UHGV virus genome: UHGV-0081093
Origin: a virus
Length of the DNA: 38,153 nucleotides
Strand: one strand, 5' to 3'
Within the stretch, counting starts at the first letter, position 1, and each line of letters opens with the position of its first letter. The position numbers and the translations under genes are program-made. The notes under the pieces were generated by a model, which did not search any database, had not been told where the DNA came from, and saw only the letters and a list, made by a program, of their open reading frames with translations. Below are positions 1 through 38,153 of this stretch, piece by piece.

Positions 1-49
1 TTAGCAAGACTGTGTACATTTGTACACAATTGCAGAGAGAGGAAATGAC

Positions 50-586
50 ATGCGTCGCGCTAACGATCCGCAACGGCGAGAAAAAATTATCCAGGCCACG
101 CTGGAGGCGGTGAAACTTTACGGAATACATGCTGTTACACACCGCAAAATTGCTACCCTTGCCGGGGTGCCGTTGGGATCGATGACCTACTATTTTTCAG
201 GAATTGATGAGTTGTTGCTGGAGGCGTTCAGCCGTTTTACTGAGATCATGTCCCGGCAATATCAGGCATTTTTTAGCGATGTTAGTGATGCTCCAGGCGC
301 ATGCCAGGCTATCACCGATATGATCTACAGCTCACAGGTCGCAACGCCGGATAATATGGAGCTGATGTACCAGCTCTACGCGCTGGCTAGCCGAAAACCG
401 CTCTTAAAAACGGTAATGCAAAACTGGATGCAGCGCAGTCAACAAACGCTCGAACAATGGTTTGAACCCGGAACCGCCCGCGCGCTTGATGCGTTTATTG
501 AGGGAATGACGCTGCATTTTGTCACCGACCGTAAGCCGCTATCACGCGAGGAGATTTTGAGGATGGTTGAGAGGATTGCTGGGTAG
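50..586 (+). CDS. rcdA: TetR-family transcriptional regulator RcdA (YbjK)
   Basis: Translation from [35 protein letters not shown] matches my memory of E. coli RcdA, with an N-terminal TetR-type HTH. ATG at 50 is preceded by a GAGAGAGGAAA RBS; the track ORF from 20 is an upstream in-frame extension. Confidence 0.85.
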
Positions 587-590
587 TAGA

Positions 591-616
591 TAAATTTCAG
601 GCAACAAAAAACCCAT
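591..616. repeat. attL core (26-bp direct repeat TAAATTTCAGGCAACAAAAAACCCAT)
   Basis: Exact 26-bp copy of 35314..35339, read directly from the sequence; flanking bases differ on both sides. Lies just 3' of the rcdA stop. Confidence 0.8.
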
Positions 617-635
617 TTATGTAAATGGGTTAATG

Positions 636-669
636 AAAACAATAAGTTAGATTAAAAACAATAAGTTAG
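636..669. repeat. Tandem direct repeats AAAACAATAAGTTAG (636..650 and 655..669), possible integrase arm-type sites
   Basis: Two identical 15-mers 19 bp apart, immediately inside attL between the core and int. The arm-site function is inferred from position only. Confidence 0.35.
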
Positions 670-736
670 GTTGGTGGTCAGTGGTGGTTATTACGGGGTA
701 ATGCCAACCGCTGCCGCCACTTTGTCGCCACTTGTT

Positions 737-1006
737 TTACCTTAAACGCCAGGGGCCTCTATCTTCAATCTGTTCGACTAACCCCTCCTCTTCTAGTTCA
801 CGCAATAGTGCAACAACCCAATATTGTTGGTTCGAACTTGTTGCTTTCCGTTTTTCTCCCCAATCGAGGCCGCTTAGACGAAATACCTCAGCTTGCTTAA
901 CGCCGTTGCCGTTTTTTTGGGCATCTGGGTGAGTTTTAAGTACGGATAAAGCCAATTCTTTGGCTCTGTTGCGCAATTCCGCTCCCTGATGCTGAAACTT
1001 ATTCAT
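737..1006 (-). CDS. Hypothetical small protein (possible winged-helix DNA-binding protein) between attL and int
   Basis: 89-aa ORF with no larger competing ORF; charged, helical-looking sequence. Function not recognised. Confidence 0.4.
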   Translation of the reverse strand: MNKFQHQGAELRNRAKELALSVLKTHPDAQKNGNGVKQAEVFRLSGLDWGEKRKATSSNQQYWVVALLRELEEEGLVEQIEDRGPWRLR

Positions 1007-1064
1007 TGATAGTGCTCCATGTGAAAAAAAAGAATATTAGCTCAACAGGGCAAAATACGCATTT

Positions 1065-2096
1065 TCAAAAACTTGCTATTGATGTTGGTAGTGTTGCCAG
1101 CGGATTAAACCGTAATGCAGTTTCCAGGTGATCCGGTGCCAGATGTGCGTAACGCATAGTCATTTTTATATCGTGATGCCCGAGAATTTTTTGTAAGGCC
1201 AGGATATTTCCACCCGACATCATGAAGTGCGCCGCAAACGTATGGCGCAGAACGTGTGTCAGTTGACCGCGAGGGAGCACGATAGACGTTTTTTCCATCA
1301 CGGATAAAAATTGAAAATAGCAGTCTGTAAAGAAATTGAACCCATCAAGCGCCATGATCTCTTCGTAAAGCTCTTTACTGATAGGGATGCTTCTGTTTTT
1401 CTTCCCCTTCGTTCTTACAAAGGTAATTCGGTATTTGGTCACCTGTGAGCGGGTAAGATTTACGGCTTCACGCCAACGTGCGCCTGTGCTTAAGCATATC
1501 TTAACTACCAGTGCCAGAATTGGGTCCTGACGTTTGCAATCAGCCAGCAATTCAACAATCTGCTCATGGGTAAGCCATGCCATCTCTTTTTCTGCGATGG
1601 TGAATTTTCGCATGTTCTCCAGTGGGTTTGGATACGACCATTCGCCCAGGCGGGATAGTTCGCTAAAAACACTACTTAGATAGCTTTGCTCCAGGTTAAT
1701 GGTGACCGGGCTGGCTCCTTTCTTCCATTTCTCGCTGAAGTAGATCTCACCTGTCAGGCGTTTATCTCGATAGTGGGCAAACATTTTAGAGGTGAGATTG
1801 GTTGCAAGAGGATTGCCTAGAGCGTCAACCATCAGCAGCAATTTGTCATAGACATGCTGCCCAGCAGTCAGAGATTTACCATGTAATTTGAACCATAGCT
1901 CAACCACGTCTTTCAGGGTTCGACGATCCACTGATTCGCCCAGCCAGGGCTTTGATTCGGTTTCTTCCATCGTGTGACGCTCAAAAGCCAGAGCTTCGCC
2001 TTTGGTGGCGAATTGTTTACGCACACGACGCCCACTTCTTCCGGCGGGGTAACATTCGCAAAGCCATTTCCCTGTGGTGAGTTTTCGTACTGCCAT
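1065..2096 (-). CDS. int: Phage tyrosine integrase (186/P2-type)
   Basis: C-terminal catalytic region LSTGARWREA ... HVLRHTFAAHFMMSGGNILALQKILGHHDIKMTMRYAHL carries the R...HxxR...Y tyrosine-recombinase signature. Start taken at MAVRKLTTGKW (ATG 2096..2094), which matches remembered P2/186 Int N-termini; the track ORF extends further upstream to 2252. Confidence 0.88.
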   Translation of the reverse strand: MAVRKLTTGKWLCECYPAGRSGRRVRKQFATKGEALAFERHTMEETESKPWLGESVDRRTLKDVVELWFKLHGKSLTAGQHVYDKLLLMVDALGNPLATNLTSKMFAHYRDKRLTGEIYFSEKWKKGASPVTINLEQSYLSSVFSELSRLGEWSYPNPLENMRKFTIAEKEMAWLTHEQIVELLADCKRQDPILALVVKICLSTGARWREAVNLTRSQVTKYRITFVRTKGKKNRSIPISKELYEEIMALDGFNFFTDCYFQFLSVMEKTSIVLPRGQLTHVLRHTFAAHFMMSGGNILALQKILGHHDIKMTMRYAHLAPDHLETALRFNPLATLPTSIASF

Positions 2097-2284
2097 AAAA
2101 AATGCCCTCCAGTAGAGAGCATTTTTACTGTATGTATAACCAGTGTCAATGTATGAAATCCTACGACCATACATCTCACTGAAGCCATAATGAAGTTGGC
2201 TATTCTTTTTGCTATGTGAGCATGTAACTTTTGCGGTTAACCTGCGGCTCATTTTTATTTTAGACGCAGATATAAAAGCAAAAG

Positions 2285-2476
2285 TTATCGTGAGTTTTTA
2301 GTACAGATTTTTTTGGATTTACTAATAGTTCCATCATTGCAAACGAATTTGCCATCTGAGGTACAGTGAGAAACACCTCCCTTTTTCCCTGAGCAGGGAT
2401 AATTTCTAGCATAGGTAGTTAGTGGGTTTAATAACAAAGAACATGACAAAACCACAAAAAATACCTTACCAAGCAT
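2285..2476 (-). CDS. Hypothetical small cysteine-rich protein with signal-peptide-like N-terminus (possible moron)
   Basis: 63-aa ORF in an AT-rich gap between int and the repressor gene. Hydrophobic N-terminus ([19 protein letters not shown]) followed by a Cys-rich segment. Could be spurious. Confidence 0.3.
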
Positions 2477-2491
2477 AGTTTCCTCCCGGTA

Positions 2492-3148
2492 CTATTTAAC
2501 ATACTTGACTGTTAAACTTATAATTTTACCAATTATTTCAATGTCTTCTATCTTGCATTCGAAGGCTCTGTTTCCACCCTCGACGAAGATTCTTCCACCG
2601 GGTAAACGAGTAATGTCACGGATCGTTATTTCGCCATCAATACTTATTACCCATTTACCATCACGTATATCATCAAATTCTTTATCACAAATAAATTCAG
2701 AATTGTTATCTGTGATGACAAAAGGTTTTTTAAACGTAGAGGGTAGAAATCCCTTATCAAAAATATAAAAACCGTCTTTCTGCAATGCTCCATCAGACAA
2801 TAAATATTTTTCTACTTCTATAGTATTTGTATTTGCTGATGCTTGCTTTGAACCATGCCCTGTTGTTAGCCAATTAAGCGAGGTGCCCGTTTCAAGGGCG
2901 CACTGGATTACCCAATCTGCTGGAAAAATATCACGCATATAGCGCGTTGCCATGGTGCTCTTAGAAACACCTAAATGATCACAGAGAGCCTGACGGGTAC
3001 CGAACCCATATGCTTCAACTAAACGTTCTATGGCTTTCTTACCGCCGCTATTGAAATCCACAAGTCCTCCAAAGAAATCCGAAATTCGTTGACAGATTCC
3101 AAAAGCGATCTTAAAGTTGAACCAGAAGTGTTCTTTTGGAGCCTTCAC
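2492..3148 (-). CDS. Immunity repressor, 186 CI-like (HTH N-domain plus C-terminal domain)
   Basis: Divergent from the apl/cII-like genes and adjacent to int. Internal HTH-like segment LGVSKSTMATRYMRD...ALETGTSLNWLTTG. No obvious S24 autocleavage motif. True start may be the internal GTG near 3085 (GGAGGA RBS just upstream), which would give about 197 aa. Confidence 0.7.
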   Translation of the reverse strand: MKAPKEHFWFNFKIAFGICQRISDFFGGLVDFNSGGKKAIERLVEAYGFGTRQALCDHLGVSKSTMATRYMRDIFPADWVIQCALETGTSLNWLTTGHGSKQASANTNTIEVEKYLLSDGALQKDGFYIFDKGFLPSTFKKPFVITDNNSEFICDKEFDDIRDGKWVISIDGEITIRDITRLPGGRIFVEGGNRAFECKIEDIEIIGKIISLTVKYVK

Positions 3149-3206
3149 TACTAATCACGACAAACAACGGCTCGCCACAAGCCATATCTAGAAGGAATGT
3201 TGCCTT
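3149..3206. promoter_or_regulatory. Putative lysis/lysogeny switch region between divergent repressor and apl/cII-like genes
   Basis: Intergenic region between divergently oriented immunity genes; operator and promoter positions not resolved by eye. Confidence 0.3.
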
Positions 3207-3410
3207 ATGACACCTAACATTTCAATTACTCTGAATACACCACATGTCACAATCGAACGTTATAGCGAACTGACTGGCCTTTCTATTGATACGATTAACG
3301 ACATGTTGGCTGATGGCCGACTACCTCGTCATCGTCTTCGTAAAGACAAAAAACGTGAAAAGGTAATGATTAACCTGGCTGCTCTGACTGTTGATGCTTT
3401 GTCTGCTTAA
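3207..3410 (+). CDS. Apl/Cox-like small HTH protein (excisionase / early repressor)
   Basis: 67-aa basic protein in the first rightward position of the early operon, opposite the repressor, as for 186 apl and P2 cox. Confidence 0.55.
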
Positions 3411-3474
3411 TAGACGTCTATTTTCACAATAAGACGCTGAGTTCGATTTTGCGATAAGTTCGGAGTTGAAAACC

Positions 3475-3984
3475 ATGTTTGATTACCAAGTTTCCAAACA
3501 TCCACATTTTGATGAAGCCTGTCGTGCATTCGCACTGCGCCACAACCTGGTGCAACTGGCAGAACGTGCAGGCATGAATGTGCAGATTCTGCGGAACAAG
3601 CTGAACCCAGCTCAACCTCATTTATTAACCGCACCAGAAATCTGGCTGCTTACCGATCTGACTGAAGATTCAACGCTGGTAGACGGTTTTCTGGCACAGA
3701 TTCATTGTCTGCCATGTGTACCGATTAATGAGGTGGCAAAAGAGAAACTGCCACATTACGTCATGAGTGCAACCGCAGAGATCGGGCGTGTTGCTGCAGG
3801 TGCGGTATCTGGCGATGTAAAAACCAGTGCAGGTCGTCGTGATGCCATCAGCAGCATTAACTCTGTAACACGACTGATGGCACTGGCTGCTGTTTCATTG
3901 CAGGCCCGTTTACAGGCTAACCCTGCGATGGCGAGTGCAGTTGATACCGTAACTGGCCTCGGTGCTTCATTCGGTTTGCTGTGA
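3475..3984 (+). CDS. CII-like lysogeny establishment protein (186 CII-like)
   Basis: Position directly after the apl-like gene; about 169 aa from ATG 3475 (GGAG RBS at 3463..3466); sequence reminiscent of 186 CII as I remember it. Confidence 0.6.
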
Positions 3985-3991
3985 GGTGCTT

Positions 3992-4288
3992 ATGCTGACG
4001 AAAGAACCATCATTTGCATCGCTGCTGGTAAAACAAAGCCCGGCAATGCACTACGGTCACGGCTGGATCATGGGTGAGGATGGTAAACGCTGGCATCCAT
4101 GTCATTCACAAGATGAATTGCTGTCTGAATTGACCACGAGGAAACGGAGAAAGTCAAAATGTATGCAGCGGAAAGTGAAGTGGTTTATCAGTTTCGTTAC
4201 AGAGGGGAAAGTTATTCAGTACCTGAAGATGATTTGCTCTGTTGTTATCCGTCGTTGTCGGGCGATGGCAGTTACTTTTTCACGCTAA
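3992..4288 (+). CDS. Hypothetical early protein (possibly Fil-like)
   Basis: ATG 3992 with GAGGTG RBS. The C-terminal third overlaps the 4159..4383 ORF in another frame, so the real extent is uncertain. Confidence 0.3.
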   Translation: MLTKEPSFASLLVKQSPAMHYGHGWIMGEDGKRWHPCHSQDELLSELTTRKRRKSKCMQRKVKWFISFVTEGKVIQYLKMICSVVIRRCRAMAVTFSR

Positions 4289-4383
4289 GGGATGGGACGT
4301 TTTTACGGGGAGAGCAGGTTAAAGAAACGATACGAAAAAATGTATCTCCTCTTGAACGTTACCGTAAGAACAAAGAACGATAG
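4159..4383 (+). CDS. Hypothetical early protein
   Basis: 74-aa ORF with a strong RBS (GAGGAAACGGAG) upstream of the ATG. Confidence 0.4.
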   Translation: MYAAESEVVYQFRYRGESYSVPEDDLLCCYPSLSGDGSYFFTLRDGTFLRGEQVKETIRKNVSPLERYRKNKER

Positions 4384-4405
4384 TTGCGTTTTGGGGATAT
4401 GAATT

Positions 4406-4747
4406 ATGGCAATTAATGGCGCTGCGGCGACTGTTCCATTAAGCCCCGGTGAACGCCTGAATGGACTTAATCACATTGCGGAGTTAAGGGCGAAAGTATT
4501 TGGCCTGAATATTGAGTCAGAGCTTGAGCGGTTTATTAAAGATATGCGTGATCCACGGGATATCAATAACGAACAAAATAAACGAGCACTGGCTGCCATA
4601 TTCTTTATGGCAAAAATTCCAGCTGAACGTCATAGCATCAGCATTAATGAGCTGACCACTGACGAAAAGCGGGAGTTGATTAAAGCAATGAATCATTTTC
4701 GTGCAGTGGTGAGCTTATTTCCCAGACGGCTAACCATGCCGAATTAA
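4406..4747 (+). CDS. Hypothetical early protein
   Basis: 113-aa ORF co-oriented in the early operon. Confidence 0.5.
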   Translation: MAINGAAATVPLSPGERLNGLNHIAELRAKVFGLNIESELERFIKDMRDPRDINNEQNKRALAAIFFMAKIPAERHSISINELTTDEKRELIKAMNHFRAVVSLFPRRLTMPN

Positions 4748-4814
4748 CCAATAAATAAAATTCATGGCGTAAACCCGCCGGGCATCCCTTTATCTAAATT
4801 CAGGAGAATTGATT

Positions 4815-5048
4815 ATGCGTAATATTGAAACCCTCACGACTAAAACCGGACCGGATGATGCAGGTCTTAATCTTTTACTGACAGAGGCCCGACTTGAAGA
4901 ACGTCGGGCAAGGGCTGAGGCAATGGCTGCCCGCCTTGATAGCCTGGCGTGTCATATCACATCCCGCCAGCTAAACCACGTCGAAGCAGCAGAACTGCTG
5001 CGTGTGACCGCTGAAGCAATCCAGAACGAAGCGCAGGAGATCCACTAA
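4815..5048 (+). CDS. Hypothetical early protein
   Basis: ATG 4815 preceded by an AGGAGA RBS; its stop overlaps the next start (TAATG). Confidence 0.5.
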   Translation: MRNIETLTTKTGPDDAGLNLLLTEARLEERRARAEAMAARLDSLACHITSRQLNHVEAAELLRVTAEAIQNEAQEIH

Positions 5049-5275
5049 TGGCTGATGCAATGGATCTCGTACAGCAGCGCGTTGAAGAAGAACGCCAGCG
5101 CCATATCCGTGCTGCCCGTGCCAAAACACCGGGCGTGTCTCGCGTGCTTTGCATTGAATGTGAAGCACCAATTCCGCCAGCACGCCGCCGTGCCATTCCT
5201 GGAGTGCAGCTTTGCATTACCTGTCAGGAAATCGCAGAGCTGAAAGGCAAACATTACAACGGAGGTGCTGTATGA
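5048..5275 (+). CDS. TraR/DksA-family C4 zinc-finger protein
   Basis: CIECEAPIP...LCITCQ four-cysteine motif in a 75-aa protein, typical of phage TraR-like proteins. Confidence 0.7.
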   Translation: MADAMDLVQQRVEEERQRHIRAARAKTPGVSRVLCIECEAPIPPARRRAIPGVQLCITCQEIAELKGKHYNGGAV

Positions 5276-6129
5276 GCACCATCCTGAAATGGGCGGGAAA
5301 TAAAACCGCAATTATGTCCGAACTGAAAAAATACCTACCTGCTGGCCCGCGACTGGTTGAACCTTTCGCGGGTTCCTGTGCTGTGATGATGGAGACGGAT
5401 TACCCCAGCTATCTGGTTGCGGATATTAATCCTGATTTAATCAACCTCTATAAAAAGATTGCCGCTGATTGCGAGGCGTTTATATCGCGGACCAGAACTT
5501 TGTTTGAGGAAGCAAACAGTGACCTAGCTTATTACAACATAAGGCAGGAGTTTAATTACTCAACTGAAATTACTGATTTCATGAAAGCGATATATTTCCT
5601 GTATCTCAATCGTCATGGTTACCGTGGGTTATGTCGCTATAACAAGAGCGGGCATTTCAACATTCCCTACGGTAATTATAAAAATCCGTATTTCCCTGAA
5701 AAAGAAATTCGCGCATTTGCAGAAAAAGCCCAGCGGGCAACGTTTATCTGCGCCAGCTTTGATGAAACGCTGGCGATGTTGAAGGCGGGGGATGTGGTGT
5801 ATTGCGATCCGCCGTATGACGGCACGTTTTCCGGTTATCACACTGACGGCTTCACTGAAGATGACCAGTATCACCTGGCATCCGTTCTTGAATATCGATC
5901 ATCAGAAGGTCATCCGGTCATTGTTTCTAACAGTGACACATCCCTGATCCGTTCGCTGTATCGCAATTTCACTCACCACTACATCAAGGCAAAACGCAGC
6001 ATCGGCGTGTCAGCTGGCGAGAGTAAATCTGCAACAGAAATCATTGCTGTTTCCGGGTCGCGCTGCTGGATGGGATTTGATCCTTCGCGTGGCGTGGATA
6101 GTTCTGCTGTGTACGAGGTGCGTGTATGA
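5272..6129 (+). CDS. dam: DNA adenine methyltransferase (Dam-like, N6-A MTase)
   Basis: N-terminal SAM-binding region (KWAGNK...EPFAGSCAV) and catalytic DPPY motif. ATG 5272 with GGAGGTG RBS; the track ORF from 5212 is an upstream extension. Confidence 0.85.
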
Positions 6130-8540
6130 GTCATGACGATATGAGCAACTCTAGCGGCTTTAACGAGGCTGCCGCAGCATTTTCATGGAACGGCCCGAAA
6201 AAGGCCATTAACCCTTATCTGGATCCGGCGGAAGTTGCGCCGGAGTCTGCACTTTCAAACCTGATCACTCTGTACGCTGCCGATAACGAGCAGGAACAAC
6301 TGCGCCGCGAGGCACTGAGTGAGCAGGTCTGGGAGCGTTATTTCTTTAATGAATCCCGTGATCCTGTCCAGCGCGAAATGGAGCAGGATAAGCTCATTAG
6401 CCGGGCAAAGCTGGCGCATGAGCAGCAGCGTTTTAACCCGGACATGGTCATTCTGGCAGATGTCAGCGCCCAGCCTTCTCATATCAGCAAGCCGCTGATG
6501 CAACGTATCGAATACTTCAGCAGCCTGGGCAGGCCAAAGGCTTATTCCCGCTATTTGCGTGAGACGATTAAGCCATGTCTGGAGCGACTGGATTGTGTAC
6601 GTGACAGTCAGCTATCTGTTTCTTTCCGTTTTATGGCAAGCCATCAAGGGCTGGAGGGGCTGCTGATCCTGCCTGAAATGAGCCAGGATCAGGTGAAACG
6701 CCTGTCCACCCTGGTAGCAGCGCATATGAGCATGTGTCTTGAGGCCGCTTGTGGTGATTTGTACGCCACCGATGACGTTAAGCCAGAAGAAATCCGCAAG
6801 ACATGGGAAAAGGTGGCTGCGGAAACCCTGCGTCTGGATGTTATCCCGCCTGCGTTTGAGAAACTTCGTCGGAAAAGAAACCGCCGCAAACCTGTGCCCT
6901 ATGAACTCATACCGGGTTCGCTGGCACGTATGCTTTGCGCCGACTGGTGGTATCGAAAATTGTGGAAGATGCGTTGCGAATGGCGGGAAGAGCAGTTGCG
7001 TGCTGTCTGTCTGGTCAGCAAAAAAGCATCTCCCTATGTCAGCTATGAAGCAGTGACGCATAAACGTGAGCAGCGCCGCAAGTCGCTGGAGTTTTTCCGT
7101 TCTCATGAACTGGTGAACGAAGACGGAGACACGCTGGATATGGAAGATGTGGTAAACGCCAGCAGCAGCAACCCGGCACATCGCCGCAATGAGATGATGG
7201 CCTGCGTTAAAGGTCTGGAGCTTATCGCGGAAATGCGCGGTGACTGCGCCGTTTTCTACACCATCACCTGTCCGTCACGTTTCCATTCCACGCTCAATAA
7301 CGGCAGACCAAACCCGACCTGGACAAATGCGACGGTAAGACAAAGCAGTGATTATCTGGTCGGCATGTTTGCTGCATTTCGTAAGGCGATGCACAAAGCC
7401 GGATTGCGGTGGTATGGCGTGCGGGTGGCTGAGCCGCATCATGACGGTACTGTGCACTGGCATCTCATGTGCTTCATGCGTAAAAAAGACCGCCGCGCCA
7501 TCACTGCATTACTGCGTAAGTTTGCCATCCGTGAAGACCGCGAGGAACTGGGCAATAACACGGGGCCACGCTTTAAGTCTGAGCTGATTAACCCGCGCAA
7601 AGGAACGCCGACAAGCTACATCGCGAAATACATCAGTAAGAACATTGACGGGCGTGGTCTGGCTGGCGAGATCAGCAAGGAAACGGGTAAATCCCTGCGT
7701 GATAACGCTGAATACGTTAATGCCTGGGCGTCTCTGCATCGTGTTCAGCAATTCCGCTTCTTTGGCATTCCGGGGCGTCAGGCTTACCGTGAACTGCGAT
7801 TGCTGGCTGGTCAGGCGGCAAGGCAGCAGGGTGACAAAAAAGCAGGTGCGCCGGTACTGGATGATCCGCGTCTTGATGCCATTCTGGCTGCTGCTGATGC
7901 TGGCTGTTTTGCCACCTACATTATGAAGCAGGGCGGCGTGTTGGTTCCCCGCAAATATCACTTGATCAGAACCGCTTATGAAATCAACGAAGAGCCGACC
8001 GCCTATGGTGATCACGGTATTCGTATTTATGGCATCTGGTCACCCATTGCAGAGGGCAAGATCTGCACTCATGCAGTGAAGTGGAAAATGGTTCGTAAGG
8101 CCGTTGACGTTCAGGAGGCGGCAGCCGACCAGGGCGCTTGCGCCCCTTGGACTCGTGGCAATAACTGTCCCCTTGCTGAAAATTTGTACCAACAAGGGAA
8201 AGACAAATCAGCTGATGGGGATACCAGAACGGATATCACCCGCATGGATGACAAGGAATTGCACGATTACCTGCACAGTATGAACAAAAAAGAGCGTCGG
8301 GAACTGGCTGCAAGGTTACGCCTGGTGAAACCGAAACGGCGTAGAGACTACAAACAGCGAATTACAGATCATCAGCGACAGCAGCTCGTCTATGAACTGA
8401 AGTCCAGAGGATTTGATGGCAGCGAGAAAGAGGTCGATTTACTCCTTCGCGGCGGCAGCATTCCGTCAGGAGCAGGCCTGCGTATTTTCTATCGGAACCA
8501 GCGTTTGCAGGAAGATGATAAGTGGCGGAACCTGTATTAA
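6126..8540 (+). CDS. A: Replication initiation endonuclease (P2 gpA / 186 RepA family, rolling-circle)
   Basis: 804 aa, in the position of P2 gene A; contains a VHWHLMCF HxH-type motif typical of rolling-circle initiators. Confidence 0.85.
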
Positions 8541-8632
8541 TTACGCGGGTTAACAATTCGTGCTCTTAATAATACCAGGTATATCAGGCTGATGAACGTA
8601 AAAAAACGTTTTACATCAGTAAGATTATTATA

Positions 8633-8652
8633 TACTGTAAATATAAACAGTG
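8633..8652. promoter_or_regulatory. LexA (SOS) box TACTGTAAATATAAACAGTG
   Basis: Matches the CTGT-N8-ACAG consensus with an AT-rich spacer; sits 40 bp upstream of the 8694 ORF and the DinI-like gene. Confidence 0.6.
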
Positions 8653-8693
8653 GTTATGCATACAGTATTGCTTGTGGTGTCATAGGAGGAAAG

Positions 8694-8882
8694 ATGCAGG
8701 ACTATTTTTTGGAGTCTTTGAAGCTCCAGCGCATTGATTTTTTTCTTAAGCTTGTAGCGGCTAGTGAGTGTAGTGATGAAGAGAAGGGGCTGGCCCTGCA
8801 GTGGGTTTCTGAACTGACAGATGAACTCATGGCAAAAATCAGAACCCACGAATACAACCGCTCAATGGATGTCATCAGCTGA
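8694..8882 (+). CDS. Hypothetical small protein, first gene of putative SOS-controlled operon
   Basis: ATG 8694 preceded by an AGGAGG RBS and lying downstream of the LexA box. The longer track ORF from 8592 would contain the LexA box. Confidence 0.45.
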   Translation: MQDYFLESLKLQRIDFFLKLVAASECSDEEKGLALQWVSELTDELMAKIRTHEYNRSMDVIS

Positions 8883-8892
8883 GGTGACTTTT

Positions 8893-9126
8893 ATGCGCAT
8901 TGAAATAATGATCGATAAAGAGCAGAAGATTAGCCAGTCTACCCTGGACGCCCTTGAATCCGAGCTTTACCGCAATCTGCGCCCCCTGTATCCCAAAACG
9001 GTAATTCGCATTCGCAAAGGTAGCTCTAACGGTGTGGAACTGACCGGACTGCAACTGGACGAAGAAAGGAAGCAAGTGATGAAAATTATGCAGAAGGTGT
9101 GGGAAGACGACAGCTGGCTGCATTAA
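8893..9126 (+). CDS. DinI-like protein (possible Tum-type antirepressor)
   Basis: MRIEIMIDKEQ...LYRNLRPLYPKTVIRIRKGSSNGVELTGLQLDEERKQVMKIMQKVWEDDSWL resembles DinI (MRIEVTIAK..., ...ETWESADDW). GAGGTG RBS before ATG 8893. Confidence 0.65.
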   Translation: MRIEIMIDKEQKISQSTLDALESELYRNLRPLYPKTVIRIRKGSSNGVELTGLQLDEERKQVMKIMQKVWEDDSWLH

Positions 9127-9156
9127 GAAACGTTGCCCCCAAGAGGATTCATTCTG

Positions 9157-9327
9157 ATGGGGGACTATTTTGGGCAACGAGTGAAACGAGGCGTTAGTTG
9201 GACGGCCATTTTGATAAGTGATCGTCCGCTTTTTGTTCTGAGTTCAAGCGATGGATTTAACACACTGGTTGAAGCAGAAGTATCTAAGTTCAATTTATAT
9301 TATTTGAAGGGCACTGGTCTGATGTAG
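9157..9327 (+). CDS. Hypothetical small protein
   Basis: Short ORF with an AAGAGG RBS; weak support. Confidence 0.25.
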   Translation: MGDYFGQRVKRGVSWTAILISDRPLFVLSSSDGFNTLVEAEVSKFNLYYLKGTGLM

Positions 9328-9413
9328 TACGATTTTTGCCGGAGATGGCATGTTCTATATTGATCTCATCCATATAATGATTGGTATTATTAGCTTAGTT
9401 TAAAGAGGATTGA

Positions 9414-10991
9414 ATGGATATCAACTATGTTGTTTCAAAAATGGAGTTCGTAGATGATCTTATTAATGCAGGTTCATTTGATTCTGCCTATAAAAATGTA
9501 AAGGATATTCTTAACGGTATCGATGAGATAAATACAATCAAAGAAAATAGAATAATTATATTATCTAATTTGGCCGGAAATCTTATTGATATCGGAAGTT
9601 TTAGTAATGTAAAAAATATAGCGGAGGAAGGCTTAAATATCTTTATAAACAATAAAAATGAATTTCTGACTATAATGAAAGAATCCTTATATTACTATAA
9701 CTTGGCAAATGGAATGAGCGCAGTTCTTGATTTTAATCCTAATGACAATGCAGATATTGATAGTTTCATTAAGCTGAATGATGTAAAAAATAATTACTGG
9801 AAAGCGTTTAAACTTTCACAAGAAGATGGATGGGTGCCCCCTGATTTAATAGTTAATCTAGCTAATGTATTAAAAAAACAATATCGTATATCTGAATCAA
9901 TGGATTATTATGAACAAGCAATATCTATTGATAACTCAATTCCTCAGGCATGGGTAAACAGATCTGAGGCATTAGAATTGCTTAATGAATTATCTACAAC
10001 ATATACATATAAAATGATTAAAGAAGTTATTCGAGGTTATGAGTGTGCAATAAAGTCAGGGAAATGTTTTCCTTCATGGAAGGTTGCTCTTCAAAGAAAA
10101 ATAAAGTACAACGAAAGTATATTGAGTGAATCATGTGTATATGGCATAGAGGATATAAGTACAGATGAAAGGCTCACGCAGGAGGAGTATGATACTTTAT
10201 CAAACTACCAGAGGTTTTGTATAGATAATAATCTAATGTTGTCTGATCATTCGCTATATTGCAATTGTTATGCGTCATCTAAAGATAATATAACTATTGC
10301 TACCACCGAGGAAGGTGTGTTTGGTGATTTTATAGTGCCAATGGAAATGGTGTTAAATAGACTTAAAGCTGAGTATTCCTTAGCACGAAAAATGTTTTTT
10401 GAATATAAGGTTGATAGTGAGTTTTTTGATGAGGATTCGGAGGTATGTTATTCTGAATTGTATAATGGAGAAATATTGTATGAAAATGTTGAGAAGTTAA
10501 GGGTTGCATTTAGAGCTTGCTTTGGTATCTTGGATAAAATAGCAGTTGCTCTGTGTCAATTATTTGATTTAAAACCAGATAGAGGACATATATACTTTCA
10601 TAACTTCTGGCGGATTAGTGATGAAAAAAGAAAGCTTAAAATAAACAAAATAAATAATAAAGGATTGCTGGGTTTGTTTAGTATTGCTATGGATTTGAAT
10701 GATAAAAATGGTGAGCTTGCTTTTTTTAAAGAATGGAGGAATGATTTAGAACATAAACTGTTAGTTATTCACGAGAAAGACATGTTAGTTGATTTATATA
10801 ATTCTTATGGGTTTTTTGATGAGGTGAGGTTTGTTGAGAAAGAAAAGTTTGAGAAACAGCTCTTACAACTCATGAAAATTGTGAGATCAGCCGTTATTCT
10901 TTTTGTGTTTACCATACGTATAGAGGGGAAAAAAAGTATTCCTAAAGATATGTTGACCATTAAAAATACCATCGAGAGAAAAGTATTGTAG
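9414..10991 (+). CDS. AT-rich cargo protein with TPR-like repeats and a C-terminal HEPN-like RNDLEH motif; candidate abortive-infection / defence effector
   Basis: 525-aa ORF in a block of very low GC with N/K/I-rich codon usage, unlike the rest of the prophage; AGAGGA RBS. TPR-like segments (e.g. YYEQAISIDNSIPQAWVNRSEALELL) and RNDLEH (Rx4H) near residue 445. Located between gene A and the cos-like site. Confidence 0.7.
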   Translation: MDINYVVSKMEFVDDLINAGSFDSAYKNVKDILNGIDEINTIKENRIIILSNLAGNLIDIGSFSNVKNIAEEGLNIFINNKNEFLTIMKESLYYYNLANGMSAVLDFNPNDNADIDSFIKLNDVKNNYWKAFKLSQEDGWVPPDLIVNLANVLKKQYRISESMDYYEQAISIDNSIPQAWVNRSEALELLNELSTTYTYKMIKEVIRGYECAIKSGKCFPSWKVALQRKIKYNESILSESCVYGIEDISTDERLTQEEYDTLSNYQRFCIDNNLMLSDHSLYCNCYASSKDNITIATTEEGVFGDFIVPMEMVLNRLKAEYSLARKMFFEYKVDSEFFDEDSEVCYSELYNGEILYENVEKLRVAFRACFGILDKIAVALCQLFDLKPDRGHIYFHNFWRISDEKRKLKINKINNKGLLGLFSIAMDLNDKNGELAFFKEWRNDLEHKLLVIHEKDMLVDLYNSYGFFDEVRFVEKEKFEKQLLQLMKIVRSAVILFVFTIRIEGKKSIPKDMLTIKNTIERKVL

Positions 10992-11313
10992 TATATTTTC
11001 ATCGAGCGATGAAACGGTCTGTTTTTCTTTATAGTTTTGTCATAAAAAAGAGATTTCCTGCTTAAAATTTGGCTATTACAGAGCAACTATGTATGTTCCT
11101 CGCTCACAGTAGAGCTTCATCTTTGTAAGTCTGTATGTTTCGTTTTTCAAGTGGTCATTCAGATACGGACTTTCACTTCTCTTAGACAGTGCATGACTAT
11201 GCTGCATGAAATCGCATGATCGTTTAAGGATCGTTTTTGCTAAGGCTCGCCAGAACTAGCGGGCTTTTACGTAGAACATGCAGGTGCATGAAAACCACTA
11301 CATAAAGCGGGCA

Positions 11314-11332
11314 GGCGTGGCGGGGATACGAG
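11314..11332. other. Putative cos site core (GGCGTGGCGGGGATACGAG)
   Basis: First 13 nt match the cohesive-end sequence of P2/186 as I remember it (GGCG[A/T]GGCGGGGAAAGCA[C/T]). Lies in a 474-bp non-coding gap upstream of the Q-P packaging genes. Confidence 0.4.
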
Positions 11333-11465
11333 CGCGCGCTGTGAGCTTAAAAAGCTAAATTCTAGTTTGCTATGATTCTCAAAAATTGCGTGTTAAGCAA
11401 AATAGCTACGGTTATACTGTGTACAGAAAGAACTATCAAAATTAACAATAAAGGGAGGGGATGAG

Positions 11466-12485
11466 ATGACTGCAACTACACATCAGAAGCCTCTTAATGC
11501 TTTCTTTCGCCGAGTAGGGGCGCTTGATAGGCGTTTAGCCGAAGGGCTATCAAAGTTACTTCCTGATTGGTGGGATGATTCGCTTAATCATTCAGCGAGC
11601 ATTAGCCAGCAGGTAATTTTAGGTTTGGCAAAGTTTGCGAATCTGGATTTGGCGACGGTCGTCAATCCTACTGCTGAATTGAGATTCAATGAGTCAGTAA
11701 GAAAGTATAAACACGCGGCAAATAAATCGGTCGAAGAGTTGCAGGCTGCTACGGCTGTGGTTGATGGTATGGCAAAAATCGCAGCTTCAGTTGCTAAAAG
11801 ACCATATATGGGGCTTTCATCTGCTCGTGATATACGTGAGATAATCCTTTCTCAAGGAAAGCCTTGGGTAGATTTCCTGTCACTCTTAGAATTTGCTTGG
11901 TCTGCGGGTATCCCTGTTTTGTATATGACGGATATTCCTGCCAGGAAAAAGATGGATGCAGTTGCTATAAAGGTTTCTGATCGCCCAGTTATTGCTCTTA
12001 CAAAAAAACATAAACATGCAAGTGGTATTTTGTTTAGTTTGGCGCACGAGTTAGGGCATATCGCTTGCGGCCATCTTGAGGATAACTCATTGTTAATTGA
12101 TGAAAAAATCAATGAAGATGATGTCGAAAATCCTCAAGAAATAGAAGCCAATGCTTACGCAATAGAACTCCTTAATGGCAGACCAGATGCTGCATTCCAT
12201 AGCAATGGTTGGATTTCTGCTGAAGTGCTGGCTTCGGAAGCTTTGCGTATAGGGCGTCACAATAAGGTTGATCCTGGCCACGTAGCTTTAAATTACGCCA
12301 AAACAATGGGGCGTACGCATACAGGGAATTTTTTCCCTGTATGCGGAAGTGCATTAAACATACTTTATCCTCGTTTGGATTGGATGGAGCATGCTGCCGC
12401 AATTTTTCTTGAATATGTTGATGAAGAGAAGGTATCGGAAGACAAGTTTGAAATGTTATGCAGAATGAACAACATTGAGGTGTAA
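11466..12485 (+). CDS. Metallopeptidase-domain protein (HEXXH; ImmA/IrrE / M78-like), gene 1 of cargo operon
   Basis: 339 aa with AGGGAGGGG RBS. Contains LAHELGHIACGHLED, i.e. an HEXXH zinc-peptidase motif in a context typical of ImmA/IrrE-type domains. Confidence 0.7.
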   Translation: MTATTHQKPLNAFFRRVGALDRRLAEGLSKLLPDWWDDSLNHSASISQQVILGLAKFANLDLATVVNPTAELRFNESVRKYKHAANKSVEELQAATAVVDGMAKIAASVAKRPYMGLSSARDIREIILSQGKPWVDFLSLLEFAWSAGIPVLYMTDIPARKKMDAVAIKVSDRPVIALTKKHKHASGILFSLAHELGHIACGHLEDNSLLIDEKINEDDVENPQEIEANAYAIELLNGRPDAAFHSNGWISAEVLASEALRIGRHNKVDPGHVALNYAKTMGRTHTGNFFPVCGSALNILYPRLDWMEHAAAIFLEYVDEEKVSEDKFEMLCRMNNIEV

Positions 12486-12490
12486 CGCCA

Positions 12491-13129
12491 GTGGCTGTAT
12501 TACTTGATAATGATGTAGTACTGAAATTGGCTCAACTTGATCTGCTTGCTGATGGTTGCAAATTACTTACAAGTAAGTACGGCCAACTTTATGTTTTAGA
12601 TACGCTTTTTTATCAGTTACGAGGTAAGTCAGCTCTTCGTCGTTATGGTGCTGAGGCATTGGAACGCGTACAGCAATGCCTGTCAGAGAGGGCATTTTTG
12701 CCGTTTGAAGAGTTAATCACGGATCAACGTTTGATTGAATTACAGAACAATTTCGAGAATCTTGATGAAGGCGAGATGCGTTTGCTTCAAGGTTTAATAA
12801 ATAATCATGATCTGCTTCTATCAGGCGATAAACGCTTTTTGAAGGCAATTGCTGAGACTGGATTTATAGAGGAAGCATCTCTCAATAATCGTTTTGTATG
12901 TTTAGAACAAGTGGTTTGTTTTCTTATCAATGAGTTATCTCTTGATCATGTCAACGCAAAAGCCTCGATTGCTTTTCAGGGTGAATGTAGAGTTGATAGT
13001 GCTTTAAGAACATGTATTGGTTACGGGCGTACGCATGAGCACGTTATGGAAGGGATATTTCACCAACTTCGTGGGCTACCTGAAACTCTTCTATCAATAG
13101 AGGTGCATTGGAGTTTGACTCAACCTTAA
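12491..13129 (+). CDS. Hypothetical protein, gene 2 of cargo operon (possible PIN-like nuclease domain)
   Basis: GTG start 5 nt after the gene-1 stop. N-terminus VAVLLDNDVVLKLAQLDLL resembles the first strand/Asp of PIN domains, with further acidic positions (NLDEGE, SGDKRF) at spacings compatible with a PIN fold. Inference only. Confidence 0.6.
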   Translation: MAVLLDNDVVLKLAQLDLLADGCKLLTSKYGQLYVLDTLFYQLRGKSALRRYGAEALERVQQCLSERAFLPFEELITDQRLIELQNNFENLDEGEMRLLQGLINNHDLLLSGDKRFLKAIAETGFIEEASLNNRFVCLEQVVCFLINELSLDHVNAKASIAFQGECRVDSALRTCIGYGRTHEHVMEGIFHQLRGLPETLLSIEVHWSLTQP

Positions 13130-13184
13130 CTATATGCAAAGAACAAGAGTTTAGGGCGCATGCTAATGCGCCCTTTTGCTATAT

Positions 13185-14222
13185 TTAATCTGCACCTAAG
13201 GTATAAATCTCAAAGCTGATCACTTCCTCTCCCAGCCAGTCATTTAGCTCTTCTAGGCGCTTCTGCAGCGGCATCAGCTCGTTGCGAACAAAGACTCGGC
13301 TGGCTTTCTCCACATCCCCAAACCCCCCGACATTATTCGGCATAATCCCCATCATCTGCGGCGGCACTCGGTGTGCTGCCATCATGTCGTCCCGGCTCAC
13401 GTTCTTGATATTCAGAAACTCATCCTTCGCCGCAACTTCTGACAAAGGGATGATCTGAAGGCCGTCCTTTTTGCCGTTAGGCGAGTACATAAACAGGTTG
13501 CGGAAGTTGCCTGGACCTTTGGCGCTTTTCATCGCGTTGCGGAGGTTGTTCACATCCTCCTGATTCTGCGCGGCGTCGGTCATGTACATGATGAAGCCTG
13601 CATGGCTGCCGTTGATGTAATACTTACGGCGGAACAGCGTGGCGGACTCGTTGAGTAGGGCGGATGGAATGGCAGAAAGATAGCCGGGCAGGCCGTAGAT
13701 CTCCTGGTTGATGTCCGGTTCCATCAGATGAAAAATGCTGCCTTTCGTGAACTGATACGGCTGGGTTGTCATACCGTATTGCACAAACCAGTAGGTATCC
13801 AGGTCTAATCCGCGTCGGGTGTATTTTGCCAGAGTAGGCTCAAGGGCTATAACTTCACCGAATCGGTTCGTGCGTTTCTCTAGGTAGGCGTTACCAAATA
13901 CCAGATAGTCTTGCACAAAACGCGAAAAAGCCTGCTGGCTGAGCAGCGGATGAGGGATATAGGTACTGGTCAGAATGTTGCACTTTACTGCAATCGGGGA
14001 ACTGTGATGCACGGCGGCGCGGAAGGTGCGCGCCAGTCCGTCAAAGCTGACGGGCGGCTCATACCAACGGTCCATCTGTACGCATTCCACATAGTCCAGT
14101 AATTCTCGGCGGTCCAGAACAGGAACGGGATCGCCGAAGCTGAATGCTTCGGCTGAAGTCTGGCTTTTATGCTGGATGTGATTCATCGCCGCAGCGCGGT
14201 TTTTCTTACTCTTTCCCATCAA
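13185..14222 (-). CDS. Q: Portal protein (P2 gpQ-like)
   Basis: 345 aa, first gene after the cos-like site, overlapping the terminase gene by ATGA, as in P2. Confidence 0.8.
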   Translation of the reverse strand: MMGKSKKNRAAAMNHIQHKSQTSAEAFSFGDPVPVLDRRELLDYVECVQMDRWYEPPVSFDGLARTFRAAVHHSSPIAVKCNILTSTYIPHPLLSQQAFSRFVQDYLVFGNAYLEKRTNRFGEVIALEPTLAKYTRRGLDLDTYWFVQYGMTTQPYQFTKGSIFHLMEPDINQEIYGLPGYLSAIPSALLNESATLFRRKYYINGSHAGFIMYMTDAAQNQEDVNNLRNAMKSAKGPGNFRNLFMYSPNGKKDGLQIIPLSEVAAKDEFLNIKNVSRDDMMAAHRVPPQMMGIMPNNVGGFGDVEKASRVFVRNELMPLQKRLEELNDWLGEEVISFEIYTLGAD

Positions 14223-15985
14223 AAAATCTCCACAATATTGCTTGTATTGGCGGACTCGCCCTGCAGCGGTTCATTAAACAGTGCGTGCATCGTTGCCCAG
14301 GCCAGATCGGCGTGGCTGGCTTCTTCGCTGCGGCTGGCTTCATAGGTCGGGCGGTTGCCACTGGCGGTGGTGGCGCGACGGATTGCCATGAATGACTGCG
14401 CAATGTCGGTGTGCCCGGCGTCAAACTCCAGACGGCGGTGGCTGATAATGTCGTATGCCTTGAGTACCAGGGCGTTTTTAACGTTGGGGTTGTAGACAAA
14501 CTCCCGGACGGCAGGAAAAAACGCTTTCACGTTCTCGTAAACCCCGTGACCAACGCCGGTTGAGTCGATGCCGATATAGGTCACGTTGTACTGTTCGGTC
14601 AGTTTTTTGATGGCGTCAGCCTGGGCGCGAAAGTCCATCCCGCGCCACTGGTGACGCTCAAGAATGCGGAACTTGCCGCCCGGCACGGCTGGCGGTGCCA
14701 CCACCACGCATCCGGCACTGTCGCCGTTCTGCGTACCTTTCGCCGGGTCATAACCGATCCACACTTCGCGCCAGCCAAATGGGCGCAGTGCCAGTGCATG
14801 AAAGTCGGTCCAGACTTCCCAGCTGTCCACCATGCACGCCTGCAGCTCGCTGAGCGGGAACACGGACGCGAGATCGTCCACGAACTCGCACATCAGCAGG
14901 TTCTGGTATTCGTCCGGGCTGTACTCCATGCGCAACTGGTCAAGGTCGAACAGGTTGCAGCCGCCGCGCACCGCATCTTCCACGGTGACTATCTGGCGGT
15001 ATTGCCCGTCTGCGCACAGCAGGCCGGGGGCCAGATTGCTGTGGGACAGGTCGATGTCCACCTTATCGGCTTTGTTGCGCCCACGGTTGAACAGCGCACC
15101 GGACCAGAACGGATAAGCACTGTGTGTCAGACTGGATGGCGTGGAAAAATAGGTCTGTCGCCATTTTTTGTGAATAGCCATACCGGAAGCCACTTTGCGC
15201 AGCTCCTGGAATTTCGGTATCCAGAAATATTCATCCAGATACAGGTTGCCGTGGTAACTCTGGGCCGTGCGGGCATTGGTGCCGAGGAAGTAAAGTGTGG
15301 CCCCGTTGGGAAGCACCATCGGATCGCCTTTCAGCTCCACTTCCACTTCTTTGGCGAAGTCGATGATGTACTGCTTAAAGACGTGGGCCTGTGCCTTGCT
15401 GGCGGAAAGGAAAATCTGGTTACGTCCGGTTAGCAGGGCGTCAATCAGGGCTTCACGGGCAAAGTAAAAGGTCGCGCCGATCTGGCGTGACTTCAGCAGG
15501 TTGCGGATGCGGTTGGTTTTTCCGGCTTCCCACCAGTGGCGCTGGTAGTTGAACATGGAGGAATGGAAGATTTCTTCCAGCTTCTCAATCTGTTCATCGG
15601 TGAAAACATTCTTTTCCGGCTGACGGCGCGGGCCTTTGTTGCGGTTGGCGACGTTTGGGTTTAAGTCGGCTTCGTTGCCGCCATTGTTAAACTTGCCGAT
15701 CCGCGCGTGGCGTTCCGACTGGCGCGCCAGCAGGTCAATCTCTTTGAAATCTTTCCCTTCTTTGTGCTCCTTCATAATGAGCTGGCAGTAGCGTGCGGCG
15801 GTGGTGAGCTGCATCTGATCCAGCGGCCCATAGTCACCCCACTTGTCGCGTTTTTTCCAGCTGTGAACGGTTGCAACTTTCTCGCCCAGCATTTCAGCAA
15901 TGCGGGCTACGCGGTATCCCTGAAAGTACAGCAGCATGGCCTGCCGACGGGGATCGAGATCTGCGGGTGTCAGTGTGGTGTTCAT
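14219..15985 (-). CDS. P: Terminase large (ATPase) subunit (P2 gpP-like)
   Basis: 588 aa, the size and position of P2 gpP, divergent from the O-N-M operon. Confidence 0.85.
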   Translation of the reverse strand: MNTTLTPADLDPRRQAMLLYFQGYRVARIAEMLGEKVATVHSWKKRDKWGDYGPLDQMQLTTAARYCQLIMKEHKEGKDFKEIDLLARQSERHARIGKFNNGGNEADLNPNVANRNKGPRRQPEKNVFTDEQIEKLEEIFHSSMFNYQRHWWEAGKTNRIRNLLKSRQIGATFYFAREALIDALLTGRNQIFLSASKAQAHVFKQYIIDFAKEVEVELKGDPMVLPNGATLYFLGTNARTAQSYHGNLYLDEYFWIPKFQELRKVASGMAIHKKWRQTYFSTPSSLTHSAYPFWSGALFNRGRNKADKVDIDLSHSNLAPGLLCADGQYRQIVTVEDAVRGGCNLFDLDQLRMEYSPDEYQNLLMCEFVDDLASVFPLSELQACMVDSWEVWTDFHALALRPFGWREVWIGYDPAKGTQNGDSAGCVVVAPPAVPGGKFRILERHQWRGMDFRAQADAIKKLTEQYNVTYIGIDSTGVGHGVYENVKAFFPAVREFVYNPNVKNALVLKAYDIISHRRLEFDAGHTDIAQSFMAIRRATTASGNRPTYEASRSEEASHADLAWATMHALFNEPLQGESANTSNIVEIF

Positions 15986-16031
15986 GGCACAAACCTACAG
16001 CCTTGAATGAAGGCTTTCCCCGCCTGCGGTT

Positions 16032-16049
16032 TGTGTGGTTGTCGGTACA
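16032..16049. promoter_or_regulatory. Ogr-type late promoter activator site (TGT-N12-ACA), candidate PO (possibly shared with PP)
   Basis: TGTGTGGTTGTCGGTACA in the P/O divergent intergenic region, about 95 bp upstream of the O start, consistent with a site centred near -55. Confidence 0.55.
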
Positions 16050-16127
16050 AATACCGCGCATTGTTTCACTGCCCCCATCACCGCAACCATAAGGCTCCAG
16101 TAAGTTTTTTCTAACGGAGCACGGCTC

Positions 16128-16961
16128 ATGACAATGAAAGCAAAGCGTTTTCGCATCGGGGTGGAAGGTGCCACCACCGACGGACGCGAAATCCAGCGTG
16201 AATGGCTGGAACAGATGGCAGCCAGCTACAACCCGGCGGTGTATACCGCGCTGATTAACCTTGAGCACATCAAGTCTTATCTGCCGGACAGCACCTTTAA
16301 CCGTTACGGCAAGGTGACGGCGCTGTTTGCCGAAGAAATCACGGAAGGTCCGCTGGCAGGCAAGATGGCGCTGTATGCCGACGTTGAGCCAACGGAATCC
16401 CTGGTGGAGCTGGTGAAAAAAGGCCAGAAATTATTCACCTCTATGGAAGTCAGCCCGAAGTTCGCTGATACGGGCAAAGCCTATCTGGTCGGCCTGGCTG
16501 CCACTGATGACCCTGCCAGTCTGGGCACTGAAATGCTGACATTCAGCGCCAGTGCAGCTCATAACCCGCTGGCAAACCGCAAGCAGAATCCCGCCAATCT
16601 TTTTACAGCTGCAGAGGAAACGGTGATCGAACTGGAAGAAATCCAGGACGACAAACCGTCCCTGTTTGCCCGCGTCACGGCGCTGTTTACCAAAAAAGAG
16701 CAGTCCGATGACGCCCGGTTCTCTGATGTGCATAAGGCCGTGGAGCTGGTCGCCACTGAGCAGCAGAACCTGAGCGCACACACCGAAAAATCCCTGTCTG
16801 AGCAGGAAGAACGTCTGTCTGAGCTGGAGACTGCCCTGCAGGCACAGCAGACCGCCTTTAACGAACTGGTGGACAAGCTGAGTCATGAAGACAGCCGCCA
16901 GGACTACCGCCAGCGTGCAACAGGCGGTAACGCCCCCGCTGACACTCTGACCAATTGCTGA
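16128..16961 (+). CDS. O: Capsid scaffolding protein (P2 gpO-like)
   Basis: 277 aa; position and N-terminus (MTMKAKRFRIGVEGATTDGREI...) are typical of gpO. Confidence 0.85.
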   Translation: MTMKAKRFRIGVEGATTDGREIQREWLEQMAASYNPAVYTALINLEHIKSYLPDSTFNRYGKVTALFAEEITEGPLAGKMALYADVEPTESLVELVKKGQKLFTSMEVSPKFADTGKAYLVGLAATDDPASLGTEMLTFSASAAHNPLANRKQNPANLFTAAEETVIELEEIQDDKPSLFARVTALFTKKEQSDDARFSDVHKAVELVATEQQNLSAHTEKSLSEQEERLSELETALQAQQTAFNELVDKLSHEDSRQDYRQRATGGNAPADTLTNC

Positions 16962-16977
16962 TGGAGCACAAAACCCG

Positions 16978-18036
16978 ATGAAGAAGAATACCCGCTTTGC
17001 TTTTAACGCTTACCTGCAGCAGCTGGCGCGTCTGAATGGTGTGGCAGTTGAAGAACTGTCCAGCAAATTCACTGTGGAGCCGTCTGTGCAGCAGACGCTG
17101 GAAGACCAGATCCAGCAGTCCGCCGCTTTCCTGACGCTGATTAACGTCACGCCAGTGACTGAGCAGTCCGGTCAGCAGCTGGGGCTGGGTGTTGGCAGCA
17201 CCATTGCCGGAACCACTGACACCACCGCGAAAGAGCGTGAACCTGTCGATCCGACGCTGATGGTCGATGTGGAATATAAATGCGAGCAGACCAACTTTGA
17301 CACGGTGCTGACCTACGCGAAGCTGGACCTGTGGGCGAAGTTTCAGGATTTCCAGGTGCGTATCCGTGACGCCATCGTGAAACGTCAGGCACTGGACCGC
17401 ATCATGATCGGCTTTAACGGCGTGAAGCGTGCGAAAACCTCCAACCGTAGTGAAAACCCGCTGCTGCAGGATGTAAACAAAGGCTGGCTGCAGAAAATCC
17501 GTGAGGATGCACCGGATCACGTCATGGGCAGCACCACCACGGGCGGTGAAACCACACCGGGCGCGGTGAAAGTCGGTAAAGGTGGCGAATATGCCAACCT
17601 GGACGCCGTGGTGATGGATGCCGTTAATGAGCTTATCGACGTGGTCTACCAGGACGATGACGATCTGGTAGTGATTTGCGGCCGTGAACTGCTGTCTGAC
17701 AAGTATTTCCCGCTGGTCAACAAAGAGCAGGAAAACAGTGAAAAACTCGCTGCCGATATGATCATCAGTCAGAAACGCATGGGTGGCCTGCAGGCGGTGC
17801 GTGCGCCGTTCTTCCCGCCGAATGCACTGCTGATCACCCGTCTGGATAACCTGTCCATCTACTGGCAGGAAGACACCCGCCGCCGTTCAGTTATCGACAA
17901 CCCGAAACGTGACCGGATTGAAAACTTTGAATCCGTTAATGAAGCCTATGTGGTTGAGGACTACCGCTGCGCCGCACTGGTGGAAAACATCCAGATTGGT
18001 GATTTCAGCGCCGCCGCAGCCGAAACCGGAGCGTAA
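16978..18036 (+). CDS. N: Major capsid protein (P2 gpN-like)
   Basis: 352 aa, immediately after the scaffold gene. Confidence 0.88.
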   Translation: MKKNTRFAFNAYLQQLARLNGVAVEELSSKFTVEPSVQQTLEDQIQQSAAFLTLINVTPVTEQSGQQLGLGVGSTIAGTTDTTAKEREPVDPTLMVDVEYKCEQTNFDTVLTYAKLDLWAKFQDFQVRIRDAIVKRQALDRIMIGFNGVKRAKTSNRSENPLLQDVNKGWLQKIREDAPDHVMGSTTTGGETTPGAVKVGKGGEYANLDAVVMDAVNELIDVVYQDDDDLVVICGRELLSDKYFPLVNKEQENSEKLAADMIISQKRMGGLQAVRAPFFPPNALLITRLDNLSIYWQEDTRRRSVIDNPKRDRIENFESVNEAYVVEDYRCAALVENIQIGDFSAAAAETGA

Positions 18037-18039
18037 TCC

Positions 18040-18690
18040 ATGAGCCTGAGTCCCGCACGGCAGCATCGCCTGCGCGTTCAGGCTGAACAGGCCGCCCGCG
18101 AGGGCGGCAGTGTTCGCCACGCATCGGGCTATGACCTGATGCTGCTGCAACTGGCGGAAGACCGCCGCCGTCTCAAGGGCGTTCAGTCCACGGTCAAAAA
18201 AGCGGAAATCAAGGTGGAGCTGCTGCCGAAATATGCCGCCTGGGCGGAGGGAGTCCTGGCTGCCGGAGGCGCTCAACAGGATGACGTGCTGATGTACGTG
18301 ATGCTGTGGCGCATTGATGCCGGAGATTATGCCGGGGCGCTGGAGATCGGGCGTCATGCCCTGCGTCATGGCTGGGTGATGCCGCTGGGTAACCGCAATG
18401 TGCAGACCGTGCTGGCAGAGGAAATGGCAGACGCGGCACAGAGCGCAATGCTTGCCACTACCGGGTTTGATGCCGATCTGTTGCTGCAGACGCTGGAGCT
18501 GACAGACGGTCTGGATATGCCGGACCAGTCACGGGCGCGTCTGCATAAAGCGATTGGCGCTGTCCTGAGTGAAAGCAATCCGGCTTCCGCCCTTAATCAT
18601 CTCAACCAGGCGTTACAGCTCGATCCCCGCTGTGGCGTGAAAAAAGACAAACAGCAGCTGGAGCGCAGACTGCGCAATGACAGCCGCTGA
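18040..18690 (+). CDS. M: Terminase endonuclease/small subunit (P2 gpM-like)
   Basis: 216 aa, in the position of P2 gene M. Confidence 0.8.
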   Translation: MSLSPARQHRLRVQAEQAAREGGSVRHASGYDLMLLQLAEDRRRLKGVQSTVKKAEIKVELLPKYAAWAEGVLAAGGAQQDDVLMYVMLWRIDAGDYAGALEIGRHALRHGWVMPLGNRNVQTVLAEEMADAAQSAMLATTGFDADLLLQTLELTDGLDMPDQSRARLHKAIGAVLSESNPASALNHLNQALQLDPRCGVKKDKQQLERRLRNDSR

Positions 18691-18785
18691 CAGAACGTGC
18701 CCCCGCGCACGGGCGGCACGGGGTGGCGAAAGGCACTGCCACATCAAAACCCCGTCCACCGCCCTCTATTTCAGGAGAAAGCAGC

Positions 18786-19250
18786 ATGAAGTTTGTTGCG
18801 CCAGAACAGGCACCGGAACAGGCGGAAATCATCAGAAATACGCCGTTCTGGCCTGATGTGGACCTGTCGGAGTTTCGCTGTGTCATGCGCACTGACGGCA
18901 CGGTGACGCAGCCGCGTTTAAAGCAGGTTGCGCTGTCGGCAATTTCGGAGGTCAACGCAGAGCTGTATGAGTTTCGCAGACGTCAGCAGATGCTGGGATA
19001 TGCCTCGCTGGCAGAGGTTCCGGCGGAACAGCTGGACGGCAAAAGCGAGCGCATTCATCACTATTTCAACGCGGTTTACTGCTGGGCACGCGCCATGCTC
19101 AACGAGCGTTATCAGGACTATGACGCCACAGCATCCGGTGTGAAGCGGGGCGAGGAACTGGTAGAAGCCAGCGGTGATTTGTGGCGTGACGCCCGCTGGG
19201 CCATCAGCCGGGTGCAGGATGCGCCGCACTGCACAGTGGAGCTTATCTGA
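18786..19250 (+). CDS. L: Head completion/stabilisation protein (P2 gpL-like)
   Basis: ATG 18786 with AGGAGAAAG RBS, about 154 aa; the track ORF from 18723 is an upstream extension. Confidence 0.75.
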   Translation: MKFVAPEQAPEQAEIIRNTPFWPDVDLSEFRCVMRTDGTVTQPRLKQVALSAISEVNAELYEFRRRQQMLGYASLAEVPAEQLDGKSERIHHYFNAVYCWARAMLNERYQDYDATASGVKRGEELVEASGDLWRDARWAISRVQDAPHCTVELI

Positions 19251-19453
19251 TGAAAGTGCGTGCGCATCAGTATGACACGGTGGACGCGCTTTGCTGGCGT
19301 CATTACGGGCGCACGCAGGGTGTCACGGAGCAGGTACTGAAGGCAAATCCGGGGCTTGCCGAATACGGCCCCTTTTTACCTCACGGGCTGCAGGTGGAGC
19401 TGCCGGACATACCGACCACCACCACCGTGCAGACCGTCCAGCTATGGGACTGA
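19250..19453 (+). CDS. X: Tail protein X-like (67 aa)
   Basis: 67 aa, the same length and position as P2 gpX; start overlaps the L stop. Confidence 0.7.
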   Translation: MKVRAHQYDTVDALCWRHYGRTQGVTEQVLKANPGLAEYGPFLPHGLQVELPDIPTTTTVQTVQLWD

Positions 19454-19456
19454 ATT

Positions 19457-19672
19457 ATGACGCTTGAGCGAATCAGCGCCTTTATCACGTATTGCATCGC
19501 CGTCGTGCTGGCCTGGCTGGGCGATTTGTCCATCAAGGATGCCTCAACGCTGGGCGGCCTGATGATTGGTGTGCTGATGCTGGCTATCAACTGGTACTAC
19601 AAACACAAAGCCTACCAGCTTCTGCGCGACGGGCAGATCTCGCGGGAGGACTATGAATCCATCAATCGTTAA
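19457..19672 (+). CDS. Holin (two-TMD, pinholin-like)
   Basis: 71 aa with two hydrophobic segments (ISAFITYCIAVVLAWLG, LGGLMIGVLMLAINWYY) and a charged C-terminus, immediately upstream of the lysin gene. Confidence 0.6.
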   Translation: MTLERISAFITYCIAVVLAWLGDLSIKDASTLGGLMIGVLMLAINWYYKHKAYQLLRDGQISREDYESINR

Positions 19673-20165
19673 ACGCTGCCTTGTCGGGGCCGTGCTGGCT
19701 ATTGCTGCCGCGCTACCGGGTTTTCAGCAGCTTCACACCTCCGTGGAGGGGCTGAAACTGATTGCCGATTACGAAGGCTGTCGTCTGCAGCCGTATCAGT
19801 GCAGCGCGGGTGTCTGGACCGACGGCATTGGTAATACATCTGGCGTCATTCCAGGCAAAACCATTACGGAACGACAGGCCGCGGAAGGGCTGATCTCCAA
19901 CGTGCTGCGTGTGGAGCGGGCACTGGAAAGGTGTGTGAAGCAACCGCCACCGCAGAAAGTGTATGACGCGGTGGTGTCATTTGCCTTCAACGTGGGGACA
20001 GGCAATGCCTGCAGTTCCACGCTGGTGAAATTGCTCAATCAGCGGCGCTGGGCGGATGCGTGCCGACAGTTGCCGCGCTGGGTTTATGTAAAAGGTGTGT
20101 TTAATCAGGGGCTGGATAACCGCCGTGCGCGGGAGATGGCCTGGTGTTTACAGGGAGCAAACTGA
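19653..20165 (+). CDS. Endolysin (lysozyme family) with SAR-type N-terminal signal-anchor
   Basis: YEGCRLQPYQCSAGVWTDGIGNT lysozyme catalytic region; the N-terminal Gly/Ala-rich hydrophobic segment CLVGAVLAIAAALPG is typical of SAR endolysins. Confidence 0.8.
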   Translation: MNPSIVKRCLVGAVLAIAAALPGFQQLHTSVEGLKLIADYEGCRLQPYQCSAGVWTDGIGNTSGVIPGKTITERQAAEGLISNVLRVERALERCVKQPPPQKVYDAVVSFAFNVGTGNACSSTLVKLLNQRRWADACRQLPRWVYVKGVFNQGLDNRRAREMAWCLQGAN

Positions 20166-20166
20166 A

Positions 20167-20544
20167 ATGAAAAAGAAATTAATCAGCGGACTGTTTCTGA
20201 TGTTATGGATGGCGCTGTTAATCGCAGCAATGGTGTATCCGCAGGGGATTTTTCCGGTACTGGCAGCGTCCGGCGTTTGGGTAGCCTGTTTGCTGACATG
20301 GGCGGTAATTCCGGTAGCACTGGCTGCGTTAATTAAGAATGGCCCGCTCTGGCAGGAGTTAAGGGCATCTTTGCTGAAGACAATTACCCGAAAAGAAAAC
20401 GTATTTATCAGTTGGGTGATGCGATTGCTGATTATCGTAAGTCTCGCCTGGACGGGGTGGGCCATTACCCTGGTCTTTTATCTGCTGACCGTTATTGCCT
20501 TCTGGATCACTCGTAACCAGATGGCGCAACAGGTAGCAGCATGA
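20167..20544 (+). CDS. Membrane protein (LysA-like lysis accessory)
   Basis: ATG 20167 with GGGAGCAAA RBS; multi-pass hydrophobic protein in the lysis cassette. Confidence 0.5.
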   Translation: MKKKLISGLFLMLWMALLIAAMVYPQGIFPVLAASGVWVACLLTWAVIPVALAALIKNGPLWQELRASLLKTITRKENVFISWVMRLLIIVSLAWTGWAITLVFYLLTVIAFWITRNQMAQQVAA

Positions 20545-20969
20545 ACCGGTTGCTGCTGGTTGTGCTGGCGTTATTACTGGCGTCGCTGGGCTGGCAGACG
20601 TGGCGGCTGGCTGATGCCAGCCAGACCATCAGCACGCAGGCAGACGAGCTGCGGAGCAAAAGTCAGGCACTGGCAAAGAGCAACAGCCAGCTTATCAGCC
20701 TGTCCATTCTGACTGAAACCAATAACCGGGAGCAGGCGCGGCTCTATGCCGAAGCAGAACAGACCAGCGCGCTGCTGAGACAACGACAACATCGGATTGA
20801 GGAACTGAAACGTGAGAACGAGGATTTACGCCGCTGGGCTAATACTCCTTTGCCTGCTGACATTATCCGGCTGCGGGAACGTCCGGCACTCACCGGAGGT
20901 GCAGCTTACCGTCAGTGGTTGTCCGCGAGTGACGCCGTGTCAGCTGGATCAGGCAGCGCCACACAATAA
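20541..20969 (+). CDS. Inner-membrane spanin (LysB / Rz-like)
   Basis: N-terminal TMD (LLLVVLALLLASLGW) followed by a coiled-coil-like periplasmic region. Confidence 0.65.
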   Translation: MNRLLLVVLALLLASLGWQTWRLADASQTISTQADELRSKSQALAKSNSQLISLSILTETNNREQARLYAEAEQTSALLRQRQHRIEELKRENEDLRRWANTPLPADIIRLRERPALTGGAAYRQWLSASDAVSAGSGSATQ

Positions 20970-21102
20970 CGGTGATCTGAACGCATTGCTGGATGAAACG
21001 GAGGCCGCCTGGGCGGTCTGTGCAGACAAAGTGGACATGATTATTGCGTGTCAGGAGCGAAACAGTGAACAAACCACAATCCCTGCGCCACGCCCTCAAT
21101 AA
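20812..21102 (+). CDS. Outer-membrane lipoprotein spanin (LysC / Rz1-like), overlapping lysB out of frame
   Basis: Lipobox LLTLSGC after a signal sequence; overlaps LysB in the +1 frame and extends beyond it, the arrangement I recall for P2 lysB/lysC. Confidence 0.6.
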   Translation: MRTRIYAAGLILLCLLTLSGCGNVRHSPEVQLTVSGCPRVTPCQLDQAAPHNNGDLNALLDETEAAWAVCADKVDMIIACQERNSEQTTIPAPRPQ

Positions 21103-21496
21103 AGCAGTGCCTTATGTCCGTAATAACCCGGACAAACTGCATCTGTTTGTGGATAACGGTTCGCTGGTTGCCACCGGGGCCAGCTCCATGTCATGGGAGT
21201 ACCGCTACACCCTGAACGTGGTGATTGAAGATTTCAGCGGCGACCAGAATCTGCTGATGGCCCCGGTTTTGCTGTGGCTGCGGGATAACCAGCCTGATGC
21301 CATCAATAACCCGACGTTACGGGAAAAGCTATTCACATTTGAGGTGGATATTCTGCGCAACGATGTCTGTGATATCAGCCTGAACCTGCAGCTGACGGAG
21401 CGTGTGCTGGTCAGCACTGACGGCAGTGTGTCGAGCGTTGAAGCGGTAGCGGAACCCGATGAACCTGAAGAAATGTGGACGGTGAAACGTGGCTGA
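21065..21496 (+). CDS. R: Tail completion protein (P2 gpR-like)
   Basis: Position; GTG 21065 with AGGAG RBS chosen; the track ORF begins at 21044. Confidence 0.65.
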   Translation: MNKPQSLRHALNKAVPYVRNNPDKLHLFVDNGSLVATGASSMSWEYRYTLNVVIEDFSGDQNLLMAPVLLWLRDNQPDAINNPTLREKLFTFEVDILRNDVCDISLNLQLTERVLVSTDGSVSSVEAVAEPDEPEEMWTVKRG

Positions 21497-21935
21497 ACTG
21501 CAGAAGGTGGACGACTGGCTGAGTGCTTTGCTGGCGAATCTGGAACCAGCCGCAAGAAGCCGAATGATGCGCCAGCTGGCGCAGGAACTGCGCCGGACAC
21601 AGCAGCAGAATATCAGGATGCAGCGCAATCCAGATGGCAGCAGTTATGAACCGCGCAGGGTCACAGCACGCAGCAAGAAGGGGCGCATCAAACGTCAGAT
21701 GTTTACAAAGCTGCGCACCACAAAATACCTGAAAACTGCCGCCAGTGCCGACTCTGCCAGCGTGCAGTTTGAAGGCAAGGTACAGCGCATTGCCCGTGTT
21801 CATCACTACGGCTTACGTGATCGCGTCAGCCGCAAAGGACCGGAGGTCCGTTACGCAGAGCGTCGCCTTCTGGGTGTAAATGATGATGTTGAGGCAATGA
21901 CCCGCGACATGATTCTGCAATGGCTGGCGGGGTGA
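21489..21935 (+). CDS. S: Tail completion protein (P2 gpS-like)
   Basis: 148 aa, position; overlaps the R stop. Confidence 0.7.
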   Translation: MAELQKVDDWLSALLANLEPAARSRMMRQLAQELRRTQQQNIRMQRNPDGSSYEPRRVTARSKKGRIKRQMFTKLRTTKYLKTAASADSASVQFEGKVQRIARVHHYGLRDRVSRKGPEVRYAERRLLGVNDDVEAMTRDMILQWLAG

Positions 21936-21939
21936 TTTT

Positions 21940-21957
21940 TGTATCAGCACTGATACA
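21940..21957. promoter_or_regulatory. Ogr-type late promoter activator site (TGT-N12-ACA), candidate PV
   Basis: Perfect palindrome TGTATCAGCACTGATACA immediately upstream of the V-W-J-I-H-G operon. Confidence 0.6.
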
Positions 21958-22003
21958 AGTTGCAGCACTGCCGCCTTTCTTCCCCTGATGGCAACCTTTC
22001 CCT

Positions 22004-22582
22004 ATGAACGCACAATTAACCGAAATCATGCGCCTTATCACCAACCTGATCCGCACTGGGGTAGTCACCGAAGTGGACAGGACAAACTGGCTTTGCCGGG
22101 TGAAAACGGGCGACCTCGAAACTAACTGGATTAACTGGCTGACGCTGCGCGCGGGTAATGCCCGCACATGGTGGAAACCATCAGAAGGTGAGCAGGTGGT
22201 GCTGCTGAGTCTGGGCGGCAATCTGGAGACTGCCTTTGCGCTGCCCGCTGTCTATTCGAAACAGTTCGCACCACCGTCGACGTCGGCGGACGCCTGCGTG
22301 ACAGAACATCCTGACGGTGGCTGGTTTGAATACGAACCCGCCACCGGGCGCTGGTATGTCAGGGGCATCAAATCAATGGTCATTGAGGCCGCTGACAACA
22401 TCACCATGAAAACCAGTGAGTTTGTACTGGAGGCTGACCGCACGCGCATTAACAGCGAAGTGGTGATCAATGGTGGCGTTACCCAGGGCGGCGGAGCGAT
22501 GAGTTCTAACGGGATCGTGGTTGATGCGCATCAGCATACTGGCGTCCTGAAAGGCGGCGATACAACCGGAGGCCCGGTATGA
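22004..22582 (+). CDS. V: Baseplate spike/hub protein (P2 gpV-like)
   Basis: 192 aa. The start is uncertain (ATG 22004 or 22028) because the promoter geometry leaves little or no leader. Confidence 0.8.
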   Translation: MNAQLTEIMRLITNLIRTGVVTEVDRTNWLCRVKTGDLETNWINWLTLRAGNARTWWKPSEGEQVVLLSLGGNLETAFALPAVYSKQFAPPSTSADACVTEHPDGGWFEYEPATGRWYVRGIKSMVIEAADNITMKTSEFVLEADRTRINSEVVINGGVTQGGGAMSSNGIVVDAHQHTGVLKGGDTTGGPV

Positions 22583-22938
22583 CGCTTTATAGCGGGATGA
22601 ACAATACCAGCGGCAAAGTCATTACTGATATTGACCATCTGCGCCAGTCGGTGCGGGACATTCTGCTGACGCCGCAGGGTAGCCGCATTGCTCGCCGTGA
22701 ATATGGTTCCCTGCTGTCGGCACTGATAGACCAGCCACAAAATCCGGCGTTACGCCTGCAGGTCATGTCGGCAGTGTATGTGGCGCTGAGTCGCTGGGAG
22801 CCACGGCTGACGCTGGATTCCATCACCATTAACAGCAATTTTGACGGTTCAATGGTGGTGGGACTGACCGGGCGGCGTAATAACGGTGTGCCTGTTTCCC
22901 TTTCCGTATCAACAGGAGCAGAGAATGGCAGTGATTGA
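22579..22938 (+). CDS. W: Baseplate wedge protein (P2 gpW-like)
   Basis: 119 aa, position. Confidence 0.8.
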   Translation: MTLYSGMNNTSGKVITDIDHLRQSVRDILLTPQGSRIARREYGSLLSALIDQPQNPALRLQVMSAVYVALSRWEPRLTLDSITINSNFDGSMVVGLTGRRNNGVPVSLSVSTGAENGSD

Positions 22939-23833
22939 CCTTTCGCAGTTGCCTGCGCCGCAGATTGTCGATGTGCCGGACTTTGAGACGTTGCTTGCCG
23001 AACGCAAGGCCGAATTTGTTGCGCTTCATCCGAAAGATGAGCAGGAAGCCGTGATCCGCACGCTGGAACTGGAATCTGAACCCGTCACCAAATTGCTGCA
23101 GGAGAACGCTTACCGTGAGTTGCTTCTGCGCCAGCGCATTAACGAAGCCGCGCAGGCGGTGATGGTGGCTTACGCGATGGGCGGCGATCTTGACCAGCTC
23201 GCTGCCAACTACAACGTGAAACGCCTGACGGTGACGCCTGCTGATAATGACGCTGTGCCACCCGTTGCGGCTGTGATGGAAAGCGATGAAGCGTTACGCC
23301 TGCGTGTGCCCGCAGCCTTTGAAGGGCTTTCTGTTGCGGGGCCAACTGCCGCTTATGAATTTCATGCCCGAAGCGCCGACGGTCGGGTGGCGGATGCCAG
23401 TGCAACCAGTCCGGCACCTGCAGAGGTGGTACTGACTGTCCTGAGCCGTGAAGGCGACGGAACAGCAGAAAAAGATTTGCTGGATGTGGTGGAGAAAGCC
23501 CTGAACAGTGAGAATGTCCGCCCGGTGGCTGACCGTCTGACGGTTCGCAGCGCAGAAATCATCCCGTACCGTGTGGAAGCCACCATTTTTCTTTATCCGG
23601 GACCGGAAGCAGAGCCGGTAATGGCAGCGGCAAAAGTCAGCCTGCAGAGGTACATCGCCAGTCAGACGCGGCTCGGTCGGGATATTCGCCGTAGTGCTAT
23701 TTTTGCCGCGCTGCATGTTGAGGGTGTTCAACGTGTGGAACTGGCTTCTCCGCTGGCGGATGTGGTTCTGAACAAAACGCAGGCGGCATCATGTACGCAG
23801 TGGAGCGTGACCAACGGAGGAACGGATGAATAG
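22925..23833 (+). CDS. J: Baseplate protein (P2 gpJ-like)
   Basis: Start taken at MAVIDLSQLP (ATG 22925, GGAGCAGAGA RBS), about 302 aa; the track ORF from 22886 is an extension. Confidence 0.8.
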   Translation: MAVIDLSQLPAPQIVDVPDFETLLAERKAEFVALHPKDEQEAVIRTLELESEPVTKLLQENAYRELLLRQRINEAAQAVMVAYAMGGDLDQLAANYNVKRLTVTPADNDAVPPVAAVMESDEALRLRVPAAFEGLSVAGPTAAYEFHARSADGRVADASATSPAPAEVVLTVLSREGDGTAEKDLLDVVEKALNSENVRPVADRLTVRSAEIIPYRVEATIFLYPGPEAEPVMAAAKVSLQRYIASQTRLGRDIRRSAIFAALHVEGVQRVELASPLADVVLNKTQAASCTQWSVTNGGTDE

Positions 23834-24431
23834 TCTGCTGCCACCGGGTTCAACTTCACTGGAGCGCCGACTGGCGCAGACCTGTAGCGGGATTTCTGAT
23901 CTGCAGGTGCCGCTGCGTGACTTGTGGAATCCGGCAACCTGTCCGATCAGTTTCCTGCCTTATCTCGCCTGGGCGTTCTCTGTGGATCGCTGGGACGAGG
24001 GCTGGACAGAAAGCGTCAAGCGCCAGGTGGTGAAGGATGCTTTTTATATTCATCAGCATAAAGGGACCACCAGTGCCGTGCGGCGGGTGGTGGAGCCGTT
24101 CGGCTTTCTGATCCGCATTATTGAGTGGTGGCAGATCGGAGAGGCACCGGGCACGTTTCGTCTGGATATCGGCGTGCAGGACCAGGGCATCACTGAAGAT
24201 ACCTATCTGGAACTTGAGCGACTGATAAGCGATGCCAAACCATGTAGCCGTCACATGATCGGCATGTCCATCAACCTGCAGACCAGCGGCCCGCATTGGG
24301 TGGGAGCCGCCAGCTATCTTGGCGAAGAAATCACGATCTATCCGTATATCAACGAAACAATTATTTCCGGCGGCACCGCGCATGAAGGCGGGGCGGTCCA
24401 TGTTATTGACACAATGAGAGTGAATCCATGA
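23826..24431 (+). CDS. I: Baseplate protein (P2 gpI-like)
   Basis: 201 aa, position between J and the tail fibre gene. Confidence 0.75.
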   Translation: MNSLLPPGSTSLERRLAQTCSGISDLQVPLRDLWNPATCPISFLPYLAWAFSVDRWDEGWTESVKRQVVKDAFYIHQHKGTTSAVRRVVEPFGFLIRIIEWWQIGEAPGTFRLDIGVQDQGITEDTYLELERLISDAKPCSRHMIGMSINLQTSGPHWVGAASYLGEEITIYPYINETIISGGTAHEGGAVHVIDTMRVNP

Positions 24432-25825
24432 GCACAAAATTTTATACCCTGCTGACGGATATTGGCGCGGCGAAACTTGCCAGCGCCGCCGCGCTCGGTG
24501 TGCCGCTAAAAATTACCCATATGGCGGTGGGCGATGGCGGCGGAGCATTGCCGACGCCGGACGCAAAGCAGACTGCACTGGTAAATGAGAAACGCCGGGC
24601 TGCGCTGAATATGCTTTATATCGACCCGCAGAACAGCAGCCAGATTATTGCTGAACAGGTGATCCCTGAAAACGAGGGCGGTTGGTGGATACGTGAAGTG
24701 GGCCTGTTTGATGAGTCCGGGGCATTGATTGCCGTGGGCAACTGCCCGGAAAGCTATAAGCCGCAACTGGCTGAAGGCAGCGGGCGCACCCAGACCGTGC
24801 GCATGGTGCTGATTACCAGCAGTACGGACAATATCACCCTGAAAATCGACCCTGCTGTAGTGCTGGCAACCCGTAAATACGTGGATGATGAAGTCCTGGA
24901 ATTAAAGCTGTATGTGGATGACCAGATGAGAAACCACATTGCCGCACAAGATCCTCATACCCAGTATGCGCAGAAACATAATCCGACATTTACCGGAGAA
25001 CCAAAAGCGCCGACGCCTGCAGCAGGAAATAACACCACGCGGATTGCGACCACTGAGTTTGTTCAGGCCGCTATTACTGCTCTGATTAACGGTGCGCCAG
25101 CCACGCTGGACACACTGAAAGAAATTGCCGCAGCCATTAACAATGACCCGAAATTCAGTACCACCATTAACAATGCGCTGGCACTAAAAGCGCCGCTGTC
25201 GAGTCCGGCACTCACCGGAACGCCAACAGCACCTACTGCGGCGCAGTCGGTCAACAATACACAGATTGCCACTACGGCTTTTGTGAAATCGGCGATTGCA
25301 GGAATGGTGGGTTCTGCACCTGCGGCACTGGATACACTGAACGAACTGGCGGCGGCACTGGGGAATGATCCGAACTTTGCCACGACAATGCTTAATGCGC
25401 TGGCAGGTAAACAACCGCTGGACAATACGCTTACCAATTTGAGTGGAAAGGATGTAGCTGGTCTTCTCACATACCTTGGTTTGGGAGAAGCGGCAAAACG
25501 GAATGTGGGAACAGGGGAAAATCAGATACCAGATATGTCTGCATTTCCATCTGGCAAAAACTGGTTTCAGTTACCAAGTGGTCATATTGTCCAAATGTTT
25601 TCGATGAATGTTTATGGGGCGGACACTAACGGAACTACAGGTAATTTCCCTATTGCATTTCCTTCAGGCGCACTGGCTGTTAGTGCCTTATGGTCAGATG
25701 GCACATTAACGGCTGCTCCGACCTTTAAACTTATGGGGTACACGACAACAAGGACATCAGTAACCTTAAAAGTATCAACCGGAAATGGTTTGTATGGAAC
25801 TATGATTATCGCAATAGGAAGATAA
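24428..25825 (+). CDS. H: Tail fibre protein (P2 gpH-like); constant N-part plus currently expressed variable C-part
   Basis: 465 aa with repeated ...TTEFV.AAI..L.NGAPA.LDTL.E.AAA..NDP.F.TT..NALA.K.P... blocks typical of tail fibres. A crossover site lies at codons ~346-354. Confidence 0.85.
   Translation: MSTKFYTLLTDIGAAKLASAAALGVPLKITHMAVGDGGGALPTPDAKQTALVNEKRRAALNMLYIDPQNSSQIIAEQVIPENEGGWWIREVGLFDESGALIAVGNCPESYKPQLAEGSGRTQTVRMVLITSSTDNITLKIDPAVVLATRKYVDDEVLELKLYVDDQMRNHIAAQDPHTQYAQKHNPTFTGEPKAPTPAAGNNTTRIATTEFVQAAITALINGAPATLDTLKEIAAAINNDPKFSTTINNALALKAPLSSPALTGTPTAPTAAQSVNNTQIATTAFVKSAIAGMVGSAPAALDTLNELAAALGNDPNFATTMLNALAGKQPLDNTLTNLSGKDVAGLLTYLGLGEAAKRNVGTGENQIPDMSAFPSGKNWFQLPSGHIVQMFSMNVYGADTNGTTGNFPIAFPSGALAVSALWSDGTLTAAPTFKLMGYTTTRTSVTLKVSTGNGLYGTMIIAIGR
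25464..25489. other. Invertase crossover site (left), 26 bp TTCTCACATACCTTGGTTTGGGAGAA
   Basis: Imperfect dyad resembling hix/gix sites (TTCTTGAAAACCAAGGTTTTTGATAA). Its partner at 27312..27337 is in inverted orientation and shares the 14-bp core TTCTCCCAAACCAA. Confidence 0.6.
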
Positions 25826-25826
25826 T

Positions 25827-26270
25827 ATGAATCAATATATTTATTCCCCTTCGGAAAATGCATTTTATGCTGTTAATTTAAAAAATACTTATGAAGTAAA
25901 TGGAACATGGCCCGCTGACGCATTAGATATTCCTGATGACATTTCTGTAAAATATATGGCGGAACCGCCACAAGGGAAAATCCGAGTTGCAGGGGAAAAT
26001 GGTTTTCCCACATGGGCTGAAATACCTCCACCATCACATGAGGAACTTATTGAACAGGCCGAATCAGAGAGGCAATTATTGATTAACCATGCCAACGAAT
26101 ACATGAACAGTAGGCAATGGTCTGGTAAAGCAGCTATTGGTCGCCTGAAGGGGGACGAGCTGGCGCAATATAATTTGTGGCTGGATTATCTGGACGCACT
26201 GGAACTGGTCGATACTTCCGGGGCGCCAGATATTGAATGGCCTACGCCTCCGGCAGTTCAGGCCAGATGA
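25827..26270 (+). CDS. G: Tail fibre assembly protein (gpG/Tfa-like), current orientation
   Basis: 147 aa; C-terminal ...DYLDALELVDTSGAPDIEWPTPP Tfa signature. Confidence 0.75.
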   Translation: MNQYIYSPSENAFYAVNLKNTYEVNGTWPADALDIPDDISVKYMAEPPQGKIRVAGENGFPTWAEIPPPSHEELIEQAESERQLLINHANEYMNSRQWSGKAAIGRLKGDELAQYNLWLDYLDALELVDTSGAPDIEWPTPPAVQAR

Positions 26271-26844
26271 CATCCGGCGCTGTGCTGGTATTTGTTGCCG
26301 TCACCGCGTCAATGTAATCCAGCACAGCGTTAAGCCGGGTTGTTTCTGCCTGCATCAACTTCCGTCCGGCCTGTAATTTCAGCTGAATCAGACTGATGGA
26401 AGCCATTGCAGCATCAATCAGTGACTGACGCTGTGCTTCTGCCGCGTCTACTGCGGCGCTATGCTGTGCCTCAGTATCGGTCACCCATTTCTCACCATCC
26501 CATTTATCGTATGGCGTTAATGGGGCGATAGTGGTTGTATTTTCGGGGTAATCACCCGGTGCTGTGATTTCTTTGGCATCTCCCGTTTCGGTGTTATAGA
26601 CGATTTCACCGCGATGGTCTGGCACATATTCCCATGAATTAAAATCTACAGAACGGCAAATTGTATAACCAGCCTTATATGTACCAGGAGCGTCTAAACA
26701 GGAATATGCTGGAATACCGACACCCACTGCAAGATATTCAGTTGATGCAGAAATATATTCCCGAGTTTCACCATCGTAGTTATAAACGGTAATATTCCCC
26801 GCCTTCGTGGCAATAAACTCGCTATTTAATACTGCGTTATCCAT
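26242..26844 (-). CDS. Alternative tail fibre assembly protein (G'), inverted
   Basis: 200 aa on the opposite strand; C-terminal ...DYIDAVTATNTSTAPDVIWPELP Tfa signature. Confidence 0.7.
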   Translation of the reverse strand: MDNAVLNSEFIATKAGNITVYNYDGETREYISASTEYLAVGVGIPAYSCLDAPGTYKAGYTICRSVDFNSWEYVPDHRGEIVYNTETGDAKEITAPGDYPENTTTIAPLTPYDKWDGEKWVTDTEAQHSAAVDAAEAQRQSLIDAAMASISLIQLKLQAGRKLMQAETTRLNAVLDYIDAVTATNTSTAPDVIWPELPEA

Positions 26845-27365
26845 TATGCAGCCCTCACGATAAAGTTAAATGCAATATTTCGTGGACGGGTCTCACTCCC
26901 ACCAGTATTACCGATACTCCCTCGTGAATGAAGTGTCGGTGATGGGATCAGACTCCCTCCTGTATTTGTGGCATCAAGTCCCCGTCCTTGTGTGTATGTT
27001 TTTTTGAAAATCGTAGCCAGTTCCCATTCATCTTTTGTGTCGTAACCATCATTGGCAACAACAATATGGCGGTGTTTTTCCAGCATCCCAGCCTGAAGGC
27101 TCAATAAAGCACGTCCAGCATCAATACCACGCCCGTCATCCCAGCCACGAATAAACTCACCACGTAAATCTGGCAATTTATTTGTCGGGTAAGCCTTTGC
27201 CAGTTCCGGGTATTCTTCAGCAGAAAAAGCTGCTCCGTTGCATTTCAGCCAGCCTGTTGGCGGAGTGGCTGAAGGCCACGGAACAGGGACACCAACAGGT
27301 AATGCAGAGCCTTCTCCCAAACCAACGTTTAAGAAAATGCAGCGATTACGACTAACTGGCATCAT
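26844..27365 (-). CDS. Alternative tail fibre variable C-terminal segment (H'), inverted and currently unfused
   Basis: Opposite-strand ORF whose 5' end contains the ...NVGLGEG... crossover junction homologous to H ...YLGLGEA...; inversion would fuse it to the constant part of H. Confidence 0.6.
   Translation of the reverse strand: MMPVSRNRCIFLNVGLGEGSALPVGVPVPWPSATPPTGWLKCNGAAFSAEEYPELAKAYPTNKLPDLRGEFIRGWDDGRGIDAGRALLSLQAGMLEKHRHIVVANDGYDTKDEWELATIFKKTYTQGRGLDATNTGGSLIPSPTLHSRGSIGNTGGSETRPRNIAFNFIVRAA
27312..27337. other. Invertase crossover site (right), 26 bp TTCTCCCAAACCAACGTTTAAGAAAA
   Basis: Inverted copy of the core of the 25464..25489 site, just upstream of the invertase gene. Confidence 0.55.
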
Positions 27366-27392
27366 CCCCGGTTTTTATTCAGGGGATTGATC

Positions 27393-27959
27393 ATGCTTAT
27401 TGGCTATGTACGCGTGTCAACAAATGACCAGAACACCGATTTGCAACGTAATGCACTGAACTGCGCGGGATGTGAGCGGATTTTTGAGGACAAAATCAGT
27501 GGCACTAAGTCCGACAGACCGGGGCTTAAAAAACTGCTCAGGACACTATCGGCAGGTGACACACTGGTTGTCTGGAAGCTGGACAGGTTGGGGCGCAGTA
27601 TGCGGCATCTTGTTACGCTGATAGAAGAGTTGCGCCAGCGCGGCGTGAATTTCCGAAGCCTGACTGACAGTATTGATACCAGTACCCCAATGGGCCGTTT
27701 CTTTTTTCATGTCATGGGTGCCCTGGCTGAAATGGAACGCGAACTGATAGTTGAACGTACCAGGGCAGGGCTGGCTGCAGCTCGTGCTAAAGGCAGAGTA
27801 GGTGGACGCCGTCCTAAGTTGACTACCGAACAGTGGGCACAGATTGGGCGTTTACTCGAGGCCGGAGAATCAAGACAGCGTATTGCACTGATTTTTGATG
27901 TAGGCGTTTCTACCATTTATAGAAAATTTCCGGCAAATAAGAGCAATGAATCTCCCTGA
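27393..27959 (+). CDS. Serine site-specific DNA invertase (Gin/Pin/Hin family)
   Basis: MLIGYVRVSTNDQNTDLQRNAL...VVWKLDRLGRSM...GRFFFHVMGALAEMERELI... is near-identical in its motifs to Mu Gin as I recall it; catalytic Ser in YVRVST. ATG 27393 with AGGGGA RBS. Confidence 0.9.
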   Translation: MLIGYVRVSTNDQNTDLQRNALNCAGCERIFEDKISGTKSDRPGLKKLLRTLSAGDTLVVWKLDRLGRSMRHLVTLIEELRQRGVNFRSLTDSIDTSTPMGRFFFHVMGALAEMERELIVERTRAGLAAARAKGRVGGRRPKLTTEQWAQIGRLLEAGESRQRIALIFDVGVSTIYRKFPANKSNESP

Positions 27960-28007
27960 ATCAGCATTATTTTGATTATTCCTGCAAGCGGAAAAATACC
28001 GTCATTT

Positions 28008-28025
28008 TGTGTGAATAACGGTACA
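28008..28025. promoter_or_regulatory. Ogr-type late promoter activator site (TGT-N12-ACA), candidate PF
   Basis: TGTGTGAATAACGGTACA about 77 bp upstream of the FI start, with a CAGGAGG RBS downstream. Confidence 0.55.
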
Positions 28026-28101
28026 ACTGCGCTTAGCTGTTTGTCGGACACAATCACTTCAACATAGGGCGAAGCCTAATCCAATCAGGAGGTTCGCCGC
28101 T

Positions 28102-29274
28102 ATGGCTCAGGATTACCACCACGGGGTGCGCGTTGTTGAAGTCAACGAAGGCACCCGATCCATTACCACGGTGAGCACCGCCATCGTGGGTATGGTCTGC
28201 ACGGGCGATGATGCCGATGCAAAAATGTTTCCTCTTAATAAACCCGTGCTGATCACTGATGTGCTGACTGCCAGCGGTAAAGCGGGTGAGTCCGGTACGC
28301 TGGCCCGTTCGCTGGACGCCATCGCTGACCAGGCAAAACCCGTGACCGTTGTTGTGCGTGTGCCGCAGGGTGAAACGGAAGAAGAAACCACGACCAATAT
28401 CATCGGAGCAGTGACCGCTGAAGGTAAAAAAACAGGCATGAAAGCCTTGTTATCTGCCCAGTCACAGCTTGGCGTTAAACCGCGCATTCTCGGCGTGCCA
28501 GGCCACGACACCAAGGCGGTAGCTACTGAGTTGCTGAGCGTGGCGCAAAGCCTGCGTGGATTTGCTTACCTGTCAGCGTATGGCTGCAAGACGGTACAGG
28601 AGGCGATCACTTACCGTGAAAACTTCAGCCAGCGCGAAGGGATGCTGATCTGGCCTGACTTTACTGGCTGGGACACGGTGCTGAATGCCGAAGCAACGGC
28701 ATATGCCACCGCCCGTGCGCTTGGTCTGCGCGCCAAAATTGACGAGCAGACCGGATGGCACAAAAGCCTGTCCAACGTGGGCGTGAACGGTGTCACCGGA
28801 ATTTCTGCTGATGTGTTCTGGGATCTGCAGGACACGGCAACAGATGCGGGACTGCTGAACCAGAACGACGTCACCACCCTTATCCGCAAAGACGGTTTCC
28901 GCTTCTGGGGTTCCCGCTGCCTGAGTGATGACCCGCTCTTTGCCTTCGAAAACTACACCCGCACGGCGCAAGTACTTATGGACACAATGGCAGAAGCGCA
29001 TATGTGGGCGGTGGACAAACCGCTGAACCCGTCGTTGGCCCGCGACATTATCGAAGGTATCCGCGCCAAAATGCGCAGCCTGGTCAGTCAGGGCTATCTC
29101 ATTGGTGGTGATTGCTGGCTGGATGAGTCGGTGAACGACAAAGACACGCTGAAAGCCGGGAAGCTCACCATCGACTACGACTACACGCCAGTGCCGCCAC
29201 TTGAAAACCTGATGCTGCGTCAGCGCATCACCGATCAGTACCTGGTGAATTTCTCCAGCCAGGTCAGCGCGTAA
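28102..29274 (+). CDS. FI: Tail sheath protein (P2 gpFI-like)
   Basis: 390 aa, first gene of the FI-FII-E-T-U-D operon. Confidence 0.88.
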
Positions 29275-29283
29275 GGGGACAAC

Positions 29284-29799
29284 ATGGCTTTACCACGCAA
29301 ATTAAAACACCTGAACCTGTTTAACGACGGGAACAACTGGCAGGGGATCGTTGAGTCGCTGACGCTGCCGAAATTCACCCGCAAATATGAGAAGTATCGC
29401 GGCGGCGGAATGCCGGGGGCGGTGGATGTGGATCTGGGGCTTGATGACAGTGCTCTGGACACAGAATTTTCCATTGGTGGTACTGAGCTGCTGCTGTTTA
29501 AGCAGATGGGCAAAGCCACGGTGGATGGCATCCAGTTGCGCTTTACCGGCTCTATCCAGCGTGATGATACCGGGGAAGTGCAGGCCGTGGAGCTTGTGGT
29601 GCGTGGACGTCACAAAGAAGTGGATTCCGGCGAGTGGAAGACGGGCGAAAGCAACACCACTAAAGTGACCAGTACCAACAGCTACGCGAAGCTGACTATC
29701 AATGGTGAGGTGCTCTATGAAGTGGACCTTATCAACATGGTGGAAATTGTGGACGGTGTGGACCTGATGGAAGCGCACCGCAACGCCCTCGGCCTCTGA
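29284..29799 (+). CDS. FII: Tail tube protein (P2 gpFII-like)
   Basis: 171 aa, immediately after the sheath gene. Confidence 0.88.
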   Translation: MALPRKLKHLNLFNDGNNWQGIVESLTLPKFTRKYEKYRGGGMPGAVDVDLGLDDSALDTEFSIGGTELLLFKQMGKATVDGIQLRFTGSIQRDDTGEVQAVELVVRGRHKEVDSGEWKTGESNTTKVTSTNSYAKLTINGEVLYEVDLINMVEIVDGVDLMEAHRNALGL

Positions 29800-29853
29800 T
29801 GTATCTGAACGGCGCGGAATGCCGCGCCAGAACCTAATTTACAGGACAGCAAA

Positions 29854-30290
29854 ATGAGCGATAAGCAGACTGAAAAGACCATTCAACTGGATACCCCCAT
29901 CATGCGTGGTAAAACTGAAATCACCGAAATTGTGCTGCGTAAACCGCAGTCCGGTGCGCTGCGCGGTACACGCCTGCAGGCCATTATGGATATGGATGTG
30001 AACGCGATGATGACCGTGATCCCCCGCATCTCCAGCCCGGCGCTGACTGCACAGGAAATTGCAGAGATGGACCCGGCAGATCTCACTGCCATGTCGGTTG
30101 AGGTTGTCACTTTTTTGTTGAAGAAGTCGGTGCTTGCCGGTTTACCGACAGCCTGACGGTTGACGATCTGGTGGCAGATATCGCCACCATTTTTCACTGG
30201 CCGCCATCCGTTACTGACGTTATGCCGCTGACCGAAGTGCTGGAATGGCGGTATAAAGCGATTCAGAGAAGCGGGGCCAACGATGAGTGA
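29854..30290 (+). CDS. E: Tail assembly chaperone E with -1 frameshift extension E' (E: 29854..30156; E' continues to 30290)
   Basis: Slippery heptamer TTTTTTG at 30111..30117 inside E. The -1 frame stays open to TGA at 30288..30290, overlapping the T start, as in P2 E/E'. Confidence 0.75.
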
Positions 30291-33200
30291 TAATAACCTG
30301 CGCCTGCAGGTCATTCTTAATGCGGTTGACAAACTCACCCGCCCATTCCGTGCTGCACAGGCCAGTTCGAAAGAGCTGGCTGGCGCAATCAGAAACTCCC
30401 GTGACGCATTAAAGCAACTCAATCAGGCGGGTAACAGCCTGGAAAAATTTCGCAAGCTGCAGGCCGATAACAAAAAGTTAGGCGACAGGCTGAACTATGC
30501 CAGACAGAAGGCAAATTTGCTTAGTTCTGAGCTGGAAGCGATGGAACAACCATCACAAAGGCATCTTGTGGCTTTAGGTCGGCAAACGCTGGCAGTCCAA
30601 CGCCTGGAAGAACAACAAAAATATTTGCAGAAGCAAACGGCGCTTGTGCGTGCAGAACTGTACCGGGCGGGAATTTCTGCGAAAGATGATGCGGGAGCAA
30701 CTGCCCGTTTAGCCCGTGAAACATCACGTTATAACCAGGAACTTTCGAAACAAGAGGCGCGGCTGAAGCGACTGGGGGAAGCTCAGCGCAGGATGAATGC
30801 GGCGCGTGCCAGTTATGCCCGTTCGCTGGAGGTGCGTGATCGTATTGCAGGTGCCGGAGCCACCACCACGGCTGCAGGGCTGGCAATGGGCGCACCAGTG
30901 ATGGCGGCAGTAAAAAGCTATACCAGCATGGAAGATGCCATGAAAGGTGTGGCAAAGCAGGTCAATGGTCTGCGTGACGATAATGGCAACCGCACCGCGC
31001 GTTTTTACGAAATGCAGGATGCCATCAAGGGTGCCAGCGAACAGTTGCCGATGGAAAACGGTGCTGTGGACTTTGCCGCACTGGTTGAAGGTGGTGCGCG
31101 CATGAACGTCGCAAATCCTGACGACAGCTGGGAAGACCAGAAACGTGATCTGCTGGCCTTCGCCAGCACGGCAGCAAAGGCGGCAACAGCCTTTGAGCTG
31201 CCAGCGGATGAACTGTCAGAAAGTCTGGGGAAAATCGCCCAGCTCTACAAAATCCCTACCCGCAATATTGAACAGCTCGGTGATGCGCTGAACTATCTGG
31301 ATGATAACGCCATGTCGAAAGGGGCAGACATCATTGATGTCATGCAACGCCTGGGCGGTGTGGCTGATCGTCTGGATTATCGTAAAGCGGCGGCACTGGG
31401 TTCCACCTTTCTGACACTGGGCGCTGCGCCGGAGGTTGCAGCCAGTGCAGCAAACGCGATGGTGCGTGAATTGTCCATTGCCACCATGCAAAGCAAGAGT
31501 TTCTTTGAAGGGATGAATCTGCTGAAACTCAATCCTGAAGTGATTGAAAAGCAGATGACGAAGGATGCGATGGGAACTATCCAGCGTGTGCTGGAGAAGG
31601 TGAACGCACTGCCGCAGGACAAGCGTCTGTCTGCCATGACCATGTTGTTTGGTAAAGAGTTTGGTGATGACGCGGCGAAACTGGCAAACAACCTTCCGGA
31701 ACTGCAGCGCCAGCTAAAACTGACAGCGGGCAATGATGCGCTCGGTTCCATGCAGAAAGAATCCGACATCAACAAAGACTCACTTTCTGCTCAGTGGTTG
31801 CTGGTCAAAACCGGAGCGCAGAACACCTTCAGCAGCCTGGGCGAAACGCTGCGCCAGCCGCTGATGGATATTCTGTACACGGTGAAAAGCATCACGGGGG
31901 CGTTGCGCCGCTGGGTGGAAGCTAACCCGGAACTGACAGGCACACTGATGAAAGTAGCGGCTGTTGTGGCTGCGGTTACCGTAGGCCTCGGCACCTTAGC
32001 GGTGGCGCTGGCTGCAGTGCTGGGGCCGCTGGCAGTCATCCGTCTGGGATTCTCTGTGCTGGGTATCAAAACGTTACCTTCCGTTACGGCAGCAGTAACA
32101 CGAACCAGCAGCGCGTTGTCCTGGTTAGCTGGCGCTCCACTGGCACTGCTGCGACGCGGGCTTGCTTCATCGGGCAACGCAGCGGGTTTACTTACTGCGC
32201 CGTTGTCGTCTTTGCGCCGCACGGCATCACTGACGGGGAATGTCCTGAAAACTGTAGCAGGTGTGCCGGTTGCACTGTTGCGGTCTGGATTATCCGGTTT
32301 ACGTGCTGTTGCTGTGATGTTTATGAATCCACTGGCAGCACTACGCGGTGGACTGGCTGCCGCAGGCGCGGTGCTGCGAGTACTGGCATCCGGTCCGCTG
32401 GCGATGCTGCGCGTTGCTCTGTATGCCATATCTGGTCTGTTAGGTGCTCTGCTCAGTCCGATAGGTCTTGTGGTTACTGCACTGGCGGGCGTGGCGCTGG
32501 TTGTCTGGAAATACTGGCAACCCATCACCGCATTTCTCGCTGGTGTGGTGGAAGGATTCAAAGCGGCGGCAGGTCCCATCAGTGCAGCATTCGAACCACT
32601 TAAGCCTGTGTTTCAGTGGATTGGCGACAAAGTGCAGGCGTTGTGGGGCTGGTTTACTGATCTGCTGACGCCCGTTAAGTCGACCTCTGCCGAACTGCAG
32701 AGCGCAGCGGCAATGGGGCGACGATTCGGGGAGGCACTGGCGGAAGGGCTGAATATGGTCATGCATCCGCTGGACTCCCTGAAATCCGGCGTTTCCTGGT
32801 TGCTGGAGAAACTCGGCATTGTCAGTAAAGAGGCTGCAAAGGCGAAACTGCCGGAAAGCGTGACGCGTCAGCAACCTGCGACGGTGAATGCAGACGGTAA
32901 AGTGATGATGCCATCGGGTGGTTTTCCATCATGGGGATATGGCTTTGCGGGGATGTATGACAGCGGCGGCTATATCCCGCGCGGGCAGTTTGGCATCGTC
33001 GGTGAAAACGGGCCGGAAATTGTTAACGGCCCGGCAAATGTGACCAGCCGGAGAAATACAGCTGCACTGGCTGCCGTTGTTGCCGGAATGATGGGCGTTG
33101 CTGCCGCGCCTGCAGAGCTTCCACCGTTGCATCCTTTGGCACTTCCCGCGAAAGGCGGCGAAGCGATGGTGAGTCGTGCAGCCACTGTGCCGCCCGTTCA

Positions 33201-33360
33201 CCGGATTGAGGCACCGACGCAGATCATCATTCAGACGCAGCCAGGACAAAGTGCGCAGGATATTGCGCGGGAGGTGGCACGCCAGCTTGATGAACGTGAA
33301 CGCAGGCTGAAGGCAAAAGCCAGGAGTAACTACAGCGATCAGGGGGGATACGACGCATGA
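30283..33360 (+). CDS. T: Tail tape measure protein (P2 gpT-like)
   Basis: 1025 aa, Ala/Leu-rich with a coiled-coil N-part and hydrophobic central segments; position after E/E'. Confidence 0.88.
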   Translation: MSDNNLRLQVILNAVDKLTRPFRAAQASSKELAGAIRNSRDALKQLNQAGNSLEKFRKLQADNKKLGDRLNYARQKANLLSSELEAMEQPSQRHLVALGRQTLAVQRLEEQQKYLQKQTALVRAELYRAGISAKDDAGATARLARETSRYNQELSKQEARLKRLGEAQRRMNAARASYARSLEVRDRIAGAGATTTAAGLAMGAPVMAAVKSYTSMEDAMKGVAKQVNGLRDDNGNRTARFYEMQDAIKGASEQLPMENGAVDFAALVEGGARMNVANPDDSWEDQKRDLLAFASTAAKAATAFELPADELSESLGKIAQLYKIPTRNIEQLGDALNYLDDNAMSKGADIIDVMQRLGGVADRLDYRKAAALGSTFLTLGAAPEVAASAANAMVRELSIATMQSKSFFEGMNLLKLNPEVIEKQMTKDAMGTIQRVLEKVNALPQDKRLSAMTMLFGKEFGDDAAKLANNLPELQRQLKLTAGNDALGSMQKESDINKDSLSAQWLLVKTGAQNTFSSLGETLRQPLMDILYTVKSITGALRRWVEANPELTGTLMKVAAVVAAVTVGLGTLAVALAAVLGPLAVIRLGFSVLGIKTLPSVTAAVTRTSSALSWLAGAPLALLRRGLASSGNAAGLLTAPLSSLRRTASLTGNVLKTVAGVPVALLRSGLSGLRAVAVMFMNPLAALRGGLAAAGAVLRVLASGPLAMLRVALYAISGLLGALLSPIGLVVTALAGVALVVWKYWQPITAFLAGVVEGFKAAAGPISAAFEPLKPVFQWIGDKVQALWGWFTDLLTPVKSTSAELQSAAAMGRRFGEALAEGLNMVMHPLDSLKSGVSWLLEKLGIVSKEAAKAKLPESVTRQQPATVNADGKVMMPSGGFPSWGYGFAGMYDSGGYIPRGQFGIVGENGPEIVNGPANVTSRRNTAALAAVVAGMMGVAAAPAELPPLHPLALPAKGGEAMVSRAATVPPVHRIEAPTQIIIQTQPGQSAQDIAREVARQLDERERRLKAKARSNYSDQGGYDA

Positions 33361-33842
33361 TGATGGTGCTGGGATTGTACGTGTTTATGCTGCGCACCGT
33401 TCCGTATCAGGAACTGCAGTATCAACGCAGCTGGCGACATGCGGCAAACAGCCGGGTAAACCGTCGTCCGTCCACGCAGTTTCTGGGACCGGACAACGAC
33501 ATGCTGACGCTTTCTGGTGTTCTTATGCCGGAGATAACGGGCGGCAGGCTGTCGTTGCTGGCTCTGGAGCAGATGGCAGAACAGGGAAAAGCATGGCCCC
33601 TGATTGAAGGCAGCGGCACGATTTACGGCATGTATGTGATTGAGGGACTGAATCAGACTAAAACGGAGTTTTTCCGCGACGGTATGCCGCGCCGGATTGA
33701 GTTCACCCTGTCGCTCAAACGGGTGGATGAATCCCTGTCCGATATGTTCGGTGATCTCAGTGCGCAACTGAATAATCTGCAGGACACGGCAACGTCTGCC
33801 TTAAGCGATATCAGTAAAACGGTGGGAGGGCTGCTGCCGTGA
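33357..33842 (+). CDS. U: Tail protein (P2 gpU-like)
   Basis: 161 aa, position. Confidence 0.8.
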   Translation: MMMVLGLYVFMLRTVPYQELQYQRSWRHAANSRVNRRPSTQFLGPDNDMLTLSGVLMPEITGGRLSLLALEQMAEQGKAWPLIEGSGTIYGMYVIEGLNQTKTEFFRDGMPRRIEFTLSLKRVDESLSDMFGDLSAQLNNLQDTATSALSDISKTVGGLLP

Positions 33843-34939
33843 ATTTCAGCTCTGAAGTGCTTAACAAAGGCAACAAAACTCCCGCATTCAGCATCAGTAT
33901 TGAGGGCAGGGATATCACCACTGTGCTGGATAACCGCCTGATGAGTTTGACGCTGACGGACAATCGGGGCTTTGAAGCGGACCAGCTTGATCTGGAGCTG
34001 GACGACGCCGACGGAAAAATCGTGCTGCCGCGCCGTGGTGCGGTCATTACGCTGGCGCTGGGCTGGAAGGGGCTGCCGCTTTTCCCGAAAGGGGCATTCA
34101 CGGTGGACGAGATTGAACACACTGGCGCACCGGACCGCCTGACTATCCGGGCGCGAAGTGCTGATTTTCGTGAAACGCTGAATACCCGCCGTGAAAAATC
34201 GTGGCATAACACCACCATCGGGGAAGTGGTGAAGGAAATAGCCGCGCGGCACAAGCTGAAGATGGCACTGGGTAAAGACCTGTCGGATAAGCCCGTGGAG
34301 CATATAGACCAGACTAATGAGAGTGACGGCAGTTTTCTGATGCGGCTGGCGCGACAGTACGGTGCTATTGCGTCGGTGAAAAATGGCAATCTGTTATTCA
34401 TCCGGCAGGGACAGGGTAAAAGCGCCAGCGGTAAACCACTACCGGTGATCACTATCACACGTAAGGACGGCGACAGTCACCGCTTTACCCTGGCGGATCG
34501 CGGAGCTTACACGGGTGTAATTGCCAGCTGGTTGCATACCCGCGAACCCGCGAAGAAAGAAAGCACCACGGTGAAGCGTAAGCGCAGGACTAAGAAGCAG
34601 AAGAAAGAGCCGGAAGCGAAGCAGGGCGATTACCTGGTAGGGACGGATGAAAACGTGCTGGTACTTAATCGCACCTATGCTAATCGGAGTAACGCCGAAC
34701 GGGCAGCGAAAATGCAGTGGGAACGCCTGCAACGCGGTGTTGCGTCATTCTCGCTACAACTAGCGGAAGGTCGGGCGGATCTCTACACGGAAATGCCTGT
34801 GAAGGTCAGCGGCTTTAAACAGCCGATAGATGATGCGGAATGGACCATTACCACCCTGACACATACCGTCAGCCCGGATAACGGTTTTACGACCAGTCTG
34901 GAGCTTGAAGTGAGGATTGATGATTTCGAAATGGAATGA
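33839..34939 (+). CDS. D: Tail protein / late control gene D (P2 gpD-like)
   Basis: 366 aa, last tail gene before ogr. Confidence 0.8.
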   Translation: MNFSSEVLNKGNKTPAFSISIEGRDITTVLDNRLMSLTLTDNRGFEADQLDLELDDADGKIVLPRRGAVITLALGWKGLPLFPKGAFTVDEIEHTGAPDRLTIRARSADFRETLNTRREKSWHNTTIGEVVKEIAARHKLKMALGKDLSDKPVEHIDQTNESDGSFLMRLARQYGAIASVKNGNLLFIRQGQGKSASGKPLPVITITRKDGDSHRFTLADRGAYTGVIASWLHTREPAKKESTTVKRKRRTKKQKKEPEAKQGDYLVGTDENVLVLNRTYANRSNAERAAKMQWERLQRGVASFSLQLAEGRADLYTEMPVKVSGFKQPIDDAEWTITTLTHTVSPDNGFTTSLELEVRIDDFEME

Positions 34940-35029
34940 TTCTTCGCAATGGAGAACTTTTAAGTTTGCAAAATGGAATAATACGGTATCATTGTTGTGA
35001 ATTTAGCAAAAATGGGGAGAACTCGAAAA

Positions 35030-35248
35030 ATGATGATTTGCCCACTGTGTGGAAGTGCCGCCCATACTCGCAGCAGTTTTCAGGTATCTTCATTGACCAA
35101 AGAGCGTTATAACCAGTGCCAGAACATTAACTGCAGCCATACTTTTGTTACCCATGAAACTTTTGTTCGTTCGATTGCAACACCAAAAGAGTCGAATCCA
35201 GTTCAGCCGCATCCAATGAAATCAGGACAGGTGGCGCTCTCTCTTTGA
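35030..35248 (+). CDS. ogr: Late gene transcriptional activator (Ogr/Delta zinc-finger family)
   Basis: MMICPLCGSAAHTRSS...YNQCQNINCSHTF has the same CxxC...CxxxxC spacing as P2 Ogr (MFHCPLCQHAAHARTS...YHQCQNVNCSATF). GGGGAGA RBS; the track ORF from 34997 is an extension. Confidence 0.85.
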   Translation: MMICPLCGSAAHTRSSFQVSSLTKERYNQCQNINCSHTFVTHETFVRSIATPKESNPVQPHPMKSGQVALSL

Positions 35249-35313
35249 CGCTGCCGCCATTTTGTCGCCATCGTTAAAAAACAGTGCTTCTAACATCATG
35301 ATTTTAAACATCT

Positions 35314-35339
35314 TAAATTTCAGGCAACAAAAAACCCAT
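35314..35339. repeat. attR core (26-bp direct repeat)
   Basis: Identical to 591..616. The following hairpin (CCCATCAACC ... GGTTGATGGG, 35335..35371) preceded by an A-run probably acts as the ybjL terminator on the minus strand. Confidence 0.8.
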
Positions 35340-35483
35340 CAACCTTGAACCGAAATGGCGGGGTTGATGGGCTCCACAAAATGGGGACATCAAAGAAAAG
35401 CAGTGGCACTAATTAAGACTGATGCCCTGCGGAAAAGTTCTGCGGTTGTGCAAAAAAATTTCATTTTCAGGGCAACTTCAGTT

Positions 35484-37169
35484 TTATCCTAATCCTGGCC
35501 ATACCATGACGATGATTGTCCCTGCCAGCGTCAGCAGGACGTTGGCGATTGCATAGGTGCCCGCATAGCCCAGCGCCGGGATGTTACTGCGAGCTGTATC
35601 ACTGATGATCTCCATTGCCGGCGCGCAGGTGCGTGCGCCCATCATTGCGCCGAACAACAGTGCGCGGTTCATTCGCAATACATAAGCACCGAACAAGAAA
35701 CAGATAACCACTGGCACAAGACTGACAATCAATCCGGCAATCAACATCTGACCGCCAATCGCGCCTAGGCCGTTATTAATACCGCTACCGGCGCTCAGAC
35801 CAACGCCTGCCATAAACACCATTAAGCCGAACTCTTTCACCATGCTTAATGCACCCTGCGGAATGTAACCGAAGGTCGGGTGGTTAGCGCGCATAAATCC
35901 CAGCATAATTCCGGCGAATAACAACCCGGCAGCGTTCCCCATGCCGAAACTGAATGTGCTGAACTGGAAGGTGATCATCCCGATCATCAGCCCAATAACA
36001 AAGAAGGCGCAGAATGCCAGCAAGTCAGTGACCTGGCTGTGAATCGAGATAAAGCCGATGCGATCGGCGATGGTTTTTACGCGACGGGCATCGCCGCTGA
36101 CTTGTAAAACGTCACCTTTGTTAAGCACGACGTTGTCATCTATCGGCATCTCAATCTGGCTACGAATGACGCGGTTAAGGAAGCAACCGTGATCGGTCAA
36201 CTTCAGTTGTGCGAGACGTTTGCCCACGGCGTTATGGTTTTTAACGACCACTTCTTCAGTGACGATACGCATGTCGAGAAGGTCACGATCGAAAACTTCT
36301 TTGCCGTTACGGAAGCTGGGATCGAGTCGTGCGTGGGCGTCGGGATAGCCTACCAACGCTATTTCATCGCCCATTTGTAGCACAGCATCACCGTCTGGAT
36401 TCGCCAGAATCCCGTTACGTCGAATACGTTCAATGTAGCAGCCAGTTTGTCGATAAATACCCAGTTCACGCAGATTTTTGCCGTCGGTCCAGGCCACCAG
36501 CTCCGGGCCGACGCGGTAGGCGCGGATCACCGGTAAATAAACCTTACGGTTGGCATCAGTGTCCAGGCCACGTTCGCGGGCGATTTGCTGGGCGCTGGTC
36601 TGTAAGTCCTGATGCTGCAATTTCGGCAAGTAACGCGCACCAACAATCAAACTCACCAGACCGATTAAATAGGTTAAGGCATACCCGAGGCTCAGATTAT
36701 CCAGTGCCAGTGAGAGCTGCCTGCTTTCCATGCCGGAATGACGCAGTGTATCGCCAGCACCGACCAGAACCGGTGTCGACGTCATAGAGCCAGCTAACAT
36801 ACCGGCCGTCAGGCCAATATCCCAGCCAAACAGCTTACCTAACCCTAAGGCGATCACCAGCGCACTGCCAACCATCACCAGTGCTAACATTAGGTAATTT
36901 TTCCCATCGCGAAAAAAAATGGAAAAAAAGTTCGGTCCGGCTTCGACCCCGACGCAGAAAATAAACAGCATAAAGCCAAGATTAAGCGCGTCGGTGTTAA
37001 TGCTGAAATGTTGTTGGCCTAATAACAGCGATACGACTAAAACGCCAATGGAATTACCCAGTTGGATCGAACCAAGTCGTAATTTCCCGAGACATAGCCC
37101 AAGCGCGAGGACCACAAATAATAACAGAATGTAATTCCCATTTAACAATTCGGCGACGTTTATATTCAC
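35484..37169 (-). CDS. ybjL: Putative transport protein YbjL (two membrane domains flanking paired cytoplasmic TrkA-C-like domains)
   Basis: 561-aa polytopic membrane protein; matches E. coli YbjL by size, sequence and its position next to ybjM/grxA. Confidence 0.85.
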
Positions 37170-37438
37170 GGAGGCTAACTTCTTGTTTACTAGTAAGCTG
37201 TTGAAAGAAATGGTAATTTACGATAATGTTTTTTACCAGAATTCAGGGCGCAGATTCATTCAGCGCACCTAAAAGATAGTAAAGTAACAATATATTTTAC
37301 TAGTGTAATCACATTAGGTATCAACGGCTATATGAATTGCGTTGGCCTATATTAGCATGGAATGCGAAGCGGCTTTATCTTACTGAACGCCACACTGGCG
37401 AAAAATGTGTTCGATAGACGCAGTGTCAGGAGGAACGA

Positions 37439-37816
37439 GTGAAACATAAACAACGTTGGGCGGGGGCAATCTGCTGTTTTGTCCTCTTCATTGTGGTGTG
37501 TCTTTTTCTGGCGACGCACATGAAAGGCGCTTTTCGGGCTGCCGGGCATCCTGAAATCGGTTTGCTATTTTTCATTCTTCCTGGTGCAGTTGCCAGCTTC
37601 TTTTCACATCGTAGAGAAGTCCTGAAACCTCTGTTTGGCGCAATGCTGGCGGCACCCTGTTCGATGCTCATTATGCGGCTGTTTTTTTCACCGACGCGCT
37701 CATTCTGGCAAGAGCTGGCATGGTTATTAAGTGCGGTGTTCTGGTGTGCGCTGGGGGCATTGTGTTTCTTATTTATCAGTAGTTTGTTTAAACCACAGCA
37801 CAGAAAAAATCAATAA
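37439..37816 (+). CDS. ybjM: Inner membrane protein YbjM
   Basis: 125-aa hydrophobic protein between ybjL and grxA. Confidence 0.75.
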   Translation: MKHKQRWAGAICCFVLFIVVCLFLATHMKGAFRAAGHPEIGLLFFILPGAVASFFSHRREVLKPLFGAMLAAPCSMLIMRLFFSPTRSFWQELAWLLSAVFWCALGALCFLFISSLFKPQHRKNQ

Positions 37817-37837
37817 AGCCCTCAACGCGAGGGCTTG
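37816..37837. terminator. Bidirectional rho-independent terminator between ybjM and grxA
   Basis: Hairpin AGCCCTC-AACGC-GAGGGCT followed by TT on the plus strand and preceded by an A-run (T-run on the minus strand). Confidence 0.55.
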
Positions 37838-37845
37838 TCAGACGA

Positions 37846-38103
37846 TCAGGCGTCCAGATTCTCTTTCGCCCATGCAGCAAAATCGGTATAGCCGCCGATA
37901 TGTTGCTGATCGACAAAAATCTGCGGCACGGTTTCTACGGGTTTACCTGCCTTTTGTTGTAGATCTTCTTTAGTGATCCCTTCCGCACGAATATCTACAT
38001 ACTGATACTGGAAATCATCGCGTTCATTGCTCAATTTCTCAGCCAGATCTTTTGCACGCACACAGTAAGGGCAACCCGGACGACCAAAAATAACGGTTTG
38101 CAT
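37846..38103 (-). CDS. grxA: Glutaredoxin 1
   Basis: MQTVIFGRPGCPYCVRAKDLAEK... with the CPYC active site, 85 aa from the internal Met of the track ORF; matches E. coli GrxA. Confidence 0.9.
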   Translation of the reverse strand: MQTVIFGRPGCPYCVRAKDLAEKLSNERDDFQYQYVDIRAEGITKEDLQQKAGKPVETVPQIFVDQQHIGGYTDFAAWAKENLDA

Positions 38104-38153
38104 TATTTCTCTCCTCATAGATTTATGCCTGTAATGATCACGCTAAAATGTAT

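Follow-up and report, generated by a model that had tools for sequence, protein, structure and literature searches.

The stretch of DNA analysed here (the window, 38,153 nucleotides) carries, directly right of replication gene A, what is with a probability of roughly 85% a module for SOS induction of a P2-like prophage of 186/Fels-2 type, in which a LexA-repressed operon encodes the antirepressor TumA and the modulator TumB. In the resting lysogen, host LexA would occupy the operator at 8633-8652, which lies over the -10 element of a p95-like promoter, and would keep tumA and tumB silent. Upon DNA damage, RecA-stimulated cleavage of LexA would free the promoter, and TumA, a 62-aa protein predicted to consist of two helices, would then bind the 186-type CI repressor and prevent it from binding its operators, so that the early lytic promoter might fire while CI itself stays uncleaved. 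TumB would act, like the DinI-like products made separately from 186 tum, as a modulator of RecA filaments or of induction timing, and not as an antirepressor. The initial annotation of this DNA had proposed SOS induction by antirepression in the manner of phage 186, and in its support stand the LexA box that covers the -10, the coding region related to Tum and the 186-type CI, which carries no cleavage site. For the window itself, the reading draws on sequence features, homologies and the conservation of operator and promoter; LexA control of p95, antirepression by Tum, the loss of Fels-2 in lexA survivors and the role of PSP3 tumA come from published work on systems that are near-identical or homologous to this one.

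Prophage setting and spread of the module

Between rcdA and the RybB sRNA gene, the window holds a complete prophage of the Peduoviridae, P2-like and of the 186/Fels-2 type. The reference annotation was that of PGAP on a related strain, which is 99.8% identical. The left arm of the prophage runs in the order integrase, a YdcA-like small gene, cI, apl/cox, cII, several small early genes, dam and gene A. The tumA-tumB locus stands directly right of gene A and is followed by about 4 kb of cargo and then by the convergent portal gene. The region between gpA and gpQ is an established defence hotspot (PMC9122126, PMC13586616). The features of the prophage and of the module are as follows.

20-586: rcdA, flanking the prophage on one side
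1065-2252, minus strand: integrase
2492-3061, minus strand: cI, 186-type immunity repressor and presumed target of TumA (189 aa with the PGAP-style start from the related strain)
6126-8540: replication gene A (gpA; Pfam Phage_GPA, E 3.5e-128)
8610-8638, plus strand: predicted p95-like promoter (-35 TTTACA at 8610-8615, 17-nt spacer, -10 TACTGT at 8633-8638)
8633-8652, plus strand: predicted LexA operator (SOS box) TACTGTAAATATAAACAGTG, overlapping the -10
8694-8882, plus strand: tumA, 62-aa predicted antirepressor (Shine-Dalgarno AGGAGG at 8684-8689)
8893-9126, plus strand: tumB, 77-aa DinI-family protein, predicted RecA/SOS modulator
35326-35404: RybB sRNA gene, the other flank of the prophage (Rfam, 105 bits)

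Related loci were sought separately with an alignment of the 62-aa family and with an alignment of 186-type Tum, and 173 loci were gathered: the window itself, loci from annotated records of phages and E. coli genomes, and 160 IMG/VR contigs. The two coding regions are split in 87 of these loci and fused as in 186 in 79, while seven carry a tumA-type ORF without a detected DinI partner. CTG-N10-CAG occurs no more than 200 bp upstream of tumA or tum in 171 of the 173 loci, which span several Peduoviridae genera, and across the box-bearing loci the half-sites CTG and CAG are kept and the central spacer is variable. Of the two loci that lack the box, one has a CAG-to-TAG point mutation and the other is rearranged, its promoter region having been replaced. 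In complete E. coli genomes, the tumA-tumB module was found in 1125 of 5426, about a fifth. The module would thus decide whether a common prophage family of E. coli, Salmonella and Klebsiella wakes after DNA damage, for example upon fluoroquinolone treatment.

The CI repressor and the two tum genes

The presumed target of TumA matches Pfam Phage_CI_repr, the N-terminal HTH domain (E 3.2e-31), as well as Phage_CI_C (E 4.6e-29), and its closest solved relative is 186 CI (PDB 2FJR, E 1.5e-31, residues 9-182). By its domain content, the window CI is a 186-type repressor and not a self-cleaving repressor of the LexA or lambda CI type. It is 89% identical to its nearest relative (strain 160-11H1), 42-58% identical to the other examined CI types that share this TumA, and at most 57% identical to any CI within the phage collection. 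Since the window CI diverges in this way from the other CIs found with the same TumA, a cognate interaction between TumA and CI is assumed.

The pairing of the two proteins was compared across the gathered loci. A TumA of 100% identity accompanies 18 CI clusters (clustered at 90% identity), between which overall CI identity goes down to 34%, and the immunity and tum regions therefore reassort freely. The 186-type Tum accompanies 17 other CI clusters, so that the two Tum types have no CI cluster in common. The C-terminal domains of CI have a median identity of 32% within the TumA group and 29% to the 186 group, whereas the N-terminal domains have a median of 68% (range 53-92%) within the TumA group and 39% between groups. 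The residues that are conserved within a CI group and differ between groups are few, and all of them lie in the N-terminal domain. This pattern fits a TumA that recognises the N-terminal domain of CI and serves many immunity types. It is to be taken as a lead only, because common descent within each phage genus could have produced it as well. That one identical TumA occurs with at least 18 CI immunity types points to an antirepressor of broad range, through which co-resident prophages might induce one another.

The same data bear on the alternative that survives best, namely that the operon is SOS-regulated and the prophage is not induced by it, recombination having left TumA mismatched to CI, so that the module would now act only as a DinI-type SOS modulator or in cross-talk with other prophages. 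The free reassortment of one TumA with so many CI clusters would be expected from such a history, as would the distance of the window CI from every CI in the phage collection. However, the N-terminal domain is relatively conserved among the CI types paired with this TumA, and the absence of any CI cluster in common with 186-type Tum fits a retained recognition surface. Promoter and operator are constrained in all these backgrounds, and 11 sampled loci combine the CI cluster of the window with this TumA. A mismatch is thus improbable, and we infer that the TumA of the window would inactivate the CI of the window, acting through the CI N-terminal domain.

Which of the two small proteins would be the antirepressor was approached through their relation to 186 Tum. 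The 62-aa ORF is 98.4% identical to Fels-2 STM2728. BLASTP with this ORF gave no alignment with 186 Tum or with PSP3 TumA, and the homology of TumA and Tum therefore depends on profile comparison and on intermediates. When the profile of the 62-aa family was compared by hhalign with the N-terminal halves of 186-type Tum, residues 4-44 aligned with residues 4-44 over 41 columns (95.9%, E 5.8e-9). As for intermediates, Yersinia enterocolitica phages have a small gene that is hit by tblastn with the 62-aa ORF as well as by tblastn with 186 Tum, and in one of these phages it bears the annotation 'tum protein'. An exhaustive profile search of 1.84 billion representatives returned 85 clusters for TumA, nearly all of them short stand-alone proteins, whose distant members bridge the gap between the 62-aa family and 186-type Tum. 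Fused 186-type Tum was not reached by this search, which therefore gives no independent confirmation of the homology.

Other searches place TumA in no described family. Pfam and PADLOC gave no match for the 62-aa ORF or for a 56-aa ORF, and a profile search of PDB sequences returned nothing meaningful for TumA. The predicted structure is a two-helix hairpin (pLDDT 90.5), for which Foldseek against the PDB and viral structures found generic helical hairpins only (E ≥ 0.4). By position the protein belongs with Tum and TumA: it is encoded right of gene A, the predicted LexA-controlled promoter precedes its gene, and the CI of the phage is of the 186 type.

TumB is a DinI-family protein that matches Pfam DinI (PF06183) over profile positions 1-63 of 63 (81.3 bits against a cut-off of 24.2, E 6.6e-23). 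It is 100% identical to STM2726.1 of Fels-2 (Fels-2 TumB) and 78% identical to PSP3 TumB, and it shares 41% identity with the C-terminal half (residues 71-145) of the 146-aa protein 186 Tum. By homology, then, the 62-aa ORF and the DinI-like ORF together are the two halves of 186 Tum. In the 186 record, the DinI-like C-terminal half of Tum is also produced separately, from internal starts, and these products are annotated as modulators; by analogy, the probable role of TumB is to modulate either RecA filaments or induction timing. E. coli DinI (PDB 1GHH), a member of this Pfam family, matches over its full length (E 2.7e-6); TumB differs from it in being phage-borne and paired with an antirepressor.

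A second alternative would make the DinI-like TumB itself the antirepressor and reduce the 62-aa ORF to an accessory protein or a leader peptide. TumB is indeed homologous to the C-terminal half of 186 Tum, and tumB lies within the LexA-controlled operon. However, the 186 record attributes inhibition of CI DNA binding to the full-length Tum product only, and the seven loci with a tumA-type ORF have it behind a LexA box without a DinI gene; in four of the seven this TumA-only state was confirmed from the records, with nothing between the tumA-type ORF and the portal region. Lemire et al. 2011 (PMC3121763), who cite Christie by way of Bunny et al., state that Fels-2 and PSP3 carry tum in two pieces, of which the upstream one is the antirepressor; for PSP3 tumA, this statement is a personal communication given there at second hand. 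In addition, deletions of the dinI homologues of the Gifsy phages had no significant effect on induction (Lemire et al. 2011, PMC3121763). TumA is preferred to TumB as the antirepressor because the PSP3 and Gifsy data agree and because the DinI-like products of 186 are labelled modulators, and an antirepressor role of TumB is even less probable than a mismatch of TumA and CI.

The 62-aa ORF, rather than the DinI-like ORF, is thus most likely the Tum-type antirepressor, since its family aligns with residues 4-44 of 186 Tum, since loci with TumA and without a DinI partner exist, and since the upstream gene is the antirepressor according to Lemire et al. 2011. The initial annotation had placed a Tum-type antirepressor in a LexA-controlled operon and had tentatively looked for it in the DinI-like protein; the Tum-related operon stands, and the assignment moves to the 62-aa ORF.

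Predicted LexA-controlled promoter, hairpins and cargo

The predicted LexA operator TACTGTAAATATAAACAGTG differs from the idealised palindrome TACTGTATATATATACAGTA at 3 of 20 positions, with both half-sites intact. It is the sole site within three mismatches of TACTGTATATATATACAGTA in the 38 kb window, and none of 100 dinucleotide-preserving shuffles gave any match. CTGT-N8-ACAG with an AT-rich spacer likewise occurs only once in the 38 kb, at this box. A near-consensus LexA operator just upstream of the 62-aa ORF and the DinI-like gene, as first annotated, is therefore confirmed at 8633-8652.

The annotated p95 promoter of 186 has TTCACA, 18 nt and a TACTGT -10, and its LexA site begins at that -10. 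The predicted promoter of the window has the same layout, the LexA box beginning at the TACTGT -10 in both, and the predicted box would thus be positioned to occlude the promoter with the geometry of 186 p95. A generic promoter and terminator scan with fixed criteria flagged neither this promoter nor the hairpin after tumB, the promoter being missed because TACTGT agrees with TATAAT at 3 of 6 positions only. The -35 hexamer does not vary across 68 distinct split-type sequences, and their mean minor-allele frequency is 0.005-0.009 in the spacer and the box, compared with 0.052 in the leader just downstream.

That the palindrome is a chance match without a regulatory role would be conceivable in an AT-rich region and with a box three mismatches away from the ideal. 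This is most improbable in view of the shuffles and of the single occurrence in 38 kb, and the position of the box is kept in 171 of 173 loci with conserved CTG and CAG around a variable spacer. Moreover, an identical box is present in Fels-2, whose loss permits survival without LexA: the Salmonella survivors of lexA loss were all Fels-2-free (Bunny et al. 2002, as summarised in PMC12626290). Induction through lambda-like, RecA-stimulated self-cleavage of CI, with the tum operon irrelevant, is hardly tenable either, since the Peptidase_S24 match in the C-terminal region of CI that might suggest it is partial (profile positions 56-116 only) and below the Pfam cut-off (E 0.009, 16.1 against 23.3 bits), no Ala-Gly or Cys-Gly dipeptide occurs anywhere in the 189-aa CI, the domain families and the structure of 186 CI are matched, and 186 CI is inactivated by Tum without being cleaved (PMC3121763, PMC7708051). 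The earlier remark that the CI-like repressor shows no obvious autocleavage motif thus holds.

Downstream of tumB, the plus strand carries a series of conserved elements, into which cargo is placed.

9135-9171, plus strand: conserved stem-loop (stem 9135-9141 / 9158-9165, inner stem 9145-9147 / 9152-9154, then UAUUUU)
9175-9197, plus strand: conserved non-coding motif CAACGAG-N5-CGAGGCGTTAG, unique in the window
9199-9238, plus strand: second terminator-like hairpin (hairpin 9199-9229, then a U-run; -12.7 kcal/mol, z -2.47, 3 of 200 shuffles folding as well)
9414-10991, plus strand: slot-1 cargo gene, 525 aa, TPR and LA2681-type HEPN, candidate defence gene
11186-11337, plus strand: conserved non-coding segment with the usual intrinsic terminator of the operon (terminator 11245-11268)

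The first stem-loop begins 9 nt past the tumB stop codon and has a folding energy of -14.8 kcal/mol. Pairing holds in 98.9% of its cells across 19 distinct loci although the sequence changes; the figure for shuffles is 80.4% (0 of 500 as high), and it falls to 32-59% when the partner is slid. Compensatory changes are seen in 6 of the 10 pairs. The U-run that follows is UAUUUU in the window, and there is none in the commonest allele. The 186 record places the partial terminator t95a at the same relative position, and the stem-loop is a candidate equivalent of t95a by analogy. The motif CAACGAG-N5-CGAGGCGTTAG lies within 110 nt of the tumB stop codon in 65 of 79 split-type loci and is also present in PSP3; just past it, the sequences diverge and variable cargo begins.

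A third small ORF (9133/9157-9327), which fell within the span 8633-9327 first annotated as the operon, was rejected as an operon gene. Its start lies inside the hairpin and has no ribosome-binding site, PGAP did not call it in the 99.8%-identical strain, and its frame (9157-9327) stops after 8 codons in sister alleles; it is probably not a gene.

The slot-1 cargo gene matches Pfam HEPN_LA2681 (E 4e-38) and is named 'LA2681 family HEPN domain-containing protein' by PGAP. The conserved segment beyond it is homologous to positions 9700-9857 of L001, which lie about 75 nt past the tumB stop codon in phage vB_EcoM-813R9; the terminator hairpin folds with -12.7 kcal/mol in the window and with -23.4 kcal/mol (z -4.6) in 813R9. 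This segment of about 150 nt, with a strong intrinsic terminator at its end, is present in 73 of the 79 split-type loci. It follows within 100-200 nt and without a cassette in 34 of the 79, and a gene cassette stands between motif and segment in 39, the window included. A second cargo slot past the terminator segment of the window holds an M78-peptidase-like gene and a gene for a 212-aa product. Rfam has no family matching the hairpin and motif region or the terminator segment, and when the cargo region was searched for repeats, none flanked the cassettes.

As the HEPN cassette lies upstream of the usual terminator of the operon, SOS read-through is geometrically allowed, and transcription from the p95-like promoter into the HEPN gene is possible as judged from this layout. 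The HEPN gene also shares the strand of the operon and falls within what was ancestrally the tumAB transcription unit, comparable to orf97 in 186. Strong read-through is opposed by the first hairpin with its short U-run, by the second hairpin with a U-run, and by a perfect TATAAT at 9373-9378, which lacks a good -35 and is a candidate -10 for the HEPN gene itself, whose start codon follows 35 nt on. It is also opposed by the orientation of the cargo, the largest slot-1 ORF being co-oriented in 26 of 39 loci only; a general operon rule for cargo was rejected on this count. More ambitiously, stem-loop and motif might form a leaky attenuator that leaves slot 1 of the gpA-gpQ hotspot inside the LexA-controlled unit, with co-oriented genes, the HEPN gene of the window among them, being switched on by SOS together with prophage induction, a proposal that is doubtful and put forward tentatively. 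If true, it would extend the tum-orf97 arrangement of 186 to the defence cargo of Fels-2-type prophages. With a cargo cassette between tumB and the terminator in about half of the split-type loci, it may be asked whether the defence genes of the hotspot are SOS-regulated; SOS, LexA and DinI are unmentioned in the two accounts of the P2 hotspot (PMC9122126, PMC13586616).

Comparison with known systems

The switch has already been described in 186, Fels-2 and PSP3, and the window holds a further, ordinary copy with nothing new in kind. What is new is of small scale: a hairpin that covaries, a slot for cargo within the operon and the occurrence of one TumA allele with many CI types.

Fels-2 is the closest of the described systems, with STM2728 and STM2726.1 at the same site right of gene A and an identical LexA box in addition to the near-identical proteins. 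In PSP3, tumA and tumB occupy the same site in the same two-ORF arrangement, and the record describes tumA as 'similar to 5' end 186 tum; UV induction of prophage' and tumB as 'similar to dinI and 3' end of 186 tum'. The differences from both lie in the downstream cargo and in the immunity repressor, where the window CI reaches an identity of about 43.5% with its counterpart in the Fels-2-like phage RE2010 and of 35.5% with PSP3 CI; in addition, PSP3 TumA is beyond the reach of BLASTP.

Phage 186 itself shares the LexA box over a TACTGT -10, the Tum halves that match the two ORFs of the window, the 186-type CI, the hairpin right after the coding region and a same-strand accessory gene downstream (orf97 in 186). 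In 186, the halves are fused in one 146-aa ORF, whereas in the window a stop codon ends the first and 10 nt lie before the second, and t95a has a clear U-run and folds with -19.2 kcal/mol, compared with -14.8 kcal/mol for the hairpin of the window. LexA controls p95 of 186, and Tum sequesters CI without cleaving it (PMC7708051, PMC3121763); Tum has been reported to bind CI and block its binding to the operator (Shearwin 1998, as cited in PMC3121763 and PMC7708051). A more distant likeness is that to the dinI-gfoA/gftA operons of Gifsy-1, -2 and -3, which are LexA-repressed and encode a DinI homologue together with a small antirepressor that binds an uncleaved repressor (Lemire et al. 2011). 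They differ from the module of the window in that dinI comes first, so that the gene order is reversed, in that the phages are lambdoid, and in that the repressor belongs to another family.

TumA and its repressor partners

A single identical 62-aa TumA, the predicted antirepressor, was found alongside 18 clusters of CI, the 186-type immunity repressor (loci L012-L172 together with the window, cI at 2492-3061 and tumA at 8694-8882). Across these 18 clusters, the CI N-terminal domains share 53-92% identity and the C-terminal domains 23-97%, with a median of 32%, and no CI cluster was common to this TumA and the 186-type Tum among the loci compared. Taken together, the similar N-terminal domains, the divergent C-terminal domains and the lack of cluster overlap suggest, at the sequence level, that TumA might be an antirepressor of broad range, with the N-terminal domain of CI as the part it recognises. 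Since one TumA accompanies many CI types, cross-induction is possible; up to three copies of the module occur per E. coli genome (1160 places in 1125 genomes).

Moreover, a LexA box followed by a tumA-type gene, without any DinI-like gene, is present in four Peduoviridae phages, ESSI2_ev015, ESSI-2, ENT90 and vB_YenM_324 (loci L006, L007, L008 and L009), which carry little or no cargo ahead of the portal region. This DinI-less arrangement appears to be the SOS module in its minimal form.

Predicted hairpins and a conserved motif around tumB

8871-8888, small hairpin GTCATCAGCTGAGGTGAC, covering the stop codon of tumA together with the ribosome-binding site of tumB (GAGGTG)
9135-9165, stem-loop directly 3' of tumB
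9175-9197, non-coding motif CAACGAG-N5-CGAGGCGTTAG, kept in Fels-2-like phages and PSP3

The position of the small hairpin is such that it could couple translation of tumB, the DinI-like gene, to that of tumA. It could also be a chance occurrence, as the scan returned three terminator-like hits where 1.3 were expected. The stem-loop after tumB shows strong covariation among 19 loci, with pairing in 98.9% of cells and compensatory changes in 6 of 10 pairs. Most of its alleles lack a U-run and, therefore, it may act as an attenuator or an mRNA-stabilising hairpin and not as a plain terminator. The variable cargo starts directly after the non-coding motif, which has no match in Rfam and no further copy in the window.

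Two cargo slots

9198-11185, HEPN_LA2681/TPR cassette in the first slot, between the tumAB module and the conserved segment
11186-11337, conserved 150-nt segment with the usual terminator
11466-12485, 339-aa protein with an IrrE/M78 peptidase domain, second slot
12491-13129, 212-aa protein, second slot, starting 5 bases after the 339-aa gene

Among loci with tumA and tumB as two ORFs, the first slot is occupied in 39 of 79, by about 17 cassette types, and its largest ORF has the orientation of tumAB in 26 of these 39. In the second slot, the 339-aa protein gave weak PADLOC matches to RmrA (E 7.5e-11) and PD-Lambda-2_B (E 1.8e-10), and no family match was found for the 212-aa protein; judged from sequence, the two genes may form a defence or regulatory pair.

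Prophage edges and insertion site

20-586, rcdA, left edge of the prophage
737-1006, minus strand, 89-aa ORF between rcdA and int
2285-2476, minus strand, 63-aa YdcA-family gene between int and cI, with a signal-peptide-like start
35326-35404, minus strand, gene for the RybB sRNA (105 bits in Rfam), at the right-hand edge of the prophage

Neither the 89-aa ORF nor the YdcA-family gene matched Pfam or PADLOC. The position between int and cI holds other genes in related phages, such as a 'chromosome segregation ATPase' in 813R9. The attachment site probably lies at or adjoining rybB, and the insertion site of this prophage is the same as that in E. coli strain 160-11H1 and phage vB_EcoM-813R9.

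Follow-up and report, generated by a model that had tools for sequence, protein, structure and literature searches.

Two cargo bays flank a predicted cos site in the gene A to gene Q interval of a P2/186-like prophage

Results and discussion

The genome UHGV-0081093 (38,153 nucleotides, the whole of which is referred to as the window) contains about 4 kb of non-core DNA between the DinI-like gene, which ends at 9126, and the stop codon of portal gene Q at 13185. This interval is very probably the known accessory-gene (anti-phage defence) hotspot of P2/186-like prophages, which extends from replication gene A to portal gene Q, in a form with two bays, and candidate defence genes, judged from their sequence, are present here on both sides of the predicted cos site. 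In fact, tblastn anchors showed that the interval is flanked by gene A and gene Q homologues in 133 loci, the cos-like site predicted at 11314 within it is homologous to the annotated cos sites of P2 and 186, and the gene content varies among close relatives, with 46 left-bay and 82 right-bay types in the same 133 loci. The sequence-only reading had already proposed such an interval between the DinI-like gene and the packaging genes, and related prophages confirm it and place it in the two bays listed in Table 1.

Table 1. Features of the interval and of its flanks in the window.
Feature	Position	Strand	Remarks
gpA replication endonuclease	6126..8540	+	ORF; homologous E. coli loci annotated "replication endonuclease"; left core boundary according to the literature
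62-aa ORF (= WP_001154434)	8694..8882	+	Core, not cargo; annotated in all related loci; phrog_698, E 1.5e-37
DinI-like (186 Tum-type) gene	8893..9126	+	Final conserved early-region gene; Pfam DinI 81.3 bits (cutoff 24.2); identical to WP_001217575
Left cargo bay (DinI to cos)	9137..11188	+	Corresponds to P2 tin/old site and 186 orf97 site; GC 32.4%
525-aa TPR + HEPN_LA2681 protein	9414..10991	+	Pfam HEPN_LA2681 (PF18733) 131.3 bits (cutoff 27), residues 309-504
92-bp stretch shared with L003	11096..11187		L003 has different left-bay cargo; homology starts at 11096 with L003, at 11188 with L005
Conserved cos block (151 bp)	11189..11339	+	cos-125 to cos+25; conservation across 79 loci
Terminator-like hairpin + T-run in cos block	11244..11268	+	Relatives' consensus -23.6 kcal/mol, window copy -11.9
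Predicted 19-nt cohesive end GGCGTGGCGGGGATACGAG	11314..11332	+	Match to GGCGWGGCGGGGA; relatives; P2/186 homology
Right cargo bay (cos to terminator past portal gene)	11340..13184	+	GC 41.0%; site of retrons Ec67 and Ec86 in 186-related prophages
Promoter-like site of right-bay operon	11347..11376	+	TTAAAA, 18-nt spacer, TATGAT, TG extension; consensus match only, no excess of such sites in the region
339-aa M78 (ImmA/IrrE-type) zinc metallopeptidase	11466..12485	+	Pfam Peptidase_M78 (PF06114) 28.6 bits (cutoff 22)
212-aa PIN-fold protein	12491..13129	+	Identical to WP_001747379
G+C-rich hairpin between convergent PIN-like and Q genes	13153..13174		9-bp stem + T-run, -18.8 kcal/mol
Portal gene Q	13185..14222	-	Right core boundary; terminal ~3-35 codons vary with right-bay cargo
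Terminase P	14219..15985	-	ORF

The observation is correct but mostly described already, and the gpA-gpQ hotspot is not new. The relevant part of Rousset 2022 (PMC9122126) describes 1,650 arrangements of the locus, which it defines as a hotspot, and sections of Moura de Sousa et al. 2026 (PMC13586616) and of the paper on iLund4u, which rediscovered it (10.1101/2024.10.15.618418), also deal with the P2-like gpA-gpQ defence hotspot. The locus of these accounts is like ours in its position, flanking genes, proximity to cos, high variability among near-identical phages and frequent presence of more than one system. It differs in that the same passages treat a single hotspot "adjacent to" cos and delimited by flanking protein genes; there, the bays to the left and to the right of cos are not separated and the linkage break is not located. 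What is added here is that linkage between the bays breaks within the invariant cos core (-10 to +24), and that two-sided occupancy is the commonest state, being found in 91 of the 133 unique loci (right bay only in 31, left bay only in 9, neither in 2). The sequence-only reading had overlooked this hotspot of the P2 family, both sub-sites of which were previously described.

Variability and assortment of the two bays

The left cassette, encoding the HEPN protein, was found in 11 of 5,426 complete E. coli genomes, with at least 99.4% identity and always in the left bay. At least eight different right-bay partners accompany it in these 11 genomes, namely three hypothetical genes, a 120-aa gene, an AAA ATPase, the retron Ec67 reverse transcriptase (RT), IS2 with DUF262, a P-loop/KAP NTPase (twice), two different AIPR proteins and a 353-aa PIN protein (twice). 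The right cassette, encoding the ImmA-type peptidase and the PIN-fold protein, occurs in four genomes: the left bay is filled with a 111-aa gene in one of them and is empty in the other three, two of which have an IS100 in the cos block. The two cassettes together were found in none of the 5,426 genomes.

Among the 133 unique loci, the distance from DinI to cos ranges from 147 to 4511 bp and that from cos to Q from 157 to 3547 bp. The left-bay and right-bay types form 120 combinations, as compared to 124.9 ± 2.2 in shuffles, and 2.7% of the shuffles gave a number as low or lower; the combinations are therefore slightly below random, which indicates a little residual linkage between the bays. 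The surveyed loci (the portal's closest relatives plus exact-cos matches) are related and partly redundant, and the pair statistics are not independent. The two-bay pattern recurs in Enterobacter, Citrobacter, Klebsiella, Pantoea, Erwinia, Tatumella and others. These data support the view that the bays are swapped independently. The proposal of two independent insertion slots thus finds support in the lack of any genome with both cassettes, in the many partners and in the near-random assortment over 133 loci; the comparison with related prophages did not give the opposite picture, in which all of them carry the same three genes.

We observed that the polymorphic columns between -128 and -11 with respect to cos all track the left-bay type, with a match of 0.83-1.00 (0.94-1.00 within the block) as compared to a background of 0.30-0.76, and that none of them tracks the right-bay type. 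Columns +25 to +29, on the other hand, match the right-bay type at 0.86-0.97 and do not track the left-bay type; the pairs with the same right bay and a different left bay number only 58. On the outer sides, linkage reaches about 0.5-1 kb into DinI/A and into Q. A break at the cos core is compatible with a crossover within the 35 invariant base pairs, or with a crossover elsewhere in the genome followed by packaging.

Assortment might otherwise be due to cassettes that insert, by a site-specific or an illegitimate mechanism, at either edge of the cos block, with neither homologous exchange nor reassortment through the cos ends, which we consider unlikely. The sharp cargo boundaries at cos-126 and cos+26 would suit such a process, and cargo also moves between unrelated elements without flanking homology, as indicated by the contexts of the right-bay pair outside this family and by part of the discussion of PMC13586616. 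However, identical cassettes bring with them about 0.5-1 kb of co-inherited outer core sequence and, on the inner side, the whole left cos arm, which is the signature of homologous exchange between related phages; moreover, the cassettes of the window are bordered neither by an integrase or transposase nor by repeats.

The right bay

In all 11 genomes bearing the HEPN cassette, homology to the window stops at 11338-11341 and resumes within the 3' end of Q, at 13194-13288. The sequence thus diverges from cos+26 to, or into, the 3' end of Q, as in a replacement site, and the hairpin at 13153-13174 lies at its far end. The bay is empty in P2 and 186, where cos is separated from the Q stop codon by 187 and 196 bp, respectively. 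In E. coli ECCTRSRTH03 it is filled by the retron Ec67 RT, beside the same HEPN cassette, and a retron is also present within the gpA-gpQ interval of E. coli B/BL21. The cos-to-terminator site of 186-related prophages was described in 1996 (Dodd & Egan, Virology 219:115), as the pertinent lines of PMC5694545 report, and likewise for phiCTX (Nakayama 1999). As presented there, that site also holds its cargo in the stretch bounded by the cohesive end and by the terminator that follows the portal gene; the occupant differs, being a retron or a toxin gene there and an M78 peptidase with a PIN-fold partner here.

The 339-aa protein belongs to the M78 family by its Pfam match and contains HELGH at residues 194-198, in agreement with the HEXXH motif. 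It matches phrog_18577 over its full length, and PADLOC gave partial matches to the peptidase regions of RmrA, PD-Lambda-2_B and CapP. The PIN-like gene starts 5 bp past the peptidase stop codon, therefore the two genes form one operon. Its 212-aa product has a PIN fold, and the acidic residues D6, D8, E95, D113, E139 and D169 are invariant among 26 homologues. Searches of the curated PIN sequence models of Pfam, NCBIfam and PADLOC gave no match. One homologue is labelled DUF4935 in its UniRef name. The protein is a probable nuclease partner or toxin. The hairpin that follows is predicted from the sequence to terminate the right-bay operon and, on the side of the portal operon, to correspond to tQ/tW; P2 tQ and 186 tW are annotated at the same position.

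The peptidase and PIN-like genes are kept as a unit also beside Wadjet genes (Vibrio) and in the tail-module moron site of Proteus prophages. We infer that the right bay may hold a toxin/antitoxin-like defence pair, in which the peptidase would control or sense and the PIN-fold protein would be the effector. As in RosmerTA (RmrT toxin with RmrA M78-peptidase antitoxin), PD-Lambda-2 and CapP of CBASS, an M78 zinc peptidase stands beside a putative toxic effector. The RmrA models of PADLOC match the peptidase core (best E 7.5e-11); the match is limited to the catalytic region of about 100 residues (query 133-236) and does not extend to full-length RmrA, the N-terminal 145 residues showed no HTH, and the 212-aa partner matches neither RmrT nor any other PADLOC model. 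PADLOC v2 did not recognise the cassette as a known system.

The pair might also be a prophage regulatory module, in which an ImmA-type anti-repressor protease cleaves a repressor and so triggers induction, as in ICEBs1 and some Bacillus phages, together with an accessory partner. Membership of the M78/IrrE family points in this direction, as do a weak NCBIfam match to a repressor/antitoxin family and the label of phrog_2439 as a transcriptional regulator. Nonetheless, we hold this to be decidedly improbable. The pair is dispensable, since only 4 of the 5,426 complete genomes have it, whereas related prophages are present in more than 1,200; this prophage already has an SOS module of Tum/DinI-like type besides 186-type CI and CII; the pair has no cognate HTH repressor gene next to it; the pair moves as a unit into unrelated contexts, including the Wadjet-containing island; and the partner of the peptidase has a nuclease fold.

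The left bay

Homology to a relative with an empty left bay (L005) ends at 9136 and resumes at 11188. The gene in between (GC 30.7%) encodes a member of the HEPN superfamily (LA2681), as judged by the family model, which contains the Rx4-6H motif as R442-NDLE-H447 (Rx4H); one or more N-terminal TPR repeats are assigned from weak Pfam TPR matches and from TPR matches to PDB sequences. The 92 bp shared with L003 are probably the remnant of a previous occupant, or else boundary sequence common to both.

From its sequence, the 525-aa protein is a candidate abortive-infection RNase, and its TPR part might sense a phage cue. It resembles the HEPN abortive-infection and toxin RNases (Anantharaman et al. 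2013, PMC3710099) in its strong HEPN_LA2681 match, in the Rx4H motif and in its location in a defence hotspot. In the literature searched, we found no experimental characterisation of the LA2681 family or of its fusion to N-terminal TPR repeats, and LA2681 is hardly mentioned; PADLOC v2 gave no match to a known system. In the portions of the hotspot papers considered, neither cargo of this window is among the systems tested, and the P4 "HEPN-TPR", inactive in their panel, is sequence-unrelated to this protein.

The P2 tin/old and 186 orf97 genes occupy the same place, past the early operon and before the left arm of cos, and are likewise cargo, consisting of exclusion genes expressed from the prophage: the old-tin mRNA of P2 starts about 150 bp from cos, and 186 orf97 blocks 186 infection. 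The left bay of the window differs in the gene (TPR-HEPN) and in its orientation, which is rightward here and leftward in old and tin.

The cos block

Column conservation of the cos block is at least 0.85 at most positions in all 79 loci, and about 0.3-0.5 outside of it. The block contains five GCATG/CATGC motifs in 151 bp, as compared to 1.8 per kb in the window, and five are also present in 106 of the 133 loci; these motifs are candidate terminase recognition elements. The predicted cohesive end, GGCGTGGCGGGGATACGAG, is the sole match in the window to GGCGWGGCGGGGA with at most one mismatch (0.11 expected by chance), and almost every related locus has one copy of it in the A-Q interval. The P2-type cos pattern is a 19-nt 5' end starting with GGCG(A/T)GGCGGGG; in the window, where the end is a predicted one, the sequence agrees with 186 over all of its first 13 nt and reads TACGAG instead of AAGCAT at positions 14-19. 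The flanks of the predicted end align with those of P2 and 186 cos, which are annotated at the homologous place, and the record of Salmonella phage SEN8 terminates at the base homologous to 11313. The predicted position fits all computed comparisons, and we infer that cos function resides at 11314-11332. The hairpin inside the block, in which an IS100 is inserted at the equivalent position in E. coli E1433, would halt rightward transcription from the left bay before cos.

It is very improbable that GGCGTGGCGGGGA is a relic or look-alike, with the functional cos elsewhere and a single bay. The cohesive end is a predicted one here and 6 of its 19 positions are unlike the 186 end; yet no other such sequence exists in the window, it is conserved, as are 125 bp next to it on one side, first in a set of 79 relatives and later in 133, while the surroundings cannot be aligned, with an empty right bay it lies 157-270 bp from the Q stop, comparable to P2 and 186, its GCATG repeats and right flank align with their cos, and the SEN8 genome record is linearised exactly at this site.

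The sequence-only reading had described a non-coding gap of 474 bp with a cos-like sequence in it. Such a gap is present (10992-11465), but it is not an inert spacer: the cos block lies in it, preceded by 3'-flanking sequence of the left cassette and followed by the right cassette's promoter and leader. It had also distinguished two base compositions: the left bay is indeed AT-rich, whereas the right bay cannot be called GC-normal, its genes having a GC content of 42.6% (ImmA) and 39.6% (PIN-like) as compared to 52.6-57% in the flanking core genes and 50.6% in the whole window. Both bays are therefore AT-rich relative to the phage, to different degrees. That the three cargo genes are one compound insertion inherited together, with the cos-like sequence inside by chance, is hardly credible: they are co-oriented, all are AT-rich compared to the phage core, and Table S5A of Rousset 2022 (PMC9122126) includes at least one further E. 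coli genome with this arrangement of domains, but each cassette is found without the other at 99.4% identity or more and with many different partners, the breakpoints coincide with the limits of a block that all relatives conserve, and the cassettes are 9 GC points apart.

Proposed explanation

Within the interval, packaging very probably constrains the 151-bp cos block and nothing else, and foreign cassettes abut this block on both sides. The P4 satellite hotspot is similar in that cargo starts just past the cohesive end, on the same side as the right bay, and GGCGAGGCGGGGAAAGCACTGCGCGCC precedes the cargo in the cloned P4 fragment (Table S2B); P4 is described with cargo at one site by cos, whereas the P2/186-type phages considered here have it on both sides. 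Each cassette would have its own promoter region and terminator, and the prophage could therefore express the cargo without disturbing the early and late phage operons. After packaging, everything to the right of the predicted cohesive end would form the left end of the virion DNA, so that cutting at cos would place the two bays at opposite termini, the right bay leftmost and the left bay rightmost, and they would be adjacent only in the circular or prophage form. The bays would then be re-paired by any crossover that falls within the ~30 kb of core genes in common, or within the 35 invariant base pairs of the cos core, and that is followed by cos-to-cos packaging.

Layout of the prophage and composition of its cargo

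The sequence of the window represents a complete prophage of the P2 family, 186/Fels-2-like and integrated beside host genes; these occupy the right end (35484-37816) and therefore the prophage terminates near 35 kb. The three ORFs that the sequence-only reading had placed between the DinI/Tum-like gene and Q were recovered with the same coordinates, and the 474-bp gap between the first two contains, as described there, the cos-like sequence. The right cargo (between cos and Q), which had been called GC-normal, is not: its GC content is 41%, as compared to 32% in the left cargo (between DinI and cos) and 52.6-57% in the flanking core genes. A 64-aa TTG ORF at 9133-9327 was rejected as a gene, having no family match and no RefSeq annotation in 14 homologous loci, and this stretch is treated as the upstream region of the gene for the 525-aa protein. 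Elsewhere, region 25827-27959 resembles a tail-fibre switching region, with a GC dip to 40%.

Coordinates of annotated features (window positions, except for the last two rows, which refer to the viral contig L254)
Feature	Coordinates	Strand	Remark
Integrase	1065-2252	-	
186-type CI	2492-3148	-	
CII	3466-3984		
Dam methylase	5212-6129		
Replication gene A	6126-8540		
Small conserved ORF	8694-8882		
DinI/Tum-like gene	8893-9126		
525-aa ORF	9414-10991		left cargo
Terminator-like hairpin	11244-11268		in cos block
339-aa ORF	11466-12485		right cargo
212-aa ORF	12491-13129		right cargo
Portal Q	13185-14222	-	
Terminase P	14219-15985	-	
Tail-fibre assembly gene	25827-26270	+	putative tail-fibre switching region
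Tail-fibre assembly gene, opposite orientation	26242-26844	-	putative tail-fibre switching region
Tail-collar-domain fragment	26844-27365	-	putative tail-fibre switching region
Hin/Cin-type serine invertase	27387-27959	+	putative tail-fibre switching region
Host Asp-Al_Ex/TrkA_C permease	35484-37169	-	
Host YbjM-family protein	37439-37816	+	
cos core copy	3441-3465	-	L254
cos core copy	6704-6728	+	L254

A conserved cos block separates two cargo bays

The predicted 19-nt cohesive end, GGCGTGGCGGGGATACGAG at 11314-11332, is the only place in the window that matches the P2/186 cohesive-end core. When all loci were anchored on the cos motif, a conserved island with sharp edges was observed from position -125 to +25 relative to cos (11189-11339), beyond which the surveyed loci are unalignable. 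This cos block is strongly asymmetric, extending over 125 bp on the left of the cohesive end but over only about 6 bp past it. Its left arm (11189-11313) contains five GCATG/CATGC motifs, four direct and one inverted, as compared to 0.27 expected in the block from the window's own frequency, and five copies are present in 106 of 133 related loci. The motifs recur in P2 and 186 as TGCAT repeats, and both phages also have the GCGCGC that directly follows the end sequence. The GCATG/CATGC repeats are probably terminase recognition elements, and the terminator-like hairpin of the block may protect cos, together with the right bay, against transcription that leaves the left bay.

In the cos-anchored loci no conserved sequence was found on the Q side of the right bay, where the hairpin next to the Q stop is supplied by each right-bay cassette itself. 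The last 3-35 codons of Q, approximately (window 13185-13290), differ among relatives and covary with the right-bay cargo; therefore, the C-terminus of the portal belongs to the exchanged segment.

A 92-bp stretch (11096-11187) adjoining the cos block on its left is also present in E. coli 65COLEC, whose left bay has a different gene, and the empty-bay relative ET565 lacks it; this stretch may represent either a scar of recombination or a common boundary sequence. Contig L254 (IMGVR_UViG_3300011853_000021) carries two exact 25-nt cos cores in opposite orientation, about 3.2 kb apart, which could be explained by misassembly, by tandem or adjacent elements or by a rearrangement at cos.

The two cassettes occur apart in complete E. 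coli genomes

A relative of the flanks is present in 1,281 of 5,426 complete E. coli genomes, and none of the 5,426 contains the whole interval. The left cassette was found in 11 genomes, with at least 99.4% identity. In all of them homology to the window spans from gene A to 11338-11341, ends there, and restarts within the 3' end of Q with a lower identity. Their right bays hold three hypothetical genes, a 120-aa gene, a 671-aa AAA ATPase, the retron Ec67 reverse transcriptase, IS2 with a DUF262 protein, a P-loop/KAP-type NTPase (two genomes), two different AIPR proteins, or a 353-aa PIN protein (two genomes). The right cassette was found in four genomes with at least 99.8% identity, and the left bay is empty in one, contains a 111-aa leftward gene in another, and is empty with IS100 in the cos block in the remaining two. 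Neither cassette was found in 50,697 phage records, in which only the flanks and the cos block gave matches, with coverage of 20% or less.

In E. coli E1433 (NZ_CM180511.1; locus L098, 3440-5425), and also in E1620, IS100 interrupts the terminator-like hairpin that lies in the cos block. The insertion, with a 5-bp duplication (CCAGA), is situated about 60 bp left of the cohesive end and splits three of the GCATG repeats from the predicted cleavage site; a finer alignment of E1433 showed this insertion and not a partial loss of the cos block. The E1433 prophage is probably defective, because its scaffold gene is truncated and directly followed by tail genes.

The contents of the two bays assort almost at random

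An initial set of 79 loci was made up of the window, five loci from E. coli and those IMG/VR contigs whose portal is at least 93% identical; each of them has exactly one cos motif between A and Q. An exact-cos scan and further E. coli genome loci enlarged the set to 133 unique loci with DinI, cos and Q, in which the distance from DinI to cos is 147-4511 bp and that from cos to the Q stop 157-3547 bp. Both bays are filled in 91 loci, the right alone in 31, the left alone in 9 and neither in 2, so that the two-sided state of the window is the commonest in this lineage. A separate one-genome-per-species scan gave the same cos-to-Q range in Enterobacter, Citrobacter, Klebsiella, Pantoea, Erwinia, Tatumella, Kluyvera and others. 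The right bay is empty in P2 (187 bp) and 186 (196 bp), and this is probably the reason why it seems unusual with respect to these references.

Clustering of the cargo DNA defined 46 left-bay and 82 right-bay types, which occur in 120 combinations, as compared to 124.9 ± 2.2 on random re-pairing. This tabulation of relatives excludes one fixed three-gene arrangement throughout. Together with the separation of the cassettes in E. coli genomes, the near-random pairing supports the proposal, made from the sequence of the window, of two independent insertion slots on either side of the cos-like site.

Linkage is interrupted within the cos core

Pairs of loci with a common left-bay type and different right bays, and vice versa, were compared. 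All polymorphic columns from -128 to -11 track the left-bay type, with a match of 0.83-1.00 (0.94-1.00 inside the cos block) vs. a background of 0.30-0.76, and no association of these columns with the right-bay type was found in the pair comparison. Columns +25 to +29 instead track the right-bay type (0.86-0.97) and not the left-bay type. On the outer sides, linkage of the cassettes extends over about 0.5-1 kb of DinI/A or Q. In fact, the right cargo is linked to Q over hundreds of bp but not to polymorphisms 36-55 bp away across cos, which places the exchange point inside the invariant stretch from -10 to +24 (about 35 bp), which includes the 19-nt end. The pattern is clear, but the loci are related and partly redundant, only 58 pairs have a common right bay and different left bays, and the statistics are descriptive.

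Two routes would fit this pattern, and the sequence data are compatible with either. Crossovers might be limited to the sole perfectly identical segment of about 35 bp. Alternatively, they might occur anywhere in the common core of co-replicating phages and be followed by cos-to-cos packaging, a route that would work because no two markers on the linear virion map are farther apart than the bays.

Proteins encoded by the cassettes

The 525-aa protein of the left bay contains a strong LA2681-type HEPN domain (131 bits, residues 309-504). An Rx4H motif occupies 442-447, and near residues 145-190 there is at least one clear TPR repeat. It matched no PADLOC system, and PADLOC, NCBIfam and PHROGs yielded no functional name past its domains; the only literature mention found of the LA2681 family is in a 2013 HEPN survey (PMC3710099). 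An equivalence with the P4 "HEPN-TPR" protein, inactive in the test of Rousset, was rejected, as BLASTP finds no similarity between the two.

The 339-aa protein of the right bay belongs to the M78/ImmA-IrrE peptidases (28.6 bits with respect to a cutoff of 22, HELGH present), and its catalytic core resembles RmrA, PD-Lambda-2_B and CapP in PADLOC. A phmmer search of PDB sequences gave no meaningful match to the peptidase, and a Pfam search at E ≤ 10 gave none to its N-terminal 145 residues. The gene for the 212-aa protein starts 5 bp past the peptidase stop codon. No family match to this protein was found in PADLOC, NCBIfam or Pfam, the last even at E ≤ 10, and PHROGs gave it no functional name; a confident AF2 model (pLDDT 91.5) and the invariant acidic residues D6, D8, E95, D113, E139 and D169 are among the lines of support that point to a PIN nuclease fold.

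The peptidase and PIN-fold genes stay together in a Vibrio island, in Proteus prophages and in one metagenomic contig. In Vibrio aestuarianus (loci L099/L100, 1-5639) the pair is immediately preceded by JetC/JetD (Wadjet), a Beta_protein gene and a P4 cII-like gene. In Proteus mirabilis (L101-L103, 3981-5660) the pair occupies a moron site in the tail module of a siphovirus-type prophage, with the tail assembly chaperone genes on one side and the tape measure gene on the other, and its neighbours vary there too. The interval of the window is accordingly read as two separate candidate defence units, of one gene and of two genes, whose defence activity is suggested only by domains and genomic context.

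Relation to the known P2 hotspot

The gpA-gpQ interval is the classic accessory locus of P2, a hotspot of the old/tin type. The right bay, from cos to the terminator after the portal gene, was reportedly described by Dodd and Egan in 1996. The left bay is the position of tin and old in P2 and of orf97 in 186. In the Ralstonia phiRSY1 paper (PMC5694545), Dodd and Egan 1996 and Nakayama 1999 are cited for cosL-to-Q as a suggested hotspot. Rousset 2022 (PMC9122126) reports 18,150 E. coli occurrences of the gpA-gpQ interval with 1,650 arrangements, many loci containing more than one system, and calls the hotspot adjacent to cos. The interval is likewise treated as one hotspot in Moura de Sousa 2026 (PMC13586616), where the recombination processes at such hotspots are said to remain to be elucidated, and in the iLund4u preprint (10.1101/2024.10.15.618418). 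The present gene arrangement is already in Table S5A of Rousset 2022, in an entry of which one accession, WP_001747379, is identical to the 212-aa protein; at least 21 further HEPN_LA2681 entries, with other partners, are in the same table.

In a cloned fragment of the P4 of E. coli ATCC 8739 (plasmid pFR83, Rousset 2022 Table S2B), the cargo begins just after GGCGAGGCGGGGAAAGCACTGCGCGCC, on the side of cos where P2/186-type phages have their right bay, and the P4 hotspot thus appears to correspond to the right bay only. Since both the whole locus and each sub-site have been described earlier, the finding is correct but known in its essentials. As to the near-random assortment of the bays and the linkage break in the cos core, no statement was found in the available parts of the published hotspot accounts.

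Significance

The catalogue of discoveries gains little, the hotspot being textbook-known and well mined for defence systems and the arrangement already tabulated. We propose, tentatively and with considerable doubt about the proposal as a whole, that the P2 hotspot is composed of two sub-hotspots near linkage equilibrium with the cos cleavage core as pivot, and that both cassettes are new anti-phage systems. The TPR-HEPN_LA2681 protein and the M78 and PIN-fold pair would be inexpensive to assay as defence candidates. Surveys that delimit the hotspot by its flanking protein genes fuse two bays that act as separate loci. Splitting the interval at cos would sharpen guilt-by-association, which here would indicate a one-gene and a two-gene system and not a three-gene system.

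The packaged chromosome would have one bay at each end; therefore, phage-phage recombination anywhere in the genome, or a terminase break at cos, followed by cos-to-cos packaging would combine defence systems in new pairs at a high rate. The linkage break in the 35-bp invariant cos core suggests a concrete route by which P2-like phages may reshuffle their defence repertoire very fast.

Follow-up and report, generated by a model that had tools for sequence, protein, structure and literature searches.

The HEPN superfamily is defined by an Rx4-6H motif that closes helix 3 of a four-helix up-down bundle, with a polar residue (N, D or H) right after the arginine and often an insert separating helices 2 and 3, and its LA2681 family is entered in Table 1 of the 2013 paper as "fused to TPR" (Anantharaman et al., 2013; PMC3710099). 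HEPN RNases act independently of metal, through a composite site to which paired HEPN domains contribute. Two prophage-borne HEPN proteins offer the nearest precedents. HepS of the Salmonella prophage Gifsy-1 forms a tetramer that remains inactive until it encounters a phage tail-tip protein, and once activated it cuts tRNA anticodon loops (PMC13043305). Tha, an HEPN RNase of S. aureus prophages, is triggered by the tail proteins of incoming phages and kept under control by ith, a small gene that overlaps it in antisense (PMC11087260). The cos-proximal region between gpA and gpQ is a defence hotspot of P2, and the TPRs of a TIR-STAND-TPR protein in the P4 hotspot have been proposed to sense infection (Rousset et al., 2022; PMC9122126).

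Here we describe a 525-aa protein encoded by a P2-like prophage with host genes at both ends (the whole stretch of DNA analysed, 38,153 nt, is called the window). The protein is a member of the LA2681 family: it keeps the Rx4-6H motif and has the TPR fusion of Table 1 (PMC3710099). It resembles HepS in being a prophage-encoded single protein with an HEPN Rx4H site and no partner gene (PMC13043305), whereas HepS and its homologues are shorter than 250 aa, lack a TPR domain and form a tetramer. The HepS family definition excludes proteins longer than 250 aa or with extra domains, and the two proteins belong to different HEPN families, set apart by architecture. HepS nevertheless offers the best model of how the LA2681 protein may work. 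No ORF with the R100 and H105 of HepS (STM14_3211) was found in the Gifsy-1 record NC_010392, and STM2620 of Gifsy-1 in strain LT2 was rejected as HepS. With Tha (PMC11087260) the protein shares the prophage location and an RNase activity that is predicted for LA2681, but Tha has no TPR and is controlled by ith, and no conserved antisense ORF is present at the LA2681 locus. The P2 genes old, tin and orf91 occupy the same slot and follow the same lysogenic-conversion logic of interchangeable exclusion genes (PMC9122126), although their products are unrelated to LA2681. The identity to the HEPN toxins of HEPN-MNT pairs (PDB 5yep, 7ae2, 8xdj) is only 8-10%, and the LA2681 protein differs from them in its larger domain, an insert of about 50 residues, a beta-hairpin after the motif, the fused TPR and the lack of an MNT antitoxin gene. 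The combination of a repeat domain and a nuclease effector in one polypeptide recalls the Avs/NLR-like STAND NTPases with a TPR sensor, but Pfam finds no STAND or other NTPase domain in LA2681; any activation would therefore not be nucleotide-driven oligomerisation.

The prophage slot and the one-gene cassette

The features of the prophage around the gene are as follows.

1065-2252, minus strand: integrase
2492-3148, minus strand: 186-type CI repressor
6126-8540: replication gene A
within 8592-9126: small hypothetical gene at the left slot edge (phrog_698; a 62-aa protein by annotation in E. coli relatives)
8821-9126, plus strand: DinI-like gene at the left slot edge (Pfam DinI, E 1.3e-22)
9333-9413, plus strand: upstream leader that moves with the LA2681 gene (homology to the Yersinia islands L010-L012, 85.5% nt, begins at 9333)
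9414-10991, plus strand: CDS of the 525-aa LA2681-family TPR-HEPN protein (ORF list, ATG start; Pfam PF18733, E 4e-38)
10992-11119, plus strand: downstream tail that moves with the LA2681 gene, right end of the cassette (Yersinia-island homology stops at 11119)
11314-11332, no strand: cos-equivalent 19-mer GGCGTGGCGGGGATACGAG, right slot boundary (local alignment to the circularised P2 cosR/cosL junction)
11466-12485, plus strand: 339-aa ImmA/IrrE M78 peptidase, phrog_18577 (PADLOC RmrA, E 7.5e-11; PD-Lambda-2_B, E 1.8e-10)
12491-13129, plus strand: 212-aa protein, phrog_15597
13185-14222, minus strand: portal Q

An earlier note on this DNA had described the gene as a separately acquired single-gene cargo with an N/K/I-rich product, placed after gene A and before cos. 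Its coordinates and the 525-aa length match the ORF list exactly, and the other points were borne out as well. The GC content of the ORF is 0.307 and its GC3 is 0.270 by composition count, compared to 0.530 and 0.568 for gene A and 0.526 and 0.645 for portal Q; the whole window has a GC content of 0.506 and the structural region (13185-35300) one of 0.547. Asparagine, lysine and isoleucine make up 8.6, 8.6 and 9.3% of the residues of the product. Separate acquisition is supported both by the difference in GC (0.31 vs. about 0.53) and by the occurrence of the same unit in Yersinia islands that are not P2-like, where the nucleotide identity of 85.5% is confined to positions 9333-11119, that is, the gene with 81 bp upstream and 128 bp downstream. 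This is the only shared unit, and no conserved partner accompanies it. Judged by these limits, the LA2681 gene is a self-contained, horizontally mobile one-gene cargo cassette. The leader contains a perfect -10-like TATAAT at 9373-9378 and a Shine-Dalgarno sequence, AAGAGGA, at 9403-9409, called strong and 4 nt from the ATG. A promoter of its own is something that we infer, because a consensus sigma-70 scan upstream of the gene called no full -35/-10 pair. The tail contains no conserved ORF.

The left edge of the slot (8592-9126) is conserved, with the hypothetical and DinI-like genes preceding the cargo in every E. coli prophage inspected; in the five E. coli carriers of LA2681 inspected, the gene always follows DinI in a P2-like prophage. 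The right boundary is cos. A search with the P2 cos 19-mer allowing up to 3 mismatches found nothing, since the site GGCGTGGCGGGGATACGAG differs from P2 cos at 5 of its 19 positions, the other 14 being identical. Its flanks are conserved (11188-11340), and a 150-bp block from here is present in 83 P2-like phage records, mostly of Klebsiella, Yersinia and Salmonella. With cos at 11314-11332 the LA2681 gene falls within the A-to-cos interval, in which P2 itself has orf91, tin and old. The 19-mer seems to represent a cos variant of its own, and compatibility with P4 may be affected.

The locus thus lies where the P2 hotspot is located, between gpA and gpQ beside cos, and its content is variable, with five different right-hand neighbours in E. 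coli. The homology of the window to other E. coli carriers ends at 11339, the right cos edge; past cos, the five carriers have retron Ec67, AIPR (in two of them), a KAP-type P-loop NTPase and a small hypothetical gene, and the window has the M78-peptidase pair. This pair forms a second cargo module (11466-13129, plus strand) between cos and portal Q, an interval that in P2 spans only about 170 bp and holds no gene. It occurs without the LA2681 gene in four complete E. coli genomes, with no overlap with the genomes that carry LA2681, and seems to be a toxin-antitoxin defence variant akin to RosmerTA or PD-Lambda-2.

TPR-HEPN architecture and the Rx4H motif

The protein is divided into the following parts.

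9414-10145, plus strand: N-terminal TPR-like alpha-solenoid, residues 1-244, 12 helices
10146-10331, plus strand: conserved linker (residues 245-306) in which H279-x3-C283-x-C285 and D291 (codons 10248-10286) hardly vary
10332-10934, plus strand: C-terminal HEPN domain, residues 307-507
10737-10754, plus strand: R442-N-D-L-E-H447 (Rx4H), the predicted catalytic motif, closing core helix 3 (translation and family alignment)

The AlphaFold2 model of the whole protein (pLDDT 87, pTM 0.88) is all-helical except for one beta-hairpin. The solenoid has a single canonical TPR unit at about residues 145-185, the region in which Pfam gives sub-threshold TPR matches only. Pfam PF18733 (HEPN_LA2681) matches residues 309-504 with E 4e-38 and 131.3 bits, against a curated gathering cut-off of 27 bits, and covers profile positions 9-204 of 204. 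Signals from other HEPN families are weak (HEPN_Cthe2314, E 0.021; PADLOC Csx1/Csm6, E 0.02). In the model, the core helices of the HEPN domain span residues 307-334, 357-384, 436-447 and 476-507 and form a four-helix up-down bundle, to which a helical insert of about 50 residues (385-435) and the beta-hairpin (449-475) are added. The model fits the published definition (PMC3710099): the motif closes helix 3, the polar N follows R and the insert lies between helices 2 and 3.

A lone Rx4-6H match means little, since 0.54 matches are expected from the composition of the protein alone and a second, unconserved match is present at R390; the case therefore rests on the homologues. We aligned 268 sequences and counted, for each column, those that have a residue there. 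R442 is conserved in 258 of 258, N443 in 250 of 258, E446 in 257 of 258 and H447 in 255 of 258, and all four residues are invariant in 37 diverse members. It is this invariance across the family that makes the RNDLEH motif meaningful. In the linker, conservation is close to complete (H279 in 251/255, C283 in 252/255, C285 in 253/253 and D291 in 254/256 sequences), with the same four residues invariant in the 37 diverse sequences. This His/Cys site, which the Pfam model does not cover, may bind a metal. Helix 2 of the HEPN domain has two more cysteines, C369 and C381, that are largely conserved across the family.

The earlier note had recognised TPR-like helical repeats and an HEPN-type RNDLEH motif and had proposed profile and structure searches, naming a motif not conserved in homologues as evidence against its reading. 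The repeats correspond to the 12-helix solenoid of the model (residues 1-244), the motif to residues 442-447, which are essentially invariant (R in 258/258, H in 255/258), and the profile search placed HEPN at residues 309-504 by Pfam. None of the outcomes that the note listed as refuting its reading was observed. The structure search agreed in part: the AlphaFold2 model is confident and its topology fits HEPN, and Foldseek against PDB with the C-terminal model gave no significant match, HEPN toxins recurring at low probability only. Designed bundles and rhodopsins reached structural-comparison scores similar to those of HEPN folds, and PDB sequence searches found only TPR proteins with the whole-length family profile and nothing with the HEPN half. 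The structure comparison is moderate, not decisive, evidence for the predicted HEPN fold.

Distribution of the family and previous records

The database search returned 182 relatives. Many of these span the full length (about 525 aa) with 38-45% identity; their hosts include Pseudomonas, Vibrio, Cellvibrio and Polaromonas. In an exhaustive search with the C-terminal 281 residues as query, 840 clusters (50% identity) were found at E <= 1e-3 and 274 at E <= 1e-10, the latter mostly from Proteobacteria. Of the best 150 representatives, most are 500-550 aa long and have their HEPN part at roughly residues 250-520, which makes the fusion of TPR and HEPN the standard architecture of the family. The identity is lower in the TPR part than in the HEPN part, at 72 vs. 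85% among close relatives and 32 vs. 49% among distant ones, and this faster divergence of the TPR part fits a recognition module joined to a conserved effector. Several TPR residues are nevertheless invariant (D59, G61, Y95, N99, N148, R158 and E161), which speaks against too simple a sensor reading and suggests an intramolecular or host contact that is itself conserved. The gene is present in 11 of 5426 complete E. coli genomes at 99.4-99.7% nucleotide identity, and PGAP gives these copies the family name. The protein had no tblastn match among 50,697 deposited phage records, no PHROGs model covers it, and IMG/VR gave only 6 loci.

The homologues are found in diverse mobile settings. AbiEii, Fic, ArdA and a HigBA-like pair accompany the Cellvibrio homologue on a mobilisable element; in Vibrio it adjoins a Cap4 nuclease in a Tn7-like element; in Pseudomonas and Pantoea it lies in variable regions with integrase and IS; and further copies come from a P4-like island of Yersinia and from the end of a Mu-like prophage. 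In the distant loci inspected the LA2681 homologues stand solo, and none of their neighbours recurs from genus to genus. The copy at the end of the Mu-like prophage (locus L026, 2360-6280), 41% identical to the window protein, follows a 767-aa ORF without Pfam match after a gap of 13 bp, the only context seen that hints at a possible operon partner. In the Yersinia-type islands a gene convergent with the LA2681 homologue (L010-L012, 9755-10315, minus strand; L024, 7755-8459, minus strand) encodes 186-235 aa with LRNELAH, an Rx4H sequence, and no Pfam match; it may be a second HEPN-like protein. The copy of E. coli ECONIH5 (L014, 4001-5577) matches the window over one base less and is annotated as a shorter CDS of 4001-5542. 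A frameshift changing the C-terminal end past the HEPN core is the probable cause, and the copy may be an inactivated allele.

The family is carried by Pfam and PGAP. HEPN_LA2681 (WP_000354145) appears repeatedly, with variable partners, in the supplementary hotspot table of Rousset et al. (2022; PMC9122126), and in the supplement of DefensePredictor an E. coli protein of the LA2681 family is among the predicted novel defence genes, at a log-odds of 9.1. Our finding is a correct re-discovery of a catalogued candidate, for which the family, the architecture, the hotspot location and the defence prediction are already public. LA2681 is absent from the cloned systems of Rousset et al. (2022; Tables S2A and S2B). 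Two constructs with similar descriptions, pFR83 ("HEPN-TPR", P4) and pFR103 ("Putative HEPN", P2), are given in Table S2B among "additional tested systems" and not among the validated systems of Table S2A (PMC9122126); they show no similarity to LA2681 by BLASTP (E 1.5 and 1.2) and are therefore uninformative on the LA2681 family. PADLOC-DB v2.0.0 gave no system-specific match; the only matches were to a general TPR model (E 4e-4) and to Csx1/Csm6 (E 0.02). Full-text literature searches found no experimental characterisation of any LA2681-family protein, and the integron-defence and structure-guided-discovery papers do not mention LA2681. For annotation this means that the P2 hotspot still has catalogued candidates outside PADLOC and PHROGs.

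Proposed function and alternative explanations

We think it probable, with moderate confidence, that the LA2681 protein is a single-protein abortive-infection or exclusion nuclease. The lysogen would produce the protein from the gene's own promoter, in a form that stays inactive until a second phage infects. That infection would supply the trigger, probably some protein to which the TPR solenoid binds; a change of conformation or oligomeric state would follow, and HEPN domains would come together in a composite active site. The paired HEPN domains would cleave RNA (tRNA, rRNA or mRNA) without metal, with the result that translation and phage growth stop. Such a solo-gene model is credible because of the precedents of HepS and Tha. 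The interchangeable known defence genes that adjoin the gene in the hotspot (retron Ec67, AIPR, KAP NTPase) argue for a role in defence; the location of homologues in mobile and defence islands, their sporadic distribution and the faster divergence of the TPR part than of HEPN point the same way, as do the conserved architecture, the one-gene cassette and the DefensePredictor listing. We counted against it the lack of a PADLOC match and the invariant TPR residues, which fit a conserved intramolecular or host ligand at least equally well.

We propose more tentatively, as a possibility that we regard as doubtful, that LA2681 is an unnamed autonomous anti-phage system in which the TPR solenoid binds a phage protein and the His/Cys residues of the linker serve as a metal-dependent latch releasing the HEPN RNase. 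The site would consist of H279, C283 and C285, possibly together with C369 and C381. Sensor and effector would then be coupled without an NTPase, unlike in Avs/NLR proteins, and without a partner gene, unlike in toxin-antitoxin systems, in an architecture unlike that of HepS and Tha. Validation of a defence role for LA2681 would in any case add a compact and widely distributed one-gene defence system to the catalogue and provide a simple model of a repeat-domain sensor that gates an HEPN RNase without NTPase or antitoxin.

Against the reading as an abortive-infection or exclusion nuclease, the protein could be an addiction or stabilisation toxin of the prophage or of a mobile element, restrained by a small protein or RNA antitoxin, so that loss of the element kills the cell. 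We consider this unlikely. The HEPN toxins of HEPN-MNT pairs are the closest solved folds, and homologues occur among toxin-antitoxin modules (AbiEii, Fic, HigBA-like), but no adjacent, co-inherited antitoxin gene was found at the LA2681 locus: the unit shared with Yersinia is the gene with its 81- and 128-bp flanks and has no second ORF, no neighbour conserved across genera was seen in the loci inspected, and neither the ORF list nor Pfam shows an MNT-type gene nearby. The HEPN protein of Tha systems is inhibited by a small antisense gene, and a 93-aa ORF lies antisense at 10805-11086 of the window. In Yersinia, however, this ORF is cut to 69 aa, more distant loci lack it at this place, and its sequence resembles an antisense artefact. 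We rejected it as a Tha/Ith-like inhibitor since it is not conserved.

A role in conflict between elements, either targeting P4 satellites or plasmids or acting as counter-defence that destroys host defence RNAs, is given a similarly low probability. The other genes of the P2 interval are anti-phage systems and the prophage HEPN proteins validated to date are anti-phage, which argues against such a role even though the LA2681 gene adjoins cos, the sole region common to P2 and P4 (PMC9122126), and homologues adjoin the anti-restriction gene ArdA and are carried on conjugative or mobilisable elements.

It is improbable that the gene is a passive passenger of the hotspot whose product binds or processes RNA outside defence or serves as a catalytically silent scaffold. 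Some HEPN domains do nothing but bind ligands (PMC3710099), but the Rx4H motif, typically lost in non-catalytic HEPNs (PMC3710099), is essentially invariant here, and the sporadic, mobile-element-bound distribution and the foreign composition also speak against it. Finally, a multi-gene system of LA2681 with the M78-peptidase gene (11466-12485) and the 212-aa gene (12491-13129), to which their adjacency on the same strand of the window and the resemblance of the M78 protein to the defence components RmrA and PD-Lambda-2_B might point, is effectively refuted by the position of cos between the two modules, by the other LA2681 prophages, which match only to 11339 and then continue with a retron, AIPR, a KAP NTPase or a hypothetical gene, and by the occurrence of the M78 pair alone in four complete E. 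coli genomes, the two sets of genomes being non-overlapping.

Elsewhere in the window, an invertible tail-fibre region was observed at 26242-27959, with the following features.

26242-26844, minus strand (opposite to the invertase): tail-fibre assembly gene
26844-27365, minus strand (opposite to the invertase): alternative tail-collar fibre segment
27387-27959: Hin/Cin-type serine invertase

What the first reader, a model, noticed from the sequence alone, without database searches (positions are those of the whole stretch)
11466..13129. Two-gene cargo operon (HEXXH metallopeptidase-domain protein plus PIN-like protein) inserted between cos and the portal gene
In P2-type genomes as I recall them, the portal gene Q lies directly next to cos, yet here two tightly coupled genes sit between the cos-like site (11314..11332) and Q (5-nt gap, GTG start for gene 2). 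Gene 1 (339 aa) carries LAHELGHIACGH, an HEXXH zinc-peptidase motif of the ImmA/IrrE (M78) type, but is far larger than a simple ImmA and has no obvious HTH partner. Gene 2 (212 aa) opens with a PIN-like VAVLLDNDVVL strand and has acidic residues at PIN-compatible spacing. A protease-plus-nuclease pair at a position where P2-like phages are known to carry anti-phage systems is a strong candidate for an uncharacterised defence or toxin-antitoxin-like module. I cannot tell from sequence alone whether it matches an already named system.
Basis: partly seen in the sequence, partly recalled or inferred. Interest (0 to 1): 0.85.

Follow-up and report, generated by a model that had tools for sequence, protein, structure and literature searches.

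The report
Zinc-protease plus PIN-nuclease prophage cargo pair
A P2-like prophage of E. coli carries, next to its DNA-packaging site, a tightly linked pair of genes (a zinc protease and a PIN-type nuclease) that looks like an untested toxin-antitoxin-style anti-phage module of a known general kind, and belongs to a large, widespread gene-pair family that no database yet names.

Summary
Two coupled ORFs (11466..12485, 339 aa; 12491..13129, 212 aa, GTG start, 5-nt gap) lie between a P2/186-type cos 19-mer (11314..11332) and portal gene Q.

Gene 1 is an M78 (ImmA/IrrE) zinc peptidase. It passes the Pfam threshold, HExxH plus E225 are invariant in 60 homologues, and its closest solved fold is CapP. 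It has no HTH.

Gene 2 matches no sequence model. Its AlphaFold model (pLDDT 91.7) is a VapC-like PIN fold, and D6, D8, D113, E139 and D169 are invariant.

The slot is the published P2 defence hotspot. Rousset et al. 2022 list this exact pair in Table S5, and no M78 entry appears in their table of tested systems.

The pair is a strict unit. It was adjacent in every locus examined, across at least seven phyla. The two proteins co-diverge (r = 0.92) under purifying selection. The PIN family has about 1,460 clusters at 50% identity and no Pfam model.

Many distant relatives add a small Xre HTH, a P4 cII-like protein and a beta-like protein (PD-lambda-2_C).

Best reading: a Rosmer-like toxin-antitoxin or abortive-infection module, so a new HTH-less variant of a known kind. 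Function is inferred, not shown.

The parts
11314..11332 (+). P2/186-type cos-like 19-mer (GGCGTGGCGGGGATACGAG). It marks the packaging site and the left border of the cargo slot.
   Evidence: Read directly. The same 19-mer, with 0-1 mismatch, lies 130-150 bp upstream of the M78 gene in 8 other P2-like loci. The flanking ~45-58 nt matches 1,231 E. coli genomes and P2-like phages.
11389..11418 (+). Probable operon promoter. It has a conserved CGTGTnAAG block (11389..11397, with a -35-like GTGTTA at 11390..11395) and a conserved GTTATACT (11411..11418, with -10 TATACT at 11413..11418, 17-nt spacer).
   Evidence: These two blocks are invariant in an alignment of five upstream regions whose neighbouring bases have diverged. 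The assignment is inferred from conservation only. The generic scan picked a different, non-conserved site at 11347..11376 and found no excess of promoter-like sites over shuffles.
11453..11460 (+). Shine-Dalgarno sequence (GGGAGGGG) of gene 1.
   Evidence: Read directly. GGAGGG is conserved in the alignment.
11466..12485 (+). Gene 1: a 339-aa HTH-less M78 (ImmA/IrrE-type) zinc metallopeptidase. It has a helical N-terminal domain (~1-110, conserved LPDWW motif), an M78 core (~120-240) and a helical C-terminal domain (~250-339).
12045..12059 (+). HExxH zinc-binding and catalytic motif (H194 E195 L G H198). The probable third ligand E225 is at 12138..12140.
   Evidence: H194, E195, H198 and E225 are invariant in 60 homologues at 26-89% identity.
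12477..12482 (+). Shine-Dalgarno sequence (GAGGTG) of gene 2. It lies inside the end of gene 1, 8 nt before the GTG start.
   Evidence: Read directly. In relatives the two genes are separated by -4 to +14 nt, which suggests translational coupling.
12491..13129 (+). Gene 2: a 212-aa PIN-like nuclease (PIN core ~1-140 plus a helical C-terminal extension ~140-212). Its family is uncharacterised and has no Pfam, NCBIfam or PADLOC model.
12506..12514 (+). Codons D6-N7-D8 at the C-terminal end of strand beta1, the position of the first PIN acidic residue. Other invariant or near-invariant residues are D92 (12764..12766), E95 (12773..12775), S/T-G-D113-K (D113 at 12827..12829), E139 (12905..12907) and D169 (12995..12997).
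   Evidence: D6, D8, G94, G112, D113, K114, E139 and D169 are invariant in 52 representatives at 20-41% identity, and D92 and E95 are present in at least 90%. The same holds in 41 sequences that include relatives from other phyla.
13153..13174 (+). Intrinsic terminator hairpin (9-bp stem with 6 G-C pairs, then TTTGCTATAT) between gene 2 and the convergent portal gene.

Best explanation
The pair is an accessory, prophage-expressed two-gene module of the toxin-antitoxin or abortive-infection type, related to RosmerTA and PD-lambda-2.

Gene 2 is the effector. It is a metal-dependent PIN-like nuclease, most likely an RNase like VapC, whose unrestrained activity stops the cell. Gene 1 is a catalytically competent M78 zinc protease made in fixed proportion from the same transcript. 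It forms the control element. In uninfected lysogens it keeps the PIN protein harmless, either by binding it or by continuously cleaving it. Infection by another phage disturbs this control, the nuclease is released, and the infection aborts. This protects the lysogen population and the resident P2-like prophage.

Shown here: both folds, conservation of both active sites, the operon structure with its own conserved promoter and terminator, strict co-occurrence and co-divergence of the two genes, and residence in a validated defence hotspot and next to defence genes elsewhere.

Inferred: toxicity of the PIN protein, which partner neutralises which, the substrate of the protease, the trigger, and anti-phage activity.
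For: Folds and active sites:
- The M78 fold is supported, with the HExxH...E site invariant.
- The PIN fold is supported, with its acidic constellation invariant.

Operon structure:
- The gap is 5 nt here and -4 to +14 nt in relatives.
- Conserved -35/-10 blocks are and the terminator.

The pair behaves as a unit:
- A PIN homologue lies directly downstream of the M78 gene in all loci examined. These are 10 of 11 distant genome loci plus one degenerate copy, the Vibrio and Proteus loci, 4 of 4 further M78-seeded loci and 3 of 3 PIN-seeded loci.
- Distance matrices correlate at r = 0.92, Mantel 0/2000.
- The two genes have equal pN values and pN is far below pS.

Accessory, mobile, defence-type context:
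- GC is low.
- Only 4 of the 1,231 E. coli genomes that carry this cos have the pair.
- It keeps its place when the upstream cargo differs, IS100 instead of TPR-HEPN.
- The gpA-cos-gpQ gap is the P2 defence hotspot (PMC9122126), and the pair is listed there.
- A second lineage at 32-36% identity fills the same gap in Pectobacterium and Pantoea P2-like prophages.
- In Vibrio it sits beside Wadjet JetC/JetD and beta/cII homologues.
- In Proteus it sits in a siphophage moron region.

Relatedness to validated systems:
- Gene 1 hits RmrA at 7.5e-11, PD-Lambda-2_B at 1.8e-10 and capP at 3.3e-7.
- Distant loci carry PD-Lambda-2_C-like (8e-26) and P4 cII-like (4e-26) genes next to the pair.
- In Millman et al., the Zn-peptidase protein is the antitoxin and a delta-rmrA mutant could not be obtained.
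- DUF955 plus PIN was predicted as a TA type in PMC5499597, and NetFlax links the ImmA node to PIN toxins.
Against: - No experiment exists on this pair. No M78 entry appears in Rousset et al. Table S2, their table of tested systems.
- The polarity of control is uncertain. In PD-lambda-2 the peptidase protein itself is the toxic component and the HigB-like protein rescues it.
- Characterised M78 proteases (ImmA, IrrE, CapP) cleave an HTH repressor, and this locus has none. The protease substrate here is therefore unknown.
- Gene 1 matches RmrA models only over the peptidase core, and gene 2 matches no RmrT model.
- No complex model could be computed.
- No sequenced isolated phage carries the pair, so expression and benefit in the lysogen are assumed from its position.
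Confidence: 0.55

Rival explanations
1. The roles are reversed or reciprocal, as in PD-lambda-2. The M78 protease is the growth-arresting effector, cleaving an essential host protein during infection as Lit cleaves EF-Tu. The PIN-like protein is its neutraliser, regulator or co-effector.
For: PD-lambda-2B (Xre-M78) is toxic alone and is rescued by the 'toxin-like' A component (PMC9519451). Gene 1 hits PD-Lambda-2_B at 1.8e-10. The protease active site is invariant, so catalysis is selected for. There is a weak profile similarity to Lit (hhalign probability 59%, E 9e-5, covering HExxH and the ExEA motif). Precomputed Peptidase_U49 hits exist on some homologues.
Against: The PIN protein also keeps a complete, invariant catalytic constellation, which a mere neutraliser would not need. 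Protease-first gene order fits antitoxin-first TA operons. The Lit similarity is below a confident level, and BLASTP finds nothing.
Confidence: 0.15
2. The pair is an addiction (post-segregational killing) module that only stabilises the prophage or island that carries it. It has no role against other phages.
For: The TA-like architecture and strict pairing. The pair occurs on small plasmids and in chromosomal sites with no visible phage or defence context, such as Gallaecimonas.
Against: It sits in a slot where every characterised occupant is anti-phage. It recurs beside Wadjet, beta/cII and Mrr-type genes. Integrated P2-like prophages are stable without addiction modules (general knowledge).
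Confidence: 0.15
3. Gene 1 is a CapP/ImmA-type signal-activated regulatory protease. Its target is a repressor encoded elsewhere, for example the prophage CI (2492..3148) or a host regulator. The PIN protein is a co-regulated accessory rather than a restrained toxin.
For: CapP is the closest solved structure. Many distant relatives have a small Xre-type HTH gene overlapping the start of the M78 gene, exactly like capH-capP or immR-immA.
Against: The window and all P2-like, Proteus and several chromosomal versions lack that HTH yet keep the M78-PIN pair intact. The conserved partner of the protease is the PIN protein. The pair is absent from nearly all related prophages (4 of 1,231), so it is not part of prophage regulation.
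Confidence: 0.1
4. The pair is a counter-defence or host-takeover function used by the phage during its own lytic growth.
For: The position beside cos means early availability after injection. Proteases and nucleases can be anti-defence tools.
Against: The pair has its own sigma-70-like conserved promoter and runs opposite to the late genes. It occurs widely outside phages, in at least seven phyla. It is associated with defence genes rather than anti-defence genes.
Confidence: 0.05

Closest known systems
RosmerTA (RmrT/RmrA; Millman et al. 2022; NetFlax ImmA node D25, Ernits et al. 2023)
   Same: Both are two-gene operons with an M78/ImmA-type zinc peptidase protein paired with a toxin. Both are carried by phages and defence islands. 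Gene 1 hits 12 RmrA models, the best at 7.5e-11. NetFlax explicitly notes ImmA-node pairing with PIN-like toxins.
   Different: RmrA carries an N-terminal Xre HTH, and this family has none in 60 of 60 members. The match covers only the peptidase core, positions 158-251 of 380. Gene 2 hits no RmrT model. Rosmer antitoxins swap toxins freely, whereas this M78 family co-diverges with a single PIN family (r = 0.92).
Predicted three-component HTH / DUF955 protease / PIN-like TA systems (Matelska, Steczkiewicz and Ginalski 2017: DUF4411, COG2405, PIN_14, PIN_20, PIN_26)
   Same: The architecture is the same, with a DUF955 (M78) gene upstream of a PIN-like gene. Distant relatives of this pair have the separate HTH as well. 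The description of PIN_14 ('bacteria, toxins with HTH and DUF955') fits.
   Different: The window version has no HTH component. Gene 2 does not match DUF4411 or any Pfam PIN model. Identity with PIN_14 could not be tested because the supplement is not held. That class is itself only predicted and has not been characterised.
PD-lambda-2 (Vassallo et al. 2022)
   Same: Gene 1 hits PD-Lambda-2_B at 1.8e-10. In distant loci the pair is flanked by a beta-like protein that hits PD-Lambda-2_C at 8e-26. PD-lambda-2 is a validated abortive-infection defence found in E. coli mobile elements.
   Different: PD-lambda-2 uses a HigB-like partner instead of PIN, has the HTH fused to the peptidase, and needs the beta-like C component for defence. 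The window has neither HTH nor C.
CapP (with CapH), ImmA (with ImmR), IrrE/PprI (with DdrO)
   Different: Those proteases act on an adjacent HTH repressor and regulate transcription (of CBASS, ICEBs1, or the radiation response). Here there is no HTH gene and no CBASS. The flanking N- and C-terminal helical domains have no match in the PDB.
VapC-type PIN toxins (VapBC)
   Different: There is no detectable sequence similarity. Gene 2 has an extra ~70-residue helical C-terminal extension with invariant D169. Its partner is a 339-aa protease rather than a small VapB antitoxin.
P4 gop-beta-cII and the P2 old/tin cargo (cos-adjacent hotspots; Rousset et al. 2022)
   Same: [quoted passage not shown] Homologues of cII (4e-26) and beta accompany the pair in at least 7 distant loci.
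   Different: The window has no gop, beta or cII. P4 gop is a 133-aa protein unrelated to either gene.
Lit (e14 prophage cell-death peptidase, Peptidase_U49)
   Same: Both are prophage-encoded HExxH metalloproteases acting in phage exclusion. A remote profile match covers HExxH and the ExEA(N/D) segment.
   Different: The match has only 59% probability, and BLASTP finds nothing. Lit works alone, with no PIN partner.

Membership tests
Peptidase_M78 / ImmA-IrrE (PF06114, COG2856, DUF955) | Profile match at or above the curated threshold | tested here: met
   Score is 28.6 bits against a cutoff of 22, E 1.4e-6. All 60 of 60 family members match.
Peptidase_M78 / ImmA-IrrE (PF06114, COG2856, DUF955) | HExxH motif plus a downstream Glu as zinc ligands and catalytic base | tested here: met
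   H194, E195, H198 and E225 are invariant in 60 sequences.
Peptidase_M78 / ImmA-IrrE (PF06114, COG2856, DUF955) | M78 catalytic fold | tested here: met
Peptidase_M78 / ImmA-IrrE (PF06114, COG2856, DUF955) | Proteolytic activity | not testable with these tools
   Needs biochemistry.
RosmerTA | RmrA: Xre-type HTH fused N-terminally to the Zn-peptidase | tested here: not met
RosmerTA | Full-length match to an RmrA model | tested here: not met
   The best hit is 39.6 bits and covers only model positions 158-251 of 380, the peptidase core. The related NCBIfam model spr1629 scores 19.6 bits against a cutoff of 335.
RosmerTA | Partner matches a known RmrT toxin family | tested here: not met
   Gene 2 has no PADLOC hit at E<=1. 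Distant homologues have no hit at E<=0.01.
RosmerTA | Toxin neutralised by the peptidase protein; anti-phage phenotype | not testable with these tools
   Needs expression and plaque assays.
PIN domain-like superfamily (VapC group) | PIN fold (parallel beta-sheet flanked by helices, Rossmann-like) | tested here: met
PIN domain-like superfamily (VapC group) | Three to five conserved acidic residues at the canonical positions, including the T/S-x-D motif | tested here: met
   D6, D8, D113 (within S/T-G-D-K), E139 and D169 are invariant, and D92 and E95 are present in at least 90%.
PIN domain-like superfamily (VapC group) | Match to a Pfam PIN-clan model (PIN, PIN_3, DUF4411, DUF4935/PIN_12 and others) | tested here: not met
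   No hit for the protein itself. No credible hit in 30 close and 52 diverse members; the only traces are PIN_3 at 0.048 and DUF1308 at 0.0082 in single members.
PIN domain-like superfamily (VapC group) | Metal-dependent nuclease activity | not testable with these tools
   Needs biochemistry.
Matelska 2017 cluster PIN_14 (HTH + DUF955 + PIN) | Sequence membership in the cluster | not testable with these tools
   The cluster sequences are in a supplement that is not held. Only the description fits.
PD-lambda-2 | Three components: a HigB-like A, an Xre-M78 B and a beta-like C | tested here: not met
   The window has no A or C. Gene 1 hits the B model over the peptidase core only (38.6 bits). C-like genes occur only next to distant relatives.
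CapH/CapP-type regulatory pair | Adjacent HTH repressor gene that serves as the protease substrate | tested here: not met
   Only 133 bp lie between cos and gene 1, with no ORF there. A separate HTH gene exists only in distant relatives.
P2 cos-proximal defence-hotspot cargo (Rousset et al. 2022) | Located between gpA and gpQ next to cos; variable between related prophages; atypical composition | tested here: met
   gpA is at 6126..8540, cos at 11314, Q at 13185. GC is 39-44% against 52-60%. The pair is in 4 of the 1,231 genomes with this cos. It is listed in their Table S5.

The most novel reading that the evidence does not exclude
The pair may be the minimal core of a large, unnamed defence family: M78 protease plus a dedicated PIN nuclease, often extended by a divergent cII-like (probably PD-(D/E)xK) protein, a small Xre HTH and a beta-like protein. 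That family would tie RosmerTA, PD-lambda-2 and P4 gop-beta-cII into one combinatorial super-family.

In the HTH-less P2 version the protease would act directly on the nuclease, either activating it or continuously inactivating it by cleavage, rather than on a repressor. That control logic has not been described for M78 proteases.
Probability: 0.3. Interest if true: 0.7.

Novelty: new variant of a known kind. Interest (0 to 1): 0.5.

Why it matters
If the pair is an active defence module, it adds a compact two-gene system to the P2 hotspot repertoire. It also gives a name and a function to a PIN-like family of roughly 1,460 clusters (at 50% identity) that current domain and defence databases miss, so it is invisible to the PADLOC 2.0 models tested here.

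Its strict one-protease-one-nuclease pairing and its lack of an HTH make it a clean model for an open question: what do M78 'antitoxin' proteases in Rosmer-type systems actually cleave, and how do they sense infection?

The recurrent linkage to beta-like and cII-like genes suggests that three separately named systems share parts.

Tried and rejected
- **Sequence searches for gene 2.** Pfam, NCBIfam, PADLOC and PDB sequences (single sequence and two profiles) gave nothing. Only structure revealed the PIN fold.
- **DUF4411/DUF4935 membership.** It is not supported by any Pfam hit.
- **Lit/Peptidase_U49 membership.** Precomputed hits prompted the test. hhalign probability is only 59% and BLASTP finds nothing, so it is kept as an analogy only.
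- **P4 gop as a relative of either gene.** Rejected. gop is an unrelated 133-aa protein.
- **The promoter from the generic scan (11347..11376).** It is not conserved, and the scan found no excess over shuffles. It was replaced by the conserved blocks.
- **Isolated-phage carriers.** None was found in 50,697 records, either by megablast (only cos matched) or by tblastn.
- **Literature.** The two WP accessions are absent from main texts. The 2026 P2/P4 hotspot preprint mentions neither M78, Rosmer nor PIN.
- **AFDB Foldseek search.** The library was unavailable.
- **DefenseFinder.** It is not among the tools.
Full report
**1. Observation**

The window is a complete P2/186-like prophage. A host TetR-family gene lies at 20..586. 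The prophage then carries integrase (1065..2252), 186-type CI (2492..3148), Dam methylase (5212..6129) and replication protein gpA (6126..8540). The structural genes follow, and host ybjL/ybjM-like genes lie at the right end.

At the reported coordinates there are two same-strand ORFs. Gene 1 is 11466..12485 (ATG, 339 aa). Gene 2 is 12491..13129 (GTG, 212 aa). They are separated by 5 nt, and each has a good Shine-Dalgarno sequence.

Upstream, the 19-mer GGCGTGGCGGGGATACGAG (11314..11332) is a P2/186-type cos core. Its surroundings are conserved in 1,231 of 5,426 complete E. coli genomes and in P2-like phages of Klebsiella and Salmonella.

Downstream, on the other strand, are the portal (13185..14222, PF04860) and terminase genes. 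A strong hairpin terminator (13153..13174) separates gene 2 from the portal gene.

The cargo is compositionally foreign. The pair has 39-44% GC and the neighbouring 525-aa gene has 28-33%, against 52-60% in the phage core.

**2. What the two proteins are**

Gene 1 passes the Pfam threshold for Peptidase_M78 (28.6 bits against 22).
- In an alignment of 60 homologues at 26-89% identity, H194, E195, H198 and E225 are invariant, as is a conserved N-terminal LPDWW motif (P33, W35 invariant).
- The helical N-terminal (~1-110) and C-terminal (~250-339) domains have no convincing match.
- None of the 60 family members hits any HTH model. This is an HTH-less M78 protease, unlike RmrA, PD-lambda-2B or the NCBIfam spr1629 family, which it resembles only over the peptidase core.

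Gene 2 matches nothing by sequence in Pfam, NCBIfam, PADLOC or the PDB.
- The residues that never vary are the ones a PIN nuclease needs. D6 and D8 sit at the end of beta1. D92 and E95 sit at the start of a helix. D113 lies in an S/T-G-D-K motif after beta4, and E139 lies after beta5. D169 lies in a C-terminal helical extension.
The expected DUF4411 membership is not supported.

**3. The pair is a unit, and a widespread one**

A profile of gene 2 finds 1,464 clusters at 50% identity with E<=1e-3 among 1.84 billion representatives, and 924 with E<=1e-10. Almost all of the 150 listed matches are 200-240 aa, and most match over nearly the whole profile. None of 52 diverse members hits a Pfam PIN model.

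Every locus I could inspect has the M78 gene immediately upstream of the PIN gene:
- 10 of 11 full-length M78 relatives found in the genome collection. These come from Planctomycetota, Sandaracinaceae, Entotheonella, Paraburkholderia, Variovorax (twice), Geothrix, Melioribacter, Lysobacterales and Symbiobacter. The eleventh has a degenerate copy.
- Vibrio aestuarianus and Proteus mirabilis.
- Four further M78-seeded loci.
- Three loci seeded from distant PIN representatives.

Intergenic distances run from -4 to +14 nt. Over 22 pairs the two distance matrices correlate at r = 0.92, with 0 of 2,000 Mantel permutations reaching that value. Non-synonymous divergence is nearly identical for the two genes (for example 0.144 against 0.146), and synonymous sites are saturated.

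Rosmer antitoxins exchange toxins freely (PMC10440598). This protease family, by contrast, keeps a single partner.

**4. Context**

The gap between gpA and gpQ around cos is the P2 defence hotspot of Rousset et al. 2022. Their Table S5 lists this very pair (WP_033817166 + WP_001747379). [quoted passage not shown] No M78 entry was found in their table of tested systems.

The pair is rare. Only 4 of 5,426 complete E. coli genomes carry it. It is independent of its neighbour: strain E1433 has IS100 in place of the TPR-HEPN gene.

Eight of nine IMG/VR contigs with gene 2 are P2-like phages, with the order gpA, cos, M78, PIN, portal. The cos 19-mer lies 130-150 bp upstream of the M78 gene. In these contigs the pair is about as diverged as the portal protein (75-80% against 75-83%). 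This suggests long residence in that slot.

A second lineage, only 32-36% identical, fills the same gap in Pectobacterium and Pantoea P2-like prophages. In Pectobacterium it lies on the gpA side of cos. That points to independent capture.

Elsewhere the pair sits in a moron region of a Proteus siphophage prophage and beside Wadjet genes in Vibrio. No isolated phage in 50,697 records carries it.

An alignment of five upstream regions shows two invariant blocks. CGTGTnAAG lies at 11389..11397 and GTTATACT at 11411..11418. They are spaced as -35 and -10 elements, so the operon probably has its own promoter just inside cos.

**5. Extended relatives**

In at least seven distant loci (L008-L012, L031, L051) a P4 cII-like gene is transcribed divergently from the operon (PADLOC cll 4e-26; tblastn to P4 cII down to 1e-20).

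In L008, L010, L011, L012, L031, L050 and L051, a small (108-146 aa) Xre-type HTH gene lies just upstream of the M78 gene. In several of these (L008, L010, L011, L050, L051) it overlaps the M78 start.

In five of the loci a beta-like gene is adjacent (PF14350; PADLOC PD-Lambda-2_C 8e-26).

The family therefore shares parts with two validated systems. P4 gop-beta-cII protects against lambda and P1. PD-lambda-2 consists of a HigB-like protein, an Xre-M78 protein and a beta-like protein. The window carries only the invariant M78-PIN core.

**6. Mechanism**

The best-supported reading (confidence 0.55) is a Rosmer-like toxin-antitoxin or abortive-infection module. The PIN protein is the nuclease effector, probably an RNase by analogy with VapC. 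The co-translated M78 protease restrains it and acts as the infection-sensitive switch.

Shown here are the folds, the intact active sites, the operon structure, the obligate pairing and the defence-type context. Inferred are the toxicity, the polarity of control, the protease substrate, the trigger and the phenotype.

The main uncertainty is polarity. In PD-lambda-2 the peptidase protein is the toxic one. The characterised M78 proteases (ImmA, IrrE, CapP) cleave an HTH repressor that this locus lacks. The invariant catalytic site shows that proteolysis is selected for. With no HTH substrate here, the PIN protein itself is the most economical candidate substrate, but nothing here tests that.

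The rivals are listed with their refuting experiments: reversed roles, a pure addiction module, a regulatory protease with a remote target, and counter-defence.

**7. Novelty and score**

The kind is known. DUF955 plus PIN was predicted as a TA architecture in 2017. RosmerTA was validated in 2022. NetFlax linked ImmA antitoxins to PIN toxins in 2023. This pair is already catalogued as P2 hotspot cargo.

What is new:
- The protease lacks the HTH that defines RmrA.
- The PIN family has no model in any library tested, despite its size.
- The pairing is monogamous.
- The family is linked to beta-like and cII-like genes.

I rate it a new variant of a known kind, with interest 0.5. It is a well-founded experimental candidate rather than a surprise.

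Noticed in passing
window 9414..10991 (+): A 525-aa, very AT-rich (28-33% GC) gene on the gpA side of cos encodes TPR repeats plus a C-terminal LA2681-like HEPN domain (PF18733, 4e-38). It has no PADLOC system match. It is probably a second, independent single-gene defence candidate in the same hotspot. Rousset et al. Table S5 lists the same arrangement (NZ_QWNX01000302). In strain E1433, IS100 lies at this position.
   Followed up: partly
L008 3938..7598; L010, L009, L011, L012; L031 3960..7639; L051 36..2690; L050 1067..3107: In distant relatives the M78-PIN pair is embedded in a larger conserved cluster. A P4 cII-like gene (sce7726 family, with a D...ExK motif suggesting a PD-(D/E)xK nuclease) is transcribed divergently. 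A small Xre HTH gene lies just upstream of the M78 gene, overlapping its start in several loci. A beta-like gene (PF14350, PD-Lambda-2_C-like) is often present too. This connects RosmerTA, PD-lambda-2 and P4 gop-beta-cII, and I did not find it described in the literature searched.
   Followed up: partly
Rousset et al. 2022 Table S1 (P4 hotspot), NZ_NHZH01000020: [quoted passage not shown] It may be the E. coli version of the extended beta/M78 cluster. The sequences could not be fetched to check for a PIN partner.
   Followed up: no
L048 6804 (Pectobacterium) versus window 11314: In the divergent Pectobacterium lineage the cos-like 19-mer (GGCGAGGCGGGGGAGCAAG, close to my recollection of the P2 cos core) lies between the PIN gene and the portal gene. 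That pair is therefore on the gpA side of cos, whereas in the window's lineage it is on the Q side. Cargo is captured on both sides of cos.
   Followed up: partly
window 26242..27959: A serine invertase/resolvase gene (27387..27959; PF00239 2e-53, plus HTH_7) sits next to oppositely oriented tail-fibre (Collar domain) and tail-fibre-assembly genes (26242..27365). This looks like a Gin/Cin-type invertible host-range segment in this P2-like prophage.
   Followed up: no
L001 (E. coli E1433, NZ_CM180511.1): The E1433 copy of the prophage has an IS100 insertion upstream of cos. The annotation jumps from a truncated GPO scaffold gene straight to tail-assembly genes, so that prophage appears to have lost most of its head and tail genes while keeping the M78-PIN pair intact (99.9% identity).
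   Followed up: no
window 8821..9126 (+) and 8592..8882 (+): Small ORFs lie between gpA and the HEPN gene. They probably include the DinI-like and hypothetical genes annotated at this position in E1433 and in Rousset's arrangement strings. They were not analysed.
   Followed up: no

Follow-up and report, generated by a model that had tools for sequence, protein, structure and literature searches.

A complete Din-family inversion module in the tail operon of a P2-like Escherichia coli prophage

A complete inversion module of the Din family (Gin/Cin/Pin/Hin/Fin) lies at positions 25464-27959 in the tail operon of a P2-like E. coli prophage, UHGV virus genome UHGV-0081093, of which a stretch of 38,153 nucleotides was analysed (hereafter, the window). 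We read the module as a two-state, invertase-driven switch of tail-fibre receptor specificity within the late tail operon, with a probability of about 0.93. An earlier note on this DNA had proposed an invertible tail-fibre segment with an invertase at this locus, and all elements of that proposal are present where it placed them (Table 1). The analysis directly established the anatomy of the module, showed that the fusion is in frame and that the invertase is intact and bears the signature of its family, and found the crossover core to be identical with that of the proven sites of prophage e14. Both orientations of the module exist naturally among near-identical prophages.

Results

The module occupies the Z/fun slot of a P2-like tail operon

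The tail genes follow the P2-like order V-W-J-I-H-G ... FI-FII-E-E'-T-U-D and encode P2-family domains (Tail_P2_I, Phage_tail_fib, sheath domains, GPD and GPA), the genes flanking the module matching Pfam Tail_P2_I and tail sheath. At a locus 99.7% identical to this one, PGAP annotates V, W/gp25, J, I, sheath, tube, E, GpE and tape measure. Over its first 24 kb the window shares 95% identity with the Klebsiella phage 4LV2017, which is of P2 type, and with phages related to it. With integrase, CI, gene A, head, tail and lysis genes present, the prophage is apparently complete. A tRNA scan found none in the window.

Phage P2 shares the tail module, its gene order and the Ogr-type late promoters. 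However, P2 carries fun(Z) in the interval from G to FI and encodes no invertase, as the earlier note had stated and the P2 record bears out; a second cassette and crossover sites are likewise absent from that interval. The module was also correctly assigned to this slot, since the extra cassette and the invertase sit between G and the late-promoter dyad before FI, which marks the right edge of the slot holding fun(Z) in P2. TGT-N12-ACA occurs 12 times in the window where 10 matches are expected by chance, and the matches ahead of V and ahead of FI are the only ones that carry meaning.

Table 1. Features of the inversion module and its surroundings (positions in the window).
Feature	Position	Strand	Description
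H, tail-fibre gene	24428-25825	+	465 aa; Pfam Phage_tail_fib and Gp53-like_C
Hc, constant 5' part of H	24428..25475	+	codons 1-349 and first base of codon 350
Left crossover site (pix/gix/hix-like, 26 bp)	25464..25489	+	TTCTCACATACC-TT-GGTTTGGGAGAA; central dinucleotide 25476-25477
Invertible segment	25476..27325	.	1850 bp between central dinucleotides
Hv, variable 3' part now joined to Hc	25478..25825	+	GLGEAAKRNVG..., 115 aa; Pfam Gp53-like_C 2e-07
G/tfa, tail-fibre assembly chaperone for Hv	25827..26270	+	147 aa; Pfam Caudo_TAP 1.2e-32
G'/tfa' (TfaE-type), alternative chaperone	26242..26844	-	200 aa; Pfam Caudo_TAP 2e-30
H'v, alternative variable 3' part	26844..27323 (H' part to 27325)	-	GLGEGSALPVG..., 159 aa; Pfam Collar 1.2e-15
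Right crossover site (26 bp)	27312..27337	+	TTCTCCCAAACC-AA-CGTTTAAGAAAA; central dinucleotide 27324-27325
Serine DNA invertase, Din family	27393..27959	+	188 aa; Pfam Resolvase and HTH_7; Mu Gin structure 3uj3
Predicted recombinational enhancer	27415..27477	+	Fis-consensus 15-mers TGTCAACAAATGACC (27415-27429) and GCGCGGGATGTGAGC (27463-27477)
TGT-N12-ACA dyad, Ogr-type late promoter P_F before FI (28102)	28008..28025	+	position of the P2 annotated activator-binding site

Two alternative fibre tips, each with its own chaperone

The constant part of the fibre gene, Hc (Phage_tail_fib, 2.6e-65), lies outside the invertible segment and is transcribed from the upstream late V-operon promoter. It is currently joined to Hv, a gp53-like C-terminal receptor-binding tip that is 31% identical to the C-terminus of StfP of e14. 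The adjacent chaperone gene G/tfa is predicted to be expressed in this orientation; an identical 147-aa protein (WP_001077783.1) is annotated in near-identical E. coli loci. On the opposite strand, tfa' overlaps tfa tail to tail by 29 nt and is 88% identical to e14 tfaE at the nucleotide level, while H'v, a tip of the tail-collar type, is 59% identical to StfE of e14. In the present orientation H'v is promoterless and tfa' silent. The open frame of H'v runs 14 codons past the right site to an ATG at 27365. Because the two C-terminal tips are unrelated (Gp53-like_C versus Collar) and each is accompanied by its own chaperone, inversion would be expected to switch host range.

The crossover sites share their core with those of e14

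The module is bounded by two 26-bp, imperfectly palindromic sites in inverted orientation with an identical central dinucleotide, as is typical of Din systems. The reverse complement of the right site reads TTTTCTTAAACG-TT-GGTTTGGGAGAA; the two sites agree at 21/26 positions, the central TT and the inner half-sites being identical, and a 15-mer is common to both (25476-25490 and 27311-27325). On the plus strand the central dinucleotides are TT and AA, and they are compatible in inverted configuration only. A Din-site consensus (half-site TTATCAAAAACC-like), modelled on hix and gix sites, picks up the sites of Mu, P7, e14 and Fels-2 with 1-2 mismatches. In the window it gave two matches against 0.00 expected, each one mismatch away. 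A third crossover site was not found in the window with up to five mismatches allowed; an additional match at 11376 has five mismatches and was dismissed as a chance match. A shufflon-like multi-state system, as in one EPEC P2-like prophage, was rejected for want of a third site. The bare inverted repeat was likewise discarded as evidence, since several pairs that arise by chance in the same 6.5 kb are at least as good as this repeat (27 nt, 81%).

The inner half and core of the left site agree with the e14 repeat TTGGTTTGGGAGAAGG at 15/16 positions, and bases 27310-27325 (CCTTCTCCCAAACCAA) agree with the right repeat of e14 at 16/16. The e14 inverted repeats have been proven experimentally to be the site of P-segment inversion, and inversion by PinE and PinQ was shown (PMC12529663). 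In the frame of H, the left site covers codons L346-E354 (LLTYLGLGE), and the crossover dinucleotide forms bases 2-3 of the Leu350 codon, so that GLGE opens both variable parts. The claim that the sites fall at this constant/variable junction is thus confirmed, and inversion keeps the frame.

The invertase carries the signature of Din recombinases

Din invertases are proteins of about 185-195 aa with an N-terminal resolvase domain for catalysis, which holds the nucleophilic serine (Gin Ser9, Hin Ser10), and an HTH domain at the C-terminus; characterised members are mutually 60-85% identical, far above their identity to resolvases. The open reading frame at 27387-27959 lies outside the segment and is constitutively oriented. 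Its start is most likely the ATG at 27393, predicting 188 aa, which we prefer because PGAP annotates an identical gene in this way. The product matches Resolvase (2.3e-53) and HTH_7 (1.5e-15). Its identity is 85% with both PinE of e14 and the invertase of Fels-2, 77% with P7 Cin and 74% with Mu Gin, in agreement with the Gin/Pin type that had been assigned to it. The best solved structure is that of Mu Gin (3uj3, E = 8e-93), scoring 312 bits versus 122 bits for gamma-delta resolvase.

The motif VRVSTNDQ, which contains the catalytic Ser9, aligns to Gin, and Fin, Pin, Cin and Gin all share it without change. Invertases that depend on Fis and the enhancer have specific residues, in Hin the basic K47, K/R48 and K/R51 of helix B, and Q151, R154 and L155 of helix 1 in the DNA-binding domain (PMC3798978). 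The protein carries K46, K47, R50, Q150, R153 and L154 (numbered as Hin minus one), and an alignment of five sequences (this one, Fin, Pin, Cin and Gin) shows no variation at K46, Q150, R153 or L154. In domains and Ser9, in identity to known members and in Fis/enhancer-type residues it is thus a Din invertase. NCBIfam assigned neither the invertase nor the fibre proteins to a specific family, every match falling below the cut-offs. Since a scan of 27338-27392 found no sigma-70-like promoter, expression of the invertase is assumed.

A candidate enhancer in the invertase gene

The enhancer of Din systems acts in cis, contains two Fis sites 48 bp apart and is usually located in the 5' part of the invertase gene, where the earlier note had suggested looking for it. 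Two 15-mers whose centres are separated by 48 bp lie about 97 bp from the right site and within the interval homologous to the annotated enhancer of P7 cin (nt 19-86 of cin). The search pattern (KNNYRNNWNNYRNNM), built on the Fis consensus, is very degenerate: pairs matched four times in the window against 2.45 expected, which is statistically uninformative, and only the homologous position counts. The pair also overlaps codons constrained by the catalytic motif, so that its conservation is inseparable from constraint on the protein. By homology with P7, we regard 27415-27477 as a candidate enhancer.

Both orientations occur in E. coli

Flipping the segment in silico yielded an uninterrupted, in-frame H of 509 aa (Hc-H'v) with tfa' directly after it, and 509 aa is the length of the H coding sequence annotated in E. 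coli TUM13066. The flipped sequence is present in TUM13066 and muskdeer13-4 as one ungapped piece, 99.7% identical over all 3674 bp, and in a third E. coli genome at 98.9%; no mismatch falls within about 340 bp of the left junction or within 58 bp of the right one, the nearest being about 356 and 59 bp away, respectively. The unflipped orientation was found in E. coli PE144 (97.6%). In a set of 5,426 complete E. coli genomes, with coverage of 80% of the query or more required, the module stands as here in 79 and flipped in 107.

Relationship to other inversion systems

Rather than Mu G, it is the P segment (Pin) of e14 that stands closest to the segment and its sites. The cryptic K-12 prophage e14 (stfP-tfaP / tfaE-stfE / pinE) has the same gene order, including the 29-nt tail-to-tail tfa overlap, and the same crossover core, matching the published repeats as given above. 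Moreover, tfa', part of H'v and the invertase gene are 84-88% identical at the nucleotide level; at the protein level the resemblance extends to the invertase, StfE and, more weakly, the StfP tip. However, the lambdoid e14 is a defective remnant with a truncated constant fibre part. In the prophage studied here, which is P2-like and apparently complete, the segment has been grafted to a P2-type H gene of full length with its Phage_tail_fib N-terminus.

Fels-2 (Felsduovirus) shows an identical layout (J, I, H, G, G'(-), H'(-), invertase, FI, FII, E, E', T). The constant part of its H is 78.5% identical at the nucleotide level, similarity stopping at 25497, and the outer half of its left site is identical (TTCTCACATACC). 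Its variable cassettes, however, have no nucleotide similarity inside the segment, and its central dinucleotide is TC/GA instead of TT/AA. The Fels-2 invertase STM2702 goes by the name Fin in the literature. Modules of the same kind are deposited and annotated in the P2-like phages Fels-2, pro483, Cartapus and 500465-1.

The comparison with Mu G that had been drawn holds for the layout, Hc, Hv, tfa, tfa', H'v and invertase following the order of Mu Sc, Sv, U, U', S'v and gin. In Mu G/Gin and P1-P7 C/Cin, too, 26-bp sites mark the joint between constant and variable parts, the invertase gene contains an enhancer in its 5' end, and the invertase is 74-77% identical to the present one. These systems belong to Mu-like and P1-like families, in contrast to the P2-like phage here, their cassettes are unrelated and their segments are longer (~3 kb in Mu and ~4 kb in P7 versus 1.85 kb). 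In P7, cin is on the opposite side of the segment relative to the constant part.

Discussion

From family knowledge we infer Fis dependence, the reaction chemistry, active switching in this strain and a difference in host range. Invertase dimers would bind both 26-bp sites, and host Fis on the enhancer in the 5' end of the invertase gene would promote an invertasome on supercoiled DNA. Both sites would then be cut at the central TT/AA dinucleotide and the strands exchanged by a 180-degree subunit rotation, flipping bases 25476-27325. As the segment lies here, the late transcript is predicted to yield a fibre protein of 465 aa, Hc-Hv, with the gp53-like tip, together with its 147-aa chaperone; once flipped, it would yield the 509-aa Hc-H'v, whose tip is of the collar/StfE type, and the TfaE-type chaperone of 200 aa. 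A population of lysogens may thereby give rise to two kinds of virion with different receptor specificity.

The module might instead have been active once and no longer flip here, for example with the invertase unexpressed or the sites suboptimal. Orientation differences between strains would then reflect old events, which is conceivable in principle, or the flipping of the segment in trans by further Pin-type invertases that the host encodes; Din invertases do work in trans, PinQ of Qin flipping the e14 segment (PMC12529663). Although no promoter-like site lies directly upstream of the invertase and the outer half-sites deviate from consensus (CATACC and AAACG versus AAAACC), the same deviating outer half-sites are also found in Fels-2 and in e14, whose segment inverts experimentally. 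Furthermore, the invertase is full length with every conserved residue kept, and 27393-27959 shows no mismatch to a prophage in the opposite orientation. Prophages 99.7% identical here differ in orientation, so inversion must have been very recent, and both orientations are about equally common. We consider such a loss of activity highly improbable.

The segment could also serve the host instead of, or besides, the phage, one orientation producing in the lysogen a chimeric fibre fragment that blocks adsorption of other phages, as a recombinase-activated defence of the kind reported for the e14 P segment. The segment is a homologue of the e14 P segment with the same sites, and the e14 analogue StfE2 was reported to block adsorption of T2 (PMC12529663). 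The same short leader frame lies outside the segment (ATG 27365) and would read into Hv after inversion; a matching 129-aa leader-Hv coding sequence is annotated in TUM13066. However, the sigma-70 scan found no promoter for this leader frame, Hv is just 31% identical to the StfP C-terminus, and H itself is under an Ogr-dependent late promoter, silent in lysogens. Since the prophage looks complete, the primary selective role is most simply virion host range, and we regard service to the host as unlikely. On the grounds of the crossover core shared with the e14 P segment and of the e14-like leader frame, the module might, in a lysogen, additionally act against other phages as a device activated by the recombinase, or interact with such a device: the flipped state could provide a small leader-Hv chimera, an analogue of StfE2, that blocks adsorption of those phages, and the invertase could alter switching of the host's e14, Qin or Rac segments in trans. 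We give this added role little credence as well.

A two-state switch of the fibre tip thus remains our preferred reading, and invertible tail-fibre modules of this type are already known and common among P2-like phages. Since Mu G, P1 C and e14 P, the switching of tail-fibre tips by an invertase has belonged to textbook phage biology. The Fels-2 layout, together with a preprint reporting that a DNA invertase is frequent in the Z/fun hotspot (bioRxiv 10.1101/2024.10.15.618418), makes the module not unusual for this group, and in P2-like prophages of EPEC flipping was demonstrated by sequencing and PCR (PMC4272514). The discovery value is consequently small, and the practical value lies in annotation. 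The fragments beside the invertase that are annotated as 'phage tail protein' or 'gp53-like' should be read as alternative 3' ends that are silent and not as pseudogenes. Which H protein an assembly predicts varies with the orientation that happened to be assembled, and host-range prediction for such prophages needs to consider both tips.

Prophage setting of the tail-fiber module

The window is a P2-like prophage within an E. coli chromosome. Its genes include those for an integrase, a repressor of CI type and replication protein A, along with head genes and a tail module of P2 type. Over its first 24 kb it shares ~95% identity with phages of P2 type, Klebsiella phage 4LV2017 being one example, and the right flank shows 100% identity with many E. 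coli genomes. At 34940-38153, an ogr/Delta-like zinc-finger gene forms the right prophage end and is followed by the host genes ybjL, ybjM and grxA. A related prophage occupies the same chromosomal site in strain PE144. A tRNA scan of the window found no tRNA genes. TGT-N12-ACA dyads at 21940-21957 and 28008-28025 shortly precede V (22004) and FI (28102), as would be expected of the Ogr/Delta-activated late promoters P_V and P_F. In the window this pattern occurs at chance level. Between genes A (replication) and Q (portal), at the position of the P2 old/tin hotspot, lies a low-GC cargo (31-43% versus ~55% for the phage), a candidate anti-phage system of three genes.

Features of the prophage and its invertible module
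Feature	Coordinates	Strand	Description
Cargo gene 1	within 9000-13129		525 aa; LA2681-like HEPN domain (PF18733, 4e-38)
Cargo gene 2	within 9000-13129		339 aa; M78/IrrE-like; weak RmrA and PD-Lambda-2_B matches
Cargo gene 3	within 9000-13129		212 aa; no family match
I	23826-24431	+	Tail_P2_I
H (tail fiber)	24428-25825	+	465 aa; N-terminus Phage_tail_fib, tip Gp53-like_C
Left crossover site	25464-25489	+	TTCTCACATACC-TT-GGTTTGGGAGAA
tfa/G (tail-fiber chaperone)	25827-26270	+	Caudo_TAP
tfa'/G' (second chaperone)	26242-26844	-	Caudo_TAP
H' (promoterless fiber 3' end)	26844-27325	-	Collar domain; frame open up to 27365
Right crossover site	27312-27337	+	TTCTCCCAAACC-AA-CGTTTAAGAAAA; reverse complement TTTTCTTAAACG-TT-GGTTTGGGAGAA
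Serine recombinase	27393-27959	+	Resolvase + HTH_7
Fis-consensus 15-mer 1	27415-27429		TGTCAACAAATGACC; pattern match, predicted
Fis-consensus 15-mer 2	27463-27477		GCGCGGGATGTGAGC; pattern match, predicted
FI sheath	28102 onward	+	sheath domains

Anatomy of the module and its recombinase

The earlier note had described a Gin/Pin-type module. The observation was confirmed and its interpretation is supported; the anatomy, the reading frames and the family signatures are directly visible, as is the natural occurrence of both orientations. The 3' ends of the convergent chaperone genes share 29 nt (26242-26270), a tail-to-tail overlap found in identical form between tfaP and tfaE of e14, the cryptic prophage of E. 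coli K-12, and a C-terminal motif kept in both chaperones (LDYLDA / LDYIDA) gives an inverted repeat (I10). On the minus strand, the silent H' frame reads on for 14 codons past the crossover site, as far as an ATG at 27365 (27323-27365; MMPVSRNRCIFLNV), a leader layout that is the same in e14 stfE. A scan for a promoter of this leader ORF found none.

The PGAP annotation of identical copies starts the recombinase at the ATG at 27393 (188 aa), and the TTG at 27387 of the ORF listing is probably not its start. The protein shares 85% identity with e14 PinE and with the Fels-2 invertase, 77% with P7 Cin and 74% with Mu Gin, and among solved structures Mu Gin comes closest (312 bits versus 122 bits for gamma-delta resolvase). 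It has Ser9, the basic helix-B residues K46, K47 and R50, and a Q150/R153/L154 patch. According to McLean et al., the helix-B basic residues and the Q/R/L patch are specific to Fis/enhancer-dependent invertases, the patch contacting Fis (PMC3798978). A scan of 27338-27392 found no sigma-70-like promoter for the invertase.

Crossover sites and predicted enhancer

The window was scanned with a Din-site consensus (Gin/Cin/Pin/Hin/Fin family), which we take to represent hix/gix sites and which finds the sites of Mu, P7, e14 and Fels-2 with 1-2 mismatches. The left and right sites were the only two matches in 38 kb, versus 0.00 expected. Both have the same inner half-sites and central dinucleotide, the outer halves being unlike, and a 15-mer is common to them (25476-25490 and 27311-27325). 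With TT and AA as central dinucleotides on the plus strand, the sites are religation-compatible in inverted configuration only. A plain inverted repeat was discarded as evidence, chance repeats nearby being equally good. The consensus scan found no third crossover site in the 38-kb window, which rules out a shufflon and leaves a two-state system. Translated in frame with H, the left site gives LLTYLGLGE, with the crossover inside the Leu350 codon; GLGE opens both variable parts, and the sites do fall at the GLGE junction of H and H' as proposed earlier.

In the P7 record, the cin enhancer is annotated at nt 19-86 of cin, homologous to 27411-27478 of the window. Here two 15-mers match the Fis consensus, reportedly (G/T)NNYRNN(A/T)NNYRNN(C/A); center to center they are spaced by exactly 48 bp, and ~97 bp separate the first from the right site. 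Between them lie ATTTG and TAATG, which correspond to the minor-groove contacts of Hin, ATTTA and TAATG (PMC3798978). The region is kept among five invertase genes. Because the Fis-pair pattern is degenerate (2.45 matches expected per window) and the region also encodes the catalytic motif, we infer an enhancer at 27415-27477 only by homology. The pair lies in the 5' part of the invertase gene, where the earlier note suggested looking for the enhancer.

Both orientations occur in E. coli genomes

The segment 25476-27325, between the central dinucleotides, was flipped in silico and the flipped 3674-bp sequence was searched in 5,426 complete E. coli genomes. In the flipped sequence H reads in frame into the other 3' end, giving 509 aa, with a stop codon that overlaps the second chaperone gene's start. 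The flipped sequence aligns along its full length, in a single ungapped piece each time, with strains TUM13066 and muskdeer13-4 (99.7%) and JP538 (98.9%). H of TUM13066 is annotated at 1530 nt, equal to the predicted 509 aa. The window's orientation is present in PE144 (97.6%). Counting genomes with a query coverage of 80% or more, 79 are oriented as the window and 107 are flipped. Compared base by base with TUM13066, the left junction is free of mismatches for ~340 bp, and the mismatch closest to the right junction lies 59 bp off, at 27384. The invertase gene of this oppositely oriented prophage is nucleotide-identical to that of the window. Taken together, the alignments make a strong case for recent inversion at the predicted sites at the population level, the crossover being resolved to the common 15-mer only. 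For this particular strain, active switching is presumed rather than proven.

Mismatches to TUM13066 cluster densely at 30390-30852 in the tape-measure gene, suggestive of a short patch of recombination; over the remainder of the 9.7 kb aligned there are only ~30.

That the module is a frozen relic is unlikely, given an intact invertase gene and 99.7%-identical prophages in the opposite orientation. As an addition to fiber switching, a host-serving defense role is possible by analogy with StfE2 of e14, for which a block of T2 adsorption has been reported (PMC12529663). The leader ORF (ATG at 27365) is kept, and inversion would fuse it to the current fiber tip, Hv; the annotation of TUM13066 includes the 129-aa CDS that results. 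However, the late operon is silent in lysogens, which speaks against such a role.

Relationship to e14, Fels-2 and P2

Nucleotide similarity to Fels-2 runs over the constant part of H, ends at 25497 and resumes at 27312, whereas that to e14 (84-88%) covers the left site, tfa' and part of the alternative tip H'v, the right site and the invertase. H'v shares 59% identity with e14 StfE, and Hv 31% with the StfP tip. This pattern makes the module an e14-type P segment (stfP-tfaP / tfaE-stfE / pinE) grafted onto a P2-type H gene. Such mosaicism is usual in tail fibers. The e14 inverted repeats TTGGTTTGGGAGAAGG and CCTTCTCCCAAACCAA, inversion sites of PinE and PinQ by sequencing and qPCR (PMC12529663), match the window at 15/16 and 16/16 positions.

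The P2 record agrees with the earlier note that P2 has no invertase and carries fun(Z) between G and FI. There fun(Z) is on the opposite strand, G is followed by a terminator, and FI is preceded by an activator site. In the window, the interval from G to the dyad before FI is filled by the second cassette and the invertase, and Fels-2 has exactly the same layout. The feature is already known. A tblastn search placed the invertase in 115 phage records, among them Fels-2, pro483, Cartapus, 500465-1 and P88, as well as many P2-like phages of Klebsiella. Of the 5,426 E. coli genomes, 3,084 match some part of the query sequence in the window's orientation. A 2024 preprint (bioRxiv 10.1101/2024.10.15.618418) describes a DNA invertase often in the Z/fun hotspot, with adjacent-gene inversion, and for P2-like prophages of EPEC, Goldberg et al. 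2014 used sequencing and PCR to demonstrate flipping of such segments in culture, reporting one simple case and one shufflon (PMC4272514).

Proposed mechanism

Following the standard Din-family pathway, invertase dimers would bind the two sites and Fis the enhancer, and an invertasome would assemble where the supercoiled DNA branches. Both strands would then be cut at the central dinucleotide, with formation of serine-phosphodiester links, before a 180-degree subunit rotation and religation of the ends. We infer this chemistry, together with Fis dependence and expression of the invertase. The outcome would be either the constant part Hc joined to Hv with the 147-aa chaperone, or Hc joined to H'v with the 200-aa chaperone; the Ogr-dependent late operon would express either set, with a presumed change of host range.
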